Both the position numbers and the translations under genes were made by a program. This document shows, piece by piece, positions 1-64,000 of a stretch of DNA of 64,000 nucleotides. Position 1 is the first letter of the stretch, and each line of letters begins with the position of its first letter. The stretch comes from Lachnospiraceae bacterium (GTDB lineage Bacteria > Bacillota > Clostridia > Oscillospirales > CAG-272), in assembly GCA_024404495.1 (NCBI GenBank), contig JAKSPT010000005.1, positions 6,483 through 70,482 on the forward strand. The letters are read 5' to 3'. The notes beneath the pieces are model-generated. The model ran no database searches and was not told the DNA's origin. It worked only from the letters and a program-made list of their open reading frames with translations.

Positions 1-3
1 CAA

Positions 4-246
4 ATGACCGCCGGTACACATTCGTCAAGCGACAATGATATGAGTAAAATATTAGTGAACAATCGTGATGGGATTCCCAAATACGATTTTATGACTGCGG
101 GAGAAATCAGCGAATTTCTCGGCATCGGTCTGACACAGGCCTACGATATCTGCAAGCGCATCAACAAGAAGCTTGACAGTATGGGCTTCCTGACATTCCG
201 GGGTAAAGTTCCGAGAAAGGCGTTATACGAACAGCTCCCGCACTGA
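4..246 (+). CDS. small helix-turn-helix DNA-binding protein of an integrative element (excisionase/HTH_17-like); ORF is open to the window edge so may be partial
   Basis: 80-aa ORF. Segment AGEISEFLGIGLTQAYDICKRINKKL reads as an HTH. It is paralogous by eye to the next ORF (shared ..AY.I....KL....G..P......QL pattern). It lies upstream of a tyrosine integrase. Confidence 0.45.
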   Translation: MTAGTHSSSDNDMSKILVNNRDGIPKYDFMTAGEISEFLGIGLTQAYDICKRINKKLDSMGFLTFRGKVPRKALYEQLPH

Positions 247-262
247 AAGGAGCTCACAGAAA

Positions 263-574
263 ATGTGGAAAAAAGAGATTGATTTCTCAAAGAAAAAAGA
301 CTACGCCAAGCAGTCCTCCGGCCCGCCGCCGGAGGCTGCTCCAGTGGTGTATATCAAGGACTTATACCGGGACAAGCCATTCTACACCGTGGATGACGTG
401 ATGGAAATTCTATCCGTCAGCCGCTCCACGGCCTATCGGATTATTGCGAATTTGCAAAGAAAGCTGCCGGGCGCAAAATACGCTTTGAGTCCCGGCGAAA
501 TCCCGAAGGATTATTTTGACAAACAGCTTTATGCTTATTCGAGGAAAGGACAAGAGGATGACAAAGGAAATTGA
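263..574 (+). CDS. excisionase-like HTH protein (Xis candidate)
   Basis: AAGGAG RBS upstream of the ATG. YTVDDVMEILSVSRSTAYRIIANLQRKL is HTH-like. Its 3' end overlaps the integrase start by 17 nt, the usual xis-int arrangement. Confidence 0.5.
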   Translation: MWKKEIDFSKKKDYAKQSSGPPPEAAPVVYIKDLYRDKPFYTVDDVMEILSVSRSTAYRIIANLQRKLPGAKYALSPGEIPKDYFDKQLYAYSRKGQEDDKGN

Positions 575-1693
575 TGATAAGTATTATAATTTGGTTTCCG
601 CCAATATCGTAAAGGACCCGGATCAGGGTACTTATTACATGGAATACCGTATGCGCGACATCAACGGAAATATCGTAAAAAAACAAAGAAGCGCGGATTC
701 AAAACCATGCGCGAAGCAAAGGGGTACCTTGAAACACTGCGGCGAGAGCACGCAGAGGCAATGTTCAAAGCAGATAATCCGACGTTGACTATGACTTTCG
801 ACGAGCTCTATGAGCGTTACCGGGTTTCCCGCCTGGGCGATAAACCTTCCACCGTTTACCGTCGGGAGCAGATTATCCAGGCACGCGTGCTTCCCTTCTT
901 CGGGGATATGGAAATCAAGGACATCTCACCGGACACGGTTGTGCAGTGGCACAGTTATTTCTACGACGATGAGGGCAAAGCAATCTTTTCGGACACCTAT
1001 CTGCGCAGTCTGCACGCGCATCTCTCCGCCATTCTGAACTATGCGGTTTACTGCGGATGGCTCCCGGCGAACCCTGCAAAGAAATGTTCCATCGGTGAAA
1101 AGCATGCTACGGAAAGACCGGTCTGGACGCCTCAGGAGTATAAGAGGTTCCGGGAGGCTATTACAGACGATCCTATGGTCTATTACGCCTTTGAGACACT
1201 GTATTTCACGGGACTGCGCAAGGGCGAGCTGCTGGCGCTGAACATCGACGATATCGACTTTAAAACTCATATGCTGAAGGTCACAAAGTCTCTTGTAGTA
1301 ATCCGTGGAAAAGAATATGTTACTTCTCCGAAAACGAAGAAAAATGTCCGGAACGTTCGTTTGAATTCTGAGCTGGAAGAAGAACTGAAGGAATACCTGG
1401 CATCCCGTCCCGGATATCTCGGAACGGAACGCCTTTTTCCCTTCGGAAAAGATCGCTTGCGGAATATCCTTGCAAAAGGGATCGAGAAGACCGGGTTAAG
1501 TCCGATAACCATTCACTGTTTCCGGCACTCCCATATCACGAACCTAATCGCCGCCGGATACTCTCCCGTAGACATCGCCAACCGGGTCGGTCACGAATCC
1601 ATCTATATCACACTGCATTATTCCCACGCTTTTAAAAACGTAGAGAATTCCATTGCAGAAAGTCTGGATCAAATCATGGAGGAAATCGAATGA
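558..1693 (+). CDS. tyrosine recombinase/integrase (phage-integrase family); the reading frame changes (-1) inside an A7 tract at 677-683, so it is a frameshifted pseudogene, a homopolymer error or a slippage-dependent gene
   Basis: The catalytic region is in the 707..1693 frame: TGLRKGE (Arg), HCFRHSH (His-x-x-Arg), GHESIYITLHYSH (His, Tyr). The arm-type N-terminal domain is split. MTKEIDDKYYNLVSANIVKDPDQGTYYMEYRMRDINGNIVKK is in the frame of ATG 558, and TKKRGFKTMREAKGYLETL follows in the -1 frame. Confidence 0.85.
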
Positions 1694-1989
1694 GGGCACA
1701 ACTACCATTGAGTCACAAAGACTGTATTACAATTGCATTCCGCATTTCCAGAGAAGATGCCGCTCGGGTACAGCTGCTGAGCGACCTTTCCGGCATGATG
1801 CGCCAGGACTATATCCGAGAGCGTGTACTGGACCGGGAGGTGACCGTTTACCCGAATATCCGGGTCCGCAAATATCTGGAACAATACCTGATTGAGGTTC
1901 GGGACGAACTGAAGAAGGCGAGCGGCAAGCCCGCCGCCGAACTCCTGCAGAAGCTTGACGATATTCTGAATACCGTAGAAAAGTTATAA
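1690..1989 (+). CDS. small ribbon-helix-helix-like protein (MobC/CopG-like)
   Basis: ATGA overlap with the integrase stop. ITIAFRISREDAARVQLLSDLSGMMRQDYIRERVL fits a beta-strand/helix/helix RHH pattern. Confidence 0.35.
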   Translation: MRAQLPLSHKDCITIAFRISREDAARVQLLSDLSGMMRQDYIRERVLDREVTVYPNIRVRKYLEQYLIEVRDELKKASGKPAAELLQKLDDILNTVEKL

Positions 1990-1992
1990 CTT

Positions 1993-2037
1993 AAAAATCC
2001 GCGCTTGAGAACGAATCTCAGGCGCGGATTTGTTATT
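1993..2037 (+). terminator. intrinsic terminator after the element genes
   Basis: aatccgcgcttgaga-acgaa-tctcaggcgcggatt stem-loop (one G-U) followed by tgttatt. Confidence 0.7.
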
Positions 2038-2154
2038 AAAAAGAGTCGGGGACCGGCTTGTGCTCACTTTGCCACCAAGTTGCCACCACGGTTTTGAAAA
2101 GTGCTCAAAAAGGGGCTAAAATGGGGCTTTTTTGAGGTTTTTAACCAAATACTA

Positions 2155-3141
2155 TTATTCCCACTCAATGGTCGCGACGGGTTTGAGGGAGATATCGTAG
2201 AGGACGCGGCTGACGCCCTTGACCTCGGCGATGATGCGGTCGCGGATCTTGAAGAGAACGTCGTAGGGGATGGGCTCGGCGGTAGCGGACATCGCGTCGA
2301 CGCTGTTGACGGCGCGGATGATGACCGGCCAATCCTCGGTGCGCTTGCCGTCGCGGACGCCGGTGGAGGTGAGCGGCGGGACGACCGTGAAGTACTGCCA
2401 GACCTTGCCGGCGAGACCGCACTTATCGAACTCCTCGCGGAGGATCGCGTCGGACTCTCTGACCGCCTCGAGGCGGTCGCGGGTGATGGCACCGGTGCAG
2501 CGGACGCCGAGACCGGGACCGGGGAAGGGCTGACGGTAGACCATATTATCCGGCAGACCGAGCGCGGAACCGACCATACGGACCTCGTCCTTGAAGAGGA
2601 GCTTGACGGGCTCGCAGAGCTCGAACTTCAGGTCCTCGGGAAGACCGCCGTCGTTATGGTGTGCCTTGATGCCCGCCTTGGATTCGAGAATATCGGGGTA
2701 GATCGTGCCCTGCGCGAGGAACTTGACGCCCTCGAGCTTTCTGGCTTCCTCGGCGAAGACGTCGATGAAGAGACCGCCGATGATCTTACGCTTCTTTTCG
2801 GGGCTGTCAACGCCTGCGAGCGCGTCGAGGAAACGGTCGGTCGCGTCGACGTAGACGAGGTTCGCTTTCATCTCGTCGCGGAAAACGCGGATAACCTGCT
2901 CGGGCTCGCCCTTACGGAGAAGACCGTGATTGACGTGGACGCAGACGAGCTGATCGCCGACCGCGCGGTAAAGGAGCGCGGCAACGACGGAGGAGTCAAC
3001 GCCGCCGGAGAGGGCAAGAAGGACTTTATCCTTGCCGATCTGCGCGCGGAGCTCCTTGACCTGCTCCGCGATGAAAGCCTCGGCAAGCTCACGGGTATTG
3101 ATGCGCGCCATGGTTTCGGGGCGCACTTCGGTTCTGATCAT
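2155..3141 (-). CDS. guaA: GMP synthase, ATP-pyrophosphatase/dimerisation part only (no glutamine amidotransferase domain in this ORF)
   Basis: PP-loop LALSGGVDSSV. Canonical C-terminus ...KPVATIEWE. GGAGG RBS 10 nt upstream of the ATG. 328 aa. Confidence 0.9.
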   Translation of the reverse strand: MIRTEVRPETMARINTRELAEAFIAEQVKELRAQIGKDKVLLALSGGVDSSVVAALLYRAVGDQLVCVHVNHGLLRKGEPEQVIRVFRDEMKANLVYVDATDRFLDALAGVDSPEKKRKIIGGLFIDVFAEEARKLEGVKFLAQGTIYPDILESKAGIKAHHNDGGLPEDLKFELCEPVKLLFKDEVRMVGSALGLPDNMVYRQPFPGPGLGVRCTGAITRDRLEAVRESDAILREEFDKCGLAGKVWQYFTVVPPLTSTGVRDGKRTEDWPVIIRAVNSVDAMSATAEPIPYDVLFKIRDRIIAEVKGVSRVLYDISLKPVATIEWE

Positions 3142-3161
3142 AGTGTGGTAACCTCCGGCAA

Positions 3162-4364
3162 TCAGCAGTTGGTGTAGTTATCGAAATAGCCCTGAACGAG
3201 GACGACGGGAGTGCCCTTATCGCCGGAGCCGCTGGTCAGGTCGCAGAGCGAACCGATCAGGTCGGTGAGCTGACGGGGCGTCGTGCCCTGAGAAGCCATA
3301 TTGCCGACGAGGCTGCCGGACTTTGCGCGGATGGAAGCGGAGATCGCTTCTCTCAGCGCCTCACCGTTCAGATCCTTATAATCGTTGTCGGCAAGGTACT
3401 TCAGCTTCAGCTCGTTGGGGGTACCGATCAGACCGTCGGTGAAGGCGGGAGAGACGACCGGGTCGGCGAGCTCCCAGATCTTACCCTTGGGATCCTTGAA
3501 GGCGCCGTCGCCGTAGACCATGACCTCAACGTGCTTGCCGGTGGCTTCGAGGATGCGCTTCTGGATATCGAGGACGAGGGGCTGGCAGTTTCTCGGGAAG
3601 AGCTTGATCTTATCCTCGGTGGACTTGTTGGAGCCGAGCAGACCGTATCTCTCGTTGCAGCCGCTGCCGTTGACCGGAGCGTTCATGATATCGTCGAGAC
3701 CGCAGACGACCTCTGCGCCCGCTTCCTTCAGGATGCGCTTGGTGCGCGCACGGGTGTGGATATCGCAGGTGAGGACGTTCTTGGTGTAATCGAGGATCGC
3801 CTGTGCGTGGTTCGCGAAGATGATCTCGACTTCGGCGCCCTGCTCACGGATCAGGTTGCCGTAGTATTCGACGTAATCGACGCCGGTGAATTCGTGCTTG
3901 TTGACGCCGAAGAGCTCACGGTACTTTTCGAGGGAAAGGACGTCGGAATAGGGGTTGACGCCCGCCGCGTCGAGCTTGTCGAGGCTGACGAGCTCGTTGC
4001 CGACCTCATCGGAGGGGTAGCTGAGCATCAGAACGACCTTCTTGGCGCCCGAAGCGATACCGCGGAGGCAGATGGCGAAACGGTTGCGGGAAAGGATCGG
4101 GAAGATGACGCCGATGGTGCCGCCGCCGAGCTTGTTCTTCACGTCTTCGGCGATGTTTTCCACCGTTGCGTAGTTGCCCTGCGCTCTCGCTACGATCGAC
4201 TCGGTCAGGGAAATGACGTCGCGGTCGCGAAGCTCAAAGCCTTCCGACTTTGCGGCTTCCAGGACGCTTTCGGTTACGATCACGCCGAGGTCGTCGCCCT
4301 CACGGATGATGGGGCAGCGAATACCGCGGGATACGGTTCCGACTCTTCTGACATTCTGTTCCAT
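3162..4364 (-). CDS. CofE/F420-0:gamma-glutamyl ligase family protein (function in this organism unknown)
   Basis: 400 aa. N-terminal VSRGIRCPIIREGDDLGVIV...ISLTESIVARAQG resembles the F420-ligase (PF01996-type) fold as I recall it. It ends 20 nt before guaA. Confidence 0.5.
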   Translation of the reverse strand: MEQNVRRVGTVSRGIRCPIIREGDDLGVIVTESVLEAAKSEGFELRDRDVISLTESIVARAQGNYATVENIAEDVKNKLGGGTIGVIFPILSRNRFAICLRGIASGAKKVVLMLSYPSDEVGNELVSLDKLDAAGVNPYSDVLSLEKYRELFGVNKHEFTGVDYVEYYGNLIREQGAEVEIIFANHAQAILDYTKNVLTCDIHTRARTKRILKEAGAEVVCGLDDIMNAPVNGSGCNERYGLLGSNKSTEDKIKLFPRNCQPLVLDIQKRILEATGKHVEVMVYGDGAFKDPKGKIWELADPVVSPAFTDGLIGTPNELKLKYLADNDYKDLNGEALREAISASIRAKSGSLVGNMASQGTTPRQLTDLIGSLCDLTSGSGDKGTPVVLVQGYFDNYTNC

Positions 4365-4415
4365 GGGTTTTGTACCTTCTTTTATTAAAATTTTTTTGAA
4401 AACGGTGAAAAACGG

Positions 4416-5642
4416 TCATTCGCCCGCCAGCGGACGGACCAGAACCGCCTGCGTCCCGAGCTGCTTGTAGCGCAGCGCGAAGGTCGTGGCGTTGTGCGAA
4501 ACGATGCCGACCAACGGGTCCGCGATCGTGACCGTGTTGGCGTTCCGGTCGTAGCCGATCAGAACGACGCAGTGAAGGGGGTGCTTCCAGTTCATTTCCT
4601 CGCCGTCCGCCGCCGTCCACGTTTTCAGGATCTTCGGCGTGGCGTCGATGTACTGGGTCATCCACACGACGACGGGGCAGCCGGCGTCGAGCAGCAGGCA
4701 AAGCTCCTCGGGGGAAGCGCCCGAAATATCGCTGATCTCGTAGGCGTCCCGCTTTCCGACGGCGGTCAGGTAATCCTCCGCGCTCTTGACGATGACGGGG
4801 GAATAGCAGCCGAACGCGCGCCACTGGTTACGGGGATTGCCGGCGAAGGTCTTATAGAAATCGGCGGTGTAGGTGTCCTCCTCCTTCGGGAGGTAGGTGT
4901 CCGCCATCGTGAGCTTATCGACGGGGAAGCCGTAATAATTCAGCACGATGGTCAGCGCCGTGATCTCACAGCCGTTCGGAAGCTCGGGGGTCTGCATCAC
5001 GTTATTGACGGGGAGCAGCGCCTTGCCGGAAAGGGTATCCGGAACGTCGCCGAGCGGGATGCGCGCCTTCGTTTCGAGCCTCGTCAGAAAGACGGGAACG
5101 ACGGCACCGTAGTAATCGGTGACCATCACGCTCTGCCGGTAATCGAAGGAGGCGGAAAACTCCATGATCTCGCCGTTGTTCAGAACGGTTTTCGGATACG
5201 TTCTCTCCAGTAGTATTTCCCGTCCGCCCGCGTTGTTTTTCATCGCGGGAACGGGAATTTTTTCCTCTCTGCCGTCAACCGTAAAGGTCAGCGTTTTTTC
5301 GGGGAGGTCGATCGCTCCCGGATGGGTGAGCGCCACCGACAGGGTGACGGTGATCGCCGCGCTGCCCTCTTCCTTTTTCGAGGACCAGGAAAGCACGAGG
5401 TCGGTCCCGGTCGCCGTTGCGGAGGAGGTCTCGCCGATCAGATCGTAGGAGGCGGCGAGGACCGCGTAGGTCTCGTATTCCGAAAAGGGGACCGCGAGGG
5501 AGGAGCCCGGAAATTCTCCGGTCTCGGCGGAAATCATCCCATCGTTGTTAAAGGTTCCGGTCGGTTCGGCACAGCCGGTGAACTGGAAAAGCAGGAAAAG
5601 CAGCGCCGACAATGCGGCGGCACCGCGCATCTTGTTTTTCAT
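4416..5642 (-). CDS. lipoprotein with C-terminal C39-like (papain-fold) cysteine peptidase domain
   Basis: Start moved to MKNKMRGAAALSALLFLLFQFTGC (GGAGGG RBS, lipobox). Cys motif PELPNGCEITALT and His motif HCVVLIGYD. Confidence 0.6.
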   Translation of the reverse strand: MKNKMRGAAALSALLFLLFQFTGCAEPTGTFNNDGMISAETGEFPGSSLAVPFSEYETYAVLAASYDLIGETSSATATGTDLVLSWSSKKEEGSAAITVTLSVALTHPGAIDLPEKTLTFTVDGREEKIPVPAMKNNAGGREILLERTYPKTVLNNGEIMEFSASFDYRQSVMVTDYYGAVVPVFLTRLETKARIPLGDVPDTLSGKALLPVNNVMQTPELPNGCEITALTIVLNYYGFPVDKLTMADTYLPKEEDTYTADFYKTFAGNPRNQWRAFGCYSPVIVKSAEDYLTAVGKRDAYEISDISGASPEELCLLLDAGCPVVVWMTQYIDATPKILKTWTAADGEEMNWKHPLHCVVLIGYDRNANTVTIADPLVGIVSHNATTFALRYKQLGTQAVLVRPLAGE

Positions 5643-6047
5643 CGGCAGCCCTCCAAACTTTCTTGACACTTCATTATATCACACTCTTTTTTCACTTTCA
5701 ATAGAAAAATGCAAATAAATAGTAGAAATTCATCCGTTTCCTCCCGTTCCCTCCGTGCAAAATGCTATGGATGAGATTTCCAGTTACTGTAAGTTAATTG
5801 TATTTTTTTCCAATTTTTCGTCGGAAAAGGTCGGGATTTGTCTTTTCCAAAAAATGTCAGTATTCAACAAAATCCGCAGACGCCGTTCTCCGTTTTATAC
5901 GGTTTTTGTATGAAATGTATCAATAAAAATGGAAATATTTGGCAATAATTTGACGCTTTTGGTCTTGCATAATATGGAAAATTATGGTATTCTATTGGTG
6001 TCCGAAGAAAAGGAAACAAGATCAAAAAGCAAAAGGAGATTTGTGAT

Positions 6048-6818
6048 ATGGATACTCTTACGACGATCCTCATCGCGGACGAGGACGCAGCCTTCCGGAA
6101 GGAGACGGTCGAATCGCTCCGTCAGCTCGGCTACCGCTCGGTTTACGAGGCGGCGAGCGGGGAGGAGGCGCTCTGCCAGATCGACCGCTACCATCCCTCC
6201 CTCGTTCTGATCGATATCTGGCTGCCGAAGCTCGACTGCACGCAGGTCATGCGGAGCGTCACGGCGCTCGCCTTCGGGAAGGACAAGCCTCCGGCGTTCA
6301 TCGTGCTTTCGGCGGTGAACAGCCCCTCGATGTTTCTGGAAGCGACCGAATGCGGCGCCTCCTACTGTATGCTCAAGCCGCTCGATCTCGGCAAGCTGGA
6401 CGAGCGGATCCGCCGCATCCGGGGCGGGGAAACGCGCCCGGCGTCGTCCGGCATCCCGCTTCCCGCCGATATGGAGGCGCAGGTCACGCGCGTCATCCAT
6501 CAGATCGGCGTTCCGGCGCACATCAAGGGGTATCAGTACCTCCGCACGGCGATCTTAATGACCATCGACGACAACGACGTGATCAACGCCGTCACGAAGA
6601 TCCTCTATCCCACGGTGGCGAAGCAGTACGAAACGACCTCCTCCCGCGTCGAGCGCGCGATCCGTCACGCGATCGAGGTCGCGTGGGACCGCGGCGACAT
6701 CGAGACGCTGAATTCCTATTTCGGCTACACCATTCAGCAGGGCAGGGGAAAGCCGACCAATTCCGAGTTCATCGCGATGATCGCGGACAATCTTCGCCTG
6801 CAGAATAAGCTCTCCTGA
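6048..6818 (+). CDS. spo0A: Spo0A-family sporulation response regulator
   Basis: Receiver domain ([20 protein letters not shown]). The C-terminal effector domain carries the Spo0A signature [16 protein letters not shown]...[17 protein letters not shown]...[23 protein letters not shown]. Confidence 0.85.
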
Positions 6819-6833
6819 CCGCATAACGAAAAT

Positions 6834-6868
6834 AGCTCATCGGTTTTCCGGTGGGCTTTTTTCGTTTT
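6834..6868 (+). terminator. intrinsic terminator of the spo0A-like gene
   Basis: agctcatcgg-tttt-ccggtgggct (10 bp, two G-U) followed by tttttcgtttt. Confidence 0.75.
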
Positions 6869-6967
6869 CAGGCGCGGAGTGATACTGCGTTTTCGTCTGC
6901 TTCACTTCCGGCGGCGGGGGCTGTTTTTGCCCCAAAAAAGATTTTTTGGAAATTTTTCAAAAAGGCA

Positions 6968-7025
6968 TTGACATTCTCGATATTCGAGAATATAATGGAA
7001 CCGTGAATACTCGATATTCGAGAAT
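6968..7025 (+). promoter_or_regulatory. consensus sigma-A promoter with two copies of a palindromic operator (PadR autoregulation candidate)
   Basis: TTGACA 6968-6973, 17-nt spacer, TATAAT 6991-6996. The spacer is the perfect palindrome attctcga-tat-tcgagaat (6973-6991). A second copy, atactcga-tat-tcgagaat (7007-7025), sits just before the RBS aggagg. Confidence 0.8.
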
Positions 7026-7037
7026 AGGAGGCTGCCT

Positions 7038-7361
7038 ATGTCAAGAAACAAATTACAAACCCTGACGGAGCAGATGTTTTATACCCTTTTGTGTCTGAAA
7101 ACCGAATGCTACGGGCTGGATATTCTGGAACGGATCCCGGCAATGACCGAAAACCGCGTCAACATCGGCTCCGGGACCTTATACACCCTTTTGGAGCAGT
7201 TTGCCGAGGCGGGGCTGATCCGCGAGACGAAGGTGGAGGGCAGACGCCGAAGCTATATCCTCACGAAATCCGGGCTTGAAGTGCTGCAGAACGAGGTAAA
7301 ACGTATCGAGGCACAGCTTGCGGATTACCGTACTGTTTTTGAAAAAGAAGGACGCAACTGA
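7038..7361 (+). CDS. PadR-family transcriptional regulator
   Basis: LCLKTECYGLDILERI...GSGTLYTLLEQFAEAGLIRE...RRRSYILTKSG is a winged-HTH PadR pattern. Confidence 0.85.
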   Translation: MSRNKLQTLTEQMFYTLLCLKTECYGLDILERIPAMTENRVNIGSGTLYTLLEQFAEAGLIRETKVEGRRRSYILTKSGLEVLQNEVKRIEAQLADYRTVFEKEGRN

Positions 7362-7375
7362 AGAAGGAGGTTACC

Positions 7376-8773
7376 GTGATGAAAGACTGTAAAAAAATCA
7401 GCAAGGACTTAAACTTGTACAACCGTCCCGGTTACGAGCGCTTTTTTGAAGAGCAGGCGGAGGAGGGGTGGATGCTCGAAGGCTCGAACGATATTTTCTG
7501 GATTTTCCGCAGAGCGCTGCCGAAAAAGGTCCGGTATTCCGTCACTTATCTGAAAGACGTTACGGTGTTTGATCCGACTCTGACCGATTCCCAGCAGACG
7601 CTCAACGAATTCTGCGAGCGGACCGGATGGGAATTCGTTGCGTCGAGCGGATCCATGCAGGTTTTCCGCACGGAAAAAGCCGATCCCCTTCCCATTGAAA
7701 CCGATCCCCGGTTGGAGATCGAATCTTACCACGCTTCCTTAAAAAAGGGACCTTTGCCGTTATATCTGTTTTTTGTCTTTCTCTCGGTACTCGGTATCAT
7801 TATTAACTTGTTTGCGCTTTTCCTGACACCGATCGACCTGATCCGGTACGGCAACAGATTCATTGCCGTGTTCGCGTACGGTATCGCTGCAAGCATCCTT
7901 CTTTTTGATCTGATCTCATATTACGTCTGGCGGCGCCGCGCGCTCAAAGAAGCGGAACTGACCGGAACGTATCACGAGGCGCCGAAACGGCAGTATGCGA
8001 TCCTGCTGTACGATTTGTTTATGCTTATGGGGATGGCAGCTTTGCTTTCCTGCATCGGTATACGAGTTTGGGGCATAATCGGCGTCGCTCTTGCCATTAT
8101 AGTGGGCTCGATCGGCATCACTCTTTGCATTTCTCTTTTCAAAAAGAAAAAAGCCCGGGCACGGATTTCAAAGCTCGTGACGGTATTTCTGATGATCGCA
8201 CTGCTCGCGGGAATCGTGATCCCGGTCATCTCTTCGGTTGAGAATGCTGTCAGAACAGAAAGAAAACCGCTTGTGATTTATTATCAAGGGATGGAACAGC
8301 ATATTTACGCCGACGAGATCCCTCTTAAAGTCGAGGATCTGATCGAAACCGATTACGATCGGTATTCTTACGAAAACTACCGGAGCTTCTCTTCTTTTCT
8401 CGGCAGAGAATACGGTGCCCGGCAGGATGCACAGTACGGAGAATGGGAGGATAATCCCGAAGTATACTATACCGTGTACGAACTGAATTTTCCGTTCACG
8501 CGCGGTCTGATCGCAAAGACGCTTCTTGTCAATATGAAAGATTGCGGCGAGTACCGGCTTCCGGAAGGGGAAACCGAGGAAAGCTGGCTTTCGGAAGACC
8601 CGGAGCCGTGGGGCGCGGAAAAGGTCTATCGGATGCGTAATGACGACGGAACCTGGTGGAATCAATGGCTGATCTGTTATTCCGACAGGATCGTGTTCTT
8701 TGTTTTTGATGATATGAACGAGTGGACACCGACTCCCGAACAGATGAAGACCGTGACCGAAAAATTATCATAA
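7376..8773 (+). CDS. DUF2812-type polytopic membrane protein (usual PadR partner)
   Basis: N-terminal ...YERFFEEQAEEGWMLE motif typical of DUF2812, followed by several hydrophobic segments. The start could be ATG 7379. GC is lower than in the neighbours by eye. Confidence 0.6.
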   Translation: MMKDCKKISKDLNLYNRPGYERFFEEQAEEGWMLEGSNDIFWIFRRALPKKVRYSVTYLKDVTVFDPTLTDSQQTLNEFCERTGWEFVASSGSMQVFRTEKADPLPIETDPRLEIESYHASLKKGPLPLYLFFVFLSVLGIIINLFALFLTPIDLIRYGNRFIAVFAYGIAASILLFDLISYYVWRRRALKEAELTGTYHEAPKRQYAILLYDLFMLMGMAALLSCIGIRVWGIIGVALAIIVGSIGITLCISLFKKKKARARISKLVTVFLMIALLAGIVIPVISSVENAVRTERKPLVIYYQGMEQHIYADEIPLKVEDLIETDYDRYSYENYRSFSSFLGREYGARQDAQYGEWEDNPEVYYTVYELNFPFTRGLIAKTLLVNMKDCGEYRLPEGETEESWLSEDPEPWGAEKVYRMRNDDGTWWNQWLICYSDRIVFFVFDDMNEWTPTPEQMKTVTEKLS

Positions 8774-8775
8774 CG

Positions 8776-8814
8776 AAAACCGCTCGCCGACGCAAAATCG
8801 GCGGGCGGTTTTGC
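8776..8814 (+). terminator. intrinsic terminator
   Basis: aaaaccgctcgccga-cgcaaaa-tcggcgggcggtttt. Confidence 0.8.
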
Positions 8815-8987
8815 GTGCGTCCGCTCGGCGGCGGTGAGGGATCGTACTGCGTTCCCGTCCGCTTCGCAAGCGGACAGCAGAAGTCTCCCTTCCGGAACAA
8901 TGTCGTTTCCTTAAGTTAACGGCATTACGCCGTCGGGCAGACGCTTTTTACGTATTGCGTCCCCCGTTCCGCGCCCGTCTGCCGATA

Positions 8988-9016
8988 TTGACAAAACGGG
9001 TACGCGATGATATAAT
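8988..9016 (+). promoter_or_regulatory. consensus sigma-A promoter of the 9077-15137 operon
   Basis: TTGACA 8988-8993, 17-nt spacer, TATAAT 9011-9016. Confidence 0.7.
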
Positions 9017-9076
9017 GAAAGCAAATGAAAAAGTCTGCCCGGAAGCGCTCCGGCGGACAAAAGAAAGGGTTCAGCA

Positions 9077-12000
9077 ATGAAGAAAATTTGCCTCCTGCTC
9101 GTTTTCGTGATGCTTCTCGGGGCCTTTGCCTCGTGCGAAAAGACCGATCCGGTCACGCCTCCGACCGACAGCGGAACGAGCGACGTCTCCGGCTCCGAAA
9201 CCGACGCTCCCCCCGTGAAAGAGACCGGATTCCTCGCCAAAGACGGCGCGTATTATTTCGTTACCGAATCGGGGCTTGACGCCGAAAAAACGAATCTCCT
9301 GAACGCGCTGAAGGGGCTCGGCTTCAACGTTACCGAAGCGGAAAACGAAGCCTCTGCGGTGAACACCGTCCTGATCGGAAAGACCGGTCAGCCCGAGACC
9401 GACGCCGCCCTTTCGGGGCTCGGCGAGGGGGAATACGTCCTTGCCGCCGAAAACGGGAAACTCGTCCTTGCCGGAAACGGTGCCGAAGCGACCAAAGCGG
9501 CGGTCAGCGATTTCATCCGCAACGCTCTTCGCGTCGGCACCGACAAGGTGTTTGCCGACGGCACGAAAGTGACCGGTAAGATCGAAAAAGCGGGCGCTTT
9601 CGAGGCGGTCAAACCGGAAAACAGCGCCGAAAAGCGTCCCACCCTCATCAAAACCGTCTATCCGACCGAAGAAACGGTCGTCGCGACCGTGATCGCCACC
9701 GAGGACTGCGGCGCTGACCCCACCGGGGAAAAGGACAGCACCTCAGCGATCCAGAAGGCGCTGACGAACTGCGGCTCGCTCGGCGGCGGCACCGTCTTCC
9801 TTCCCGCCGGACGGTATCTCGTTTCGAGCTCGATCTCCATTCCCTCGGGCGTCACCCTGCGCGGCGACTGGCAGGACCCCGATACGACCCCGAATCCCGA
9901 ATACGGCACGATCATTATAGCAAAGCCGAAGGCAAAGGTCACCGCCGCGGCGACCCGCTCGGAAAACGCCCTCATCCGTCTGAACCCCTGCTCGGGCGCG
10001 GTCGGTCTGACCGTTTATTATCCCGAGCAGAAGGCGGACAAGCCGGTCAGACAGGGTTATACCTTCCTCGTCGGTCAGGCGGGAGAAGCGACGATCGAGA
10101 ACGTCACGCTGATCAACTCCTACCGCGGCATCGGCGTCGGTCCCGAATACGAGTGGCACGAGCTGATGCAGATCCGCCACGTCCGGATGTGCGCGCTTGA
10201 GACCGGACTGGAAATGCACCATTCCTCCGACGTCGGCTGCACCTGCGACGTGAAGATCTCCCCCGCCTACTGGCTCTCCGCCGGATGCGGGTTCGACTGT
10301 GAAAACGCCGCTGACCTCCGCGCGACCTGCATGAAGGACGCGACGGGCATCATCCTCGGCGACCTTGACGACGAGACGCTCTCCGAGCTGTACGTTGAGG
10401 GCTGCAAGACCGGCATTGAGTTCACGACCCTGGCGGAGCGCACCTTCTGGGGCGTCATTTACGGGCTGGATATCGTGAACTGCGGCGTCGGTATGGACGT
10501 AAAGAGCATCAGCGGCGGCAACACCGCTCTGATCGCGAACGCCCGGATCGAGGGCACCGAGGCGGCGGTGATCAACCGCGTGGAAAGGACCCCGCTCCGC
10601 TTCGCCGACGTGACGCTGAAGGGAAAAGCCGAGGGCTTCATCATCAATGAAGAAGACAGCCTCGCCGCTTATAAAGTCGTCCACGGCACGCACGCAAAGC
10701 CCGCCGATCACCTTTACATAGCCGATCTTTCGGCGATGAAGGACAAGAAGGCGGACGCTTCCGACGCGCTCCAGGCGGTACTGAACGAAGCCGGAAAGAC
10801 CGGAGGCGTCGTCTATGTCGCAAGCGGTATCTACTGCCTCTACAAGCCGGTCACCGTTCCCGCGGGCGTTGAGCTGCGCGGCACGGCGGCGGTTCCCGGA
10901 CGCGATCAGGACGGCTACAAGACCGGCACGGTCTTCCTTACCTACGTCACCGATGCCCACGCCGTCACCCTCGGCGAAAACGCGGGCGTTTCGGGGCTTC
11001 GTATCTGGTGCCCCGTGAACGATCCGTCGAGAGGGCTGGAAAAGATCAAGGCGAACGATCCCACAATCGGTTTTGCCGCCGTGAAGGGAACCGGAAAGGG
11101 TGTGTACGCCGTTCATACCGTCATCGTCGCGGGCTACGTCGGCTTTGACTTCACCGGCTGCGACGATCATCTCGTCAATACCTGCACCGGCTGCTGCTTC
11201 CTCTCCTTTGCGAAGGTCGGCGGCAAGAACGGTACCGTCGAGGAATGTCTCGACAACCCGAACTTCCTTCAGCGCCGTTCGCTCGACGCGTATTTCGATC
11301 CCGACCTTGCCGACAAGAAAGAATGGGCGTTCTATCATAAGGGCGAGGGCGACGATCCCGGCTTCACGAAGCTCCGCGACGAGCTGCTCCGTGAATACTG
11401 CGTCACCTACGACGTCGTTGACGCCGAAAACGAAATGCTCCTGAACGACTTCGTTTACGGCGCGAGAACGCTCGTCCGCACCGAGAATTCCTCCGCGCTC
11501 GTCATCAACGGCACGCAGGACTATCTGAAGGCAAAATACCCGATGTTCGAGATCCGAAACAGCAGGGTCGCGGCGATCAACGCGCTCCGCATCTTCGGCA
11601 CCTCGCTCCTGAACGTCAATTCCGAACTCGATATCTATAACCGCAACGACCGCGACTGCATCAAGGAGCGTCCCTACCACTCCTCGATCGAGTTTGAGGA
11701 TCACGGCACCGACATCCTCGTTTCGGAATATATCCCGCTTTCGTCGTGCGACGCGCTCCCGAAGGGAATGAATCAGGCAAAGCTGACCAAGAACGCGAAC
11801 TACGTCAAAAAGGGAAGCGGCGCGCTCATTCACGAGAATATGAACGGCACGGGCATCGTTCTCGAATGGCACATGGATCCGACCGACCTCAGCGAATACG
11901 TTGAGAAAGGCTATCTGCACTTCTGGGTCTGGACGAGCAAGGACATCTCCGGTCAGAACGGTTCGATCGAGCTCGGCAGCGGCGGCACCTGCGACGTGGA

Positions 12001-12193
12001 GGAAAGCAACTGGACGATCAACTGCCTCTACGGCAGCGACGGCTGGCACGAGGTCTTCCTGCCGCTTGCGGGTACGAACACCACCGGCGGCGCGACCGAC
12101 TTCACGAGGGTCGACTTCATGCGCTTCTATCTGCATAACTGCGAGAACCTGACGATCGCGATCGACGATATCTCCATCGCTTTGGAAGAATAA
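9077..12193 (+). CDS. exported lipoprotein with two right-handed beta-helix (pectate-lyase-superfamily / GH55- or GH28-related) modules; putative glycoside hydrolase
   Basis: Lipobox LLGAFASC. Two copies of the Pectate_lyase_3-type N-cap motif: DCGADPTGEKDSTSAIQKAL...GGGTVFLPAGRYLVSSSISIPSGVTLRG and KADASDALQAVLNEAGKTGGVVYVASGIYCLYKPVTVPAGVELRG. Confidence 0.6.
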   Translation: MKKICLLLVFVMLLGAFASCEKTDPVTPPTDSGTSDVSGSETDAPPVKETGFLAKDGAYYFVTESGLDAEKTNLLNALKGLGFNVTEAENEASAVNTVLIGKTGQPETDAALSGLGEGEYVLAAENGKLVLAGNGAEATKAAVSDFIRNALRVGTDKVFADGTKVTGKIEKAGAFEAVKPENSAEKRPTLIKTVYPTEETVVATVIATEDCGADPTGEKDSTSAIQKALTNCGSLGGGTVFLPAGRYLVSSSISIPSGVTLRGDWQDPDTTPNPEYGTIIIAKPKAKVTAAATRSENALIRLNPCSGAVGLTVYYPEQKADKPVRQGYTFLVGQAGEATIENVTLINSYRGIGVGPEYEWHELMQIRHVRMCALETGLEMHHSSDVGCTCDVKISPAYWLSAGCGFDCENAADLRATCMKDATGIILGDLDDETLSELYVEGCKTGIEFTTLAERTFWGVIYGLDIVNCGVGMDVKSISGGNTALIANARIEGTEAAVINRVERTPLRFADVTLKGKAEGFIINEEDSLAAYKVVHGTHAKPADHLYIADLSAMKDKKADASDALQAVLNEAGKTGGVVYVASGIYCLYKPVTVPAGVELRGTAAVPGRDQDGYKTGTVFLTYVTDAHAVTLGENAGVSGLRIWCPVNDPSRGLEKIKANDPTIGFAAVKGTGKGVYAVHTVIVAGYVGFDFTGCDDHLVNTCTGCCFLSFAKVGGKNGTVEECLDNPNFLQRRSLDAYFDPDLADKKEWAFYHKGEGDDPGFTKLRDELLREYCVTYDVVDAENEMLLNDFVYGARTLVRTENSSALVINGTQDYLKAKYPMFEIRNSRVAAINALRIFGTSLLNVNSELDIYNRNDRDCIKERPYHSSIEFEDHGTDILVSEYIPLSSCDALPKGMNQAKLTKNANYVKKGSGALIHENMNGTGIVLEWHMDPTDLSEYVEKGYLHFWVWTSKDISGQNGSIELGSGGTCDVEESNWTINCLYGSDGWHEVFLPLAGTNTTGGATDFTRVDFMRFYLHNCENLTIAIDDISIALEE

Positions 12194-12199
12194 AATACG

Positions 12200-12230
12200 G
12201 TCCCGGGCGGGAAAACGCCCGGGACTTTTG
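12200..12230 (+). terminator. terminator-like hairpin between operon genes (partial terminator/attenuator)
   Basis: gtcccgggcg-ggaaaa-cgcccgggac followed by ttttg, 17 nt before the next start. Confidence 0.55.
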
Positions 12231-12246
12231 TGAAGGAGTAATCAGG

Positions 12247-13758
12247 ATGAAAAAACTTCTTTCCCTGCTTCTTGCCGCCGTTCTGGCGCTCGGCATCCTT
12301 CCCGCTTTCGGGGTCAGCGCTTCGGAAAGCGATACGATCCTCGACCTGACCGTTCAGCCGGGCGGCGATCCCACCTCGCTGAATTTCAACTGGATCACGC
12401 ACGGTCAGCCCTCCGACGTTTTCGTGGAGATCGCGCCCTACGGCGGCGATTTCAACGCGAAAAAACAGGTCTTCTACGGCGAATCGAAAAAGACGGGCGC
12501 GACCGACGATATTGACGGAACGGCGGTCAGCCGCTATTCCTGCAAGGCCACGGCGACGGGGCTCAAGCCCGGGGCGCTTTACAATTACCGCGTCGGCGAC
12601 GGGAAGACGCTTTCGGCGCTCCATACCGTCACCACGCAGGAAGCCGACCGGATGAGCGCCTACATCGTCAGCGATATCCACGTCATCGAAATGGAATCGT
12701 GGAACAAAAAGCTGCCCGAATCGGTCGAAAACTGGCAGATCACGCTGGATCAGATGCTCGACCGCGACGAGGCGCCGCTGATCGTCTCGCTCGGCGACCA
12801 GATGCAGAACACGACGCGCACCGATTACCTTGACGGCTTCTTCGGCATCGACGGGCTCGCCGATACCGTTCTCGCGCCGATCAACGGCAACCATGATATC
12901 TCCCCCGCCTCTGCGAATCTCCCGCTCTACACCAACACCCCGAATCAGGTCTTCCCCGGCTCGATGGGCATCGGTGACTACTATTTCATGTCGGGCAACG
13001 TACTCTTCGTGATGCTCTCGATCACCGATATCAATTTCGACGAGGTCGACCACGAAAAGACCTTTGAGGAAGCGATCAAAGCCTATCCCGATTACGACTG
13101 GATGGTCGTCGGCTTCCACGAGGCGATCTACGGGTATTATCTCCACGGTTACTCCGCCGCGAAAGGCGACGCGTTCGATTACTGCAGCGAGACCTACGAC
13201 AAATTCATTACCATTTTCGATAAATACAAGCCCGACCTCTGCCTGACCGGACATTCCCACTCCTACTGCCGCTCGTATTTCATACGGGATTGGGAAGCGG
13301 TGGACGTTGATACCGACGCGGACGGTGCGTTTCTGTCGCCCGCCGGGACGCTCTACGTCAATATGGGCACCTCTTCGAGAATGAAGGAATTCGGCAATCA
13401 GGACGCGACGCCCAACTGGCCGTGGGGTCATATTGCCTTCTCGGTCCACGGGCACGCCTCCTACACCTACGCCCTGCTCGAAGCAGAGGGGGACACCCTT
13501 TCGCTCGAGGTGCGCGATAACCTCAAGCCCGATACCGTGATCGACACGGTGACGATCCGCAAAGAGATCGTGCACAAGGAAACCGAACCGGTGACCGAAG
13601 CCGCGACCGACCCGGAGACCGGGGCGACCGCACCGACCGAAAAAGCGGGCGACCCGATGAAGACCGCGTTCTTCGTCGCGCTTGCCGCGGCGGTCGTGAT
13701 CTGGATCGCCGCTCTGATCCTTTGGGCTGACAAGAAAAAGAAAGGGGAAGCAAAATGA
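12247..13758 (+). CDS. exported metallophosphoesterase (purple acid phosphatase-like) with C-terminal membrane anchor
   Basis: Signal peptide. Calcineurin-type motifs SDIHV, LGDQM, NGNHD, GFHEAIY, GHSHSY. An N-terminal PAP-like beta domain (YRVGDG). C-terminal FFVALAAAVVIWIAALILWADKKKKGEAK. Confidence 0.75.
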   Translation: MKKLLSLLLAAVLALGILPAFGVSASESDTILDLTVQPGGDPTSLNFNWITHGQPSDVFVEIAPYGGDFNAKKQVFYGESKKTGATDDIDGTAVSRYSCKATATGLKPGALYNYRVGDGKTLSALHTVTTQEADRMSAYIVSDIHVIEMESWNKKLPESVENWQITLDQMLDRDEAPLIVSLGDQMQNTTRTDYLDGFFGIDGLADTVLAPINGNHDISPASANLPLYTNTPNQVFPGSMGIGDYYFMSGNVLFVMLSITDINFDEVDHEKTFEEAIKAYPDYDWMVVGFHEAIYGYYLHGYSAAKGDAFDYCSETYDKFITIFDKYKPDLCLTGHSHSYCRSYFIRDWEAVDVDTDADGAFLSPAGTLYVNMGTSSRMKEFGNQDATPNWPWGHIAFSVHGHASYTYALLEAEGDTLSLEVRDNLKPDTVIDTVTIRKEIVHKETEPVTEAATDPETGATAPTEKAGDPMKTAFFVALAAAVVIWIAALILWADKKKKGEAK

Positions 13759-15137
13759 AAAAACTGATTTCCGTTCTGCTTGCGCTTCTGCTCCTTTCGG
13801 GGATGCTGACGGTCTTCCCGGCGTTCGCCGACGACGCGCCCGCCTCCGTTCTCTTTATGGACGGCGACCACACCTCCTCGACCGGATGGACCGGCGTCCG
13901 TCACCGCACCAAATCGGACGGTTCGGACGAAAAGCTGATGACCCCCGATCCGACCCACGCGATGGCGGCGACGAACGGCTGGAAGGCGGAAATGCTGAAT
14001 TACGCCTCCCGCTATACCCTCCGTACCGGCGGTTATCCGGGCGTGGACGTCAGTGCGATCCCGTCAGAAAACCTCGCCTTCGCCTTCTGGGTCTATTCCG
14101 AGGAGGAAGTGAAGCTCAACTCCGATTTCTATCTGGAGATCGGCGGCGCGAGCGACGGCGGCTGGAAGATGTATCCCGCGTCGGGCGCTTTCTCGACCGG
14201 GGACCGCACCCTTCACGAGGGCTGGAACTATTTCTTTATGGATTTCGGCAAAGCGCTTGCCGGGGATAAGAGTGCCGGCAGAGTGGAATACACCGCGGGA
14301 AGCGGCATTTTCGCCGAAAAAGGCGGCTCGCCCGACGACCCGACCGAGGGCAGTTACATCTATTTCGATATCTACAACTGTTACGTTACGGGCGGGCAGG
14401 AAAAGGTGAATCTGTGGTTTGACGATCTCCGCTTCCTGAACACCGCGAAGCTTTCCGAACTGGAGCAGGGCGTCGGCAGCGAGGAAGCCCTCCGTGCCGT
14501 TCTGGAAAACGGGAAAAGCGGGCTCATCCGTCTGACCGATACCGTCAACGCCTACGATACCTTTACGGTAAAACGCGACGTGATCCTCGATATGGACACC
14601 TTCACCGTCCGCGTACCGGGCAAGCCGGTCTTTACGGTCGACGGCGCGGCGCTGACCCTGAAAAACGGCAATACGGCGAGGACCGAATCCACGCACCTCG
14701 TCTACGCGAAAAACGGCGCGGCCGTGAAGCTTGAGGGGAATATCACGGCAAACGGCTTTACCAAAGCGGTGATCGAGGTCGCCGACACGGCAAAAGCCGA
14801 CCTGACGAAGGCAACCTTTGCAGGGATCACCGAGGGGACCGAAAACGCGGAGATCCGCGTGGACGGGAAGAATATCGTCCTCGCGGCGAAGGTGAACGCC
14901 TCCGATCCGATCGCGGCACTTTCCGCCTTCGAGCGGTATTCCGACGGCGTTTACGATTACTACTATAAGATCAGCCCCAACCAGGTGCCGGAGGAGACCG
15001 CCGCGCCCGATATGCCGGACGGTCCCGCCGGACAAGGCGGCGACAGCCTCTTCTATACCGTCGGCACCGTGATCGCCTCGCTTGCCGCCGTCGGCGGATT
15101 GATCTTCATCGCGCTGCTTCTGAAAAAGAAAAAGTGA
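13755..15137 (+). CDS. exported protein of unknown function with C-terminal membrane anchor
   Basis: ATGA overlap with the upstream stop. Signal peptide MKKLISVLLALLLLSGMLTVFPAFA. C-terminal LFYTVGTVIASLAAVGGLIFIALLLKKKK. No catalytic motif recognised. Confidence 0.5.
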   Translation: MKKLISVLLALLLLSGMLTVFPAFADDAPASVLFMDGDHTSSTGWTGVRHRTKSDGSDEKLMTPDPTHAMAATNGWKAEMLNYASRYTLRTGGYPGVDVSAIPSENLAFAFWVYSEEEVKLNSDFYLEIGGASDGGWKMYPASGAFSTGDRTLHEGWNYFFMDFGKALAGDKSAGRVEYTAGSGIFAEKGGSPDDPTEGSYIYFDIYNCYVTGGQEKVNLWFDDLRFLNTAKLSELEQGVGSEEALRAVLENGKSGLIRLTDTVNAYDTFTVKRDVILDMDTFTVRVPGKPVFTVDGAALTLKNGNTARTESTHLVYAKNGAAVKLEGNITANGFTKAVIEVADTAKADLTKATFAGITEGTENAEIRVDGKNIVLAAKVNASDPIAALSAFERYSDGVYDYYYKISPNQVPEETAAPDMPDGPAGQGGDSLFYTVGTVIASLAAVGGLIFIALLLKKKK

Positions 15138-15164
15138 CCCGGGGATGCGGGGGGGAGACGCGAT

Positions 15165-15245
15165 GTTCTTTCTCTGAGAGAAAGAACCAAAGAGGCATAA
15201 GGGGTAAGTAATGTTTGGGTTCTCCGAATATTGCTCCTTTGCTTC
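15165..15245 (+). repeat. conserved 3'-UTR hairpin element, copy 1 (R1)
   Basis: Perfect 10-bp hairpin gttctttctc-tga-gagaaagaac followed by caaagaggcataagggg...atgtttg...tctccgaatattgctcctttgcttc. It is homologous to 48076-48155. Confidence 0.6.
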
Positions 15246-15379
15246 CGGGGGAGATTATCATTCGTGATCTCCCGCCCCGATCCGCCTCCCTCGGTGTCTT
15301 CGCATTGCGCGCTGCTACGTCAGCTTTATCCGAAGCGCCGCGCCCTCATTCAGTCGGTTCAAAAGGAACAGAAAAAGGC

Positions 15380-15590
15380 GGGGCTGTTGCATCTGCTTCC
15401 GCAAAGCGGAAGCGATCAACAGCCCCCGCAAAACAGCGGTCAGGATTCCGCTGTTTTGCGCAATATACGGCGTTTTTGGCTCGAATAACGCCATTTTTTA
15501 TGTTGCAAATATGCCAAAACGGCGGCGTTCAGCCGCCGAGCCGTATTTGCCGGGGGGGTGTTGCACATTAGTGCAACACCCCCCCGTTTT
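15380..15590 (+). repeat. multi-hairpin repeat element copy A (candidate structured sRNA / MITE- or PATE-like element) ending in a terminator-like hairpin
   Basis: Reverse-complement identical to 25196-25415 except for one indel and the G/C-run length. Contains hairpins P1, P2, P4 and a terminal G7-tgttgcac-atta-gtgcaaca-C7 followed by gtttt. Confidence 0.75.
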
Positions 15591-15752
15591 CTATCTTATT
15601 CTTCTTGGCTCTTCATATTTTTTGGTGTGTGAAGGTTTATTGTTCACCTTGATGCCGAAGCATAGCCTGCCGCGCAGAAGGTTCCGGAAGCCTCGTGGGG
15701 CGGGGGCTTGAGCGCGTAACCGCTGTCCGAAGAGACTGCTCCCCGTGGTGGA

Positions 15753-17414
15753 TCACCGCTGACAAAGCAGTTTTCCCGCCTGCTTTCCCTCCGCGTTGAG
15801 GCGGAAAAGGGCTTCAAGCGTGTCCGCACCGTAATAATCGGCGAAATACGTATGGGTCCGGTTGTCGGGGTCCTCAAACGCCGCGACGGCGTCGGTATTC
15901 GACGTGACGGAGGAGACCAAAACCGTCTTATCCGGGTCCTCCGTGACCGTCAGCGTTCCGTCTTTCCCTATCCCGACCGTGCCGCGCTTTTCAAAAACAT
16001 CGTTTATGGAAAGGAGGGACAGGAGCAGGTCATTCCGATCCGCGTCCGCGTTCCGGAAGCGGTTTGCCCTCAGAGTGCAGGCGTTTCCGAAACCGTCTTC
16101 CGCGGCGAAGTGAAAGCCGTCCCACCAGTCGCCGTCCTGCCGGTAGTATTTCAGGGTGTCCTCGGTGAGGACGACGGTCTCGCTTTCAAGGCAGACGAGA
16201 AAACTTCCGTCGATCAGCGAAAACGAACGGTCCGTTCCTTCTTCGATCAGCCCGTTCAGCGGCAGATCGGTCTGCTTTCCGTAAGCCGAAAGGACCGCGT
16301 ACCTGTACTCGTAATCAAGGAACACCGATCCGGGAGCGTCGGTAAAGGTGAAACGGTATGTTTTTTTCGTCGTTTGTCCGCTGCTGATCAGGCTGTCCAG
16401 AGCCCGTGCGGCTTCCTTGAACCCGGCGAGGGAAACGGTGCGTTCTTCCGGCTGTTCCCAAGCGGGGTCGGGGATACCGAGAGCTTTTCTTCTGTTTTTG
16501 GCGCTCAGGTCGCCGAGTGAGGTGCAGCCGAGCACGCCGTTCCAGTATGCGGGATCGCTCCGGTAAGCGTCGAGTGCTTCCATACAGATCGGGGTATTGA
16601 AAAGCGTCGTGACCTTTACGATGTCCTTGACCGGATAGCCCTTTTCGCTGATCGTGACGGTGCCGACCGCCTCCCATTCGGGCGCGTCAAGGTAGGAGAT
16701 CAGGCGGCTGAAAACGTCCTCGACCGTTTTGACGTTGTACGCGGTGTCGCGGAACCGCAGAACGCCGTTTTCTTCGGCTATCGTGAGGAAAAAGACGTCG
16801 CCCTCCCGTTCCTGCACGTAAGAGCCGCCTTCCGCGAAGAAATAATACCCGGTCGCGGTCGGGACCATCAGCCTGCCGTTCTGTGTGACGGCGGGTTCTT
16901 CGGTCCCGTTCAGGTCTTCCATGCCGATCGACTGCGTCTGCCCGTAAACGGTCAGAGCGATATAAAGCCGGGAGGGCAGCGGGATGACCGCTTCTCCCTC
17001 AATATCGGTAAACCCGATCGTGATCTGCTTTTTCGTCGGATATTGGTCGGCGAAAGTCGAATCGATTCCGGAGATCACCTGCCGGAGGTTTTTGGATTCG
17101 GTGAGAATATCGTATTTTTCTGTTTCGGCAGGCTCGGTCTCCGGTTCGGTCACGGATTCCGTTTCGGAGGTCACCGATTCCGGAGCGTCGGGCGGCCGAC
17201 CGCCTTTTCCGATCTTTTTCCAGTCGATCAGGGTCGGGATCAGGATCAGCGTGAGGACCGCCGCGAGCCCGAGCAGTCCGGCGGCCGTTTTGCGGATCGG
17301 ATGCGATTCCGGCTCTGTCACGGCAAGGGGTTCCGACGCCTCGGCGATCAGAGCGTCCGAGAGCTCGCCCATCGAGGCAAGCAGCGAAAAGCCGCGTTCA
17401 TTGACATTGTTCAC
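15753..17414 (-). CDS. single-pass membrane protein downstream of a sigma factor (anti-sigma / sigma-associated candidate), large extracytoplasmic domain of unknown fold
   Basis: GTG start overlapping the sigma stop. Short cytoplasmic N-terminus (MGELSDALIAEASEP), one TM (AAGLLGLAAVLTLILIPTLI), ~470 aa outside. Confidence 0.45.
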   Translation of the reverse strand: MNNVNERGFSLLASMGELSDALIAEASEPLAVTEPESHPIRKTAAGLLGLAAVLTLILIPTLIDWKKIGKGGRPPDAPESVTSETESVTEPETEPAETEKYDILTESKNLRQVISGIDSTFADQYPTKKQITIGFTDIEGEAVIPLPSRLYIALTVYGQTQSIGMEDLNGTEEPAVTQNGRLMVPTATGYYFFAEGGSYVQEREGDVFFLTIAEENGVLRFRDTAYNVKTVEDVFSRLISYLDAPEWEAVGTVTISEKGYPVKDIVKVTTLFNTPICMEALDAYRSDPAYWNGVLGCTSLGDLSAKNRRKALGIPDPAWEQPEERTVSLAGFKEAARALDSLISSGQTTKKTYRFTFTDAPGSVFLDYEYRYAVLSAYGKQTDLPLNGLIEEGTDRSFSLIDGSFLVCLESETVVLTEDTLKYYRQDGDWWDGFHFAAEDGFGNACTLRANRFRNADADRNDLLLSLLSINDVFEKRGTVGIGKDGTLTVTEDPDKTVLVSSVTSNTDAVAAFEDPDNRTHTYFADYYGADTLEALFRLNAEGKQAGKLLCQR

Positions 17415-17968
17415 GGTTCAATTCCCTCCTTTGTCAGTAGTTCCCGGATCTCTTCCCGCATCCGGCAGAGCGTGACCCGGACCGATCCGGTGCTTTTTCC
17501 GGAAAGACGTGCGATCTCTGCGTGATCGTCCCCGTAAAAATAGCGTCTGACGAAGAGAAACCGCCGTTCCTTCTCCTGCGAGAGCAGGTAGCGCTCGATG
17601 ATTTGCACGGCGGCGCGGTCGTCGATCATCCGGTCGATCGAAAGCGGATCGGGAAGGCACTCCGCCATCTCCTCCGAAAGCGACGCGACGGCGGCGGAAT
17701 GCTTCAGCGCGCTTTTGTCCCTGAGCCTCGTATAGCAGAGGTTCCGTCCGACCTTGACCAGCCACGCGAAAAAGTTGAGCGGCTTTTGCGGCGGGATGGC
17801 GTTCCATGCGTGCAGATAGGTGTCGTTTTCGCATTCCTCCGCGTCCGGGCGGCTTTTCACGATATTCTGACAGATACGGACGAGGCTGCCGCCGTATTTC
17901 TTTTTCGTTTCGAGGATCGCGTCCTCGTTCCGGTCGAAATACAGACCGATGATCTTGCTGTCTTCCAA
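17411..17968 (-). CDS. sigma-70 family (ECF-like) RNA polymerase sigma factor
   Basis: TTG start with GGAGGG RBS. Region 2-like DTYLHAWNAI. Region 4 HTH HAEIARLSGKSTGSVRVTLCRMREEI. Confidence 0.8.
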   Translation of the reverse strand: MEDSKIIGLYFDRNEDAILETKKKYGGSLVRICQNIVKSRPDAEECENDTYLHAWNAIPPQKPLNFFAWLVKVGRNLCYTRLRDKSALKHSAAVASLSEEMAECLPDPLSIDRMIDDRAAVQIIERYLLSQEKERRFLFVRRYFYGDDHAEIARLSGKSTGSVRVTLCRMREEIRELLTKEGIEP

Positions 17969-18062
17969 ACCGTTCCCTCCTTTTCCGAAGAGTTCCTTCT
18001 GCCCGTAAAGACGGCAGAACGCGGGGTTTTGTTACGGATTATTTGAAAAAAGCTTCTGTTCG

Positions 18063-18096
18063 TCAAAAAGCGCCGGAGGATGCAGCCCCGGCGCTT
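18063..18096 (-). terminator. intrinsic terminator of the TetR gene (minus strand)
   Basis: aagcgccgg...ccggcgctt 9-bp stem. On the minus strand it is followed by tttttgacg. Confidence 0.7.
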
Positions 18097-18128
18097 CGTT
18101 TTGCTGACGGTATTTGCCGAAACGGTCG

Positions 18129-18812
18129 TTACGCCTTCGGCGCTTCCTCACGCAGCTTTCCCATCAGAAGCGGCATAACGACGTCTCCGTATTCCGCGAG
18201 GGAATAATCGCCGCGCGAGAGGCACCAGTCGTACAGAATGCTGCGCTCGCAAAGCGCGTAGAGGCGGACGAGCTCGTTGACGGTCTTCGTTTTCACGATC
18301 TCGCCGCGCTCCTGCCCGCGCGTAAAGATGCTGCGAAGCATCCGGTAATACACGCGGGAACGGTCGAGGAACTGCTTTTCCCCGTTCTGCGTGAGCTGCG
18401 CGGCGTACATCCTTGCGAGCAGGTCGATGTCTACTCTTTGTTCAATCATCGAAAACAGCTCGTGCGTCAGATAAAACAGCGTGTCAAGGGCGTTGGCGTC
18501 GGGATCGAGGGAGACCGAAAGCTCCTCGTATTTTTCGTCGAACAGATACGCCATCGTGCCGAGCAGCGCCTCTTTTCCGGAGAAATAGTGGTAAAACGAC
18601 CCGCGGGAGGTTTTGGATTCCCACAAAATCTCCTCGATCGTCGTGTTTTCATAGCCGTTTTCGTAGAACAGCTTCCACGCCGCGTCAACGATGCGGCTTT
18701 TCGTGTTTTTCGGGTTTTTCACGTTTCTCGTATGCTCTCCGTTCTGCTTTTCGTTCTTGTTTTTATCATAACATAAACCGGGGAAAAAAGCAAGCCGCTC
18801 CGAAAAAAACAC
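18129..18812 (-). CDS. TetR/AcrR-family transcriptional regulator (true start probably downstream of the annotated Met)
   Basis: KSRIVDAAWKLFYENGYENTTIEEILWESKTSRGSFYHYFSGKEALL is the TetR N-terminal HTH. Confidence 0.85.
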   Translation of the reverse strand: MFFSERLAFFPGLCYDKNKNEKQNGEHTRNVKNPKNTKSRIVDAAWKLFYENGYENTTIEEILWESKTSRGSFYHYFSGKEALLGTMAYLFDEKYEELSVSLDPDANALDTLFYLTHELFSMIEQRVDIDLLARMYAAQLTQNGEKQFLDRSRVYYRMLRSIFTRGQERGEIVKTKTVNELVRLYALCERSILYDWCLSRGDYSLAEYGDVVMPLLMGKLREEAPKA

Positions 18813-18858
18813 AGCCTCCGGAAAAACCGGGGGCTGTGCCGTTCAATAGAGGGAAAGA

Positions 18859-20364
18859 TCAGTCGTCGATATCCTTCGCGGTGGCGGCGTCGAAGATCGC
18901 CGTGACCTTTTCGGAGGGCTGTTTATCAAGCAGAGTGACGATCACGGAGACCGCCATGCTGACGAGGAAGCCGGGAACGAGCTCGTAAAGACCGGTGGGC
19001 CCGGAGAGGAAGATAAGCCACAGGACGTCAACGAGCGCACCGGAGATCACGCCTGCGACGGCGCCCTTGTAGGTGAAGCGTCTCCAGAAGACAGAGAGGA
19101 TCACGACCGAACCGAAGGCGGAGCCGAAGCCTGCCCACGCGTTTTCGACCATATTCATGATCGCCTGCGCGCCCGAGCCCTTGGAGCTCGCGATGAAGTA
19201 CGCGATGACCGCGATCACGAACACGACGCCGCGGCCGATCCAGAGGGTCTCCTGATCGGAAGCCTTTTTGCGAAAGACGGGCTTGTAGATATCGGAGGTG
19301 AAGGACGAGGAGGCGACGAGGAGCTGGCTGTCCGCCGTGGACATCGAAGCGGCGATGATCGCCGAGAGGAGGATGCCGGCGAGTACGGGCGGGAAGAGCT
19401 TTCTCGCGAGGGTGACGAAGATCAGCTTCTGATTGCCGTCCGGAAGAAGCTCCTCCGCGACGAGCATTCTGCCGAGGTAGGAGATGACCATAACGGCGCC
19501 GAGCGAAAGAACGACCCAAACGATGGCGACGATCGCGGATTTTTTGACCATCGACGGCTTTTTGATCGCCATGAAGCGGACGAGGATATGCGGCATACCG
19601 AAGTAGCCGAGACCCCACGCGAGACCGTTGATGATCTCAAGCGGCGTCGCGGAGAAGACGTTTGAGGTAAAGGAGCAGGACACCGCGGTTTCACCGTCCA
19701 TATAGGTGTAAACCTTGGCGAGGAGCGACGTGTCGAGGTCCTTGGTGAGAACGATGACGATCGGGATCGCGAGAACGGCGATCAGCATCAGCGTTCCCTG
19801 GAAGAAGTCGGTCCAGCAGACCGCCTTGTACCCGCCGAGGAAGGTGTAGACGATCAGGATCGCCGCAAAGACGAGCATTGCGGTCCCGGTGCTGATCTGC
19901 GGGAAGATCGTCGTGAAGACGCTTGCGCCCGCGACGAAGCTGGAGGCGACGTAAACGGTGAAGCAGACGAGGAAGACGATCGCGCAGACGATCTGCAGGG
20001 TCAGGCTCTTCGTCGCGAAGCGGTTGGAAAGATACTGGGGAAGGGTGATCGAGTCGTTCGCGGCTTTGGAGAATCTGCGGAGCCTGCGGGCGATCAGAAT
20101 CCAGTTGGCGGCGGTGCCGAGCGCAAGACCGATCCCGATCCACGCCTGCCCCATACCGAAGGCGAGCAGCGAGCCGGGGAGACCCATCAGCAGCCGCGCG
20201 CTCATATCGGACGCCTGCGCGCTCATCGCGGTGACCCACGGTCCCATCGAGCGTCCGCCGAGGAAGTATTCCTTTTCTCCGCTCTGCTTTCTGCCGCGGA
20301 TAAAGAAGAAAATGCCGATGCCGAGCATCAGGACGAAATAGAGTATGAATACGGTCAGTTCCAT
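18859..20364 (-). CDS. sodium:solute symporter family transporter (PutP/PanF-like)
   Basis: 501 aa, polytopic. N-terminal EYFLGGRSMGPWVTAMSAQASDMSARLLMGLPG is the SSS signature. Confidence 0.8.
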   Translation of the reverse strand: MELTVFILYFVLMLGIGIFFFIRGRKQSGEKEYFLGGRSMGPWVTAMSAQASDMSARLLMGLPGSLLAFGMGQAWIGIGLALGTAANWILIARRLRRFSKAANDSITLPQYLSNRFATKSLTLQIVCAIVFLVCFTVYVASSFVAGASVFTTIFPQISTGTAMLVFAAILIVYTFLGGYKAVCWTDFFQGTLMLIAVLAIPIVIVLTKDLDTSLLAKVYTYMDGETAVSCSFTSNVFSATPLEIINGLAWGLGYFGMPHILVRFMAIKKPSMVKKSAIVAIVWVVLSLGAVMVISYLGRMLVAEELLPDGNQKLIFVTLARKLFPPVLAGILLSAIIAASMSTADSQLLVASSSFTSDIYKPVFRKKASDQETLWIGRGVVFVIAVIAYFIASSKGSGAQAIMNMVENAWAGFGSAFGSVVILSVFWRRFTYKGAVAGVISGALVDVLWLIFLSGPTGLYELVPGFLVSMAVSVIVTLLDKQPSEKVTAIFDAATAKDIDD

Positions 20365-20552
20365 ATTTGTGAATTATTCATTCCTTTCAATAGGATGTTG
20401 TTTATCATACCACACCAAACGGCAGAATGCAATACGGAATTTGTTCTATACGACAATCTATACAGAAACAGCAAAAAACAGAAAAAACAAGTCTATATAG
20501 CATAAAAGCGAATATACAATACCGAAGAAGACAATATAAATAAAATGAAATA

Positions 20553-20592
20553 CACAAAAGAAAAATCCGCCGTTCCGTTCGGAACGGCGGAT
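20553..20592 (-). terminator. intrinsic terminator of the PL8 gene (minus strand)
   Basis: atccgccgttcc-gttc-ggaacggcggat. The minus-strand hairpin is followed by ttttcttttgtg. Confidence 0.8.
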
Positions 20593-20603
20593 GGTCGATG
20601 CCA

Positions 20604-22463
20604 TTACAGGATCACGCAGGTCCCGGCTTCGCCGTGAAGCAGGGTCTTTCCCTTGTAAATCAGGTCGCCCGCCTCGTGGAAGACCGCCATCACGGTCCCG
20701 TCGGCAAGCTCGATCGCCTGCAGCGCGGGGGTGTTGGAGAGCACCTTCGCGCCCGCCTTCTTTCCTCTCGGGGAAACGGCGTAGGCGTAGGAATCCTTCC
20801 CGGGCTTTACGGGGATATAGGCAAGGAAGACCTTGCCGGTCTCGTGCGTGTAGGCTTCCTCGAAGCTGTTGCGCTTCCACGAGCCCTCTCTCTTTTCGAC
20901 CTTCGCGACGATCTCGGTTTCGGGATCGAGGGTTTCGTAGGTAAAGCCGCCGTTCGAGGCGCGGTGCTTTCCGATCCTCGGAGAGACGGGGAGGCACTGA
21001 TCGAGCGTCGTGGTCAGCGGCTTTCCGTTCTCCTTTTCGTCGCGGATGCCCGCGCCGAGCGAGACGAGATTGCCGTCGAAGACGAAGAACGCTGTCATCA
21101 GGGAAATGCCGTCGTGCTCGGGCTTCTCGAAGACGATGCCGCGGTCCCCGCTGACGAGTCCGCCGACGTGGTCGTTCGGGAGGGGCAGACACCACCAGTT
21201 GCGGTGGGCAAGCAGCTCGGCGTCGGTCTCGATCCTTGCGGTCGTGCCCGGAACGTGCGCCCAATCGTAGATCGGGTTGAGGTCGTAGTATTCGTTGCCG
21301 CGGCGCATCAGGCAGTAATGCGTGCCGTAGGACATATTGTAGCAGAGCTCGCCCTCGGAGTTGCAGATCTCGGCGTCGTACTGATCGTTCGCGTGGCACT
21401 TGATGCCGAAGTAGCTGCCGTTCTTTCTCTGGGAAAGGAAGGAAATGCGCGGGAACCAGACGGTCGCCGGGTAGGGATCGGTTTCGTCCTCGACCGCGCC
21501 GCGGTCGATATCGTGAACGAAGGCAAGCAGCTCGTCGCGGCGGGGAAGGTCTTCGATCGTTGCGAGCATACGGATGCCGTAGATCATTTCCACGCGGTTG
21601 AGCGTACCGCGGCGGGAGATCTCTCTGCCGACGCCTGCGTAATCGAAATAGCCGTGGATCATCATTCTTCTCTGTCCGTCGAGGACGTGCTGCAGGAAGA
21701 CATCAATCCGTTCCCTCGGGAAGGCATAGGAGGTGCCGCTGAAGAGCCAGACGAGCTGGGAAAGGTCAAAGGTATAGGAGGCGCCGTAGCCGCCGGAATA
21801 CCATCTCGGACCGTGCTGATAGAAGGAGCCGTCGGGCTGGATGCCTTCATTCGTGTACGCCATTTCGAGCTCGATGCGCGCCTCGCAGGCGCGGAGCAGC
21901 TCTGCGTCCTCGGAAAGGAGGGCGTGGCGGATCGAGTTGTAGATGCCCCAGATCAGGTTCGCGCCGCCCCATCTTGTAACATCGGAACGGGTTTTGATCG
22001 AACCGCGGCTGACGAGTCCGATTGTCTTTTCCGTTTCTTCGGGTGTCAGGTATTCGCGGAGCAGCAGACCGATATCGCCGATATGGCTGGGCATCCCGAT
22101 GTCGTTATGCCACCAGTTCGGGTTTCTGTAATCGTGGATCAGCCAGTAACGGAGTGCGCCGAGCGCCTTTTCACGGAAGGCGGCGTCGGCAGCAAGGCGT
22201 TCTTTTCCGCCGTTGACGAGCATGGATTCCAGCCGGTGATAATGCTGCGATGCCTGCCATGCGCCGGTACGGCTCATATCGGTGAAGTCGATATCGGGCC
22301 AGGTACAGGTGTCCGGCTCCGGACCGGGGACGAGCCCGTTTACCAGCTTGTCGGCGGTGTCGGTCATCACGCCCTGCACGTTTTCGCGGAAGCAGCCGCT
22401 GAAAAGCAGGTCGACGTAGCGATCCCTGATCGCGAGAAGGTCTTTCATATTCCGATCGTTCAT
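20604..22463 (-). CDS. polysaccharide lyase family 8 (xanthan/hyaluronate/chondroitin-AC lyase family), apparently cytoplasmic
   Basis: Start moved to MNDRNMKDLL (GGAGGGAA RBS 5 nt upstream). Motifs NPNWWHNDIGMP, GANLIWG, GIQPDGSFYQHGPRWYSGGYG are typical of PL8. No signal peptide. Confidence 0.75.
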   Translation of the reverse strand: MNDRNMKDLLAIRDRYVDLLFSGCFRENVQGVMTDTADKLVNGLVPGPEPDTCTWPDIDFTDMSRTGAWQASQHYHRLESMLVNGGKERLAADAAFREKALGALRYWLIHDYRNPNWWHNDIGMPSHIGDIGLLLREYLTPEETEKTIGLVSRGSIKTRSDVTRWGGANLIWGIYNSIRHALLSEDAELLRACEARIELEMAYTNEGIQPDGSFYQHGPRWYSGGYGASYTFDLSQLVWLFSGTSYAFPRERIDVFLQHVLDGQRRMMIHGYFDYAGVGREISRRGTLNRVEMIYGIRMLATIEDLPRRDELLAFVHDIDRGAVEDETDPYPATVWFPRISFLSQRKNGSYFGIKCHANDQYDAEICNSEGELCYNMSYGTHYCLMRRGNEYYDLNPIYDWAHVPGTTARIETDAELLAHRNWWCLPLPNDHVGGLVSGDRGIVFEKPEHDGISLMTAFFVFDGNLVSLGAGIRDEKENGKPLTTTLDQCLPVSPRIGKHRASNGGFTYETLDPETEIVAKVEKREGSWKRNSFEEAYTHETGKVFLAYIPVKPGKDSYAYAVSPRGKKAGAKVLSNTPALQAIELADGTVMAVFHEAGDLIYKGKTLLHGEAGTCVIL

Positions 22464-22628
22464 TTCGTTCCCTCCGTTTCCGGCATACGTCCGGAAAAGA
22501 TTTTTGATACTACGATTATAACACGGTTTCTCCCGAATTGCAATACCGGGAAGCGGAACGGAACCGTGTTTGTACACGGAACCGGCATTTTTCCGACGTC
22601 TGCGGTCGGAAAAAAACCCGAATTCCAC

Positions 22629-22656
22629 TTGAAAACGCGAAAAAGTTTGCTATAAT
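22629..22656 (+). promoter_or_regulatory. sigma-A-type promoter for the GH38 gene
   Basis: TTGAAA 22629-22634, 16-nt spacer, TATAAT 22651-22656. Confidence 0.55.
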
Positions 22657-22722
22657 GAAAGCAGAACCGTTTGCCGTATCTCATAGAAAGGAAGCTTTCG
22701 TCAAACGAAAGCAGACACGACG

Positions 22723-25182
22723 ATGAAAAAGAAAACGATCTGCTACCTTGTCGGCAACGCGCACCTCGACCCCGTCTGGCAGTGGCGCTGGCAGGAAGGG
22801 AGCGCCGAGGCAAAGGCTACCGTCCGTTCCGCGCTTGACCGGATGAAGGAGTTCCCCGAATTCCGCTTCGTCTGCTCCTCCGCCTCCGTTTACCGCTGGG
22901 TCGAGGCGTTTGCGCCCGGAATGTTTGAGGAAATCAAAGAACGGATCCGGGAGGGACGCTGGACGGTCGTCGGCGGATGGCACGTTCAGCCCGACTGCAA
23001 CCTGCCCTCCGGAGAGGGTTTTGCAAGACAGTCCCTTTACAGCCAGCGCTGGTTTTCGGAGAAGCTCGGCGTTACGGCGAAGGTCGGCTACAACGTCGAC
23101 TCCTTCGGTCATAACGCCAATATGCCGCAGATCTTAAAGAAGTCCGGGATGGATTCCTATATCTTCATGCGTCCTGCACCGCACGAAAAAGAGATGGAGA
23201 GCGACCTCTTCGAGTGGGTCGCCCCCGACGGCTCCTCCGTCACGACCTATCGGATCCTCGACCCGTACTGCTTCAATTTCGACACGCCCGAAAAGACCGA
23301 ACGGCGTTTCGACTACCTTGACGAAGCAACGAGGACCGATCTCGGTTTTCTGCCGGTGTTCTACGGCGTCGGGAACCACGGCGGCGGACCGACGGTCAGA
23401 AACCTTGAGCTTCTGCGCGGCTACGCGGCGGCGCATCCCGAAAAACGCCTGATCTATTCCGACCTTTCCGACTTCTTTGCCGCCGTCAGGCAAAGCGGGA
23501 AGCCGGTCCCGTCCTACTCCGGCGACCTGCAGCATCACGCTGCCGGATGCTACGCGACGGTGTTCCCGGTCAAGAACGGCATCCGCCGCGCGGAGAGCGA
23601 GCTGATCGCCGCCGAGGCTTTTGAGCGGATGGCGGCGGCGTTCGGCGCGGGGAAGGATTCCCGCGAAAAGCTGGCGGAGGCGTGGCAGAACGTCTGCTTC
23701 TGTCATTTCCACGACTCGATGGACGGCTGCTCGATCCGCGAGGTCTACGACGACGCCGCGCTGATGCTCGGTCACGCGCGGAATATCGCCGCGGTTGCCG
23801 AGAACAACGCCCTCCAGACCCTTTCGTGGCGGATCGGTACCGACCGCAGGGAAAAGGGGCTTCCGGTCGTGCTTTTCAACCCGCATTCGTTCCCGGTAAA
23901 GGCGCCGGTGCAGATCAACCGCGCGGCGGGAAGCGTCGTTACGGCATCCGGGGAACCGGTTCTTTGTCAGCCGGTCCTCTCCTCCACCTACGAGTGTACG
24001 TGGCGGCAGGATACCCTGTTTGAGGCGGAGGTCCCCGCGCTCGGCTGGGCGGTCTATTATGCGGGCGGGGACAAACCGAAGGAAGATGTCCCCTCTGCGG
24101 TCAGTGCGAAAAAGTGGACCGGATTCCGTACCGCGAACGAACGCGGCGGAACGGTGCTTGAAAACGGGCTCGTTTCGATCCGCTTCGAGGAATACAGCGG
24201 CTATATCACCTCCTTTTTCGATAAACGCACCGGAAAAGAGCGGATCGGCGGACGCGCCGCCGTTCCCGTCGTCATCGACGAATACTACCACGATACGTGG
24301 AGCCACGGAAAAACCTTCTTCACGGACGAGATGGCACGCTTCTCGGACGCCGAGGTCACCGTTACCGAAAACGGCCCCGTCCGTGCCTGCGTCAAGGTCG
24401 TAAGCCGATATAACCGTTCGACGCTGACCCAGTATTTTTCGCTGACCGCGGATTCCGACGTTCTGTCGGTGCGTCTCGTCGCGGACTGGCACGAGAAGCA
24501 CAAGATGCTGAAGATCGCTTATCCGATGGCACTGACCGATCCGACGGCGTTTTACGAGATCCCCTTCGGCGTCGTCGAACGCCCCGCCGACGGGGAGGAG
24601 GAGCCGGGGCTTCGCTGGACCGCCGTCCGCGGAAACGAAGGCGGGTACGCGCTGATCAACGACGGCACCTATTCTTCAAGCGTCGGAAACGGGACCTTGT
24701 ACCTGACCGCGCTGCGCAGCCCGATCTACGGGGACCACGGCGGTCCGCGCACGGAGGAAAGCGAATATACCGATCAGGGACGCATCGAATTCCGTTACGA
24801 GCTGTGCTCCTTCGGGCGGGACGACGGCTTTTCAACGCTCGTCCGGCGCGCCGCCGTTCTGAACAAGCCCCTCACGCCCGTCGTTGAAACGTGGCATCCC
24901 GGCGATCTTCCGGAAAAAACGGGAACCGTTTCCTGCGACCGTGAAAACGTCGTCGTTTCCGCGCTCAAGAGAAGCGAGGACGGAAGCGGTACGGTTTTGC
25001 GGATTTACGAGACCGACGGCAAAAAGACGGAGGTCACGCTTTCCGGCGCGGTACTGCCCTCTCCGCTGACCGCGGAGCTCGGCGCGTTCTCGGTCGATAC
25101 CTATTATCTGAAGGACGGAAGTGACCTTTGGGAAAAGGTCCTGCTCACGGAATTCCCGATCGGGACGGAAGAAGACCGGTAA
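22723..25182 (+). CDS. GH38 alpha-mannosidase, cytoplasmic
   Basis: N-terminal YLVGNAHLDPVWQWRWQEG, GGWHVQPDCNLPSGE, YNVDSFGHNANMPQIL are GH38 catalytic-domain motifs. 819 aa, no signal peptide. Confidence 0.9.
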   Translation: MKKKTICYLVGNAHLDPVWQWRWQEGSAEAKATVRSALDRMKEFPEFRFVCSSASVYRWVEAFAPGMFEEIKERIREGRWTVVGGWHVQPDCNLPSGEGFARQSLYSQRWFSEKLGVTAKVGYNVDSFGHNANMPQILKKSGMDSYIFMRPAPHEKEMESDLFEWVAPDGSSVTTYRILDPYCFNFDTPEKTERRFDYLDEATRTDLGFLPVFYGVGNHGGGPTVRNLELLRGYAAAHPEKRLIYSDLSDFFAAVRQSGKPVPSYSGDLQHHAAGCYATVFPVKNGIRRAESELIAAEAFERMAAAFGAGKDSREKLAEAWQNVCFCHFHDSMDGCSIREVYDDAALMLGHARNIAAVAENNALQTLSWRIGTDRREKGLPVVLFNPHSFPVKAPVQINRAAGSVVTASGEPVLCQPVLSSTYECTWRQDTLFEAEVPALGWAVYYAGGDKPKEDVPSAVSAKKWTGFRTANERGGTVLENGLVSIRFEEYSGYITSFFDKRTGKERIGGRAAVPVVIDEYYHDTWSHGKTFFTDEMARFSDAEVTVTENGPVRACVKVVSRYNRSTLTQYFSLTADSDVLSVRLVADWHEKHKMLKIAYPMALTDPTAFYEIPFGVVERPADGEEEPGLRWTAVRGNEGGYALINDGTYSSSVGNGTLYLTALRSPIYGDHGGPRTEESEYTDQGRIEFRYELCSFGRDDGFSTLVRRAAVLNKPLTPVVETWHPGDLPEKTGTVSCDRENVVVSALKRSEDGSGTVLRIYETDGKKTEVTLSGAVLPSPLTAELGAFSVDTYYLKDGSDLWEKVLLTEFPIGTEEDR

Positions 25183-25195
25183 GCATTCATACCGA

Positions 25196-25415
25196 CAAAA
25201 GGGGGTGTTGCACTAATGTGCAACACCCCCGGCAAATACGGCTCGGCGGCTGAACGCCGCCGTTTTGGCATATTTGCAACATAAAAAATGGCGTTATTCG
25301 AGCCAAAAACGCCGTATATTGCGCAAAACAGCGGAATCCTGACCGCTGTTTTGCCGATGCGAAGCATGTGGGCTGTTGATCGCTTCCGCTTTGCGGAAGC
25401 AGATGCAACAGCCCC
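25196..25415 (-). repeat. multi-hairpin repeat element copy B (inverted relative to copy A)
   Basis: The reverse complement equals 15380-15590 except that cacatgcttcgcatcg replaces ccc (net +13 nt) and the G5/C5 arms replace G7/C7. On the minus strand the terminal hairpin is followed by ttttgtc. Confidence 0.75.
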
Positions 25416-25447
25416 TTTGGTTTGGCGACAGGAATGCGGGGACGGGA

Positions 25448-25831
25448 TTACAGGAACCACGCGGCTGCAGAGATCACGGCGAGCATGATCCCGACGACGA
25501 AATAAAAGGGGGAAAGCCAGTTCGTCGTGCCGTAGATCTCAAGGATCCCGCGGACGAGAAAGCCGACGGTCAGGGTGGCGACCGAGGCGTTTTCGGAAAA
25601 CAGGAAAAGAACGGGATAGTTCGGCTTCAGGGACCGGGCGCTGACCGTTTCCCAGAAGAACCGTCCGAACAGAAGGGGAAAGAGGAAGGCGTAGACCATG
25701 AACGCCGACCACACCCCGTGGGAAAAATACTCGTAAACGGCGCCGAAAAGCAGGGTCACGAGCGAGGCGGGCAGATAGAAGCGGGAGAGCGCCTTTGCGA
25801 TTTTGGAAAAATCAATATCCGATGTAGACAA
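25448..25831 (-). CDS. small polytopic membrane protein, unknown function
   Basis: 127 aa with about four hydrophobic segments. It overlaps the upstream gene end by 20 nt. Confidence 0.45.
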   Translation of the reverse strand: MSTSDIDFSKIAKALSRFYLPASLVTLLFGAVYEYFSHGVWSAFMVYAFLFPLLFGRFFWETVSARSLKPNYPVLFLFSENASVATLTVGFLVRGILEIYGTTNWLSPFYFVVGIMLAVISAAAWFL

Positions 25832-26708
25832 AATCGCTCACGCTCCTTTCCTCAATGCTCACGCCGTCGGAGGTCGGGACGTTCAGCACCTCGTCGAGAA
25901 AGACGAGGGTGGACGATCCGCCGCCGTCCATATTGTATGCCTTGCTTACGCCGAGCGACTGCATGAAGCAGCCGAACTGATAGAGCGACAGCCCCGCGCT
26001 CTCCTTCGTTCTGCCGTCCGAAACGACGAAGAAATAGTGGAGCGGCTCGACGATTCCGATGCCGGTGCGGGGATTGCTCGCGAGCGCGTGGAGGACCTCG
26101 TCGTGCTTGCCGACCGCGACCTCCCCGTTCTCCACGAGGGGCGGGCCGAAGGAAAACGCCTGCCACGCGCCCATTTCGGTCAGGGTCGCCGCCGGGTTGT
26201 CCTTTTCGGGCAGAAAAACGAAATCCCCGTCCTCGGTGATGACGAGATCGGTGCAGGTCTTGTCCCGCTTATCGCGGTAGAGGATGCCGTTGCGGAGGAC
26301 GTACCCCGTTTCGCGGGAGCCGTAATAGTCGCCGTTGATCGCGAGGATCGCGCCGCTTGCCTCCGCCATTTCGGAAACCGTCTGCTTCACGTTTTTGCCG
26401 TAGGTGTTCTTCGCGAAGCCGGCTTTCAGGTATTCCGCCGAGGAGAGAAAGACCTCGGCAACGTAGATGTCGGTGTCGTACTCCCGGTATTCCGAGAGCT
26501 TCACGCGGATATGCGCGTCGTGATAATCGAATTCCGAGAGGTCTTCTTCGGTCTCAAAAGCGGAATCGGGCAGGGGCTCGGCGGTTTCGGTGCTTACCGG
26601 CGCGTAGCTGCGCGGAATGACGAAGGTGTCGAGAAGAAGATACGCCGTGAACAGGATCAGAACGGCGCCGTAGAGGACGCCGAAACGCTTCAGACGGGTA
26701 ACTCCCAT
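25812..26708 (-). CDS. phosphodiester glycosidase family protein (NAGPA/DUF2233-like), membrane-anchored
   Basis: Start moved to MGVTRLKRFGVLYGAVLILFTAYLLL (signal anchor). Motifs AINGDYYG, GPPLVENGEV, NPRTGIGI, AYNMDGGGSSTLVF. Confidence 0.7.
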   Translation of the reverse strand: MGVTRLKRFGVLYGAVLILFTAYLLLDTFVIPRSYAPVSTETAEPLPDSAFETEEDLSEFDYHDAHIRVKLSEYREYDTDIYVAEVFLSSAEYLKAGFAKNTYGKNVKQTVSEMAEASGAILAINGDYYGSRETGYVLRNGILYRDKRDKTCTDLVITEDGDFVFLPEKDNPAATLTEMGAWQAFSFGPPLVENGEVAVGKHDEVLHALASNPRTGIGIVEPLHYFFVVSDGRTKESAGLSLYQFGCFMQSLGVSKAYNMDGGGSSTLVFLDEVLNVPTSDGVSIEERSVSDFVYIGY

Positions 26709-26864
26709 AATGTGACCTTTCTTTCCGGGGGATACGCCCCGGCGGTATGATATCCGACCGTGAGGAGGAGCGTCCCTTCGGGAACGGCTCTTTTCACGCG
26801 GAATCTTTCTTTTTCCATTATACACTTTTTTCGCGCGGTGTCAACCGTCTTTTCCCGCAAGCCG

Positions 26865-26893
26865 TTGACTTTCGCGCCGCACGCTGATATAAT
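26865..26893 (+). promoter_or_regulatory. sigma-A promoter of the 26941-35527 gene cluster
   Basis: TTGACT 26865-26870, 17-nt spacer, TATAAT 26888-26893. Confidence 0.65.
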
Positions 26894-26940
26894 GATAATA
26901 ATATAGGAATAAACCTTCTTTGAACGGAAAGGAACCGGGA

Positions 26941-29784
26941 ATGAAAAAGAAATTGACCTGTCTGCTTCTTGCCGCGCTGCTTCTGCCCTGCTCCTGCCGG
27001 AAAACCGAACCGGTGATCCCCGCGGAATCGGAGACCGGAGCGGTGACCGACGCAAAAGAGACCGAGCCCGAAAAGAAACCGGAGGAGGCGGAAAAAATGC
27101 CGACCGTTTTCGGAGATCACGCCGATAATTTCGCACCGGGAAAGCGCTCCGGGATCAACTCCCCGGAGGTCCTTTACGACGAAGCGGAGGGCGTTTACGT
27201 CCGTCACCGCGGCGCCGTGGAGATCGACGGACCGCGCACCTACGCGTCGGTCGACCGTCCCTACGCGCCCGCGATGTTCGTCAACGCGGACGGCTACGCC
27301 TGCGATCCCGATTCCGTGAAATCCTTTAAAAAGGCGGGATACGAATATATCGCTCACGACTCGTCGGCGAACAAGGCGGCGTACGGCGATTCGCATCCCG
27401 AGGTCCTTCAGCAGGCGGCAAACGGCAGCACCGACGGCTTCTGGGGCTCGCTCGTGCTGACCGACGACGTCATCAAGGCGAACACCCGCAATTTCTTCAA
27501 CGTCGCGGCAAAGAGCGCGAACTGGTGGATCGGCTTCTCGGAGCCCGAAATGTTCCGCGGCGGTCTGTACGGCGAGGCGTACAAGCAGCTCTGGGAAGAC
27601 GCCTACGGCGAATACTGGGCCGATCCCGCGTCCGATCCGACCGCGCTCTTCATGGCGAACCGTCTGAATATCCGGACGCACACCCACGCCATCCGCTCCT
27701 ACCTCGACGCGATCCGCAAGAAGAACGCCGCGTTCGATAATTTCGCGGTCGCGCCGCACAGCACGCTCGCCTACGCCCGTATCGGCGTGACCGACGGGTA
27801 CGTCCACATGATGGGCACCGGGCGCGTGAAGACCGTGACCGGGCAGACGTGGAGCAACACGATCGAAGCGCCCTTCCGGTATCAGGGGCAGGCGACGAAG
27901 GACACCTTTATCAACGCGCTGATCGACTACGGCACCTACCTCGACGCCGCCGACTATTACGGCGCGGACTTCTTCGCCCTCTGCGACCCGATGTCCGATA
28001 CCGCCGCGTCGACCGGGACCGAGGAATACTGGCGTACCCTCTGCCACGAGCAGCTCGTCGCTTCGCTGATGTATCCCGGCATCAACCGCTGGCAGTTCAT
28101 CTGGACCAACCGTTCCTTTATGAACGTCTCCCCGGAGTACCGCTCCGAGCAGCTCGCGATCCACAACGCCTTCCTCGACATTTCGGGAAAGGAATATACG
28201 ATGAAATCGGGCACGCCCGGCATCACCTATCTGCTCGGCGATACGCTGGCATGGCAGAACGAGAATGAAAAATGGGGCGAAAACGCGGTGGACGGCTTCT
28301 TCGGCGTGACGGCGCCCCTGCTGTACGACGGTATCCTCGTCGAGACCCGCGCGATGGAGCTGGTGACGGCGAAGGAGGACCTCGACGGCGTCTCCCTGCT
28401 GATCGTCTCCTACGACAATCAGAAGCCGCTTTACGAAGAAACCAACGAAGCGATCGCAGATTTCGTCAAGGCGGGCGGCACGCTCCTTTATCTCGGCGGT
28501 CCCGACCGGTATCTTGAGATCGGGGACGCGTGGTGGGGCGACGGCTCTCCCACCGCCGACCTTCTGGAAAAGCTCGGTCTTTCGGGCGTGAAGGCGGAAA
28601 CGCTGACGAAAAAGTCCACGCTCGTGTGGAAGGGCAGCGCGCCGGACGGCTTCAACGGAAACGAAATGACGGTCGGGAACGACAAATTCACCTATACGTA
28701 TTCCGGAGAGGGCTTCACCCCGATCCTCGAAACGAAAAACGGCGACTGCATCGGCATGGAAGCCGAAGCCGGGGAAGGGCGCGTCCTGATGGTCGGTCTT
28801 TCCACGACCGATCTCTCGGACAGCGCGTCGGGCGCGGCGCTGATGCGCGGTCTGACCGCGCTCGCGCTCGAAAGCACGGATTACGAATACAAAACCGCCG
28901 ACGCCTACGTTGCACAGCGCGGCGACTATACCGCCGTCTATCCGCTGAGAGGCACCTATACGCTGAAGGGCACCTACGTCAATATCTTTTCCCCGACGCT
29001 TGAGGTCGTGACCGATCCCGTGATCGCGGAAAAGGAAGCGGCGCTGTATTATAAGGCTCCGGAAATGACCGATACGCCCCGCGTTTCTTACGCGGGCGGC
29101 GTGGAGGAGAGCCGGAACGAAGGAAAAGACAAAATCGAGATCACGGTCCGCGCGGCGGAAAACGCGCTGATCCCGATCCGCTTCGCGGCGCCCAAAGGGG
29201 TTTATCCCGCCTCCGTGACCGCCGCTTATGAGGGCGGCAGCGAAACGAAGGCGGCGACCTCCTTCGACGAAAAGACGAACACCCTGCTCGTGACGCTTTA
29301 TACCCTTCCGACCGCGCCCGCAAAGGTGACGGTCACGTGGGGCAGCGAAAAGGGGAAGGTCAAAAATTCCGAGTACGTCACCGTGAAGACGATCCGGGTC
29401 AACGACGCCGGGGAGGACAAGGCGTATCTCGTCTCAAATACCGGCGCGGCAAACGGCAATTACCGTTACTGCGACAAGGACGCACAGATCGTATGGAAAT
29501 TCGACACCTCGGAATACGAGGGGCTGCAGCTCGCGGTCTCGGTCGTTTCCAACTATATCGTCGAGGTCTCCCGTGACGGGACGAACTATACCAAGGCGGC
29601 GGATTACAGTCAGATCAGCACCGTCCGCGCCTCCGGAACGAATCAGGCGGTGGTCCTCATCACGGCGGATACCGTTCCCGGCACCGGGAACGACCTTTAT
29701 ATCCGCCTCCGCAATACCGACAAGACGCAGGGCTGGGGCGGGGCGATCTCGCGCTTTGAATTCCGGTGTCTGAAGGAGAAATAA
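26941..29784 (+). CDS. large exported lipoprotein, putative glycan-active enzyme with C-terminal carbohydrate-binding-like module
   Basis: Start at MKKKLTCLLLAALLLPCSC (lipobox). An internal IVSYDNQKPLYEETNEAIADFVKAGGTLLYLGG resembles a class-I glutaminase-like/ThuA-type domain seen in glycosidases. No catalytic family assigned. Confidence 0.4.
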   Translation: MKKKLTCLLLAALLLPCSCRKTEPVIPAESETGAVTDAKETEPEKKPEEAEKMPTVFGDHADNFAPGKRSGINSPEVLYDEAEGVYVRHRGAVEIDGPRTYASVDRPYAPAMFVNADGYACDPDSVKSFKKAGYEYIAHDSSANKAAYGDSHPEVLQQAANGSTDGFWGSLVLTDDVIKANTRNFFNVAAKSANWWIGFSEPEMFRGGLYGEAYKQLWEDAYGEYWADPASDPTALFMANRLNIRTHTHAIRSYLDAIRKKNAAFDNFAVAPHSTLAYARIGVTDGYVHMMGTGRVKTVTGQTWSNTIEAPFRYQGQATKDTFINALIDYGTYLDAADYYGADFFALCDPMSDTAASTGTEEYWRTLCHEQLVASLMYPGINRWQFIWTNRSFMNVSPEYRSEQLAIHNAFLDISGKEYTMKSGTPGITYLLGDTLAWQNENEKWGENAVDGFFGVTAPLLYDGILVETRAMELVTAKEDLDGVSLLIVSYDNQKPLYEETNEAIADFVKAGGTLLYLGGPDRYLEIGDAWWGDGSPTADLLEKLGLSGVKAETLTKKSTLVWKGSAPDGFNGNEMTVGNDKFTYTYSGEGFTPILETKNGDCIGMEAEAGEGRVLMVGLSTTDLSDSASGAALMRGLTALALESTDYEYKTADAYVAQRGDYTAVYPLRGTYTLKGTYVNIFSPTLEVVTDPVIAEKEAALYYKAPEMTDTPRVSYAGGVEESRNEGKDKIEITVRAAENALIPIRFAAPKGVYPASVTAAYEGGSETKAATSFDEKTNTLLVTLYTLPTAPAKVTVTWGSEKGKVKNSEYVTVKTIRVNDAGEDKAYLVSNTGAANGNYRYCDKDAQIVWKFDTSEYEGLQLAVSVVSNYIVEVSRDGTNYTKAADYSQISTVRASGTNQAVVLITADTVPGTGNDLYIRLRNTDKTQGWGGAISRFEFRCLKEK

Positions 29785-29787
29785 ACG

Positions 29788-31779
29788 ATGAAAAGCATGA
29801 ACACGGCGCATCCCCGTCTGTTTTTCGACCGGGAAGCGGTAAAAAAGATCGAAAAAAACGGCGATTACGTGAAAAAACTGCGTGAAAACGCGAAAAAACT
29901 CGCCGAAAAGCCGTTTTTCAGCGAGGAATACGCCAATTCGGAGCCGACCCAGCACGGGAAATTCTTCGATCTCGGCGCGCAGATGGAGCAGTTTTCCGAG
30001 ACCTTCGGCATTCTGTACCTGCTCGGCGAGAAGGAATACTTCCCGAAGATGCGGGACGCGATGCTGCATTACGCGAAATTCGAGGTATGGGCGGGTCCCG
30101 CGAACAAATCCCGCAAGGTGCCGTGGCATTCCGAGCTTTCGACGACGCGGATCCTGTACGGCTTCGCCTTTGCCTACGACTGTATGTACGACGGCTTCAC
30201 CGAGGAGGAACGGAAGACGATCCGCGAGGCGATGATCCGCCTCGGCATCCGTCCCCTCCTTTCCGACTGGGTCCTGCCCGGGGAGCGCATCCACGCGCTC
30301 GACTCGATGGGGCATAACTGGTGGGCGGTCTGTATCGCGCTTGCCGGGGTCGGCATCCTTTCGATCCTCGACGAGGAGCCGCAGACCGAGGAATGGCTGA
30401 GGCTGACCGATGAGGCGCTGCACGGTTTTACGGAGTACGGCGGCGCGTCCCTGCTCAACAAGGTCAGCAATTTCGACGGGCGCGGGATGTTCTACGAAAG
30501 CGCCGGCTATTTCAACTACGGCACGGGCGAGCTCTGCCGCTATCTGCTCGCGCGGAAAAACTGCCTCGGGAAAGGGACGGAGGACTTTCCGGTGCTCGAT
30601 CAAGTCCCGGACGCTTTCATGGCGCTCTCCCACCCGGTCGCGGACAGCCGGAAATTCCTCTTCGTCAATTTCGGCGACAGCTCGCTGACCTCTGCGGGCT
30701 ACGAGCTGCTGCCCCGCCGTCTTCTCGCTCTCGGGATCGGGGACGACAATTTCCGACGCTTCTACCGGGATCTGAAAAAGGCGGATACTTATCTCGATCT
30801 GATCTATCCCGAAGCCTACGAAACCGACGGGGAGCCGGTCGTTCTGCCTTCTCCCGACGTCTATCCCGATACCGGGCTCGCCTTCTTCCGCGACGGCGAT
30901 ACCGAGCTTGCCGTCCGCTGCGGCTTTACGTGGAACCACGCCCACGACGACGGCGGCAGCTTCCTGTATTTCGCGAACGGGGAGGATATCCTCTGCGATT
31001 CCGGTTCGGTCCCGTACAATAAGAAGGATTACGTCGGGCATTACTGCTCCGCCGAGGCGCACAGCGTCGTCAAGGTCGGCGGCAGGGGACAGTTTGAGGA
31101 AAATAACTACCGCGGCAGCCGTTTTACGGGAAAAGTGGAGCTTCTGACCGATTCCTGCCTCCTCGCCGACGTGACGGGTCCGATGGCGGACCGCTGTATG
31201 CGCAATTTCCGTTCCTTCCTGCTCCTCGAAAAGGGACTTTTCGCCGTCGTTGACGAGATCTATACCTACGAACCGACCTCCTTTGAGTGGCTTCTGCACT
31301 ACCGCGGCGCGCTGACCGGGGAAAACGGCGTCTGTACGGTCAAGACCGAAAAGAATCTCCTCCGCTTCTTCCCCGTGACCGAGGCACCCTCGGAAACGGA
31401 GATCCGCACGCACGACGGCGTTTCCTATTTTGCCGATAATCAGAAAGAACCGTCCCGTTATTTCAACCGGATCACCGTCTTCTCCCTCGGGGAAGAGGAA
31501 ATCACGGTCACGAAAAAGGAATGGGCGGACAGCTATGGCTGTGAGATTATGAAAAACGGGAAACGGTATTTCATCGCTTACAACTACGAGGCGGACGGCA
31601 GAAGGATGCACGTCAACAGCAACAATACGATGAACGGTTACGAAACCGACGCCTATCTGCTCGCCGGAGGGGAAGGGAAGGTCACCGTGGTCTACGGCAG
31701 CTATCTCCGCAGAGACGGGAAGAACCTCTTCGAGTCCTTTACCAAGGAATCGGTGACCGTGAAAGAAGATTTATCATGA
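29788..31779 (+). CDS. heparinase II/III-like polysaccharide lyase family protein, cytoplasmic
   Basis: HPRLFF N-terminus. HNWWAVCIALAGVG, WNHAHDDGGSFLYFANGEDILCDSG, AEAHSVVKVGG are typical of the Hepar_II_III fold. No signal peptide. Confidence 0.65.
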   Translation: MKSMNTAHPRLFFDREAVKKIEKNGDYVKKLRENAKKLAEKPFFSEEYANSEPTQHGKFFDLGAQMEQFSETFGILYLLGEKEYFPKMRDAMLHYAKFEVWAGPANKSRKVPWHSELSTTRILYGFAFAYDCMYDGFTEEERKTIREAMIRLGIRPLLSDWVLPGERIHALDSMGHNWWAVCIALAGVGILSILDEEPQTEEWLRLTDEALHGFTEYGGASLLNKVSNFDGRGMFYESAGYFNYGTGELCRYLLARKNCLGKGTEDFPVLDQVPDAFMALSHPVADSRKFLFVNFGDSSLTSAGYELLPRRLLALGIGDDNFRRFYRDLKKADTYLDLIYPEAYETDGEPVVLPSPDVYPDTGLAFFRDGDTELAVRCGFTWNHAHDDGGSFLYFANGEDILCDSGSVPYNKKDYVGHYCSAEAHSVVKVGGRGQFEENNYRGSRFTGKVELLTDSCLLADVTGPMADRCMRNFRSFLLLEKGLFAVVDEIYTYEPTSFEWLLHYRGALTGENGVCTVKTEKNLLRFFPVTEAPSETEIRTHDGVSYFADNQKEPSRYFNRITVFSLGEEEITVTKKEWADSYGCEIMKNGKRYFIAYNYEADGRRMHVNSNNTMNGYETDAYLLAGGEGKVTVVYGSYLRRDGKNLFESFTKESVTVKEDLS

Positions 31780-34748
31780 AAAAAAGAGTTTCTGCAGCAC
31801 TGTTATCCTTATTGCTTTCGGCGTCCCTTGCGCTGCCCGCGTTTGCCTGCTGGGTCGCTTATGACGTCGTGCCGCGCGGCGAGGACGAATATTTCGATAC
31901 CGAATACTATAAGTCCTCCTTCGTTACGGCAAACGGACATTACGACGATCCCTCTCTGCTCGATTACGACGTCCGCGTCGCGGAGCAGCTCGTCAGCGAG
32001 GGCTGCGTTCTCCTCTGGAATGACGACGAAGCCCTTCCGCTCGCGGACGGGGACAAGGTCAGCCTCTTCGGCAACACCTCGGTCAATCTCGTCTATACCG
32101 GCTCCGGCTCGGGAACGATCCGCGTGACCGATGCCGTGACCCTGAAGGACGGGATGGAAAAATACGGGCTCTCGGTCAATCCGGAGCTCTGGAAATTCTA
32201 CGAATCGGGCGCGGGCTCAAAGGCGAAGGGCTATGGGCTGACGCAGGTGGGCAGCGGCGGAACGACGACCAACGGCGCGATCCTCTATACCAAAGAGGTG
32301 CCTTGGAAGGTGATCACCGCCGATAAAGGCGCTTCGGGCAGCTTCGCCTCTTATGCCGACGCGGCGTTTTTCGTCCTCGGCAGAAGCGGCGGCGAGGGCG
32401 GCGACCTTTCGATGAATCAGAAGGGCTACGATACGATCGGACAGAACTATCTCGAGCTTTCCGAAACCGAAAAAGAAATGCTCGAAAAACTGATCGAGGA
32501 GAAGGAAAAAGGTACCTTCGGCAAGCTGATCCTTCTGCTGAACTCGGCGAACGCGATCCAGTTTGAGGAAATATCCTCCCTCCGGGACGGCATCGACGCC
32601 TGCCTTTGGATCGGGGAACCCGGAAACGCGGGCGCGGGCGGCATCGGTAAACTGCTGACCGGGCTTTCCTCGCCCTCCGGCCATCTGCCGGATACCTTCT
32701 GCTATGACAACACGACCTCTCCCGCGATGACCGATTTTTACGTTCACCGCTATGAGAACGCGGGGGATTACGGTCTGAAGGACACGCAGACCGCCTATAC
32801 CGTCTACGCCGAGGGCATCTACGTCGGGTACGCGTATTACGAGACCCGCTACGAGGACAAAGTGCTCGGGCAGGGGAACGCGGGCGATTTCCGCTACGAA
32901 GACGAGGTTGCCTTCCCGTTCGGCTTCGGTCTTTCCTATACCTCCTTCGCGCTTTCGGGCGAAAAGTGGGAAGAGACGCTGAACGGCGGGTACGAACTGA
33001 CCGTGACGGTCGAAAATACCGGAAATCTTCCCGGACGGCACGTCGTGCAGGTCTACGCGCAGAAGCCATATACCGATTACGCGCGGGCAAACGCGATGGA
33101 GGTCCCCGCGATCCGGCTCGCCGGGTACGAAAAGACGAAGCTCCTTTCCCCGGGCGAAAAACAGACGCTGACCGTGACGGTCTCCCCGGAGACCTTCCGT
33201 ACCTACGACGCAAACGGCGCGGGTACCTATATCCTTGACGCCGGGCGGTATTATCTGACGGTCGGGGACGACGCGCACGACGCGCTGAACCGTATCTTAA
33301 TGAAAAAAGCCGCCGACGGTGTAAGGACCGATACCTCGCTGATGACGGAGCGCCCCGACGCCTCCGGCGTCTTCTCCTTCGACGTGAAGGAACGGGATAC
33401 CGAACGCTTCTCACGGTCGTCCCGGACCGGGGAAAAGATCGGAAACCGGTTCGACTTTGCCGACCTGAACAAAAACGCCGACGCGGACGGACAGACGGTC
33501 ACGTATCTGACGCGGAACGACTGGACAGGCACCTTCCCGACCGAAGTCCCGGTGCTCTCCCTGACCGACGCGCTCGTTTCCGACCTTGCCGATAAGCGGG
33601 ATATCCCCGAGGCAAAGGCGGAAGCCGACGCCTTTTACGCAGATGGCGGGCAGATCGTTTACGGCGCGGAGAACGGATTGAATTTCGCCGACCTCCGGGT
33701 ACTTTCGGGGACTCACGGCGGTGAGGATCGGATCTGGTCCGGAAAACTGCTCGACCAGACGACGCGGGCGGAGCAGGCGGAGCTCTGCTCGAACGGATAT
33801 CACGTTTCCTGCGCCGTCCCTTCGGTCGGAAAACCCGCTTCGCGGATGGAAAACGGACCGCTCGGCATTACGCAGAAATTCACGACATTTGAGGGAACGG
33901 TCTCGATCGGCTGGCCCTGCGAGCCGACCCGCGCGGCGGCGTTCAACCCCGGTCTTTCGGTGCTGTTCGGCAAGTGCGTCGGCGAGGACCTTCTGCACGC
34001 CGGGGTGACCGGGCTCTGGGGCTTCGGCGTCAATATCCACCGCACGCCCTATTCGGGCAGAAATTTTGAATACTATTCGGAGGACCCGCTCCTTTCGGGC
34101 GCCGTCTGCGCCGATGAGACGTGGGGCGCGCAGTCAAAGGGCGCGGTCGTGATGATCAAGCATTTCGTCGCGAATGATTCCGAGAGCCAGCGCCACGGCA
34201 ACAACGAGTGGATGACGGAGCAGACCCTGCGCGAGGTCTATCTCGCGCCGTTCGAGAAGGCATTCACCGAGGGCGGTGCCCTCGCGACGATGACCTCCTA
34301 CAACCGCCTCGGCACCCAGTGGACGGGCGGCTGCTACGCGCTTCTGACCGGGGTCCTGCGCGGGGAGTGGGGCTTTGACGGCTTCTGCTGCTCCGACTAT
34401 ACGAACGGCACCGGAACGCCCTATATGAATCCCTATACCGGCATTCAGGCGGGGTGCGACACCTTCGATTCCAACGTCTATCACGCCGACGTGTACGACG
34501 GCTATGAAAACGATCCCGTGATCGCCTACTGCTTGAGAAGGGCGACCGGGCATATCCTGACCGCCTTCAGCCGTTCCTCCGCCGTCAACGGCATCCGCCC
34601 GACGCTTGCGCTTGAACTGCCGCAGAATCCCCGGAAGCCCGGGAAAACGTGGGTCCCGTACGTCTGCGGCGGCGCGGGGATCGTTCTTCTCGGTTCCATC
34701 GTAACAATCATTCTGATAAAAACCAAAAAGAAAGGCAAAACGGCATGA
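31776..34748 (+). CDS. GH3 beta-glucosidase-family enzyme with permuted domain order, signal peptide and C-terminal membrane anchor
   Basis: The alpha/beta-sandwich domain and Fn3-like domain (HVVQVYAQKP...RLAGYEKTKLLSPGEKQTLTVTV) come before the TIM-barrel catalytic domain (NIHRTPYSGRNFEYYSEDP, IKHFVANDSE, GFCCSDY). C-terminal GGAGIVLLGSIVTIILIKTKKKGKTA. Confidence 0.8.
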   Translation: MKKRVSAALLSLLLSASLALPAFACWVAYDVVPRGEDEYFDTEYYKSSFVTANGHYDDPSLLDYDVRVAEQLVSEGCVLLWNDDEALPLADGDKVSLFGNTSVNLVYTGSGSGTIRVTDAVTLKDGMEKYGLSVNPELWKFYESGAGSKAKGYGLTQVGSGGTTTNGAILYTKEVPWKVITADKGASGSFASYADAAFFVLGRSGGEGGDLSMNQKGYDTIGQNYLELSETEKEMLEKLIEEKEKGTFGKLILLLNSANAIQFEEISSLRDGIDACLWIGEPGNAGAGGIGKLLTGLSSPSGHLPDTFCYDNTTSPAMTDFYVHRYENAGDYGLKDTQTAYTVYAEGIYVGYAYYETRYEDKVLGQGNAGDFRYEDEVAFPFGFGLSYTSFALSGEKWEETLNGGYELTVTVENTGNLPGRHVVQVYAQKPYTDYARANAMEVPAIRLAGYEKTKLLSPGEKQTLTVTVSPETFRTYDANGAGTYILDAGRYYLTVGDDAHDALNRILMKKAADGVRTDTSLMTERPDASGVFSFDVKERDTERFSRSSRTGEKIGNRFDFADLNKNADADGQTVTYLTRNDWTGTFPTEVPVLSLTDALVSDLADKRDIPEAKAEADAFYADGGQIVYGAENGLNFADLRVLSGTHGGEDRIWSGKLLDQTTRAEQAELCSNGYHVSCAVPSVGKPASRMENGPLGITQKFTTFEGTVSIGWPCEPTRAAAFNPGLSVLFGKCVGEDLLHAGVTGLWGFGVNIHRTPYSGRNFEYYSEDPLLSGAVCADETWGAQSKGAVVMIKHFVANDSESQRHGNNEWMTEQTLREVYLAPFEKAFTEGGALATMTSYNRLGTQWTGGCYALLTGVLRGEWGFDGFCCSDYTNGTGTPYMNPYTGIQAGCDTFDSNVYHADVYDGYENDPVIAYCLRRATGHILTAFSRSSAVNGIRPTLALELPQNPRKPGKTWVPYVCGGAGIVLLGSIVTIILIKTKKKGKTA

Positions 34749-35527
34749 AAAAGCAGATCATTTCACTTCTTCTCGCGCTTCTCCTTCTCCTTTCGCTCGC
34801 TTCCTGCGGCAAACCCGAAACGCCCCCTTCCGATACGGTCCCCGTGACCGATCCCGCGACGGCGGCACCCGATACCAAAGCGCCCGACACCGGGGCGCCC
34901 TCGACCGCGGAGCATACCCGCTCCGACGAACCGATGGACCCCGGCACGCTGATCGACGACGGCGGCGAGATCAAAGTGACGCCTCCTTCCGACGCGCACA
35001 CCGTCGTGAAGACGAGCGGCGAGCACCGCATCGTGATCGGTGAGAACAAGGCGTGCTACACGCTGACCGGAACGACCGAGGCGACCTGGACGAACAGCGG
35101 CAGCACCTTCAACCGCGTCCGCTGCAATGCGCCCGCCGAGCTGACCTTCTCGATGGACTTTTCGGGCGCGGCTGACAAAACGAAGGTCGGATGCGTCATC
35201 ACGCTGATCTCGGTCCGCGCGCACACCTGCATTTCGGTCTCCGCCGACGGCGAAAACTGGACGGATATCGGTTACGCGGAGGGCAGCGGCATCCACGCCG
35301 ACCACAGCGCCCACTGCGGCGAGCTGCTCGGCAAATCGGTTTCCGACGCCAATCTGTATCAGTGCTGGTACTCCCTCGGCGACTATCTGACCGACAGCGG
35401 AAAGCTTTACGTCAAGTGCCATTCCTCCGACGCCTATGAATCGAGCCTTTCGGGCGATCTCGGCACCGACGTCATCGGTTACGTCAGCTATTTCGAGTAT
35501 TTTGAGATCGTGAGCGAAACCCTGTGA
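34745..35527 (+). CDS. lipoprotein of unknown function
   Basis: ATGA overlap with the GH3 stop. MKKQIISLLLALLLLLSLASCGK lipobox. Confidence 0.5.
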   Translation: MKKQIISLLLALLLLLSLASCGKPETPPSDTVPVTDPATAAPDTKAPDTGAPSTAEHTRSDEPMDPGTLIDDGGEIKVTPPSDAHTVVKTSGEHRIVIGENKACYTLTGTTEATWTNSGSTFNRVRCNAPAELTFSMDFSGAADKTKVGCVITLISVRAHTCISVSADGENWTDIGYAEGSGIHADHSAHCGELLGKSVSDANLYQCWYSLGDYLTDSGKLYVKCHSSDAYESSLSGDLGTDVIGYVSYFEYFEIVSETL

Positions 35528-35620
35528 AATCCCCTTGCATTTTTTCCCGGTGTATGGTATTATCAAACTGACAGTAAACAGAACGCGCATTTTGAGATCA
35601 AAAGAAAGGAAGAAAGCCCT

Positions 35621-37060
35621 ATGAAAAAAACGCCGGCAAGCGCCCTTTGTCTTCTTCTGATGATCCTTACCGTCGTTTCCTGCGCGAAACCCGCCGCGGG
35701 ACCGGAGGAAACGCTTCCCCCGGAAACGAAGCCGGAAGAGACCGAGAAGCTGATCACCTCCGATCTGCCCGATATGAAATTTGACGGCAGGACCTTCGAT
35801 ATCGCTCACTGGTACGTGAACGGCTGGACGATCCACGGTACCGATCTGTACGTTGAGGAGCAGACCGGCGATCCGATCGGCGACGCCGTCTACGCCCGCA
35901 ACGCCCGTATTGCCGAGCAGTACGACGTGGTATTTGAGTATGAAGAGCTCGATCACGCCGATTTCGTCGGCAAGATCCGCGTTGCCGCCACGACGAACGA
36001 CGACCCGTTCGACCTTCTCTGCATCCGTATGGCGGACACGACGAACATCATGATGGAGGGCAATCTGCTCGAATACGGCAATCTGACCTACGTCGATCTC
36101 GATAAGCCCTATTGGGATCAGAGCGTGAAGGAATGCTTCTCCTTCGGCGGAAACACCTTTATGATGACCTCCGACACGACGATCAACGATAAGAACGGCA
36201 CCTCCGGCGTGGCGTTCAACAAAGTCCTCGCGCGGGACCTCATGCTTCCCGATCTGTATAAGGAGGTACGGGACGGCACGTGGACGCAGGAGGAGCTGCT
36301 CCGACTGATCAGCGGATACGACGCCGACAAGAACGGCGACGGCGAGCTGAAAATCGAAGACGACGTTCTCGGCATGGTCGGACAGAGCGACGTCGTGATG
36401 TCCTTCTTCATGGGCGGCGGCGGACATTTCACCTCGAGAGACGCAGCGGACTACCCGGTGCTCGATTTCAATACCGAGGACAACATCGACGTTCTTTATC
36501 TGGTCTTCGACCTTATTGACGACGAACATTTCCTCGCGACCAGCAATATTGACGAGACCATCCTCGGCGGTCATTCGATTTTCAGCTGGATCCGCATCGA
36601 GAACGTCGTGCGTATGCGCGGCATGGAGGGCGACGACTTCGGCGTCCTTCCTACTCCGAAATACAACGAGTATCAGGAAGACTATCTCAGCCTCCTTTCC
36701 GTCCACGGCTCCACCGCGCAGGCGGCGCTCTACACCGAGACCGATCCCGAGTTCGTCAGCTTTATGATGGAAGCGCTCGCGGCGGGCTCTCACTACGGCG
36801 TTCAGAGCGCGTATTACGACGTCACGCTGAAGACCAAATCCGCGCGCGACGACGAATCGCAGGAAATGCTCGATATCATCTTCTCGCACCGCGTGCTCGA
36901 TATCGCCGATCTCTGCAACTTCGGTACTTTCACGGGTTACGTGATGGGAATGCCCTTCGGCAGCGATGACAGAAACATCGCTTCCGCTTACGCCAAGTAC
37001 GAGAGCAAGATGCAGGCGGATATCGACAAGTTCTGCGAAAAGCTCGACAAGATGCTCTGA
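35621..37060 (+). CDS. lipoprotein resembling large family-1 extracellular solute-binding proteins (no cognate permease genes adjacent)
   Basis: Lipobox LTVVSCAKP. The DLPDMKFDGRTFDIAHW start of the mature domain resembles oligosaccharide SBPs of Clostridia. Confidence 0.45.
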   Translation: MKKTPASALCLLLMILTVVSCAKPAAGPEETLPPETKPEETEKLITSDLPDMKFDGRTFDIAHWYVNGWTIHGTDLYVEEQTGDPIGDAVYARNARIAEQYDVVFEYEELDHADFVGKIRVAATTNDDPFDLLCIRMADTTNIMMEGNLLEYGNLTYVDLDKPYWDQSVKECFSFGGNTFMMTSDTTINDKNGTSGVAFNKVLARDLMLPDLYKEVRDGTWTQEELLRLISGYDADKNGDGELKIEDDVLGMVGQSDVVMSFFMGGGGHFTSRDAADYPVLDFNTEDNIDVLYLVFDLIDDEHFLATSNIDETILGGHSIFSWIRIENVVRMRGMEGDDFGVLPTPKYNEYQEDYLSLLSVHGSTAQAALYTETDPEFVSFMMEALAAGSHYGVQSAYYDVTLKTKSARDDESQEMLDIIFSHRVLDIADLCNFGTFTGYVMGMPFGSDDRNIASAYAKYESKMQADIDKFCEKLDKML

Positions 37061-37151
37061 TACAAATAAAAAGAACCACTTCTGCGGAGTGTTCCGAAAA
37101 ACAGCTTCAAAGCACAAACGCCACATAGATGGTGAGTTAGTGCGCACACTT

Positions 37152-37189
37152 AAAAAACCGACTGAAAAACGAATCAGTCGGTTTTTTGT
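37152..37189 (+). terminator. intrinsic terminator (A-tract/T-tract flanked, potentially bidirectional)
   Basis: aaaaaaccgactga-aaaacgaa-tcagtcggtttttt. Confidence 0.8.
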
Positions 37190-37209
37190 TCAGCAGGTTT
37201 CTATATTGG

Positions 37210-37416
37210 ATGATGTTTGTCCTTCGGACAAATGATGTTATGGCTTACGCCATAATGATGCTTTGCGGTTTCACCGCAAAATGATGTGATGTGTTCCACA
37301 AATGTGCCGTCGAGGCACACATCATTCGCTGTAGGCGAACATCATGTGCAAAGCACACATCATGTTCCACATAGGTGGAACACATCATTTGCCGAGTGTT
37401 CTAAAGAACACTCGGC
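37210..37416. repeat. mirror-symmetric array of eight short dissimilar hairpins punctuated by ATGATG(T) (left half) and (A)CATCAT (right half)
   Basis: ATGATG at 37210, 37232, 37255, 37281. CATCAT at 37320, 37340, 37358, 37383. Hairpins: tttgtcc/ggacaaa, ttatggc/gccataa, tttgcgg/ccgcaaa, tgtgcc/ggcaca, ttcgc/gcgaa, tgtgc/gcaca, gttccac/gtggaac, gccgagtgttc/gaacactcggc. Confidence 0.7.
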
Positions 37417-37440
37417 ATCGGCGGTTCTTTTTTATTATGA

Positions 37441-37974
37441 TCATTTGCAGAAATTTTCAACGTAGCGGTCGATGGCTTCCTTGACGATGCGGACGGCCTC
37501 GTCTCTGCCGCTGATCTCGTTGACGGCGGTCTCCTTGTTTTCGAGGTTCTTGTAGACCGAGAAGAAGTGCCTCATTTCCTCAAAGACGTGGAAGGGAAGC
37601 TGGCTGATATCGGTGTACTGGTTGTAGGTCGGGTCTCCGGCGGGAATGGCGATGATCTTCTCGTCGTTTCTGCCGTTGTCGATCATCGAGATCATCCCGA
37701 TCGGGTAGGCGCGGACGAGTGCGAGGGGTTCGAGGTCCTCGGAGCAGAGAATCAGCACGTCGAGCGGGTCGCCGTCGTCACCGTAGGTGCGCGGGATGAA
37801 GCCGTAGTTTGCCGGATAGTGGGTGGAGGTATAAAGGATACGGTCAAGGATGATAAAACCGGTCTCTTTGTCCAGTTCGTATTTCTTCTTGCTGCCTTTG
37901 GAAATCTCGACGACCGCGACGAAATCTTCGGGCGTGATGCGCTTCGGGGAAATATCGTGCCAGATGTTGGACAT
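37441..37974 (-). CDS. ppa: inorganic pyrophosphatase, family I
   Basis: 177 aa. [41 protein letters not shown] are family I PPase motifs. Confidence 0.92.
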
Positions 37975-38107
37975 TTTCGTGTCCTCCTGTATTTTTCGGT
38001 GTCCTTATCATACAATACCGTTATGAACCCGAAAAAGCCGCTTTATGAAATAATTGTAAACAGAAGCAGACGCTTTGACCGGGGAAAGCAAAAAAGGAGC
38101 AGAAAAA

Positions 38108-38329
38108 ATGAAGAAGCAGAAAAAGAAAGAGCAGGCGCCGGCGAATCCCGCCCGCTTTCCGGACTCGATGGAGGGCGTGGAAGAAGACGCCTTCCTCGCG
38201 GAAAACGCCCTCCCCGACCGGACCTCGCATATCCCCGCGATGTCGCCCGAATGGACGAAGCCCACGAACCTCGACGATACCCCCAAGCCGCCCTACTACC
38301 CGGAGGACTATCCGGAGCTGTATCGGTGA
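38108..38329 (+). CDS. small Lys/Pro-rich hypothetical protein
   Basis: AAGGAG RBS before MKKQKKKEQAP. 73 aa. No recognisable domain. Confidence 0.3.
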   Translation: MKKQKKKEQAPANPARFPDSMEGVEEDAFLAENALPDRTSHIPAMSPEWTKPTNLDDTPKPPYYPEDYPELYR

Positions 38330-38858
38330 ATTATTCGGCTCTTTTTCTTTGGAGAAAAAGAGCCTTGCAGAAAAAGAACACCGCAGGGGGAGGAAGAGAC
38401 GCCTCAATCGCATTTTTGAAAAAATGCGTTCTCGGCATCATTCTCCCTCCCCCTACGGCGACCCCCTCTCTCTTTTTGCGTTCGCGATCCGGTACCGTTC
38501 GGTGCGGTAACTATCGTTCTCCATAAGAAAGCGGGGGTTAGTCCGGTAAGCGAACGGAAGAGAAAGATAGCAAGAGGGCAAGCCGTTCCCCCGCGCCGGA
38601 AGTTGCGGAGCAACTTCGGCACTTGCCGCTTGCGGCAACGTGCGGATTCCAAAGGGAGGGCGCGGTTAGATGCTTTTTCCGAAAACTTGTTTTTGGAAAA
38701 AGTATCGTCAGCGCCGCCCTTTGGGGTTTTCTTTCTCGCAAGCCTCTTTCTTTCTCAAAAGAAAGAGGCAATTTCCGTTTTGCGAATGAATAAAAGTGTC
38801 TGTTTTATGAAAAAATCCACAAAATCAAAAAACGTGCGGGCGGTTTTTTGCACAATGA

Positions 38859-38887
38859 TTGACAAAACGCGCCGGATATGGTACAAT
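38859..38887 (+). promoter_or_regulatory. sigma-A promoter of the second GH38 gene
   Basis: TTGACA 38859-38864, 17-nt spacer, TACAAT 38882-38887. Confidence 0.6.
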
Positions 38888-38951
38888 GCAGAAAAGCCGG
38901 TAAGCCGGACTCTCTGAAAAGGAGCGGCGCACAGACGCGCCCAAAAATGCC

Positions 38952-41627
38952 ATGAGTGAAAAGAAGAGATACTGTATCATCTCGCACACCCACTGGGACC
39001 GTGAATGGTACATTCCGCTGGAGAACTTCAGAATGCGGCTCGTCGATCTGATCGACAATCTGCTCGACATTCTCGAAAAGGACGAGGGCTACCGTTTCCA
39101 CCTCGACGCGCAGACCATCGTGCTCGAGGACTATCTGGAAATCAGACCTCACAGAAAAGAAATCCTTGAAAAATACATTCAGGAGGGCAGGATCCTCGTC
39201 GGTCCGTGGTACGTCCAGAACGACTTCCATCTGACCTCCGGTGAGGCGACCGTCCGCAATCTGATGATCGGTACCGGCATCGCCAACCGCTTCGGCAAAT
39301 GTATGCCGGTCGGCTACGCGGCAGACCAGTTCGGTCTGATCCCGCAGCTTCCGCAGATCCTTTCCCGCTTCGGGCTTGACTGCTGCATCTTCGGACGCGG
39401 CTTCGACCGCAACGATACCCAGTTCTACTGGCAGTCGGAGGACGGCTCGAAGGTCCTCTGCGAGCACATGAAATTCTGGTACAACAACGCGCAGCGCTTC
39501 TCCGCCGATCCGAACGGCGCGCTTGCGCTCGCGAGAGGCAGAGGCGAGCTCTGCGCCCGCTTCGCAAAGACCACGAACTACCTGCTGATGAACGGCGTTG
39601 ACCACCTCGAAGCCCAGGAGGACCTGACCGAGATCATCGAAAAGGTCCGTCCGATGCTGAACGACGACGAGGAGATCTTCCAGGATACGATGCCCGAGTA
39701 TATTCAGCGCCTCCGCGACGACGTGGCGAAGAACGGCATCGAGCTGAACACCTACACCGGTGAGTTCCGCGACCGCGGTGCCGATAACTGCCTGACCGGC
39801 ACGCTTTCCAGCCGTATCTATCTGAAGACCGCGAACGCGACCTGCCAGAGCACGCTCGAAAGAAAGTTCGAGCCTCTGGGTGCGCTGAACGATATGACCG
39901 GCGTCAAAAAGTTCCCGCTCGACTACGACCGCTATATGTGGAAGGTCCTGATCCAGAACCACCCGCACGACAGTATCTGCGGCTGCTCTGTCGACCCGGT
40001 CCACCGCCACATGGTCGACCGCTTCGAGCGCGTGATGGAAAACGCGAACGATCTGATCGAGCGCGGCACCAAGGCGCTGATGGAGCACCTCGACCGCACC
40101 GGTCTTGACGACAAGAACAACTACTTCATCACCGTTCTCAACTCGGTGCAGAACACCGAAAAGGGCGTCGTCCGCGCGATCGTTGAGATCCCGGTCGAGG
40201 AGGATATCGGCAGCTTCACGATCAGGGACGCGAAGGGAAAGAACATCCCGTTCATCGTCACGATGATCCAGAAGAACTGGAGCAAGGCGATCCTTTCTCC
40301 GATCAATCTGCCCGGCGGACGCCGCGTCAACCGCTACACGATCAAGCTGATTCCGGGCGCGGTCGCCGGAACCTCCTACAAGACCCTGATCGTCACCCTC
40401 GCCGAGGGCGAACTGAAGGTCGAGGAGAACCGTAAGAAGCTCGCTTCCAAGCTCGAAAACGAGAATCTCCGCGTCGATATCGCAAAGAACGGTACGGTCA
40501 CCCTGACCGACAAGAAGTCCGGCGCGTCTTATCCCGGTCTGCTCCTGCTCGAGGACAACGAAGAGAGAGGCGACGAATACAACTTCCGTGAAAACGACGG
40601 CACACCGATCATCACCTCCGAAAACGTCCGCGCGAAGGTCTCGGTCGTGGAGGATAACTGCTTCACGCAGTCCCGCAAGATCGAATACAATTTCAAGATC
40701 GAGCGCGAGATCGGCTCCGGTACCCTTCCGGTCGAGCTGATCCTCACCCTTGACCGCGGCTCGAAGCAGCTCGACGTGCAGATGCGGTTTACCAACTACG
40801 CAAAGAACCACCGTCTGCGCCTGCACTTCCCGACCGGTCTGAAAAACGACGTCAACTTCTCCGGTCAGCCCTTCGACTGCATCGAGAGAAACAAGGTCAG
40901 TATCTTCAATAACGATAAGCGCCATCCGAACACCGATTACGTCGGCATCGAGGACGGCAAGCGCGGTCTCGCCGTCTTCCAGAACGGTCTGTACGAGTAC
41001 GAACAGCTCACCGACGAGAAGAACACGCTCGCTCTGACCGTGCTCCGCGTCAATCAGATCGTTTCCGGCGGCTACGAGGGTCTCGAAACGATGGATCAGC
41101 GCTGGGTCGCGCCCGAAAATCAGTGCATCGGAAGAGAGATCGTACATCATCTCGCGATCTATCCGTTTGAAGGCGACCGTGAGACCGCGAAGGTCGCGGC
41201 ACTCGCGCAGTCCTTCATGCAGCCGCTCTACACCGCCGTTCAGCCGATCGACCGCAACAAGTTCATCGGCGGACGTCCCTTCGTGCAGGGCCCCGGTATG
41301 CCGGATATCTTCTACCGTCCGCTTGAGAACGCCGACGTCGTGCTCCCGCTCGACAAGACCTTCTTAAAGACCGAGCAGTCGATCGACGGCGCGATGATCC
41401 TTTCCGCCCTCAAGGGCGGTGACGACGGCGAGGGCATCGTCGTCCGTTGGTACAATCACACCTCGAAGCCGGTGGACTTCACCGCGACGATCGGCGAGCG
41501 CTTCAAAAAAGCCTACGCCGTGACCCTCGGTGAGAAGGAACTGAACGAGCTGACGCTGAAGGCGGGGAAGACCGTTTCCCTCCACGCCGGTCCGAAGGAG
41601 ATCGTGACCGTCAAGTTCGTCAAATGA
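38952..41627 (+). CDS. GH38 alpha-mannosidase (MngB-like), cytoplasmic
   Basis: YCIISHTHWDREWY, VGPWYVQNDFHLTSGE, GYAADQFG, HPHDSICGCS. 891 aa. Confidence 0.9.
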   Translation: MSEKKRYCIISHTHWDREWYIPLENFRMRLVDLIDNLLDILEKDEGYRFHLDAQTIVLEDYLEIRPHRKEILEKYIQEGRILVGPWYVQNDFHLTSGEATVRNLMIGTGIANRFGKCMPVGYAADQFGLIPQLPQILSRFGLDCCIFGRGFDRNDTQFYWQSEDGSKVLCEHMKFWYNNAQRFSADPNGALALARGRGELCARFAKTTNYLLMNGVDHLEAQEDLTEIIEKVRPMLNDDEEIFQDTMPEYIQRLRDDVAKNGIELNTYTGEFRDRGADNCLTGTLSSRIYLKTANATCQSTLERKFEPLGALNDMTGVKKFPLDYDRYMWKVLIQNHPHDSICGCSVDPVHRHMVDRFERVMENANDLIERGTKALMEHLDRTGLDDKNNYFITVLNSVQNTEKGVVRAIVEIPVEEDIGSFTIRDAKGKNIPFIVTMIQKNWSKAILSPINLPGGRRVNRYTIKLIPGAVAGTSYKTLIVTLAEGELKVEENRKKLASKLENENLRVDIAKNGTVTLTDKKSGASYPGLLLLEDNEERGDEYNFRENDGTPIITSENVRAKVSVVEDNCFTQSRKIEYNFKIEREIGSGTLPVELILTLDRGSKQLDVQMRFTNYAKNHRLRLHFPTGLKNDVNFSGQPFDCIERNKVSIFNNDKRHPNTDYVGIEDGKRGLAVFQNGLYEYEQLTDEKNTLALTVLRVNQIVSGGYEGLETMDQRWVAPENQCIGREIVHHLAIYPFEGDRETAKVAALAQSFMQPLYTAVQPIDRNKFIGGRPFVQGPGMPDIFYRPLENADVVLPLDKTFLKTEQSIDGAMILSALKGGDDGEGIVVRWYNHTSKPVDFTATIGERFKKAYAVTLGEKELNELTLKAGKTVSLHAGPKEIVTVKFVK

Positions 41628-41644
41628 TCCGATAACGGGATTAT

Positions 41645-41686
41645 GGGGCGCGGAAAGACCCGGGAGAGGGCTTCCGCGCCCTTTTG
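41645..41686 (+). terminator. intrinsic terminator
   Basis: gggcgcggaa...ttccgcgccc 10-bp stem followed by tttt. Confidence 0.7.
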
Positions 41687-41823
41687 CGCGCCCGTGATCA
41701 ATATTGCGGGAGACGATACCGTTTTTACCCGTCCCCGAAGGTATTACGGAGGAAAGAAGACGGAACCGGAAAACCGTAGAGCCGGCGAAAAACGAAACGC
41801 AGGCATACTTTTCCTGAAAGCGA

Positions 41824-41862
41824 AAGAAAAAACAGCGGACGGTCTTCCGATCGTCCGCTGCT
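41824..41862 (-). terminator. intrinsic terminator (minus strand)
   Basis: cagcggacg-gtcttccgat-cgtccgctg. On the minus strand it is followed by ttttttctttcg. Confidence 0.7.
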
Positions 41863-41887
41863 TTCATTATGCGGGCTTCTGTTTCGC

Positions 41888-42298
41888 TTAATATTTGTCG
41901 ATCATGCTTTGGATTTCTTCCTCGGTGTATTCCTTCATAACGCCGTTCTTTTTCGCGGTCAGAAAGCGCTGATAGGAATCCGGAAAATACTGCATACATT
42001 CTTCCGGCTTTTTGACGGAATAAAAGATTTCCAAATCATCATTCCTGAAAATATACAAAAGTTCATATTGATTATCATTTGAATCTTTCGTATAGTGTAC
42101 CGTATAATAATAGCAGCCGCCGTAATAACAGCAAATCAATTCGGAAATATGAATACTGTCAAGCTTGCCGTCCCGGTCTAATTTGCTCAGAAAAATCCGA
42201 TCATACTTTTCGTACTCCGGCTCGTTTTTTGCAGAGCATGAAGAACAAAACGGCAGAAGAGAACAAATCAAAAGGGCGAAACAAACGATTTGTTTCAT
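41888..42298 (-). CDS. small lipoprotein, unknown function, in a low-GC islet
   Basis: Start at MKQIVCFALLICSLLPFCSSCSAKN (lipobox). A/T-rich codons contrast with the neighbours. Confidence 0.45.
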   Translation of the reverse strand: MKQIVCFALLICSLLPFCSSCSAKNEPEYEKYDRIFLSKLDRDGKLDSIHISELICCYYGGCYYYTVHYTKDSNDNQYELLYIFRNDDLEIFYSVKKPEECMQYFPDSYQRFLTAKKNGVMKEYTEEEIQSMIDKY

Positions 42299-42424
42299 CC
42301 GTACATGACCGTACGCCTTTATCAAGAGCAGCACCTTCTTCGACAGTATTATCGACGCTTTTGCAGACAGCGTCAGAAAAACAAGCCCATCCGACGGAAA
42401 ACCGATCGTATGGGCGAACTTTAA

Positions 42425-42724
42425 TTATTTATTGAGCTTGTCGAGCCAGACGGCGCCGATGTCGAGCGCGTCGGCAAGACCGTTTGCCTGGAACTGCTTG
42501 ACCATACGCTCACTGTTGGGCTTGGTGGGGTCGGTCGAGAGGATCTGACCGATGATCGCGTCCGGAACCTCCTCCTTGCCGACCTTTTTCACGGTCAGCG
42601 CAATCAGATAAAGGATGTGCTTCTCGTCGTTGCTGCCGTAAACGTATCTGTTATTATCGCGGACAAGCGGGCGGTCACGGTAGACGACGTACTCGCCTTC
42701 CAGCCCTTTCGCGGTGAATTCCAT
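42425..42724 (-). CDS. hypothetical cytoplasmic protein (99 aa)
   Basis: Start moved to MEFTAKGLEG because AAAGGAGA lies 9 nt upstream. No family recognised. Confidence 0.4.
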   Translation of the reverse strand: MEFTAKGLEGEYVVYRDRPLVRDNNRYVYGSNDEKHILYLIALTVKKVGKEEVPDAIIGQILSTDPTKPNSERMVKQFQANGLADALDIGAVWLDKLNK

Positions 42725-42829
42725 ATCGGTTGGTCTCCTTTCGGTGGTAAAACTGTTATTTTTCTTCATTGTATCACGCTTTTTTCACCGATTCAAGCGT
42801 GATTTTGTGAACAACGGGCACAAAACCCG

Positions 42830-43966
42830 TCAGCCTTCGGCAAGCCACGCTTCAAAGGCGCTCCAGATCAGGTCGGCGTCTATGACGTGCAGAGGCGGCT
42901 GATTGGAGCCCGTCCCGGCGGTGAGGGTGATAAGAAGGTACTCCCTCCCGTCGATTTTTGCGACCGACGCGAGGCAGAGACCCGCTTCCGGCGTATAGCC
43001 CGTCTTGCCGCCGACGTAGCGATCGGTGGAATAGCCGAGCGCCTCCAGACCGCGGAGCATCGTGCTTTCGCAGGAGAGCCCCCACGGGTGCTCGGGCGTT
43101 GCAGAGGTGCGGTAGGTCTTCAGCTCGAAAACGGCGCGGAAGGCTTCGTTTTTCAGCGCCTCTTTTACGAGCAGGGCAAGGTCGGAGCAGGAGGAAACGT
43201 GGGCGTCGCGGTGGAGCCCGGTGCAGGTCACGAAATGGGTGTGTTTCATCCCGATCTCGGCGGCGCGGGCGTTCATCAGATCGGCGAACGCCTCCTCCGA
43301 ACCGGAAATGAGTTCGGCGAGCGCGACGGCGGCGTCGGCGCCCGAGGGAAGAAGCGCGGCGGCTTCGAGATCGCGGACGGTGATTTTTTCACCCGCCTCG
43401 AATCCGGCGCGCGCGGCGTTTCTCGAAATGAGGTCGAGGATGGTCTCGGCGGAGATCGAGGTCGTCATATCCGGATCGGGCAGACGCTCGACGGCGAGAA
43501 GGACGGTCATGATCTTGGTGATCGACGCGGGATAAACGACGGCGTCGGGGTCCTTTTCGGCGATCACTTCCCACGTTTCAAGGTCGATCAGCAGCGCGTG
43601 ACGGCTCGCCATTTCTTCGGGGAAGGCAAAATCCCCGCGCGGGGGCTTGGTTTCGGCGGGTTCGGTGACCGGCTCGGTCGCGGGGGGAGCGGTGTCCTCC
43701 GGCGCGGTGTCGGGCGGGGAGGTCTCTCCTTCGGTCCCGGCGGCGGGATCTGTCCCGGAGTCGCGGGCGTCCGTGATCTCCGGCGCTTCGGTCCTTTCCG
43801 GTTCGGCTTCGGTGGCGTACGGTCTTTCCTTTTCGCAGCTCTTCATCAGCGCCGCTGCGGCAAGGATCAGCGCGAGCAGGATCAGCAGCCCTGCGAGGAG
43901 GACGGCAAGCTTTCTTCGCTTTACGATCGCCGCCTTGCGGCTTTTCCGGGGGAAACGGTCACTCAT
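42830..43966 (-). CDS. D-alanyl-D-alanine carboxypeptidase (peptidase S11, low-molecular-weight PBP), membrane-anchored
   Basis: SxxK motif PASITK and a KTG motif (GGKTGYT). N-terminal TM LAVLLAGLLILLALILAAAAL. Start taken at MSDRFPRK (GGAGAAGG RBS); an upstream Met at 43987 is possible. Confidence 0.8.
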   Translation of the reverse strand: MSDRFPRKSRKAAIVKRRKLAVLLAGLLILLALILAAAALMKSCEKERPYATEAEPERTEAPEITDARDSGTDPAAGTEGETSPPDTAPEDTAPPATEPVTEPAETKPPRGDFAFPEEMASRHALLIDLETWEVIAEKDPDAVVYPASITKIMTVLLAVERLPDPDMTTSISAETILDLISRNAARAGFEAGEKITVRDLEAAALLPSGADAAVALAELISGSEEAFADLMNARAAEIGMKHTHFVTCTGLHRDAHVSSCSDLALLVKEALKNEAFRAVFELKTYRTSATPEHPWGLSCESTMLRGLEALGYSTDRYVGGKTGYTPEAGLCLASVAKIDGREYLLITLTAGTGSNQPPLHVIDADLIWSAFEAWLAEG

Positions 43967-44957
43967 CGTCCTTCTCCCCGCCGTCAACGCCCGAAAGCGG
44001 GTTTTTCCGCATCGCCTTTTCCATATCCTCGTTGCGGACGTGGGTGTAGATCTGGGTCGTGGAAAGCTGCTCGTGCCCGAGGATCTCCTTCAGCATCAGC
44101 ACGTCCACGCCGCCCTCGCGGTACATCAGGGTCGCCGCGGTGTGACGGAGCTTATGTACCGAGAGCTTGCGGTAGCCGAGCCCCGCCTCGTTCAGTTTCT
44201 TTTCGACCATATGCTGTACCGAGCGCTGATTGATCCGCTTGTGCTGACCGCTTAAAAACAGAGCGTTCCGGTCGGGTCCCTTCGCCTCCCCGTTCGGGTC
44301 GCGGACGAGAAGATAGGCGCGGATCGCCTCGACGCAGGCGGGATTCAGATAGACGATGCGCTCCTTTGCGCCTTTTCCGAGGACGCGGAGGGAGCGGAAG
44401 TCGCGGTCGATGTCCGAGAGGCTGATGCCGCAGAGCTCGGAAAGACGCATCCCGCAGTTGAGGAAGAGGGTCAGGATGCAGAAATCGCGCTGACGGAAGC
44501 GGTCGGAGGTGTCGTTTTTCGCGGTTTTGAGCAGAGTCTGCGCCTCTTCGAGGGTCAGATACTTCGGCAGGGAGGCGCGGAGCTTCGGGGAGTCGATCCC
44601 CTCGGCGGGGTTGACCTCGATATAGTGCTGCTTTTTCAGATAGCCGAAGAAGGTGCGGAGCGCGGAGAGCTTGCGGGCGCGGGTGCGCGCGTTGTTTTCT
44701 CTGCCGCCGACCGTAAAGGAAAAGAAAGCGAGCAGCTCGGAGGTCGTGACCTTCGCGAAATCGTCGGCGGTGAGCGTCTTCACTTCCATATTGTCAAAAT
44801 CCTCGCCCTCGGTCGGCAGTCCCTCCCGCGTCGCGCGCAGGAAGCGGCAGAAGAGGTGAAGGTCGTTCTGATACTGGGCGATGGTCCGGGCAGAGCGGTT
44901 CTGCACCACGAGCTGATGATGGGAAAAGTCCTGAACGATGCCGGGCAGTTCGGTCAT
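43959..44957 (-). CDS. tyrosine recombinase, XerC/XerD-like
   Basis: Start at MTELPGIV (GGAAGGAGG RBS). RTIAQYQNDLHLFCRFL core-binding domain. GMRLSEL, HKLRHTAAT, LGHEQLSTTQIYTHV catalytic motifs. Confidence 0.85.
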   Translation of the reverse strand: MTELPGIVQDFSHHQLVVQNRSARTIAQYQNDLHLFCRFLRATREGLPTEGEDFDNMEVKTLTADDFAKVTTSELLAFFSFTVGGRENNARTRARKLSALRTFFGYLKKQHYIEVNPAEGIDSPKLRASLPKYLTLEEAQTLLKTAKNDTSDRFRQRDFCILTLFLNCGMRLSELCGISLSDIDRDFRSLRVLGKGAKERIVYLNPACVEAIRAYLLVRDPNGEAKGPDRNALFLSGQHKRINQRSVQHMVEKKLNEAGLGYRKLSVHKLRHTAATLMYREGGVDVLMLKEILGHEQLSTTQIYTHVRNEDMEKAMRKNPLSGVDGGEKDDE

Positions 44958-45119
44958 GGGACACCCTCCTTCCGATAAAAGACGGCTCTTACAGCCGTGT
45001 AAAGATTTGTTATCCAAAATGTAAATTTCGCGGGATTCCTCTTGTAATTTGTGCAAATCTTATATAAAATAAGGATAAAGAACACTTTTGCCCCTGAAAG
45101 GAAAACGCACGGAGCACTT

Positions 45120-45710
45120 ATGAAGCTGATTACCTTTATCAAGGAAAATTCCTATATCATCCTGAAAGAGATCGCCAATCAGATCGGTATGATCATGTTC
45201 GGTCTCGTACTGTCCATGGGCGCGAGTATGGGCGGGAACGACACGCTTCTGCTTCTTTCGGGTATCGCTTCGGCGCTGTTCTACTGGTTTTTACTCTACA
45301 CGCTCGCGTGGGATTACGGCTCCAAGGAAAAGGTGCGCGTGGATTCCAATCGCCTCCCCTATGTTCCGTATAAAGGGCTGCTGTTCTCTCTCGCCGCGAA
45401 CGCGATCAATATTCTGATCGGCGTTCTCATTGCGGTCTTCTGGTTCGCGTCAGGACCTTCGGGTGAGGGCACGGCGTCCTGCATGATGATCGGCGGATTC
45501 CTGAACTCGATGTATGCCGGGATCACGAGCGGTGCGAATGCGCTTGCCAGCTCGGCTGCGGGCGTGGAAAATCTGCTGATCTCCTCTCCCCTGAATCCCA
45601 TCCTGTATCTGATCTATCCGCTTCCCGCACTCGGCATCTGCACCCTTGGTTATTACCTCGGCGTACACGACCGTCATCTGTTCGGGAACGCGCCGAAAGC
45701 AGAAAAATAA
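45120..45710 (+). CDS. polytopic membrane protein, unknown function
   Basis: 196 aa with about five hydrophobic segments. GGAG 7 nt upstream of the ATG. Confidence 0.4.
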   Translation: MKLITFIKENSYIILKEIANQIGMIMFGLVLSMGASMGGNDTLLLLSGIASALFYWFLLYTLAWDYGSKEKVRVDSNRLPYVPYKGLLFSLAANAINILIGVLIAVFWFASGPSGEGTASCMMIGGFLNSMYAGITSGANALASSAAGVENLLISSPLNPILYLIYPLPALGICTLGYYLGVHDRHLFGNAPKAEK

Positions 45711-45757
45711 GAACAGACGAATATCATAATCCGCCTTCCGCATAGTATTATTATACC

Positions 45758-46609
45758 ATGCCGCGTCAAAAAAGCAAGGGGCTGTCCCGATTTTCCGCGG
45801 TTGGAATTTGCGGAGGGCGTCTCTTTTATCCGCTTTTTTCGGAAAAGGAGCGCGCTTCTTACGGGAAGGGGTGCCCCGATACGGAGGAGCGGTTTTACGG
45901 AGCAAGGCTCGTTTTCTGGTCGGTTCTGATCCTCGCGGTCTGCGGCGCGTTCGCGCTGTTCGGCAGCCGGGGGAAGGAAAAGGCGGTGAACGTCTCGGGA
46001 GAACCGGCACAGAAGCCGGTCGTGATCCTCGATCCGGGGCACGGCGGGATCGACGGCGGTGCAGTAAGCCGGGACGGGACGCTTGAAAAGGACCTGAACC
46101 TCGCGGTCTCAAAGGAGCTCGGCAGGCTCCTTTACGCGCAGGGCTTCCAAGTGGTTTATACCCGGACGGACGATACGATGCCCGACGCGGGACGCGCGGG
46201 CGCGAGCCGGAAGATGAACGACATCGCCGCGCGGCTCGACGTGATGAAGGCGCACCCCGGTGCGCTGTTTATCAGCATTCACATGAACAATTACCCCGGG
46301 GAAAGCCCCCGCGGGACGCAGATCTATTACGCAGCGAAGCAGACGGGCAGTCTTGCGCTCGCCGAGGCGATCCGTTCCTCGGTTCTCCGCATCCAGCCCG
46401 ACAACAAAAGGGAAACCGTGGGAAAGACCGACGGTATCTACCTCCTTGAGCACGCCTCTGGGACGGCGGTGCTGATCGAGTGCGGCTTCCTTTCCAACCC
46501 GACCGAGATCGAAAAGCTGAACGATCCCGCCTACCGGACCCGCCTCGCGGCTTATCTCTGCGCCGGGATCTGCTCCTATGCGTTTCCGGAAGAAAACGAC
46601 GCCGTTTAA
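45758..46609 (+). CDS. cwlD: N-acetylmuramoyl-L-alanine amidase (Amidase_3), CwlD-like; start codon uncertain
   Basis: ILDPGHGGIDGGA, FISIHMN, VLIECGFLSNPTE zinc-amidase motifs. An N-terminal TM, as in germination-specific CwlD. Confidence 0.7.
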   Translation: MPRQKSKGLSRFSAVGICGGRLFYPLFSEKERASYGKGCPDTEERFYGARLVFWSVLILAVCGAFALFGSRGKEKAVNVSGEPAQKPVVILDPGHGGIDGGAVSRDGTLEKDLNLAVSKELGRLLYAQGFQVVYTRTDDTMPDAGRAGASRKMNDIAARLDVMKAHPGALFISIHMNNYPGESPRGTQIYYAAKQTGSLALAEAIRSSVLRIQPDNKRETVGKTDGIYLLEHASGTAVLIECGFLSNPTEIEKLNDPAYRTRLAAYLCAGICSYAFPEENDAV

Positions 46610-46647
46610 CGGTGAAAACCGTGAAAAAAGAAGGATAAGAAGACGAA

Positions 46648-48054
46648 ATGAAAGCAAGAACGTATTTTGTCTGCACCGAATGCGAATACCGCTCGGCAAA
46701 ATGGCTCGGCAAATGCCCGTCCTGCGGGGCGTGGAACACCTTTGAGGAGCAGAGCGAAGCGCCCGAACCCGCGAAAACCGCCTCCGCCGTCAAGGCGAGC
46801 GCACAGCGGGTCAGCTACGCCGGCTCCAATTCCCCGGCGGAACGGCTTTCCACCCTCGAACTGCCGACCTACATCCGTTCGCTGACCGGGTACAGCGAGC
46901 TTGACCGCGTGCTCGGCGGCGGGCTCGTTTCCGGCTCCGTGGTCCTGCTCTCGGGCGAACCCGGGATCGGCAAATCGACCCTCTTGATGCAGATCTCCGC
47001 CGCGCTCGAAAAGGAAAAAAGAGTGCTTTACGTCTCGGGCGAGGAATCGCTCGGACAGCTCAAGCTCCGCGCGAAGCGGCTCGGGGTCGGCGGGGGCGAG
47101 CTTTTCGTCCTCGTGGAGACCAATCTGACGAAAATTCTGGAAGAGGCCGCCAAGGTCGAGCCCGACGTCCTCATCATCGACTCGATCCAGACGGTGTACA
47201 GCGAGCTTTCCGCCTCGGTGCCCGGCTCGGTGTCGCAGGTCAAGGAGTGCGCGCTCTCTCTGATCGGACTTGCCAAGAACGAGGGCGTTTCGGTCCTGCT
47301 CGTCGGTCACGTCAACAAGGAGGGCTCGATCGCGGGCCCGAAGGTGCTCGAGCACATGGTGGACGCCGTCCTCTATTTTGAGGGCGAGCAGTCCCATTCC
47401 TACCGCATCCTGCGCGCCGTGAAGAACCGTTTCGGCTCCACGAACGAGATCGGCGTGTTTGAAATGACCGGGGAAGGGCTGGTCGAGGTCCCGAACCCGT
47501 CGGAGGCGCTGCTCGCGGGCAGACCGCTCGGCGTTTCGGGCAACTGTGCCGTCTGCATCATGGAGGGCTCCCGCCCGATCATCGCCGAAATTCAGGCGCT
47601 CGTCTGTCAGACCGCCTTTCCGGCGCCCCGCCGCACGGCGAACGGCGTCGATTACAACCGCCTCTGCCTCCTGCTCGCCGTGCTCGAAAAACGGCTCGGA
47701 CAGCGGTTCTCGCAGAACGACGTCTATCTGAACGTCGTCGGCGGCATTCATCTCGAAGAACCCTCGGTCGATCTCGGAACGGCGCTCGCGCTCGTCTCCT
47801 GCCTGCGCGATATCCCTCTGCCGAACGACCTGATCGCCGCAGGGGAGATCGGGCTTTCGGGCGAGATCCGCAGCGTGCCGCACACCGAACAGCGCATCCG
47901 CGAGGCGGAGCGGCTCGGCTTCCGCAAGATCCTCGTTCCCGCGCGGACGCAGGAGCTGAAGAAGCTCGAAGGGAAGACCTCGATCGAAATCGTTCCCGTG
48001 AAATCCGTTCTTGAAGCCGTGATGGCGGCGCTCGGAAACGGGAAAAACGAGTAA
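46648..48054 (+). CDS. radA: DNA repair protein RadA/Sms
   Basis: Zn finger CTECEYRSAKWLGKCPSCGAWNT, Walker A GEPGIGKST, KNRFGSTNE, Lon-like C-terminal domain. Confidence 0.95.
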   Translation: MKARTYFVCTECEYRSAKWLGKCPSCGAWNTFEEQSEAPEPAKTASAVKASAQRVSYAGSNSPAERLSTLELPTYIRSLTGYSELDRVLGGGLVSGSVVLLSGEPGIGKSTLLMQISAALEKEKRVLYVSGEESLGQLKLRAKRLGVGGGELFVLVETNLTKILEEAAKVEPDVLIIDSIQTVYSELSASVPGSVSQVKECALSLIGLAKNEGVSVLLVGHVNKEGSIAGPKVLEHMVDAVLYFEGEQSHSYRILRAVKNRFGSTNEIGVFEMTGEGLVEVPNPSEALLAGRPLGVSGNCAVCIMEGSRPIIAEIQALVCQTAFPAPRRTANGVDYNRLCLLLAVLEKRLGQRFSQNDVYLNVVGGIHLEEPSVDLGTALALVSCLRDIPLPNDLIAAGEIGLSGEIRSVPHTEQRIREAERLGFRKILVPARTQELKKLEGKTSIEIVPVKSVLEAVMAALGNGKNE

Positions 48055-48075
48055 CGGACGAGGGAACGAGGAAAT

Positions 48076-48155
48076 GTTCTTTCCCAACCGGGAAAGAACC
48101 AAAGGGGCATAGGGCTGAACGGATGGTTTGTCTCTTCGGATATCGCTCTCCTGCT
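48076..48155 (+). repeat. conserved 3'-UTR hairpin element, copy 2 (R1)
   Basis: gttctttccc-aacc-gggaaagaac followed by caaaggggcatagggc...atggtttg...tctcttcggatatcgctctcctgctc. The stem differs from copy 1 by a compensated T-A to C-G pair. Confidence 0.6.
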
Positions 48156-48159
48156 CATA

Positions 48160-48202
48160 AAAAATAATGGGACTGCGGCAATCGCAATCCCATCTTTTTT
48201 AT
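48160..48202. terminator. bidirectional intrinsic terminator between radA and the EamA gene
   Basis: atgggactgcg-gcaat-cgcaatcccat, flanked by aaaaaataa on the left and ctttttt on the right. Confidence 0.7.
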
Positions 48203-49111
48203 TTATGATGCTTCGTTTTCCGCTTCCTCCGGTTTCTTTCCGGTCTGCGTGAAGAGGATCGCGGCGAAGATCAGCACACAGCCGAGGATCTGAACGGGCG
48301 ACATTTTTTCGTTCAGGATGATCCATCCGGAGAGGGCGCCGAAGACCGATTCGAGCGACATGACGATCGGGGCGACGGCGGGTGGGCAGGTGCGCTGTCC
48401 GACGGTCTGGAGCGTGAAGGCGATGCCGGAGGAGAAGACGCCGGCGTACAGGATCGGGAGGGCGGCGGAGGTCAGAGCGGGGAGGGCGACCGTTTCGGTG
48501 CAGAGGGAAAGGATCCCGCCGATCGTTCCCGCCGTGAGAAACTGAACGATCGAAAGCTTGACGCAGTCGGTGTTTTTGGAATACCGGTCAACGACGAGAA
48601 TATGAAAGGTGAAGAAGAGGGCGCAGGCGAGGGTATAGAGGTCGCCGTAGGAGAAGGAAGCCTCGCCGTGCAGACAGAGGAAATACATCCCGACGCCCGC
48701 GGCAGCGACGCTGATCCATACCCGGAGGGGGACTTTTTTCCCGATGAAGAGCCCGAGCAGGGGTGTGAAGACGATATAGAGCGCGGTGACGAAGGCGCTT
48801 TTGCCCGACGTCATCGCGGGATCGGTGAAGCCGAGCTGCTGAAAGGAGCTGCCGAGGAACAGGGCGATGCCGCAGAAGAATCCGCCGAACAGGGTGGGCT
48901 TTCCCCATTCCGTCTTTTTCTGTTCCTTCGTCTTTTTCCGGTCGGAAAAGAAGACAACCGGGAGCAGAACGGCGGCACCGATCAGATACCGTAAAAAGAT
49001 GAAGATGAAAGTCGGGACGTGCTCCGCCGCGCTGTTCTGCGCGACGAACGCGGTGCCCCAGATAAGCGCCGCCAGTGTCAGGATCAGGACGCCTTTCGTA
49101 CTTTTTTGCAT
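48203..49111 (-). CDS. DMT-superfamily (EamA-type) transporter
   Basis: Start at MQKSTKGVLILTLAALIWGTAFVA (GAGG RBS). Ten hydrophobic segments in two EamA-like halves. The 750-aa track ORF is an artefactual upstream extension. Confidence 0.75.
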   Translation of the reverse strand: MQKSTKGVLILTLAALIWGTAFVAQNSAAEHVPTFIFIFLRYLIGAAVLLPVVFFSDRKKTKEQKKTEWGKPTLFGGFFCGIALFLGSSFQQLGFTDPAMTSGKSAFVTALYIVFTPLLGLFIGKKVPLRVWISVAAAGVGMYFLCLHGEASFSYGDLYTLACALFFTFHILVVDRYSKNTDCVKLSIVQFLTAGTIGGILSLCTETVALPALTSAALPILYAGVFSSGIAFTLQTVGQRTCPPAVAPIVMSLESVFGALSGWIILNEKMSPVQILGCVLIFAAILFTQTGKKPEEAENEAS

Positions 49112-49255
49112 TGGTAACCTCGTGAATTTTGTTTTCGGTTTATTATAGCACGCTCTGCCCGTTTTCGCAAGGGGAAAACGGCTTTTTCCGCTCTTGACAA
49201 GGGTTTTCGTTCGTGATACAATGAAAATAACAGCTATGAAGGGAGAAAAGGGATC

Positions 49256-51526
49256 TTGACCGAGTATTTTCGCGCCGTTTGGAAGAATATCGTGCTCGCG
49301 TATAAGAGCGTGCGGTACCACCTGAAACAGTATCTCTGCTTTTTCCTCGCCGTATTCGCGGTGCAGGTTTTTTTCGGTATCGTTCTCTTTTCCAAGGAGT
49401 GCAGTGAATCGCTGGAATACCGCTACGTCACAGAGGCGTACGACAGCCACCTGATCCTGAACGGGCTGAACGAAAAGCAGTACAACGTGATGCTGAACGG
49501 CAAATTCTCCACGCTGCTCAAAAAAGCCGCCGTGCACGAGATCGTCGGTACCGGGGAACGCGAGGAAGCGGGAGAAACGGTCTACGACGTCCGCGTCCTC
49601 CTGACCGGGAAGAAGGTATCGAAATCCTATCAGACCTTCCTTACCCGCTATTTTGAGCCGCTCAGCGCCGCCGGGGAGGTCTCGATCACAGAGACCCCGC
49701 TCTATACCTACGCCGAAAGCAAGCTCGAAAGCACGAAGATCGCGACCCGTGAGATTCTTCTGCTCACCGCCCTTTCCGCGATCCTGCTGACCGCGCTCTA
49801 CGGGATCCGCACGGGGCACTATCAGTTCGATTACGGCATCTACCGCTCGTTCGGCGCGGATTTCCGCGTGCTGACCAAGACCTCCTTCTGGGAGATGGCG
49901 ATCGTCGTCACGGCAACGTGGCTGCCCGCCTCGCTGCTCTCCTGCCTTTCGGTGCTTCTGATCTGTCTGATCCGGGGGTATCGGGCGTCGTTTTCGCTTG
50001 TTCCCGTCCTTTGGATCCTTCTTCTCTCCCTTGCCGTCGCGCTGATCGCGGTGCTTCTGCCGATGCGGCGCCTCGCTTCGCTCCCGCCGCTGAAGCTGCT
50101 TTCCGCCGCCGACAACTCGAACGAGGTGGTTTCGCCCCGTACCTCCTTCAATCTGCGGAAGAAAAAGAAGGTCTTCCCGCGCAAATACGCGCTTTACAGC
50201 GTGTTCCGCTTCCGGAAATATTATCTTCGCCTTTCGCTTCTGACCGCGCTCTGTGCCGTCGCCTTCCTCTGCTTCTGGCGCGAAGCGGAATACGACGACG
50301 AGCTGGTGAGGACGCCGGTGCAGGATTTTGAGATCGCGTTTTCCTCCTATTCGGACGAATACGAGGAAGAGATCCTTTCGATGAACGATAAGCTCGACCG
50401 GATCGTAAAGCCGAACGCCGCGCTTGAGGTCAAGGCGCCCGATCTCCTCTCCCACGCGCTCTTCCCGAAATCCGAATCTGCGTTCTTCAACGATTTCCTC
50501 GATTACGTTTCGGAGGATTACGGCAAGACCCGCGCGACGATGATGGTCTCCTACTATCCCGCAGACGCAAAGATCATTTCGCAGTTAAAAGAGCAGGGAA
50601 AAGTCACGGGAAATCCCGAAGAGATCCTGACCGATCCCAGCAAGGTGATCGTTTCCGACTCGGTGAACAATCGCAAGGTCCTCGATCTGAAGCCGGGCGA
50701 CAAGGTGTATATCGCCGAAACGGTCACGCCTCCGTCCGAACAGCTTCCGTTTATGGAGGCGGGAAACGAGCTGCTCCGGCAGATGCTCGACGTGACGGGC
50801 TTCCGGTACCACGAATACACGGTCGCCGCCGTCGTGTCGGATATGCCGACCGGGACCTTCCTGCCGATTTATTTTGCGGACGGCGAATATACCGCCCGGA
50901 CCGGAAAAAACGTGCATTACACGAAAATCAACGCCTATCTGAAGCCGGGGCTGACCGCGCTCGAGCGCGACACGGCGGAAAGCGATCTGCGCGACTGGAT
51001 GGCGTATTATCAGGCGGACGTCAGCGCGCTCCACTCGCAGGAAAAAGCCGCGATCCGGGGATTCCGCAGTACCGGGGCAAGGATGCGTCTGATCGGTACG
51101 ATCCTGCTTCTCGGCGCGCCGCTCTTCTGGTTCTTTGCGGGCGGTCTGTTTGAAAGAAAGCGGAAGGGCGAGATCACCGTCCTGCGCTCGCTCGGCGCGA
51201 GCAGAAGCGAGCTGCACGGGCTCGCCGCGACCGAGGGAACGGTGACCGCGATCGTCGGCACGCTGATCGCGCTTCTTCTCTCCCTGCTTTCGATGTTTGT
51301 CTTCTGGTTCGTGATCTCGAAGCTCGCTGCGGTGAGCGGCTATCTCGCGAGACCCTATTTCGAGGTTCCGGTCCTGCCGCTGCTCCTTGCCCTCGCGGTG
51401 CAGGCGGCGAGCGCGTTTTACGGGAATTATCTCCCGGCAAAAAAACTCCTCACCGAGCTCGGCGAGGAGGAAGACAATGCTTTGAACGAAACGTCGGAAC
51501 CGGTCAGCGATTCCGGAAAGGAGTAA
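49256..51526 (+). CDS. FtsX/MacB-type ABC transporter permease with two FtsX modules and a large extracytoplasmic region
   Basis: TTG start. Two TM bundles (...YGIYRSFGADFRVL... and ...ITVLRSLGASRSEL...) separated by ~300 aa. Confidence 0.7.
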   Translation: MTEYFRAVWKNIVLAYKSVRYHLKQYLCFFLAVFAVQVFFGIVLFSKECSESLEYRYVTEAYDSHLILNGLNEKQYNVMLNGKFSTLLKKAAVHEIVGTGEREEAGETVYDVRVLLTGKKVSKSYQTFLTRYFEPLSAAGEVSITETPLYTYAESKLESTKIATREILLLTALSAILLTALYGIRTGHYQFDYGIYRSFGADFRVLTKTSFWEMAIVVTATWLPASLLSCLSVLLICLIRGYRASFSLVPVLWILLLSLAVALIAVLLPMRRLASLPPLKLLSAADNSNEVVSPRTSFNLRKKKKVFPRKYALYSVFRFRKYYLRLSLLTALCAVAFLCFWREAEYDDELVRTPVQDFEIAFSSYSDEYEEEILSMNDKLDRIVKPNAALEVKAPDLLSHALFPKSESAFFNDFLDYVSEDYGKTRATMMVSYYPADAKIISQLKEQGKVTGNPEEILTDPSKVIVSDSVNNRKVLDLKPGDKVYIAETVTPPSEQLPFMEAGNELLRQMLDVTGFRYHEYTVAAVVSDMPTGTFLPIYFADGEYTARTGKNVHYTKINAYLKPGLTALERDTAESDLRDWMAYYQADVSALHSQEKAAIRGFRSTGARMRLIGTILLLGAPLFWFFAGGLFERKRKGEITVLRSLGASRSELHGLAATEGTVTAIVGTLIALLLSLLSMFVFWFVISKLAAVSGYLARPYFEVPVLPLLLALAVQAASAFYGNYLPAKKLLTELGEEEDNALNETSEPVSDSGKE

Positions 51527-51529
51527 CAG

Positions 51530-52264
51530 ATGTCAATTCTTGAATGTGAAAACGTCATCCGGCTTTACCGGCAGTACGACGCCACGGTCACGGCGGTCGA
51601 CCGTGTCTCCCTGAAGGTGGAGGACAACGAGTTCGTTGCGATCATCGGCGCGTCCGGTTCCGGAAAGACTACCCTACTGCATATCCTCGCGGGTCTTGAC
51701 CGTCCGACCTCCGGCTCGGTGAAGATAAGAGGCAACGAGCTGACAAAAATGTCGCCCGACGCGCTCGGACGCTTCCGGGGCACCTACACCGGCTTCATTT
51801 TTCAGAATCACAATCTGATCCCGCAGTTCACCGCGCTCGAAAACATCCTGATCCCGACCGTCATGACCGAGCGGGACGAATGCCGGTACGAGGAGCATCT
51901 GAAAAAGCTGATCGCGGCGCTGAACATCGCCGACCGTCTGAACCATCTGCCCTCCGAGCTTTCCGGCGGTCAGCAGCAGCGCGTCGCGATCGCCCGTGCG
52001 CTCATCAACCGTCCGCAGGTGCTGTTTGCCGACGAACCGACCGGGAACCTTGACCGCAGGAACGCGGACGAGGTGCTCGAGCTGCTCCTCAAAACGAAGG
52101 AAATGATCGGGCAGACCCTCGTGATGGTCACGCACGACCTGACCATCGCCGACCGCGCCGACAAGATCTACAAGATGGACAACGGCAAGCTGATCCTCTG
52201 GAAGGACAAATCGGGCTACCGCCGCAACTCCTACGAGGCGGAAATGAAGCTGGCTAAGGAATAA
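51530..52264 (+). CDS. ABC transporter ATP-binding protein (MacB/LolD-type)
   Basis: Walker A GASGSGKTT, Q-loop, signature LSGGQQQR, Walker B LFADEPTGNLD. Confidence 0.92.
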   Translation: MSILECENVIRLYRQYDATVTAVDRVSLKVEDNEFVAIIGASGSGKTTLLHILAGLDRPTSGSVKIRGNELTKMSPDALGRFRGTYTGFIFQNHNLIPQFTALENILIPTVMTERDECRYEEHLKKLIAALNIADRLNHLPSELSGGQQQRVAIARALINRPQVLFADEPTGNLDRRNADEVLELLLKTKEMIGQTLVMVTHDLTIADRADKIYKMDNGKLILWKDKSGYRRNSYEAEMKLAKE

Positions 52265-52282
52265 GAAAGGGTAAATGATACG

Positions 52283-52639
52283 ATGAATTCATTTGCTTCT
52301 CCCTTTGGGTTTGACCGTTCCTTCGGGATCATGCAGGTCATTATCACGGTGATCTTTCTTCTCGTGATTGCCGTATTCGTGTTCGTCTTCGTGTATATCT
52401 TCCGTGAATGGTCGAAAAACAACCACTCTCCCCGCCTGACCGTCAAAGCGACGGTGATCGCAAAAAGGCCGTATCTTCATAACGATATGACCACCTATTA
52501 CGTCACGTTTCAGGTGGAAAGCGGCGACCGGATGGAGCTGACCGTTCCGAATGACGAATACGGGATGATGATTGAAGGAGACGAAGGGAAACTGACCTTT
52601 CAGGGTTCGAGATATCTCGGGTTTGAAAGAAACGTCTGA
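52283..52639 (+). CDS. DUF2500-like small membrane-anchored protein
   Basis: One N-terminal TM, then NNHSPRLTVKATVIAKR...YYVTFQVESGDRMELTV...EGDEGKLTFQGSRYLGFER. Confidence 0.55.
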   Translation: MNSFASPFGFDRSFGIMQVIITVIFLLVIAVFVFVFVYIFREWSKNNHSPRLTVKATVIAKRPYLHNDMTTYYVTFQVESGDRMELTVPNDEYGMMIEGDEGKLTFQGSRYLGFERNV

Positions 52640-52654
52640 ACCGCAGAAATGAAA

Positions 52655-52696
52655 ATCGCTCCCCGCTTCCGATGAGGTCGGAAACGGGGAGCGTGT
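52655..52696. terminator. long hairpin between convergent genes (terminator)
   Basis: cgctccccg...cggggagcg enclosing ttccga-tgagg-tcggaa. Confidence 0.6.
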
Positions 52697-52699
52697 TCT

Positions 52700-53566
52700 T
52701 TATTGACTTACCGCGAGGTTCACCCCGTCCGAAACGGCTGTGACCGTGCCGGAGAGGGTCAGATAGGTCTTCGTGCCGAGCCCGTCGAGGATCTTCAGCA
52801 CCTTCGCGTCGGGGCGCTCGCTGCCCGAGCAGGTGATGACCGCGTAGGCGGGCGAGACGTGAGAGAGAAAATCGTTTGAGAAACTGTCGAAAACGCCGTG
52901 ATGCGGGACCTTGAGGAAGGTGCAGCCCGCGGGAAGGACTTCGGTCAGTTCTTCAAGCCGCTGCCCTTCCGCGTCGCCGCAGAACAGGAAGACGTTATCG
53001 CCGTGAACGACGCGCACGACGAGCGAGAAGACGTTGCTGTCCTCATTTCCGTAGTCGTCCTTCAATGCCGGATAGACCGTGAAGACCGCGTCGTCGAGCG
53101 TGAACGTGATTTCTTCGGTCACGACCTCGGGGGTCAGGCCGTTTTTCTTCATCATTCTTTTCAGATCGTCGGCGGTGTCCGACTCTTTATTATAGTCGGG
53201 TTCGAGGATGCGGAGCGCCTTGTTCTTTTTCAGTACCTTTTCCGCCGCGCCGATGTGATCCTTGTCGAAGTGGGAAAAGATCAGGCAGTCGATCGTTTTG
53301 GTGCCCGTCCGCTTGATCGCGGCGTTCACGGCGTCGGCGTTGGCTTTTTCACCGGTGTCGATGACGGCAAGACGGTTTTCGGTGCGGATCAGAATGCAGT
53401 CGGCTTTTCCGACGTTCAGCAAGGTCACGGTCATGGGAGAAAGCTCCCTTCCGGTGGGTTCGGTCTGCGGTCCGGTCGTTTCGGGAACGGAGCCGGAGGG
53501 CTTGCAGGCGGTAAAAGTGAAAAGCAGAAGAGGGAGCAGGAAAAGCGCGCAGCGGAACCTTTTCAT
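52700..53566 (-). CDS. MBL-fold metallo-hydrolase lipoprotein (ComEC C-terminal-domain-like)
   Basis: Lipobox LLFTFTAC. LNVGKADCILI, FSHFDKDHIGA, FCGDAE, LKVPHHG. Start probably the second Met (RBS AAAGGAGG spacing). Confidence 0.75.
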   Translation of the reverse strand: MKRFRCALFLLPLLLFTFTACKPSGSVPETTGPQTEPTGRELSPMTVTLLNVGKADCILIRTENRLAVIDTGEKANADAVNAAIKRTGTKTIDCLIFSHFDKDHIGAAEKVLKKNKALRILEPDYNKESDTADDLKRMMKKNGLTPEVVTEEITFTLDDAVFTVYPALKDDYGNEDSNVFSLVVRVVHGDNVFLFCGDAEGQRLEELTEVLPAGCTFLKVPHHGVFDSFSNDFLSHVSPAYAVITCSGSERPDAKVLKILDGLGTKTYLTLSGTVTAVSDGVNLAVSQ

Positions 53567-53578
53567 TTTCATCCTCCT

Positions 53579-54022
53579 TTATCGGATCGAGGCGATCAGA
53601 GCGGTCAGGGCGTCGGCGGTCATCGAACCGGGTGCCGAAACGCCGTAGCCGTAGTCGCCCGCCGTCCACCACGCGTCGGTGATCGCGTCGGCGGTGCCGC
53701 AATACGAAACGGTGAGCTGTCCGACCGTAATCGTGCCTCCGAAGGTCTCCTCCGGGTCGAGCGGATGCCCTTCGCCGGGCTTCATCCGGAAGACGAAGGT
53801 CTCTTTTTCCATCCGGTAGGTGATCTCGGCTTCAAGGCGCTCGTTCAGCGTAAAGGCGACCGGGATCCAGCCGCTTTGGGAGGGAAGGTAAAGCGGGTGC
53901 GTGACCGCGGCGGCAAGCTCTTCGAGCGTGTCGTAGTCCCCGACGGGGGATTTTTCTTTTCCGCAGCAGACGAGGGTCGGGAGCAGGAGCAGTAAAAGAA
54001 CAAGGGCGGCAAGGCGTTTCAC
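53579..54022 (-). CDS. small lipoprotein, unknown function
   Basis: GTG start after GGAAAGGAAG. VKRLAALVLLLLLLPTLVCCGKE lipobox. The upstream part of the 264-aa track ORF looks non-coding. Confidence 0.45.
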   Translation of the reverse strand: MKRLAALVLLLLLLPTLVCCGKEKSPVGDYDTLEELAAAVTHPLYLPSQSGWIPVAFTLNERLEAEITYRMEKETFVFRMKPGEGHPLDPEETFGGTITVGQLTVSYCGTADAITDAWWTAGDYGYGVSAPGSMTADALTALIASIR

Positions 54023-54102
54023 ACCGTTTTCTTCCTTTCCGGTTTTTCTTCCATTATATCGCCGGAATCCGCGTGTGTCAAGGCGCTTTTGCCGAACGAA
54101 GA

Positions 54103-54131
54103 TTGACTTTTTCGTGAAGAGCGTGTATAAT
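54103..54131 (+). promoter_or_regulatory. consensus sigma-A promoter of the NagZ-like gene
   Basis: TTGACT 54103-54108, 17-nt spacer, TATAAT 54126-54131. The -10 box covers the ATG at 54130. Confidence 0.65.
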
Positions 54132-54156
54132 GAAAGAAAAAACGGGAAGTGATCGT

Positions 54157-55173
54157 ATGACCCACTACGAAAAAAGAGCGGCGGAAATCCTCGCCGGAAT
54201 GACGGACAAAGAAAAAGTCGGGCAGGTGTTCCTCGCTCATTGCCCCGACGGAGGCGGCAGGGAGATCTTCGCGGAATACCAGTTCGGCGGTGTGCTCGCC
54301 TTCGCGAGAGAATTTGAAAAGAGAACGCCGGAGGAGGCGCGCGCCCTGTTTGCCGGGCAGAACGGCGTTTCAAAGCTGCCGCTTCTCGTCGCGGTGGACG
54401 AGGAGGGCGGGACGGTCGTCCGCGTTTCCAAGTTTGAGCAGTACCGGAAGGAGCGCTTTCCCTCGCCGAAGGAGCTCTTCGCCGCGGGCGGATGGCGCGG
54501 CATCGCCGGGGACACCCGCGAAAAGTGCGCCCTTCTGCGCTCGGTCGGCATCAACTACAACCTCGCCCCGGTCTGCGACTACTCGCTTGACGAAACGGCG
54601 TTCATTTCTAAGCGCGTTTTCGGCAGGTCGGCGGAGGAGACCGCAAGGTTCATCTCCTCGGTCGTAAGGACGATGAAAAAGGAAAAGATCGCCTGCTCGC
54701 TCAAGCATTTCCCGGGCTACGGCGGCAACTCGGATACCCATCTCGATATGGCGTGCGACGTCCGTCCCTTCGGGGCGTTTGAAAAAGAGGATCTGCTCCC
54801 CTTCATCGCCGGGATCAGAGCCGGGGCACATTCGGTCATGGTCGCGCACAACATCGTGAACTGCATCGACCCGGAGTATCCGGCGTCGCTTTCGGTCCCG
54901 GTGCATAAGCTGCTGCGCGAAACGCTCGGCTTCCGCGGGGTCATCATCACCGATTCGCTGACGATGAACGCGATCCGTCACTTTACGAACGGCGCCGATC
55001 CCTGCGTCCGCGCGCTGCTCTGCGGCAACGATATGCTGATCACCGCCTCGACCACCAAGGGCGCCGACGCCGTTTACGAGGCGCTGAAATCGGGCGAGCT
55101 GCCGCGCGAAGTCCTCGACCGCGCCGTGACGAACGTGCTCATTATGAAGCAGAAGATCGGGATCCTGCGCTGA
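54157..55173 (+). CDS. GH3 beta-N-acetylhexosaminidase (NagZ-like)
   Basis: MTDKEKVGQVFL, VAVDEEGGTVVR, LAPVCDY, KHFPGYGGNSDTH, ITDSLTM. Start set at 54157 because 54130 lies in the promoter -10. Confidence 0.8.
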   Translation: MTHYEKRAAEILAGMTDKEKVGQVFLAHCPDGGGREIFAEYQFGGVLAFAREFEKRTPEEARALFAGQNGVSKLPLLVAVDEEGGTVVRVSKFEQYRKERFPSPKELFAAGGWRGIAGDTREKCALLRSVGINYNLAPVCDYSLDETAFISKRVFGRSAEETARFISSVVRTMKKEKIACSLKHFPGYGGNSDTHLDMACDVRPFGAFEKEDLLPFIAGIRAGAHSVMVAHNIVNCIDPEYPASLSVPVHKLLRETLGFRGVIITDSLTMNAIRHFTNGADPCVRALLCGNDMLITASTTKGADAVYEALKSGELPREVLDRAVTNVLIMKQKIGILR

Positions 55174-55210
55174 AGGAATTCCGGTCAAATGAAAAAAAGA
55201 GGGAACGGGA

Positions 55211-55717
55211 ATGAAAAAGAAAAAAATCGAGTGGAGCGCCATGCTGATCTGCGAATTTGTGTTCGGCTTTGACGGCGTTCTGTTTACCGTGCTGGGGATT
55301 ATCTTTGGTCTCAAAATGGATGCGATCGCCGCAAGCCCCAACTCCCGCGGGGACGTCGGTTTGCTTCCGCGCATCTTCTGCGCCGTCGGTATCTTGTTTA
55401 TGATCATCGCCGCGATCATGATCTTCTTTTCGGTGAAAAAGAAGAGAATCCGCAGCAGGCTGATCGAAAGCGGCAGATATATCAACGCCCGCGTGACCGA
55501 GATCGGATTGGATTACTCCGTGCGTATCAACGGTCTGAACCCGTATTACGTGATCTGCGAAGGGAAAAACCCGCGCACGGGGGAGATGATTTCGTTCAGA
55601 AGCGCCGACGTGACCGAGAATCCGTCCTATCTGCTCGATCAGTATCTGCGGGTATTCGTGGATTTCGACGATCCCAAGTACTATTACGTTGAACTCGAAC
55701 GCGATTCCGCCGAATGA
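55211..55717 (+). CDS. membrane protein with C-terminal DUF3592-like beta domain
   Basis: Two N-terminal TMs, then YINARVTEIGLDYSVRINGLNPYYVICEGKNPRTGEMISFRS. Confidence 0.4.
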   Translation: MKKKKIEWSAMLICEFVFGFDGVLFTVLGIIFGLKMDAIAASPNSRGDVGLLPRIFCAVGILFMIIAAIMIFFSVKKKRIRSRLIESGRYINARVTEIGLDYSVRINGLNPYYVICEGKNPRTGEMISFRSADVTENPSYLLDQYLRVFVDFDDPKYYYVELERDSAE

Positions 55718-55744
55718 GCGCGGCACGCGAATGACAGACAAGAC

Positions 55745-55805
55745 GAAAAACTGCCCGCGGAGAAGGAACGGTGACGGACCCTTTCCGCGGGCGGTTTTTC
55801 GTTTT
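55745..55805. terminator. bidirectional terminator between 55211..55717 and the GT2 gene
   Basis: actgcccgcgga...tccgcgggcggt stem (one mismatch) with an A-tract before it and tttttcgtttt after it. Confidence 0.65.
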
Positions 55806-55825
55806 ACGGTCCCAACGGGGACGGT

Positions 55826-57058
55826 TTACTCCTCCGTTTTTCTTCCCGTGTGCTCGATGGGCTTCCATTCCACCCGACAGAAGACCGCCTGCACGGTGAT
55901 CGGGAGGAAGGTAAAGAGAAAGAGCGGGTAGCAAAAGGGCATAAAAAGCTTGCGGATCGGTTTTCCCGCGATATGCTTCCATTCGGCAAGGAGGACGAGC
56001 GCACCGACCGCGAACGACGCGAGATACATCGAAAGGAGCAGCTTGCCGAAGGAAAGGAGAGAGGAGAGCAGCCCGACGCCCGAGATCAGCCCGACGAGGA
56101 TGGTGCCGATATTCGTGAGCAGGGAAAGCGCCGAGAGGAGAAAGACCGGGCAGGCGGCTGTCAGCATATCAAAGCAGGAGAACGAGCCGCGCAGCGCCCC
56201 CGTGAAGAGGGAGGCACCGTATTTCCCGAAGACCTGTAAAAATCCCTTCGCCCAGCGGAGGCGCTGCCGCCACGACTGCCGGAAGGAGACCGGCTGCTCG
56301 TCGTAAAAGACAGCGTCCGGGCAGTAGGCGATCTTTTCCCCGCGCAGGATCATATCGGCGGAGAACTGCGTGTCCTCGGTCAGCAGGTAATACCGCCAGC
56401 CGCCCATCGCTCCGGCGATCCGGCGGGAGAAGAAGAAGCCGGTGCCGTTGACCGCCGCGCTGACGCCGAGGACGTCCCTCGGCTCGTTCAGAAAGCGGCA
56501 TCCGCGCAGAAAATGAAGGGTATAGCCCGCGCTGACCCAGTTGTCGGTCGGGTTTTTGGAGCAGCGGAGCCCGGTGACGATATCGTGCCCCGCCGAGAAG
56601 ACCCGGTCGATCCCGGTGACGAAGGAGGGGGAGAGAAGGTTGTCCGCGTCGAAGACGAAATAGCCGTCGAAGCCTTCGGGATAATCGGCGCGGAGATGGG
56701 AAAGCAGGGCGTCGAGCGCGTAACCCTTCCCGATTTTTTCGGGGTCGGTGCGGGTATAGACGATCGCGCCCGCCTCCCGCGCGGCAGAGGCGGTTCCGTC
56801 GGTGCAGTTGTCGGCGAGGACGAAGGGGATCACCGTGCCGGGGTAGTCCTGCTCCTTTACCGTGCGGAGCAGGCTGCCGATGACCTTTTCCTCGTTCCGG
56901 GCACAGATCAGAACGGCAAAACGGTGAAGGGGCGCCGGCGGAGCAGGGGTTTTTTTCTTTCGGAAGAAAAGGGAAACCGGGATATAGACGATCTGCGTGC
57001 AGCAGCAGAGAAAAAAGAGCGCGGCAAAAACAAGGTTGCAGTATTTCAGAAATTCCAT
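55826..57058 (-). CDS. integral-membrane family 2 glycosyltransferase (processive, PgaC/IcaA/cellulose-synthase-like)
   Basis: FAVLICARNEE, FVFDADN (DxD), TEDTQFS, the QxxRW-type RQRLRW motif, and TM segments at both ends. Confidence 0.8.
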   Translation of the reverse strand: MEFLKYCNLVFAALFFLCCCTQIVYIPVSLFFRKKKTPAPPAPLHRFAVLICARNEEKVIGSLLRTVKEQDYPGTVIPFVLADNCTDGTASAAREAGAIVYTRTDPEKIGKGYALDALLSHLRADYPEGFDGYFVFDADNLLSPSFVTGIDRVFSAGHDIVTGLRCSKNPTDNWVSAGYTLHFLRGCRFLNEPRDVLGVSAAVNGTGFFFSRRIAGAMGGWRYYLLTEDTQFSADMILRGEKIAYCPDAVFYDEQPVSFRQSWRQRLRWAKGFLQVFGKYGASLFTGALRGSFSCFDMLTAACPVFLLSALSLLTNIGTILVGLISGVGLLSSLLSFGKLLLSMYLASFAVGALVLLAEWKHIAGKPIRKLFMPFCYPLFLFTFLPITVQAVFCRVEWKPIEHTGRKTEE

Positions 57059-57066
57059 GATGCTTT

Positions 57067-58926
57067 TTACTCGTTTACGGTCGGAAAACGCAGGGTGACC
57101 TTGAAGAGATCCCCGTCCACGGTGAGGTCAAAGACGCCGCCCTGCAGCTCGGTCAGGCTCTTCGCGATCGAGAGACCGAGCCCGTTCCCCTCGGTGCTGC
57201 GGGAGGAATCGCCCCGGACGAAGCGCTCGGTCAGCTCTTCTGCGGAGATATTCAGCGGTTCGCGCGAGATACTGCGGAAGGAGAAGACCGCCTCGTTTCC
57301 CTCGCGGGTCAGCGAGACCCACACGCGGGTCCCGGGCATGGAATATTTGACGGCGTTGTTCAGCAGATTATCGAAGACGCGCCACGTTCTCCTGCTGTCG
57401 GCGAGGATCGTCATATCCTCCTCCGGAAGAGAGGTGACCGGGATCAGCCCCGCCGCGGCGAAGCGGTCCTCGTATTCTCCCGCCGCCTGCGTGACGAGGG
57501 TGGAGGCGCTGCACGGCGCGGGGAGCACCTCGAGATTGCCCGACGCCGCCTTCGACGCCTCCACGAGGTCCTCGGTCAGCCGCTTCAGCTTTTCGGACTG
57601 GCGGACGAGGACGGAGGCGTATTCGCGGATCTTTTCGTTTTCGGTGGGTTCCTCTCCGATCAGCATCGCGTAATTGATGACCGAGGTCAGCGGGGTCTTG
57701 ATGTCGTGGGAGACGTTCGTGATGAGCTCGGTCTTCATCCGTTCGCTCTTCATCCGCTCGGCGACCGCGCGTTCCATTCCCGCCGAGATTCCGTTCAGGC
57801 TTTCGGCGTGGGCACGGCAGTCGGAGGGCATCCCGGTGACCGGAACGGGGGTGTCAAAACGTCCCGAGGCAAGCTCTTTTCCCGCCTTCTGCAATTTCGT
57901 GAGCGAATACGCGAACCAGAGGACGGGCGCGGAAACGAGCAGCTTCCATAAAAGGAAGAGCGGGACGGTCGCGTCGCGCATATTGCCGACGCCGAAACAG
58001 AGAACGATTTCGACGACCGTGCTGACAAGCAGGAACAGCGCGGTTTTCCAAACGTGCGGAATGACACGAAACGCTTTCCAAAGGAACCGGAACGCCGCGC
58101 GCAGCCCGCGGAACGCAAGCCCGATCAGGGAATAGCGGATCAGCGCCTTCTGTTTGACGCGGGAGGCAAAGGACGCGCAGAGCCCGAGGAAGCATTCAAA
58201 GAGAGCGAGGATCACGAGACCGGCGAAAAACAGCTCGTGGATCAGCGAGGGCTCGATCCAAAACCGCATTTCGCTTGCGAAAGCAGCCATCACACAGAAC
58301 GCGGCAAGGAACAGCTCGAAGGGAACGCGGAAGAAGGGGCCGGGAACGTATTCTTCTGTCCCCGGCTTTTTCCCCGCGACGCACATCAGCACCCGGAAGA
58401 AAAGGACGGCAAGGAGCAGCGAGGCGAGCGCGGCAAGATAAATCGAATAGCGGATATCATATAAGAAGGAGAGCAGGCGGGTGAGGATCGCGTCGATTTC
58501 GTCAATCGGCTCCGACAGATCGCAGCGGACGAGAATGACGAATTGCTCTTCGCAGTACTCCCCTTTTTCCGGATAAGGGCAGTATTCGTAACGCGGGAAG
58601 GAAAATTCCAGAATGCCCGGTTTGTTTTCCCATTCGTCATAGTGCTCCGAGGTATAAGGCTGAACGATGCCGAGGCTTTCGGGTGTCCGGATCTCGTATT
58701 CGATCCATTCCGGCAGATCCGGTTCGGAATAATCCAGCCGGTTCAGACAGACCGTGATCCACTCCTCCCGCCCGGCGTTGACGAAATCCGTCTCGGAGAC
58801 GGAATAGGCGTCGAAAGCCGAGAGAGCGACCATCCCGACGAAGAGGGCGGCGGTGAGGATCGTGAAGACGGTGATGAGAAAATACAGAAGAATCTTTCCG
58901 AAGGCGGAACGGAAAAAGCGCTTCAT
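57067..58926 (-). CDS. sensor histidine kinase
   Basis: Start at MKRFFRSAFGKILLYFL (GGAAGGAGA RBS, ATGA overlap with the regulator). H-box ELITNVSHDIKTPLTSV. N, G1 and G2 boxes (FDNLLNNAVKY, GNGLGLSI). Confidence 0.88.
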   Translation of the reverse strand: MKRFFRSAFGKILLYFLITVFTILTAALFVGMVALSAFDAYSVSETDFVNAGREEWITVCLNRLDYSEPDLPEWIEYEIRTPESLGIVQPYTSEHYDEWENKPGILEFSFPRYEYCPYPEKGEYCEEQFVILVRCDLSEPIDEIDAILTRLLSFLYDIRYSIYLAALASLLLAVLFFRVLMCVAGKKPGTEEYVPGPFFRVPFELFLAAFCVMAAFASEMRFWIEPSLIHELFFAGLVILALFECFLGLCASFASRVKQKALIRYSLIGLAFRGLRAAFRFLWKAFRVIPHVWKTALFLLVSTVVEIVLCFGVGNMRDATVPLFLLWKLLVSAPVLWFAYSLTKLQKAGKELASGRFDTPVPVTGMPSDCRAHAESLNGISAGMERAVAERMKSERMKTELITNVSHDIKTPLTSVINYAMLIGEEPTENEKIREYASVLVRQSEKLKRLTEDLVEASKAASGNLEVLPAPCSASTLVTQAAGEYEDRFAAAGLIPVTSLPEEDMTILADSRRTWRVFDNLLNNAVKYSMPGTRVWVSLTREGNEAVFSFRSISREPLNISAEELTERFVRGDSSRSTEGNGLGLSIAKSLTELQGGVFDLTVDGDLFKVTLRFPTVNE

Positions 58927-59621
58927 TTCTTTTTGTCTCCTTCCAGTAAATAGCCCTGCCCGAAGATCACGCGGAGATACCGCGGCTCGGTGGGGTCGAT
59001 CTCGATTTTTTCGCGGATGTGGCGGACGTGAACGGCGACCGTATTGTCGTTGCCGGGGAAGGGCGTTTCCTTCCACACCGCGTTGTAGATCTCCTTCGGG
59101 GAGAAGACCTTTCCCGGGTTGGAGATCAGAAGGCGCAGGATCTCGTACTCCTTCGGCGTGAGCGATACCGGTTCCCCGTCCGCCGTGACCGATTTGCTCC
59201 GGTCGTCAAGTTCTATCCCGCCCGCGCGGAAAACCTCGGGGGCTTCCTCCGCGCCGAAGCGGGAATACCGGCGGAGCTGGGAATTGACCCGCGCGGCGAC
59301 CTCAAGCGGGTTGAAGGGCTTGGTGACGTAATCGTCCGCGCCGATATTCAACCCGAGGATCTTGTCGCTGTCCTCGCTCTTCGCGGTCAGCAGGATGATC
59401 GGCACGTCGCTTTCCGCGCGGATGCGGGCAAGCGCGGTCAGCCCGTCCACGCCGGGCATCATGATATCCATTAAAATGAGATCGAGGCGTTCCCGGCGGG
59501 CGATTTCGATCGCCTCCGCGCCGCCGTACGCCGAGAGCAGACGGTAATCCGGTCGGTTCAGATAGATCTTCAATGCCTCGACGATGTCTTTTTCGTCGTC
59601 ACAGATCAGAATGTTTTTCAT
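58923..59621 (-). CDS. OmpR-family response regulator
   Basis: ILICDDE, LILMDIMMPGVDG, LTAKSE, winged-helix LTPKEYEILRLL...IRVIFGQGY. Confidence 0.92.
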   Translation of the reverse strand: MKNILICDDEKDIVEALKIYLNRPDYRLLSAYGGAEAIEIARRERLDLILMDIMMPGVDGLTALARIRAESDVPIILLTAKSEDSDKILGLNIGADDYVTKPFNPLEVAARVNSQLRRYSRFGAEEAPEVFRAGGIELDDRSKSVTADGEPVSLTPKEYEILRLLISNPGKVFSPKEIYNAVWKETPFPGNDNTVAVHVRHIREKIEIDPTEPRYLRVIFGQGYLLEGDKKK

Positions 59622-59786
59622 TGGTTAAGCCTTTCGTTTCGTTCTGTCCTTATCATAGCACAGCCGGAATGAAAAAGAAAGAGGGAAAGCGATGAAGAAC
59701 TGATGAAGATTCTTTTCTTCGTTCATACCACGTTCACGGAGGAAGAGTAAAATAATGGAAAGAAATCGGAAAAGGAGATTTTCTTC

Positions 59787-62700
59787 ATGAAAAAAACGCT
59801 GATTCACGGATTAACGACCGTTACCGCGCTGCTTTTGCTCTTTTCGCTGTTTTCCTGCGGAAAGAAGGAGATCACGCTCGGTGACCGGAACGGAATGACG
59901 TATGCCGTCGTTTACGGTGCCGATCCTGCCGAAAAAGCGGCGGCGGAAACGCTTGCCGACGCGCTTCACGCGGCGCTCGGCTGTGAGGTGACCTGCGTTC
60001 CCGACACCGAACCTGAACGGAAAAATGAAATCCTCGTCGGAAAGACGTCCCACTCTTCCGCGCTTTCCGGAAAGCTTGGTGAGGGGGAATACGGCTTTCT
60101 TTTTGAAGGCGGTAAGCTCCTCCTCTGCGGTGATACTCCGGAACGGACGGAGAGCGCCGTACGGGCGTTTATCGAAGGATATCTGAAGGAGGGAGAAACT
60201 ATGGAAAAGCTCGTGATTCCCGCCGGTCTTTCGGAAATCAAAAAAGAAGAGGACACGTACAAGTGGCTTTCCCTGAAGGAAGCCGGGATCACGCTTCACC
60301 GCTTTGATCCTTCCCCGTTTATTTCGGACTGGCTCGGCGACGGTTCGCTTCAGCCGGTCGATCTCCTTTCTCCGACCGGGCGTACCGGAACCGTGACCGG
60401 GGATACCTACGACTATAACACCCATCCCGCCGATTATCAGGTCAAGACGACCGACAAACTGACCGACGGCGAGGAGGAATCCATCGAGCAGGGTATGGCA
60501 CTCTGGGCGGGGAACAAGAAGACGCCGGATACCGACACCTATATCAATTACGATCTCGGCGAGCTTTACTATATCTGTTATTATCAGCTCCGTCCGTCCT
60601 TTGCGGGGATGGAATGGGAGGTGGAATACAGCGAGGACGGCGAATACTGGGACTGCGCCGAGGTCTATACCTCGGGAGAATGGATTCATTCCCGCACCTT
60701 CTCCGAGCCGTTTCCCGCGCAGTACGTCCGCTTCCATATCACGAAGGGCGCGGTGACCGGAAACGATTTCTTCGTCGCGATCCGTGAGATCTGGATGCAG
60801 GGCGTTCCCGCCGCCGGACTTGACCGCGCACCGACCTATATCTCGCCCTTTACCGGCGGTGACGGCGGAGACACCGCCTTCTATTACGATTACGGCCGTA
60901 CCTACGTAACGGCGGACCTCGGAAAAGAATACGAAATCGCCGCCTACGCCTTTGATTACGAAGGAAAAGGAAAAGACGTAAAGCTTCTCACCGCGACCGA
61001 TCCCACCGTGTGGCAGGACTGCGCTTCCGGAAAAGAAGGGGAGATCGCCGAATCGGGCAGACGGTACGTCATGTTCTCCGCAAGGGGAGGAAAAGCCGAC
61101 GACCTGACCGATATCCGCCTTCTTGTCCGCGATACGGAAAACCGGAAAAACCGGACACTGAAATCCGGGAACACGACTGCCTCCTTCGTGATGCCTGTCC
61201 CGGCAGACGCGGTGATGACCGATCTGACCGGCGAATGGGAGATTTCCTCCGCCCCGAAGGCGGGCTTCTGGCAGGACCCCTCCTCTTCCCGTTGGAAAAA
61301 GATCACCGTTCGGTCCTATCCCGAGCTGAACGGGGTCACGACGGTGAGCGAAAAGGAATACAATCACGAATACGCCTACCGTAAAACGGTCCCCTCGCCG
61401 CTTGCCGACGGATGCGACCGGTATTTTCTCCGGTTCGATTCGGTTCTGAATGTCGCGCGTGTCTGGGTGAACGGGGTTTATCTCGGTTCCCATTCGGGCG
61501 GCTACACAGCGTTTGAATTTGAGATCACCGACCTTGTGAAGACCGGAAACGATCTTGAGATCGTCGTCGGCGTAACGAGCGTGACCTACGCGCCCGAACT
61601 GAATATCGGCGGTTCGGGTATCACCGGTGCCGTGAGGATCGAGGGCGTGAAGGAAGCACATCTGACGCGGCTCCATTCCTTCACTTCACTCGGTTCCGCG
61701 TATGAAAACGCGGAGATTGCGCTGAACCTTGCCGCCGACCTCGGCGGAAAAGAAGCGGTGACGGCATCCCTTTCTCTGACCGATCCGGAAGGAAAAGACG
61801 TGGCTTCCGGCAAAAAAGCAGTGACCTTCGCCGCCGGGGCGGAAGAACAAACCGTGACGATCCCGATTTCCGGTGTGATCACTTGGGATGCCGAGCATCC
61901 GAGGCTCTATACCCTCCGCGTTACTCTTGACGGCGGGGCAGAGTACGAACAGAAGATCGGCATCCGTGAGGTGAAGCTTACGGACAGCGAACTTCTCGTC
62001 AACGGTTCCCCCGTCAAACTGCGAGGCGTGGACTGGACGGACCTCGACCCGACGGGCGGTCTCGTTTCCTCTCCGGAATATGACCGGGAATCGCTGATCA
62101 AACTGAAACAGGCAAACGTCAACTATATCCGAACCTCCCATTTCCCGCCGAGCGACGAAATTCTTTCCCTCTGCGATTCGCTCGGGTTCTACGTGGAGCT
62201 GGAGGCGACGCACCACATCAACACGCATTGGGCGACCGGCGACGATTACGAGCGCCTCGACACGATCAGCAACCCGCAATATCTGCCTTGGACGCTCGGC
62301 GTTTACGCCTCGGTCTTTGAACGGGCAGAGCCTCATTCCTCGATCGTGATCTGGTCGGTCTCAAACGAGTCTGATTACGGCGGCAACACCGAGAAGGTGT
62401 GCGAATACCTCGAACGGGTGGATGACAGCAGACCTGTCAAATTCAGCTGGGGCGACTCGATCCCGGCGGGGACCGATCTGATTGACGTGAAGAGCGTTCA
62501 CTATCCTTCGCTCGACTCGCTGAAAAAGGCGGCACCGATGCCGACGGTATACGACGAGTGCGGGCATCTCTATCATACCGTCGGGATCGACGCGGGGCTC
62601 CGCGCGCTCTACGGCTATTCCTACGATGCCTATTGGGAAGCGATTCTGAAACAGAAGGGCGGGCTCGGTGCCGCGATCTGGCACTCCCGTGATTTTATGT

Positions 62701-63950
62701 TCTTCGGGGAGAACGGGCATTTCACCTTCAACACGACCTGGGGTCTGCTTGACTGCTGGGGACGCGAAAAGCCCGAGTATTACAGTGTGAAGAAGGTTTA
62801 TTCACCGCTCGATATCGACGAACTGCAGACGCTGACGGCAGAGGGGAAAGACGGAGTGACGTTATCTGTCGGAAACCGTTATTTCCATACCTCCCTTTCA
62901 GAACTGGTCTGCGTATGGACCTGCGGGGAGGAAAAGGGCGAGATCACACTGCCTGACACCGCGCCCGGAAAGACCGCAAAACTGACGGTTCCCGTGAAGA
63001 ACGCGGAAAACGGGGCGATTCTTCATCTCGATTTCATCCGCCGGCAGTATGAGGCGGTTGAAAACTACGTCGTCGATTCCTTTGAATTCAAGCTCGGCGG
63101 CTGGACCGCGCCCGCATACGCCTCCGCAGCCGAAGGGAGCGCTCCGGAGATCACCGACGGCACCGTCGAACTGACCGTGAACGGTGAGGACTTCCTCGTG
63201 AAGATCGCGAAGACCACCGGAAAGATCACTGCTTCGGTCGGCGGGAAGACGGTAATGAACGGTACGCCGGTTCTTACGCTGAACGGTGAAAAGCAGAGCG
63301 GTCTGACCGGGATCAAGGTGACGGCAGTGACCGAAGGCAGCGAAGCGGTCGTCGAAATGACCGGAAAATACACCTCGGGTGTGAAAGTGACCTTCCGCTT
63401 CGCGATCGACCGTGAGGGCAGGATCGGATTCGGTTACGCCTTCCCCGAAGGAAAGACTTACGAAGAGGTCGGCGTGATCCTGCCGCTTTCCGAAAACGTC
63501 GAAACGCTTTCGTGGGAGGGACGCCCGGTACTCTGGAGCGTCTATCCCGAGTATGATATCGGCAGAATTACCGGCACCGCAAAGAGAACCTACGGCGGCG
63601 AGGCATACGGGGTCAAGCCCGATCACCCGTGGAGCATGGACGAGACTGCCTACGAACAGGGAAAGAGCACGACGCTTCCTGCTTCCCGTGATTTCCTCGC
63701 GACCCGCTTCGGCGTGGATACCGCGTCCCTGACCGATAAGGACGGAAAAGGCGTCCGGATCGAAGCGGACGGAATTGCGCTCCGTACGGAAGTTGACGGA
63801 AAGACCGTTTCCGTGGCGGCATTCTCCGCTTACAGCGCGCTCGGTGCCACCGACCAAATGGGCGACGTTACGCCGATCCCGCTGACGAAGGAAGCGGCGT
63901 CCGAAAACGGAAATGTTATCGGCTCCTTTGTCATCCGTCTGATCGGTTAA
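59787..63950 (+). CDS. 1387-aa exported lipoprotein with GH2 (beta-galactosidase/mannosidase family) core, discoidin-like modules and an N-terminal GH20b/GH67N-like module
   Basis: Lipobox LFSLFSCGK. GH2 sugar-binding FLRFDSVLNVARVWVNGVYLGSHSGGYTAFEFEITD. TIM barrel NYIRTSHFPPSDEILSLCDSLGFYVELE. Acid/base IVIWSVSNES. Confidence 0.8.
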   Translation: MKKTLIHGLTTVTALLLLFSLFSCGKKEITLGDRNGMTYAVVYGADPAEKAAAETLADALHAALGCEVTCVPDTEPERKNEILVGKTSHSSALSGKLGEGEYGFLFEGGKLLLCGDTPERTESAVRAFIEGYLKEGETMEKLVIPAGLSEIKKEEDTYKWLSLKEAGITLHRFDPSPFISDWLGDGSLQPVDLLSPTGRTGTVTGDTYDYNTHPADYQVKTTDKLTDGEEESIEQGMALWAGNKKTPDTDTYINYDLGELYYICYYQLRPSFAGMEWEVEYSEDGEYWDCAEVYTSGEWIHSRTFSEPFPAQYVRFHITKGAVTGNDFFVAIREIWMQGVPAAGLDRAPTYISPFTGGDGGDTAFYYDYGRTYVTADLGKEYEIAAYAFDYEGKGKDVKLLTATDPTVWQDCASGKEGEIAESGRRYVMFSARGGKADDLTDIRLLVRDTENRKNRTLKSGNTTASFVMPVPADAVMTDLTGEWEISSAPKAGFWQDPSSSRWKKITVRSYPELNGVTTVSEKEYNHEYAYRKTVPSPLADGCDRYFLRFDSVLNVARVWVNGVYLGSHSGGYTAFEFEITDLVKTGNDLEIVVGVTSVTYAPELNIGGSGITGAVRIEGVKEAHLTRLHSFTSLGSAYENAEIALNLAADLGGKEAVTASLSLTDPEGKDVASGKKAVTFAAGAEEQTVTIPISGVITWDAEHPRLYTLRVTLDGGAEYEQKIGIREVKLTDSELLVNGSPVKLRGVDWTDLDPTGGLVSSPEYDRESLIKLKQANVNYIRTSHFPPSDEILSLCDSLGFYVELEATHHINTHWATGDDYERLDTISNPQYLPWTLGVYASVFERAEPHSSIVIWSVSNESDYGGNTEKVCEYLERVDDSRPVKFSWGDSIPAGTDLIDVKSVHYPSLDSLKKAAPMPTVYDECGHLYHTVGIDAGLRALYGYSYDAYWEAILKQKGGLGAAIWHSRDFMFFGENGHFTFNTTWGLLDCWGREKPEYYSVKKVYSPLDIDELQTLTAEGKDGVTLSVGNRYFHTSLSELVCVWTCGEEKGEITLPDTAPGKTAKLTVPVKNAENGAILHLDFIRRQYEAVENYVVDSFEFKLGGWTAPAYASAAEGSAPEITDGTVELTVNGEDFLVKIAKTTGKITASVGGKTVMNGTPVLTLNGEKQSGLTGIKVTAVTEGSEAVVEMTGKYTSGVKVTFRFAIDREGRIGFGYAFPEGKTYEEVGVILPLSENVETLSWEGRPVLWSVYPEYDIGRITGTAKRTYGGEAYGVKPDHPWSMDETAYEQGKSTTLPASRDFLATRFGVDTASLTDKDGKGVRIEADGIALRTEVDGKTVSVAAFSAYSALGATDQMGDVTPIPLTKEAASENGNVIGSFVIRLIG

Positions 63951-64000
63951 ATGAAAAACATTCAAAAGCAGAAAAACAAAATTTTACGGTGAAAAATTGC

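Follow-up and report, generated by a model that had tools for sequence, protein, structure and literature searches.

A dispersed, modular repeat of stacked hairpins at gene ends in uncultured Clostridia

What is a hairpin-rich sequence of about 210 nt that occurs twice, in opposite orientations, within a single 64-kb stretch of a bacterial genome? The stretch analysed here (the window, 64,000 nt) belongs to a spore-forming (Spo0A), glycan-degrading, Clostridium-class organism of about 58% GC, and a sequence-only reading of it had proposed that the repeated element is either a small RNA or a mobile element with hairpin ends, of the MITE or PATE kind. The starting observation of that reading, two nearly identical inverted copies that differ only by an indel and in the P5 arms, was reproduced with a repeat finder and with blastn. 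Across the window, the repeat finder reported inverted arms at 15380-15425/25370-25415 (46 nt, 100% identity) and at 15428-15559/25223-25354 (132 nt, 99% identity), as well as the P5 palindrome, and blastn paired copy A (15380-15590, + strand) with copy B (25196-25415, - strand) at E=5e-88 and found no third copy in the 64 kb. When the indel and the difference in P5 stem length are left out, A and B are 99.5% identical. The indel (CC in A, 15 nt in B, net 13 nt) sits at the exact junction of P1 and P2, and the P5 arms are G7/C7 in A and G5/C5 in B. Similarity starts abruptly at the P1 end (GGGGCTG) and the flanks of the two copies are unrelated, in agreement with the earlier placement of the edge exactly at P1. 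The parts of the element are as follows.

15380..15590, + strand: copy A, the whole element including its T-tract (repeat finder, blastn, alignment)
15380..15426, + strand: P1 of copy A, a 47-nt compound hairpin, GGGGCTGTTG...CAACAGCCCC around GCTTCCGC-AAA-GCGGAAGC
15428..15459, + strand: P2 of copy A, a 12-bp hairpin, GCAAAACAGCGG-TCAGGATT-CCGCTGTTTTGC
15460..15550, + strand: core domain of copy A, closed by the long-range stem GCAATATACGGC/GCCGTATTTGC
15474-15480/15513-15519, + strand: TTTTGGC/GCCAAAA stem within the core of copy A
within 15460..15550, + strand: variable P3 loop region in the core of copy A
15520-15538, + strand: P4 in the core of copy A, CGGCGGC-GTTCA-GCCGCCG
15551..15590, + strand: P5 of copy A, a palindromic hairpin with G7/C7 arms, and its T-tract, intrinsic-terminator-like in the sense direction
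25196..25415, - strand: copy B, the whole element (repeat finder, blastn, alignment)
25370..25415, - strand: P1 of copy B
25355..25369, - strand: 15-nt insertion ACATGCTTCGCATCG specific to copy B, at the P1/P2 junction, where A has CC
25323..25354, - strand: P2 of copy B
25232..25322, - strand: core domain of copy B (long-range stem, P3 region and P4), 100% identical to that of A
25197..25230, - strand: P5 of copy B, a hairpin with G5/C5 arms, and its T-tract, starting 19 nt past the GH38 stop codon
Both copies: sharp 5' edge of the element, at the P1 end, GGGGCTGTTGCA

Is the proposed fold real? P1, P2, P4 and P5, which had been drawn on paper, were all recovered by the MFE fold of the RNA and by RNAalifold on the six copies of the repeat that we describe below. 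The computed fold adds the long-range stem GCAATATACGGC/GCCGTATTTGC and the TTTTGGC/GCCAAAA stem, which turn the P3/P4 region into one three-way domain. Each full element consists of two modules, a 5' module formed by P1 and P2, and a 3' module in which the three-way domain with P4 is followed by P5 and the T-tract. The sense-strand RNA has an MFE of -131 kcal/mol, whereas dinucleotide shuffles give -73 +/- 4.7 (z=-12.4), and folds just as extreme were obtained for the antisense strand (z=-13.6) and for the sense strand as single-stranded DNA (z=-13.0). P5 with its T-tract is the sole terminator-like call in copy A and in copy B, on the sense strand both times (16 pairs followed by TTTTCTATCT in A and 13 pairs followed by TTTTGTCGGT in B), and no terminator-like site was called on the antisense strand of either copy. 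A protein-coding reading was rejected, as the sequence-only reading had argued it should be: none of the frames stays open throughout the copies, and all of them are shifted by the 13-nt indel.

Two copies within 10 kb could be a peculiarity of one locus, and the distribution of the repeat in other genomes was surveyed in several ways. A genome scan with the P2 hairpin as query, over one genome per GTDB species, returned 26 loci, 3 of which (L017, L021 and L023) hold the whole element; all three are contigs of one Eubacteriales metagenome-assembled genome (MAG JAZLIW01, SGB_4027). The other 23 loci carry the P2 stem only, have unrelated flanks and look like ordinary terminator hairpins of unrelated phyla, and we discarded them as chance matches. 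The recurrence of this stem in 23 unrelated loci of other phyla does indicate that the A-tract/stem/T-tract shape of P2 is that of a generic bidirectional terminator. Since gene callers predict spurious ORFs over the repeat, an antisense pseudo-peptide of the repeat could serve as a probe of a 5.8-billion-protein collection. It gave one match (P0001), which leads to a metagenome contig in ENA (L028), and the sense-frame pseudo-peptide gave no candidates in the same collection. L028 holds the 3' module only (P3 region, P4, P5 and T-tract), scores 128.8 bits against the covariance model, and has in place of P1 and P2 a near-consensus promoter (TTGACA-N17-TATCAT) of the downstream gene.

Further searches did not enlarge this set. 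Viral contigs (IMG/VR) gave 0 matches to each of the P2, P5, P1 and 3'-module patterns, two scans of JGI metagenomes with a 22-nt core and with a degenerate 3'-module pattern gave 0 matches, and blastn found no match among plasmids and phages. The covariance model of the 3' module found no more copies in the window, where it was run with filters off, or in 21 loci. The set thus stands at six copies from three sources, namely winA and winB (copies A and B), L017, L021 and L023 from the MAG, and L028, and the MAG copies are 85-91% identical and have unrelated flanks at each locus. The four further copies at unrelated loci make this a dispersed, modular repeat family and not a locus-specific RNA gene, and the dispersal that the sequence-only reading had suspected is confirmed. 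The family occurs in several genomes, yet is rare in public data; it is small, restricted to a narrow group of uncultured Clostridia, previously undescribed and new.

The pattern of change among the copies shows that the stems are under constraint. When P5 is set aside, the full-length copies vary in 5 of 114 paired columns (4%) as opposed to 25 of 57 unpaired columns (44%; Fisher p=6e-10), and the unpaired segments are the most variable parts of the element. P5 is more variable, but four of its pair positions have changed on both sides with pairing kept, for example GGGGGTGTTGCAC/GTGCAACACCCCC to GGGGTTGCTGCAC/GTGCAGCAACCCC. For the 3' module, 94% of cells are paired, compared with 35-48% in slid controls, and the covariation score of 0.140 lies above all 500 shuffles and all slid controls; covariation, which the sequence-only reading had named as a check, is present. 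The paired changes of P5 can also arise without selection at the RNA level, by intrastrand template switching in a perfect DNA palindrome. The inner P1 loop of L017 is flipped from AAA to TTT, and events of the template-switching type do therefore occur in this family. P5 had some resemblance to parS, with TGTTGCAC/GTGCAACA as half-sites; we rejected this candidate, as the halves are 4 nt apart and the sequence covaries instead of being conserved.

The constraint may also be specific to one strand. All five one-sided changes in the firm helices give G.U pairs on the sense strand and would give A.C on the antisense strand, which suggests that it is on a single strand that the fold is important, be it RNA or single-stranded DNA (5:0, p about 0.03 one-sided, a statistic that is weak with only six copies). 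The 5' module (P1 and P2) is almost invariant, being 92-98% identical in every comparison of full copies. Over the whole element, window and MAG copies are 87-91% identical and the MAG copies are 85-89% identical among themselves, and the two sources share a sole homologous protein pair that could be found, at 38% identity. Old insertions that simply decayed by neutral change are excluded, which leaves two possibilities: purifying selection on every copy, or derivation of the copies from a conserved master.

Where the copies lie bears on what they may do. The convergent genes on either side of copy A encode a secreted protein of 460 aa (stop at 15137) and a protein of 553 aa (stop at 15753), the latter gene being downstream of an ECF sigma factor gene. 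Copy B is likewise placed between convergent genes, for a GH38 alpha-mannosidase (22723-25182, +) and a 127-aa membrane protein (stop at 25448), and the GH38 gene reads into the P5 end of copy B from a stop codon 19 nt before it. Together with L021, these copies make up the three of six that lie between convergent genes, co-oriented with one neighbour; the other three (L017, L023 and L028) have tandem genes as neighbours, and the element is antisense to both of them. The earlier claim that each copy is just 3' of an operon and oriented like it is therefore correct for winA, winB and L021, all of them in convergent settings, but not for the antisense copies in tandem settings.

Five of the six copies are read into at the P5 end by a gene whose stop codon is no more than 19 nt away. 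In L021 the element fills the space between the two stop codons: 4 nt are left over on the P1 side, and the stop of the other gene falls in the tail immediately beyond P5. The element itself appears to supply the stop codon in L021 and L028, where TGA is part of the conserved tail (sense-strand TTTTCA). The distance from P1 to the next start codon, RBS included, is 38 nt in L017 and 29 nt in L023, which leaves no room for a promoter. The T-tract after P5 is present in L021 and L028 and lost in L017, and the hairpin of L023 is degenerate. Read by eye in the antisense direction, P2 and P4 resemble terminators (A-tract/stem/T-tract), and this appearance sits uneasily with the read-through in L017 and L023.

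What, then, is the likely role of the element? The explanation to which we incline, at somewhat better than even confidence, is that it is an interspersed repeat of the SPRITE/BOX kind that acts as a terminator in the sense direction and as a 3'-end cassette. When the element is transcribed in the sense direction, P5 and the U-tract would terminate transcription, and the stacked hairpins would shield the 3' end of the message. Between convergent genes the element would serve as a terminator and insulator cassette, and between tandem genes it would be tolerated only in the antisense orientation, in which no canonical terminator is carried. The three tandem copies are antisense in three of three cases, as sense-only termination would have it, although with only six copies in all this is not significant (p=0.125). 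The dispersal of the copies suggests mobility, which may have come about through a trans-acting enzyme or through recombination. A terminator cassette does not account for the near-invariant 5' module.

An unlikely explanation, and still the most probable of the alternatives, is that the repeat is a non-autonomous element mobilised as single-stranded DNA, as in IS200/IS605-type PATEs or REPINs, with P1 and P5 being read by a Y1 HUH transposase that is encoded elsewhere. Constraint on the stems would then reflect the transposition competence of master copies rather than an RNA function. PATEs and IS200/IS605 elements are defined by a hairpin at each end and by the absence of terminal inverted repeats (TIRs) and target-site duplications (TSDs) (PMC7290912), and the repeat resembles them in having terminal hairpins (P1 and P5), no TSD, essentially no TIR and a similar size (about 200-270 nt). 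No direct repeat of at least 3 nt flanks winA or winB at any boundary shift, and the flanks of L021 and L017 have chance-level 4-mers only, at inconsistent offsets. The inverted arm that the sequence-only reading had noticed at both ends is there: GGGGSTGTTGCA has 6 exact occurrences in the window, all within copies A and B (0.27 expected for a 1-mismatch scan), and as a TIR of about 12 nt it matches at 11 of 12 positions in winA and winB, 10 of 12 in L021 and 8 of 12 in L017, which makes it vestigial. The equally extreme fold as single-stranded DNA and the strand-specific, G.T-tolerant pairing (5:0) fit a single-stranded intermediate, the MAG copies are as distant from one another as from the window copies, as expected from a conserved master, and the 5' module is nearly invariant, as a recognition end would be.

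Other hallmarks of mobilisation as single-stranded DNA were not seen. No 4-mer is conserved in the P1-side flanks (AAAGGC, ACCAAA, GATCTT, GAAAAA and CAGAAC), so that the target tetra- or pentanucleotide expected at the left end of a PATE is lacking. The P5-side flanks have TTTT in four of five cases, indistinguishable from the T-tract of the terminator; read on the other strand, AAAA at these four flanks could be a target, but these letters are that same T-tract, and the opposite strand is the one to which the strand test points. Copies A and B are in opposite orientations 9.6 kb apart and thus have no replication-strand bias between them, in contrast to what PATEs would lead one to expect. 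The sequence-only reading had suggested a search for IS200/IS605 genes with matching ends; the window, and the ORFs inspected at L017, L021, L023 and L028, encode no TnpA, TnpB, IscB or RAYT, and the same holds for a Y1 transposase. Pfam on 40 ORFs, together with the gap ORFs, showed no transposase anywhere in the 64 kb. Two tyrosine-recombinase-like genes, at 707-1693 and 43959-45056, are in other contexts, neither of them near the repeat, and blastn found no repeat-like sequence elsewhere in the window.

The occupation of site B also weighs against mobilisation as single-stranded DNA. Contig L029, from the same species, has 94% nucleotide identity to the window and encodes a GH38 protein 98% identical to that of the window. 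Its gene order follows that of the window as far as the GH38 gene, and it ends within the P5 hairpin of copy B; a lineage about 6% diverged thus has copy B fixed at the same position. The end of L029 within the repeat is itself an instance of the repeat breaking short-read assembly. GH38 orthologues yielded no clean empty site, the relatives at 69-71% identity being without conserved synteny (the closest non-conspecific GH38 among 5.8 billion proteins is 71% identical), and exact-protein look-ups of the other flanking genes returned nothing useful. Mobilisation as single-stranded DNA is mainly a proposal about how the copies spread, and it is partly compatible with a terminator cassette.

The original proposal of a MITE- or PATE-like element therefore stands in part: the repeat is dispersed and has hairpins at its ends, but it has no TSD, no maintained TIR and no conserved target, and no transposase was found in the window or at the loci inspected. 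Bacterial MITEs such as RUP, Correia and Nezha are short, non-coding, highly base-paired, intergenic and present in multiple copies, and can give their neighbours terminators or stop codons (PMC10969869, PMC3049150). The repeat is like them in having multiple copies at unrelated loci (six, from three sources), and differs from them in that it is not AT-rich (54-56% GC, compared with 57.6% for the window), has no TSD, has a TIR of about 12 nt that is not maintained among copies, and has no insertion sequence with matching ends that we could find.

A comparison with REP sequences leads to a similar outcome. REPs are defined as palindromes 20-40 bp long, one end of which carries a GTAG or CGTC tag (PMC3733652), and the roles proposed for them include termination, attenuation and stabilisation of mRNA 3' ends, along with vertical persistence (PMC3733652, PMC3337134, PMC3049150). 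The present copies share with REPs, BIMEs and REPINs an extragenic, palindromic character and a location at the ends of genes and between those of operons, and the likeness to REPINs extends to P1, a long hairpin of two inverted halves of about 23 nt, whose loop is flipped in L017. However, neither winA nor winB contains GTAG, CTAC, CGTC or GACG, and in the other copies such tags appear sporadically inside P4 variants and never at the hairpin feet. No RAYT was found in the window or at the fetched loci, and the repeat is a fixed array of five helices instead of a REP doublet.

Could copies A and B instead be the ends of something larger? They are inverted, with their P1 ends facing outward, and bracket 9.6 kb, so they might be the terminal inverted repeats of one unit of about 10 kb (15380-25415), either a composite transposon or an invertible segment, and their 99.5% identity would allow homologous recombination or gene conversion. 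We regard this as very improbable, given that the other four copies are solitary and at unrelated loci and that no direct repeat flanks the 10-kb unit. The 9.6-kb segment encodes an ECF sigma factor, a putative anti-sigma factor, a TetR regulator, a sodium:solute symporter, a PL8 lyase and GH38; no transposase or recombinase is among the enclosed genes, and on this ground a composite transposon or a dedicated invertible segment was rejected.

It is also conceivable that the element is a functional structured RNA, either an sRNA of about 210 nt, 3'UTR-derived or independent, or a protein-binding scaffold, acting in trans or on its host mRNA. The conservation of stems relative to loops, the covariation of P5 and the wobble pairs confined to the sense strand would all be explained, the terminator would set a discrete 3' end, and coding DNA of the two hosts is much less conserved than the element. 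On balance we consider such an RNA improbable, with only the 10-kb unit ranking below it. No promoter-like site was predicted upstream of or inside copy A or B on either strand, and with similarity starting exactly at P1 the window copies share none upstream, so the stand-alone sRNA that had been one of the two original candidates has no promoter in its support. Three of the six copies are antisense to both neighbours, the whole 5' module is missing from L028, and the unpaired segments, which would carry a seed, vary most. The Rfam 15 covariance models gave no match at the gathering threshold in the whole window and nothing at E<=10 at the locus; the best sub-threshold score, 29.8 bits against a cut-off of 52.5 bits, is to an unrelated Streptomyces sRNA.

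The closest analogues of the repeat, by kind and probable function and not by membership in a sequence family, are two pneumococcal repeats. SPRITE is a terminator-like repeat that is enriched at the 3' ends of convergent genes, and BOX is a modular, tightly folded multi-hairpin repeat of about 200 nt with partly complementary ends (PMC3049150). As with SPRITE, the family is a dispersed non-coding Firmicute repeat with a long GC-rich stem (P5, 13-16 bp) followed by a U-rich tract, and in this small sample three of the six copies lie between convergent genes. The two differ in that SPRITE is essentially one 18-bp duplex with a long U-rich tract, whereas the present repeat spans about 210 nt and five helices, of which the terminator is the last module; the hosts are unrelated and the base composition differs (about 55% GC here), and homology is not to be expected. 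With BOX, the repeat shares a length of about 200 nt, a tight multi-hairpin fold, partly complementary ends, modules that may be present or absent (L028 has the 3' module only, and the A/B indel falls at a junction) and an effect, or an expected effect, on co-transcribed genes. It differs from BOX in showing no tandemly variable middle module like boxB and in its few copies here.

A more speculative proposal takes up the 5' module, which a terminator cassette leaves aside. It is possible that the repeat is not selfish and is instead a strand-specific RNA or single-stranded DNA cassette maintained by the host, in which the 5' module, 92-98% identical across Clostridia about as distant as separate genera, would bind a conserved factor. 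Copies placed at the ends of genes would then act as terminators or insulators in one direction, or as devices that stabilise RNA. We consider this doubtful. To our knowledge, a portable, host-maintained cassette class of this sort has not been described in Clostridia.

Small interspersed repeats have been well studied in Proteobacteria and streptococci and have barely been catalogued in uncultured gut Clostridia. The family described here is a familiar kind of bacterial repeat in a new example, and it brings no conceptual surprise and no new kind of system; as an example it is a clean one, in which the evidence for constrained structure and for an asymmetry between the strands is unusually strong. 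Its presence has practical consequences for annotation, as the repeat yields spurious ORF calls (P0001 and, in the window, 15215-15571 and 25104-25460). Inversions could also arise between its inverted copies. If a partner enzyme were to be found, a new non-autonomous element would be defined, and if the role as terminator and insulator is true, the repeat would provide a compact natural part for Clostridial synthetic biology.

The 210-nt repeat affects both assembly and gene annotation. In the lineage that is 94% identical in nucleotide sequence, the end of contig L029 (ENA ERZ27247195 k141_494503) falls within the terminal P5 palindrome of copy B (L029 3758-3800), and this end is the result of the repeat interrupting de Bruijn assembly. 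Mechanical ORF calling yields translations of the repeat itself at 15215-15571 (+) and 25104-25460 (-) in the window and at 5604-5978 in L021, a locus of the Eubacteriales MAG JAZLIW01 that carries a copy, and at least one "protein" in a database, P0001 of 43 aa, is likewise the translated repeat. The starts of real neighboring genes are also over-extended into the repeat, as at 928-2292 in L017 and 1491-2942 in L023, two further loci of that MAG.

The window opens (1-2100) with the terminal part of an integrated mobilisable element, which is lower in GC3 and has no sequence in common with the 210-nt repeat.

Features of the integrated mobilisable element and its neighbor
4-246 and 263-574: two small HTH/Xis-like ORFs, in the element
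707-1693: tyrosine-integrase-like ORF, in the element
1690-1989: NikA-like mobilisation protein (PF21983, E=1.6e-8), in the element
2155-3141 (-): GMP synthase C-terminal gene, whose 3' end adjoins the element

A gene pair at 7038-8773 encodes a PadR regulator and a DUF2812 membrane protein. Since its GC3 (0.60-0.64) is below that of the surrounding genes (0.73-0.86), the pair may have been acquired horizontally.

About 1 kb at 37975-38951, between a divergent inorganic pyrophosphatase gene and the second GH38 gene, holds no convincing ORF and has no match in Rfam. It contains many weak hairpin matches to the covariance model of the 3' module of the 210-nt repeat, and a promoter-like site (TTGACA...TACAAT) lies within it at 38858-38888.

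Independent of the 210-nt repeat is a motif of about 85 nt, present at 15160-15245 and 48075-48160 with approximately 72-80% identity. The genes that the two copies follow are unrelated to each other: one encodes a 460-aa secreted protein, the other a RadA/Sms-like ATPase of 468 aa. The core of the motif, a hairpin of 9-10 bp, has the arms GTTCTTTCT/AGAAAGAAC in one copy and GTTCTTTCCC/GGGAAAGAAC in the second, and CCAAAGRGGCAT comes after it; a compensatory T-A to C-G change distinguishes the two hairpins. The motif is without a match in Rfam and is probably non-coding, because the short ORFs beyond the two copies differ.

JAUNJX01, a Clostridia MAG, has a pair of near-identical terminator-like hairpins (L016 5513-5767; CAAAACAGCGGCG.TATCGCCGCTGTTTTGC), 225 nt apart on either side of hairpin-rich DNA; the pair is unrelated to the 210-nt repeat and may be another small repeat. 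Downstream of the GH38 orthologues of two related genomes, L030 has its own short direct repeat at 7190-7340 (CCCTGCACCCTCATCCTGCGGAGACGCGG, twice) and L032 another at 8630-8760 (GACGTACGGCTGAAAACGTTCGGCGGGA, twice). Different small repeats therefore fill the spaces at gene ends among these organisms.

Follow-up and report, generated by a model that had tools for sequence, protein, structure and literature searches.

A two-armed hairpin array downstream of ppa in a Lachnospiraceae genome and how it relates to Gut-1

The Gut-1 motif (RF01706) has been in Rfam since 2010 with one descriptive sentence, and was detected only in human-gut sequences (Weinberg et al. 2010, PMC2864571); our search of the literature after that paper found nothing further on it. 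The Rfam model spans one arm only (77 nt). In the Stockholm file published with the motif, which includes flanking sequence (PMC2864571), a tRNA or a stop codon is followed by a terminator, a GUGAUAU arm, a centre and an AUAUCAC arm. The central hairpin of this alignment is UGCCUGCGGCA, and the segment after it pairs back to the start of the arm.

Other described systems resemble in part the element that we report here. ERIC/IRU and Correia (NEMIS) elements are likewise intergenic imperfect palindromes of 100-200 bp, often co-transcribed and polymorphic between strains, some copies of which provide a promoter or a terminator; they affect mRNA processing and stability. Compared with these, the present element belongs to another host phylum, is decorated with mini-hairpins and has inner stems that differ between copies, and no terminal inverted repeat or target duplication was identified for it. 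REP, BIME and REPIN sequences are also extragenic, lie at 3′ ends and combine opposed units of a hairpin and a short conserved flank, and a preliminary description of the array, made from the sequence alone, had likened it to such clusters. Membership fails, as REP stems are conserved in sequence and highly repeated, whereas here no two stems are alike, no palindrome sequence is conserved and the 64 kb analysed hold one copy. The broader view that the array is closer to extragenic palindromic repeats than to anything coding is upheld. The CsrB and RsmZ sponge RNAs similarly carry many copies of a short motif on a scaffold of several hairpins; in contrast, the motif here lies between the hairpins and not in their loops, is not fixed across the family and is present in complementary form in a second arm, and a promoter of the array's own was not found.

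The array in the window and its match to Gut-1

We analysed 64,000 nt of a Lachnospiraceae genome (the window). The array is flanked by convergent 3′ ends, in agreement with the preliminary description. One neighbour had been named ppa, and both PF00719 and NCBIfam inorganic diphosphatase families match it (best NCBIfam E 1.3e-46, with 158.6 bits, under the curated cut-off of 200). The label 'SBP-like' given to the 479-aa gene on the other side has no Pfam or NCBIfam support. The features of the locus are as follows, with L001 and L002 denoting related loci that lack the array.

37062-37418, no strand: strain-variable insertion of 357 nt, replaced by 27 nt in L001 (blastn alignments with L001 stop at 37061 and restart at 37419)
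37066-37080, no strand: left half of the putative ancestral bidirectional terminator (AAAAAGAACC), common to the 479-aa gene and ppa (empty sites L001, L002)
37081-37151, no strand: insertion-specific stretch with degenerate unit-like remnants at 37086-37131 (sequence; direct repeats D4 and D7)
37152-37189, no strand: bidirectional intrinsic terminator with A6, an 8-bp GC-rich stem (CCGACTGA/TCAGTCGG) and T6 (inverted repeat I2, 14-nt arms 100% complementary; fold)
37210-37286, minus strand: distal arm, the left half of the preliminary description, read on the minus strand as four hairpin+ACAUCAU units (hairpins 37216-32, 37238-55 and 37262-80; linkers 37210, 37232, 37255 and 37281)
37287-37299, minus strand: s1′, the 3′ strand of helix P1, minus-strand RNA GUGGAACACAUCA, in the asymmetric centre (inverted repeat I1; MFE and centroid folds; family covariation)
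37303-37319, minus strand: central hairpin GUGCC-loop-GGCAC, family form GYGCC-UGC-GGCRC (hairpin scan; family alignment; helix 4 of the covariation analysis)
37319-37388, minus strand: proximal arm, the right half of the preliminary description, read on the minus strand as four AUGAUGU+hairpin units (hairpins 37363-82, 37345-57 and 37325-39; R1 and Gut-1 matches)
37375-37387, minus strand: s1, the 5′ strand of P1, minus-strand RNA UGAUGUGUUCCAC (I1; fold; covariation)
37390-37417, minus strand: 12-bp hairpin at the family's 'T0' terminator-hairpin position, without a U tract on the minus strand (hairpin and terminator scans)
37419-37434, no strand: right half of the putative ancestral terminator (CGGCGGTTCTTTTTT; comparison with L001 and L002)
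37441-37974, minus strand: ppa, inorganic diphosphatase, the upstream gene in the direction of the element (PF00719; NCBIfam)

On the plus strand, the array (37210-37388) reads as four units of AUGAUGU+hairpin, then a central hairpin, then four units of hairpin+ACAUCAU. ATGATG starts at 37210, 37232, 37255 (as ATGATGC) and 37281, and ACATCAT at 37319, 37339, 37357 and 37382. Perfect hairpins, the stems of which are mutually unrelated in sequence, lie at 37216-32, 37238-55, 37262-80, 37303-19, 37325-39, 37345-57, 37363-82 and 37390-417, so that all the motifs and hairpins described earlier were recovered in place. The fourth left unit (37281) has no hairpin of its own and supplies one strand of a long-range helix. 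This helix, a 13-bp perfect complement between 37287-99 and 37375-87 (I1), corresponds to the alternative pairing that had been suggested by two occurrences of gttccac and a single gtggaac.

That the array is not random was borne out by pattern counts, hairpin density and folding. The pattern ATGATG-N14-24-TGATG occurs five times in the window, each time inside the array (0.19 expected; 0 of 100 shuffles), and 7 of the 9 ATGATGT heptamers in the 64 kb fall within the array's 180 nt. Hairpin density, compared over the whole window, peaks at the array, and its fold has z-scores against shuffles of -7.6 on the plus strand and -8.5 on the minus strand, reaching -9.7 for a 306-nt minus-strand context. 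The linker spacing, previously thought to be about two helical turns, is variable (18-26 nt), and there is thus no helical phasing. With this spacing, and with neighbour genes that are unrelated between loci, the suggested likeness to heptad centromere or operator arrays of the omega or ParR type does not hold. The mirror symmetry seen at first is real in that the arms are inverted; the centre is asymmetric, the helix closes one arm only and the element has a minus-strand polarity.

The Gut-1 model gave 30.8 bits (E 6e-4) against 37314-37390 on the minus strand, under its gathering threshold of 50 bits. This was the sole Rfam signal in the array region, and at gathering thresholds there was no Rfam match anywhere in the window. 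With this match, and with an alignment whose flanks are two-armed, Gut-1 contradicts the initial impression that no element with such a layout had been described. The window element has the hallmark of Gut-1, at least three short hairpins in succession, whose stems covary and which a conserved heptamer separates, together with UUC-type loops and an origin in gut Clostridia. It also has the extended architecture, in which a long-range helix closes the first arm and a second arm is inverted. Gut-1 too is found downstream of a terminator or tRNA, and its published flanks, like locus L007, contain the second inverted arm, P1 and the 4+4 arrangement of linkers. The two differ in the linker, which is AUGAUGU in the window and GUGAAAU or GUGAUAU in Gut-1; no GTGAWAT pairs are present in the window.

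L007 carries a bona fide Gut-1 (56.3 bits; 47.9 bits for its inverted arm), which follows a tRNA-Trp gene and a terminator, has 4+4 GUGAAAU/AUUUCAC linkers and a P1 helix, and abuts a promoter. A covariance model built from nine other loci (R1, see below) matched this Gut-1 at 41.6 bits. The shared layout, the models that match across linker types and the arrays with mixed linkers described below give good support to the conclusion that the window element is an AUGAUGU-linker variant of Gut-1. It is likewise well supported that it represents one copy of a conserved bipartite hairpin array of about 180-200 nt in gut and rumen Clostridia. The Gut-1 motif is thus seen in the window as one arm of a larger, strictly organised two-armed element, of which the second arm, the closing helix, the complementarity that the arms keep in the different linker types, the association with terminators and tRNAs and the modular variation between strains are newly documented.

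Relatives in gut and rumen Clostridia

The pattern TGATGT-N10-22-ATGATGT-N10-22-ATGATGT was scanned against one genome per species. Among the 120 matches listed, at least about 35 were true arrays, with different perfect hairpins and (A/G)UGAUGU between them, and all of their hosts (MAGs or isolates) were Clostridia, comprising Oscillospiraceae, Eubacteriales, Ruminococcus, Candidatus Limivicinus and Faecalibacterium langellae from human, rabbit, sheep, goat and deer gut. A cultured carrier, F. langellae CNCM I-4541, has a diverged copy (L047). The same scan of viral contigs, used as a negative control, returned essentially no variable-hairpin arrays among the 120 matches listed, indicating that the array is not a phage feature, and blastn against a plasmid collection gave no match. 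A metagenome scan with the GTTCCAC-type centre yielded two true relatives (L259 and L260) and did not find the window's copy in other contexts. The search of relatives proposed in the preliminary description therefore found the two-armed ATGATGT-hairpin design again in about 20 further loci of gut and rumen Clostridia. The same description had taken confinement to one strain, with no conservation in orthologous intergenic regions, as a sign against the pattern; the family is conserved elsewhere, yet the orthologous intergenic region of the closest strain is empty.

Loci placed side by side, ten of them aligned, define a class A order of T0 (the upstream gene's strong terminator hairpin), four-unit proximal arm, central hairpin, short asymmetric segment and inverted four-unit distal arm. 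An outward sigma-70 promoter often comes next, its -35 box (TTGAAA or TTGACA) lying directly against the last linker; that of L094 agrees with the consensus at 11 of 12 positions and has a TG extension. In some tRNA-linked copies TTGAA is present at both ends and also serves as the -35 box. The T0-element-promoter module is duplicated in tandem in L259. Class B elements (L015, L007a, L029 and L123) are of the same design with the CAUCA-type arm first.

The linker is the most conserved feature of the family alignment, each element contains eight copies of it, and the sequences of the hairpins vary freely. These properties favour a multivalent platform, in which the eight heptamers, four per orientation, would bind either an RNA-binding protein, in the manner of a CsrB sponge, or a DNA-binding protein, as a heptad operator or centromere does, and the hairpins would only space and present them. 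We regard such a platform as very doubtful. Linkers of several types are found (AUGAUGU, GUGAUGU, GUGAAAU, GUGAUAU and UGAUGAUAUACA), two of which coexist in the genome of L007, counting against one sequence-specific protein as the main constraint, and types are mixed even within single arrays, in one arm (L084, L087 and L108). The unphased spacing and the lack of a cognate gene nearby also speak against it, as does the conservation of complementarity between the arms in place of one sequence.

The polarity of the elements always follows the upstream gene. Upstream tRNA genes are those for Ser, Leu (three times), Tyr, Trp, Gln and Glu, with Arg in the data of Weinberg et al.; protein genes in this position are a serine recombinase gene (L011) and, in the window, ppa. 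A link to class-II tRNAs was rejected, being contradicted by the tRNA-Trp, Gln, Glu and Arg cases. In L031 and L051 the upstream sequence is a tRNA 3′ fragment with T0. The L031 fragment duplicates, over 23 nt, the terminal part of a tRNA-Ser gene 6.9 kb away, indicating that an island integrated between the tRNA and its T0-array; we therefore discarded tRNA 3′ fragments as a sign of array mobility, the fragment in L031 being the far end of the 6.9-kb island in tRNA-Ser.

When ORFs near 28 arrays were compared all against all, the only recurrent gene encoded a PF05635 four-helix-bundle protein, at three loci. No reverse transcriptase lay beside it at those loci, which argues against a retroelement of the DGR type. 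Genes downstream were otherwise unrelated between loci; from their sequences, we take some to be a Nudix-type hydrolase, an isochorismatase-type hydrolase and a membrane protein.

Covariation, helix P1 and the complementary arms

Model R1 was built from the proximal arm and centre of nine other loci, with the window left out, and RNAalifold itself picked P1 and three hairpins for its consensus. R1 matched the window at 37279-37392 on the minus strand with 78.2 bits (E about 1.5e-19). Apart from both arms, no site in the 64 kb exceeded 14 bits, so that this search revealed no second copy of the element; the distal arm on the plus strand gave a weak self-match of 27.3 bits. In the fetched loci R1 found 21 further elements. 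In the R1 alignment of 21 distinct sequences, which is fitted to the model, 92.8% of cells are paired and double changes affect 19 of 29 pairs in 79 cells, a result that 0 of 500 shuffles equalled, against at most 8 such cells in slid controls.

The central hairpin is followed by a segment (for example GGCAAACAUCG) whose complement takes in the first linker and, of the first hairpin, the 5′ half (UGAUGUUUGCC); together they form helix P1. Covariant forms of P1 are UUUGCC/GGCAAA, UUUGCU/AGCAAA and GUGUUCCAC/GUGGAACAC, and in Gut-1 proper AAAUUCGUUCC/GGAACGAAUUU. On alignment A1, P1 is 96% paired with five double-change pairs, matched by no shuffle, while slid controls are 29-52% paired; across the two alignments five to seven of its pairs covary. 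In the window P1 pairs 37375-87 with 37287-99 on the minus strand. Since s1 shares sequence with the first linker and with the first hairpin's 5′ half, P1 cannot form at the same time as that hairpin.

The arms are related to each other through their linkers. In 19 of 19 elements the most repeated hexamer of the distal arm is the reverse complement of that of the proximal arm, each usually being present four times. This complementarity spans three linker types (ATGATG/CATCAT, GTGATG/CATCAC and GTGAAA/TTTCAC), with GTGATAT/ATATCAC as a fourth pair in the data of Weinberg et al. The arms therefore conserve mutual complementarity and not one fixed sequence: the element has several linker 'dialects', in each of which the two arms match. 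The register of individual linker pairs fits a nested arrangement in L042 and does not in L120; the linkers hardly vary.

The repeated 13-mers CAAAUGAUGUUUG and CAAACAUCAUUUG, each a linker with the conserved outer stem, are mutually complementary, and the element can thus fold either as nine local hairpins or with its arms zipped together. For 17 of 17 isolated elements the predicted MFE fold contains 15-54 inter-arm base pairs, whether RNA or DNA parameters are used. With its natural flanks, the minus strand of the window is predicted to prefer P1 and local hairpins. According to these predictions, at least two global folds, a hairpin mode and a zipped mode, would so compete; together with P1 they are the structure models that we offer. 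At their most speculative, the data could be read to mean that Gut-1-type elements form a class of their own, made up of modular cassettes with a terminator, an array of eight hairpins and a promoter, whose arms zip into a ladder of four-way junctions within or between molecules, and which act either as self-assembling tRNA-linked RNAs, like the large ROOL and GOLLD RNAs, or as a new kind of mobile DNA that is recognised by its hairpins and encodes no transposase. We think this improbable.

Of 107 distinct unit hairpins gathered from 27 loci, nearly all form perfect folds. A C-G pair closes 88 of 103, and the loops are mostly of three bases (UUC 32, UGC 7, UAU 5, UAC 4); UUC, UGC and UAC read C-GAA-G, C-GCA-G and C-GUA-G on the complement. 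UU(U)G...CAA(A), the outer stem, is conserved; the 3-5 bp inside it are free to vary. Stems are about 99% Watson-Crick with almost no wobble, and wobble-compatible mismatches number 28 and 23 on the two strands, showing no bias.

These features bring into consideration a DNA-level element, which we rank a close second among the readings but regard as somewhat unlikely. Its palindromes would act in DNA, either by forming cruciforms or by folding into hairpins where the DNA is transiently single-stranded. They might serve as BIME-like spacers, topological or insulating, that separate a strongly transcribed gene (tRNA or ppa) from its neighbour, or as substrates of a hairpin-recognising recombinase or nuclease that also moves them. 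The predominance of C-G-closed triloops is in its favour, as one strand then has the form C-GNA-G, a very stable DNA mini-hairpin. The nearly pure Watson-Crick pairing, the absence of strand bias among mismatches, the zipped fold predicted with DNA parameters, the presence of both unit orientations in every element with their order swapped in class B, and the presence/absence polymorphism in a terminator loop described below point the same way. Canonical copies, moreover, fill exactly the untranscribed gap between the U tract of a terminator and the next -35 box, and with a strong terminator ahead of the array little transcript may reach it. Against action as DNA, stems of only 5-8 bp are short for cruciform extrusion, and no associated enzyme gene was found among neighbour genes that are unrelated between loci. 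The fixed 4+4 architecture, the covarying long-range helix P1 and the constant polarity are more typical of a discrete folded molecule, and stand in favour of a discrete folded transcript.

Transcription, insertion at ppa and possible action

The window copy lacks the canonical flanks of a U-tract terminator and an outward promoter. On the minus strand a consensus scan found no terminator-like site from 37441 to 37390. As the 12-bp hairpin has no U tract on this strand, ppa transcription is expected to continue into the array, and with a terminator at 37189-37152 after it the array should fall within the 3′ UTR of ppa, with the polarity of the family model. The terminator at 37152-37189 is placed so that plus-strand transcripts end short of the array and minus-strand ones once they have crossed it; it was not flagged by the consensus terminator scan, which we attribute to the scan's handling of the A/T-extended stem. 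The earlier suggestion that RNA from either flanking gene would present the array is accordingly retained for ppa transcripts, whereas a plus-strand transcript should stop at 37152-89. Promoter scans found no promoter belonging to the array itself. Tandem intrinsic terminators were rejected, because AUGAUGU and not a U tract follows the unit hairpins and the lone terminator-like site in the array is weak. CRISPR arrays, type III antitoxin repeats, small ORFs (ATGATG...TGA) and a parS-like half-site (TGTTCCAC) were also discarded, being at odds with the variable length of the units or with the pattern of the family.

We rank first, though only tentatively and at somewhat less than even chances, an intergenic imperfect-palindrome cassette of the ERIC/Correia kind with effects at the RNA level. 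Such a cassette would spread or be exchanged between genomes, be tolerated because it lies outside genes, and act through the folding of the transcript that carries it, which here would be the ppa 3′ UTR ending at 37189-37152. The folded array might form a compact 3′-end 'punctuation' that buffers against read-through and exonuclease attack, and some factor may bind the eight repeated heptamers.

Comparison of strains bears on the origin of the window copy. The closest relative (L001, GCA_045629025.1) has flanks 98.3-98.7% identical to those of the window, and 27 nt with a single bidirectional terminator replace 37062-37418. L002, 86-89% identical, also lacks the array, as do more distant ppa loci. 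The arms of this terminator now lie at 37066-80 and 37419-34 in the window, indicating that the insertion sits in the terminator's loop. The comparison thus supports arrival of the array within a 357-nt insertion in the loop of the terminator between ppa and its neighbour, as judged from the sequences of the filled and empty sites. No transposase, terminal inverted repeat or target duplication was found at the window/L001 filled/empty junction.

A run of 224 nt that matches 37168-37391 at 100% identity is found in L003, whose ppa is 86.7% identical, and the flanks differ on both sides; the ends of the homology fall in a hairpin loop and on the edge of a hairpin, another hairpin replaces that at 37390-417, and blastn found no counterpart of 37081-37151. 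The element is therefore both present or absent between close strains (L001) and present as a near-identical copy in a diverged genome (L003). In L282, whose ppa protein is 98% identical, everything from the ppa-side junction through the 12-bp hairpin and the proximal arm to the centre is exactly the same, and the distal arm differs, with compensated stem changes, other loops and an unrelated far flank. The modular differences of L003 and L282 support the view that the element is exchanged or rearranged as whole modules between close strains, a view drawn from metagenome-assembled contigs, among which chimeras are possible.

The same comparisons allow that the window copy is a neutral relic, a decaying fragment brought by recombination and without a role here. 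Consistent with this, the family's U-tract terminator and outward promoter are missing, the closest strain lacks the element with no visible consequence, and degenerate unit remnants adjoin at 37086-37131; among these GCGGAGTGTTC at 37086-96 nearly duplicates the 5′ arm that belongs to the hairpin at 37390-417, and its complement lies at 37406-16. A relic nevertheless seems distinctly unlikely, since the nine hairpins, P1 and the eight linkers have all stayed intact and the proximal half is identical in three independent contigs. The cassette with RNA-level effects thus remains our preferred reading. The element is strain-variable in abundant gut Clostridia, and the natural filled and empty alleles (the window and GCA_045629025.1), together with the cultured carrier, could separate action as RNA from action as DNA.

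Arrays beside tRNA genes

In the compared contig locus L259 (613-970), tRNA-Gln is followed by two complete elements in tandem. The repeated module consists of the terminator hairpin of the upstream gene (T0), the element and a TTGAAA-17-TATAAT promoter, in that order, and the first promoter is therefore predicted to fire straight into the second T0 hairpin. At locus L012 (252-620), 32-nt inverted copies comprising the last 14 nt of tRNA-Ser and the start of its terminator were found on both sides of the array; one copy is part of an intact tRNA-Ser, and the other is a fragment. At a third locus (L031, 294-7382) the 3′ end of tRNA-Ser(gct) is present as a 23-nt direct repeat, 6.9 kb from the intact gene and adjoining the T0-array. 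This direct repeat is the mark left by integration of an island.

PF05635 genes downstream of arrays

In three loci, a promoter abutting the array is predicted to drive a gene of family PF05635, described as '23S rRNA intervening sequence' or four-helix-bundle, Avd-like:

L046 4864-5217, PF05635 gene with array-abutting promoter
L098 2910-3359, PF05635 gene with array-abutting promoter
L029 1682-1894, PF05635 gene with array-abutting promoter

No reverse transcriptase was found near the PF05635 gene at any of these three loci.

Surroundings of ppa

Degenerate, unit-like remnants were observed within the insertion, at window 37086-37131. Here GCGGAGTGTTC nearly duplicates the 5′ arm of the hairpin at 37390-37417, and ACGCCACATAGATG is similar to ACGCCATAATGATG at 37247. 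At locus L003 (3160-3395), ppa and the array are separated by approximately 200 nt that hold additional unrelated hairpins and a terminator. The 3′ flank of ppa seems to be a hot spot where hairpin modules occur. In another relative (L284, 2031-2894), genes for a barnase-like ribonuclease and for barstar are located directly 3′ of ppa, the position occupied by the array in the window.

An intergenic region upstream of ppa (window 38540-38800) is GC-rich and dense in hairpins, and gave no Rfam match. It contains:

within 38540-38800, long inverted repeat CCAAAGGGAGGGCGCGG ... CAGCGCCGCCCTTTGGGG
within 38540-38800, further palindrome CTTTCTTTCTC-AAAA-GAAAGAGG

Other hairpins and palindromes

An array of another type is present at locus L107 (839-1085), where short variable hairpins are separated by the 12-nt linker UGAUGAUAUACA, which occurs at least eight times. 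The same locus also carries an AUGAUGU-type array at 3723-3891.

At window 6960-7030, which ranks second in hairpin density across the window, a promoter-like stretch lies between two copies of the palindrome ATATTCGAGAATAT, just 5′ of a small ORF (about 7040-7361). The ORF looks like a PadR-type regulator, and the palindrome pair is probably an ordinary autoregulated operator.
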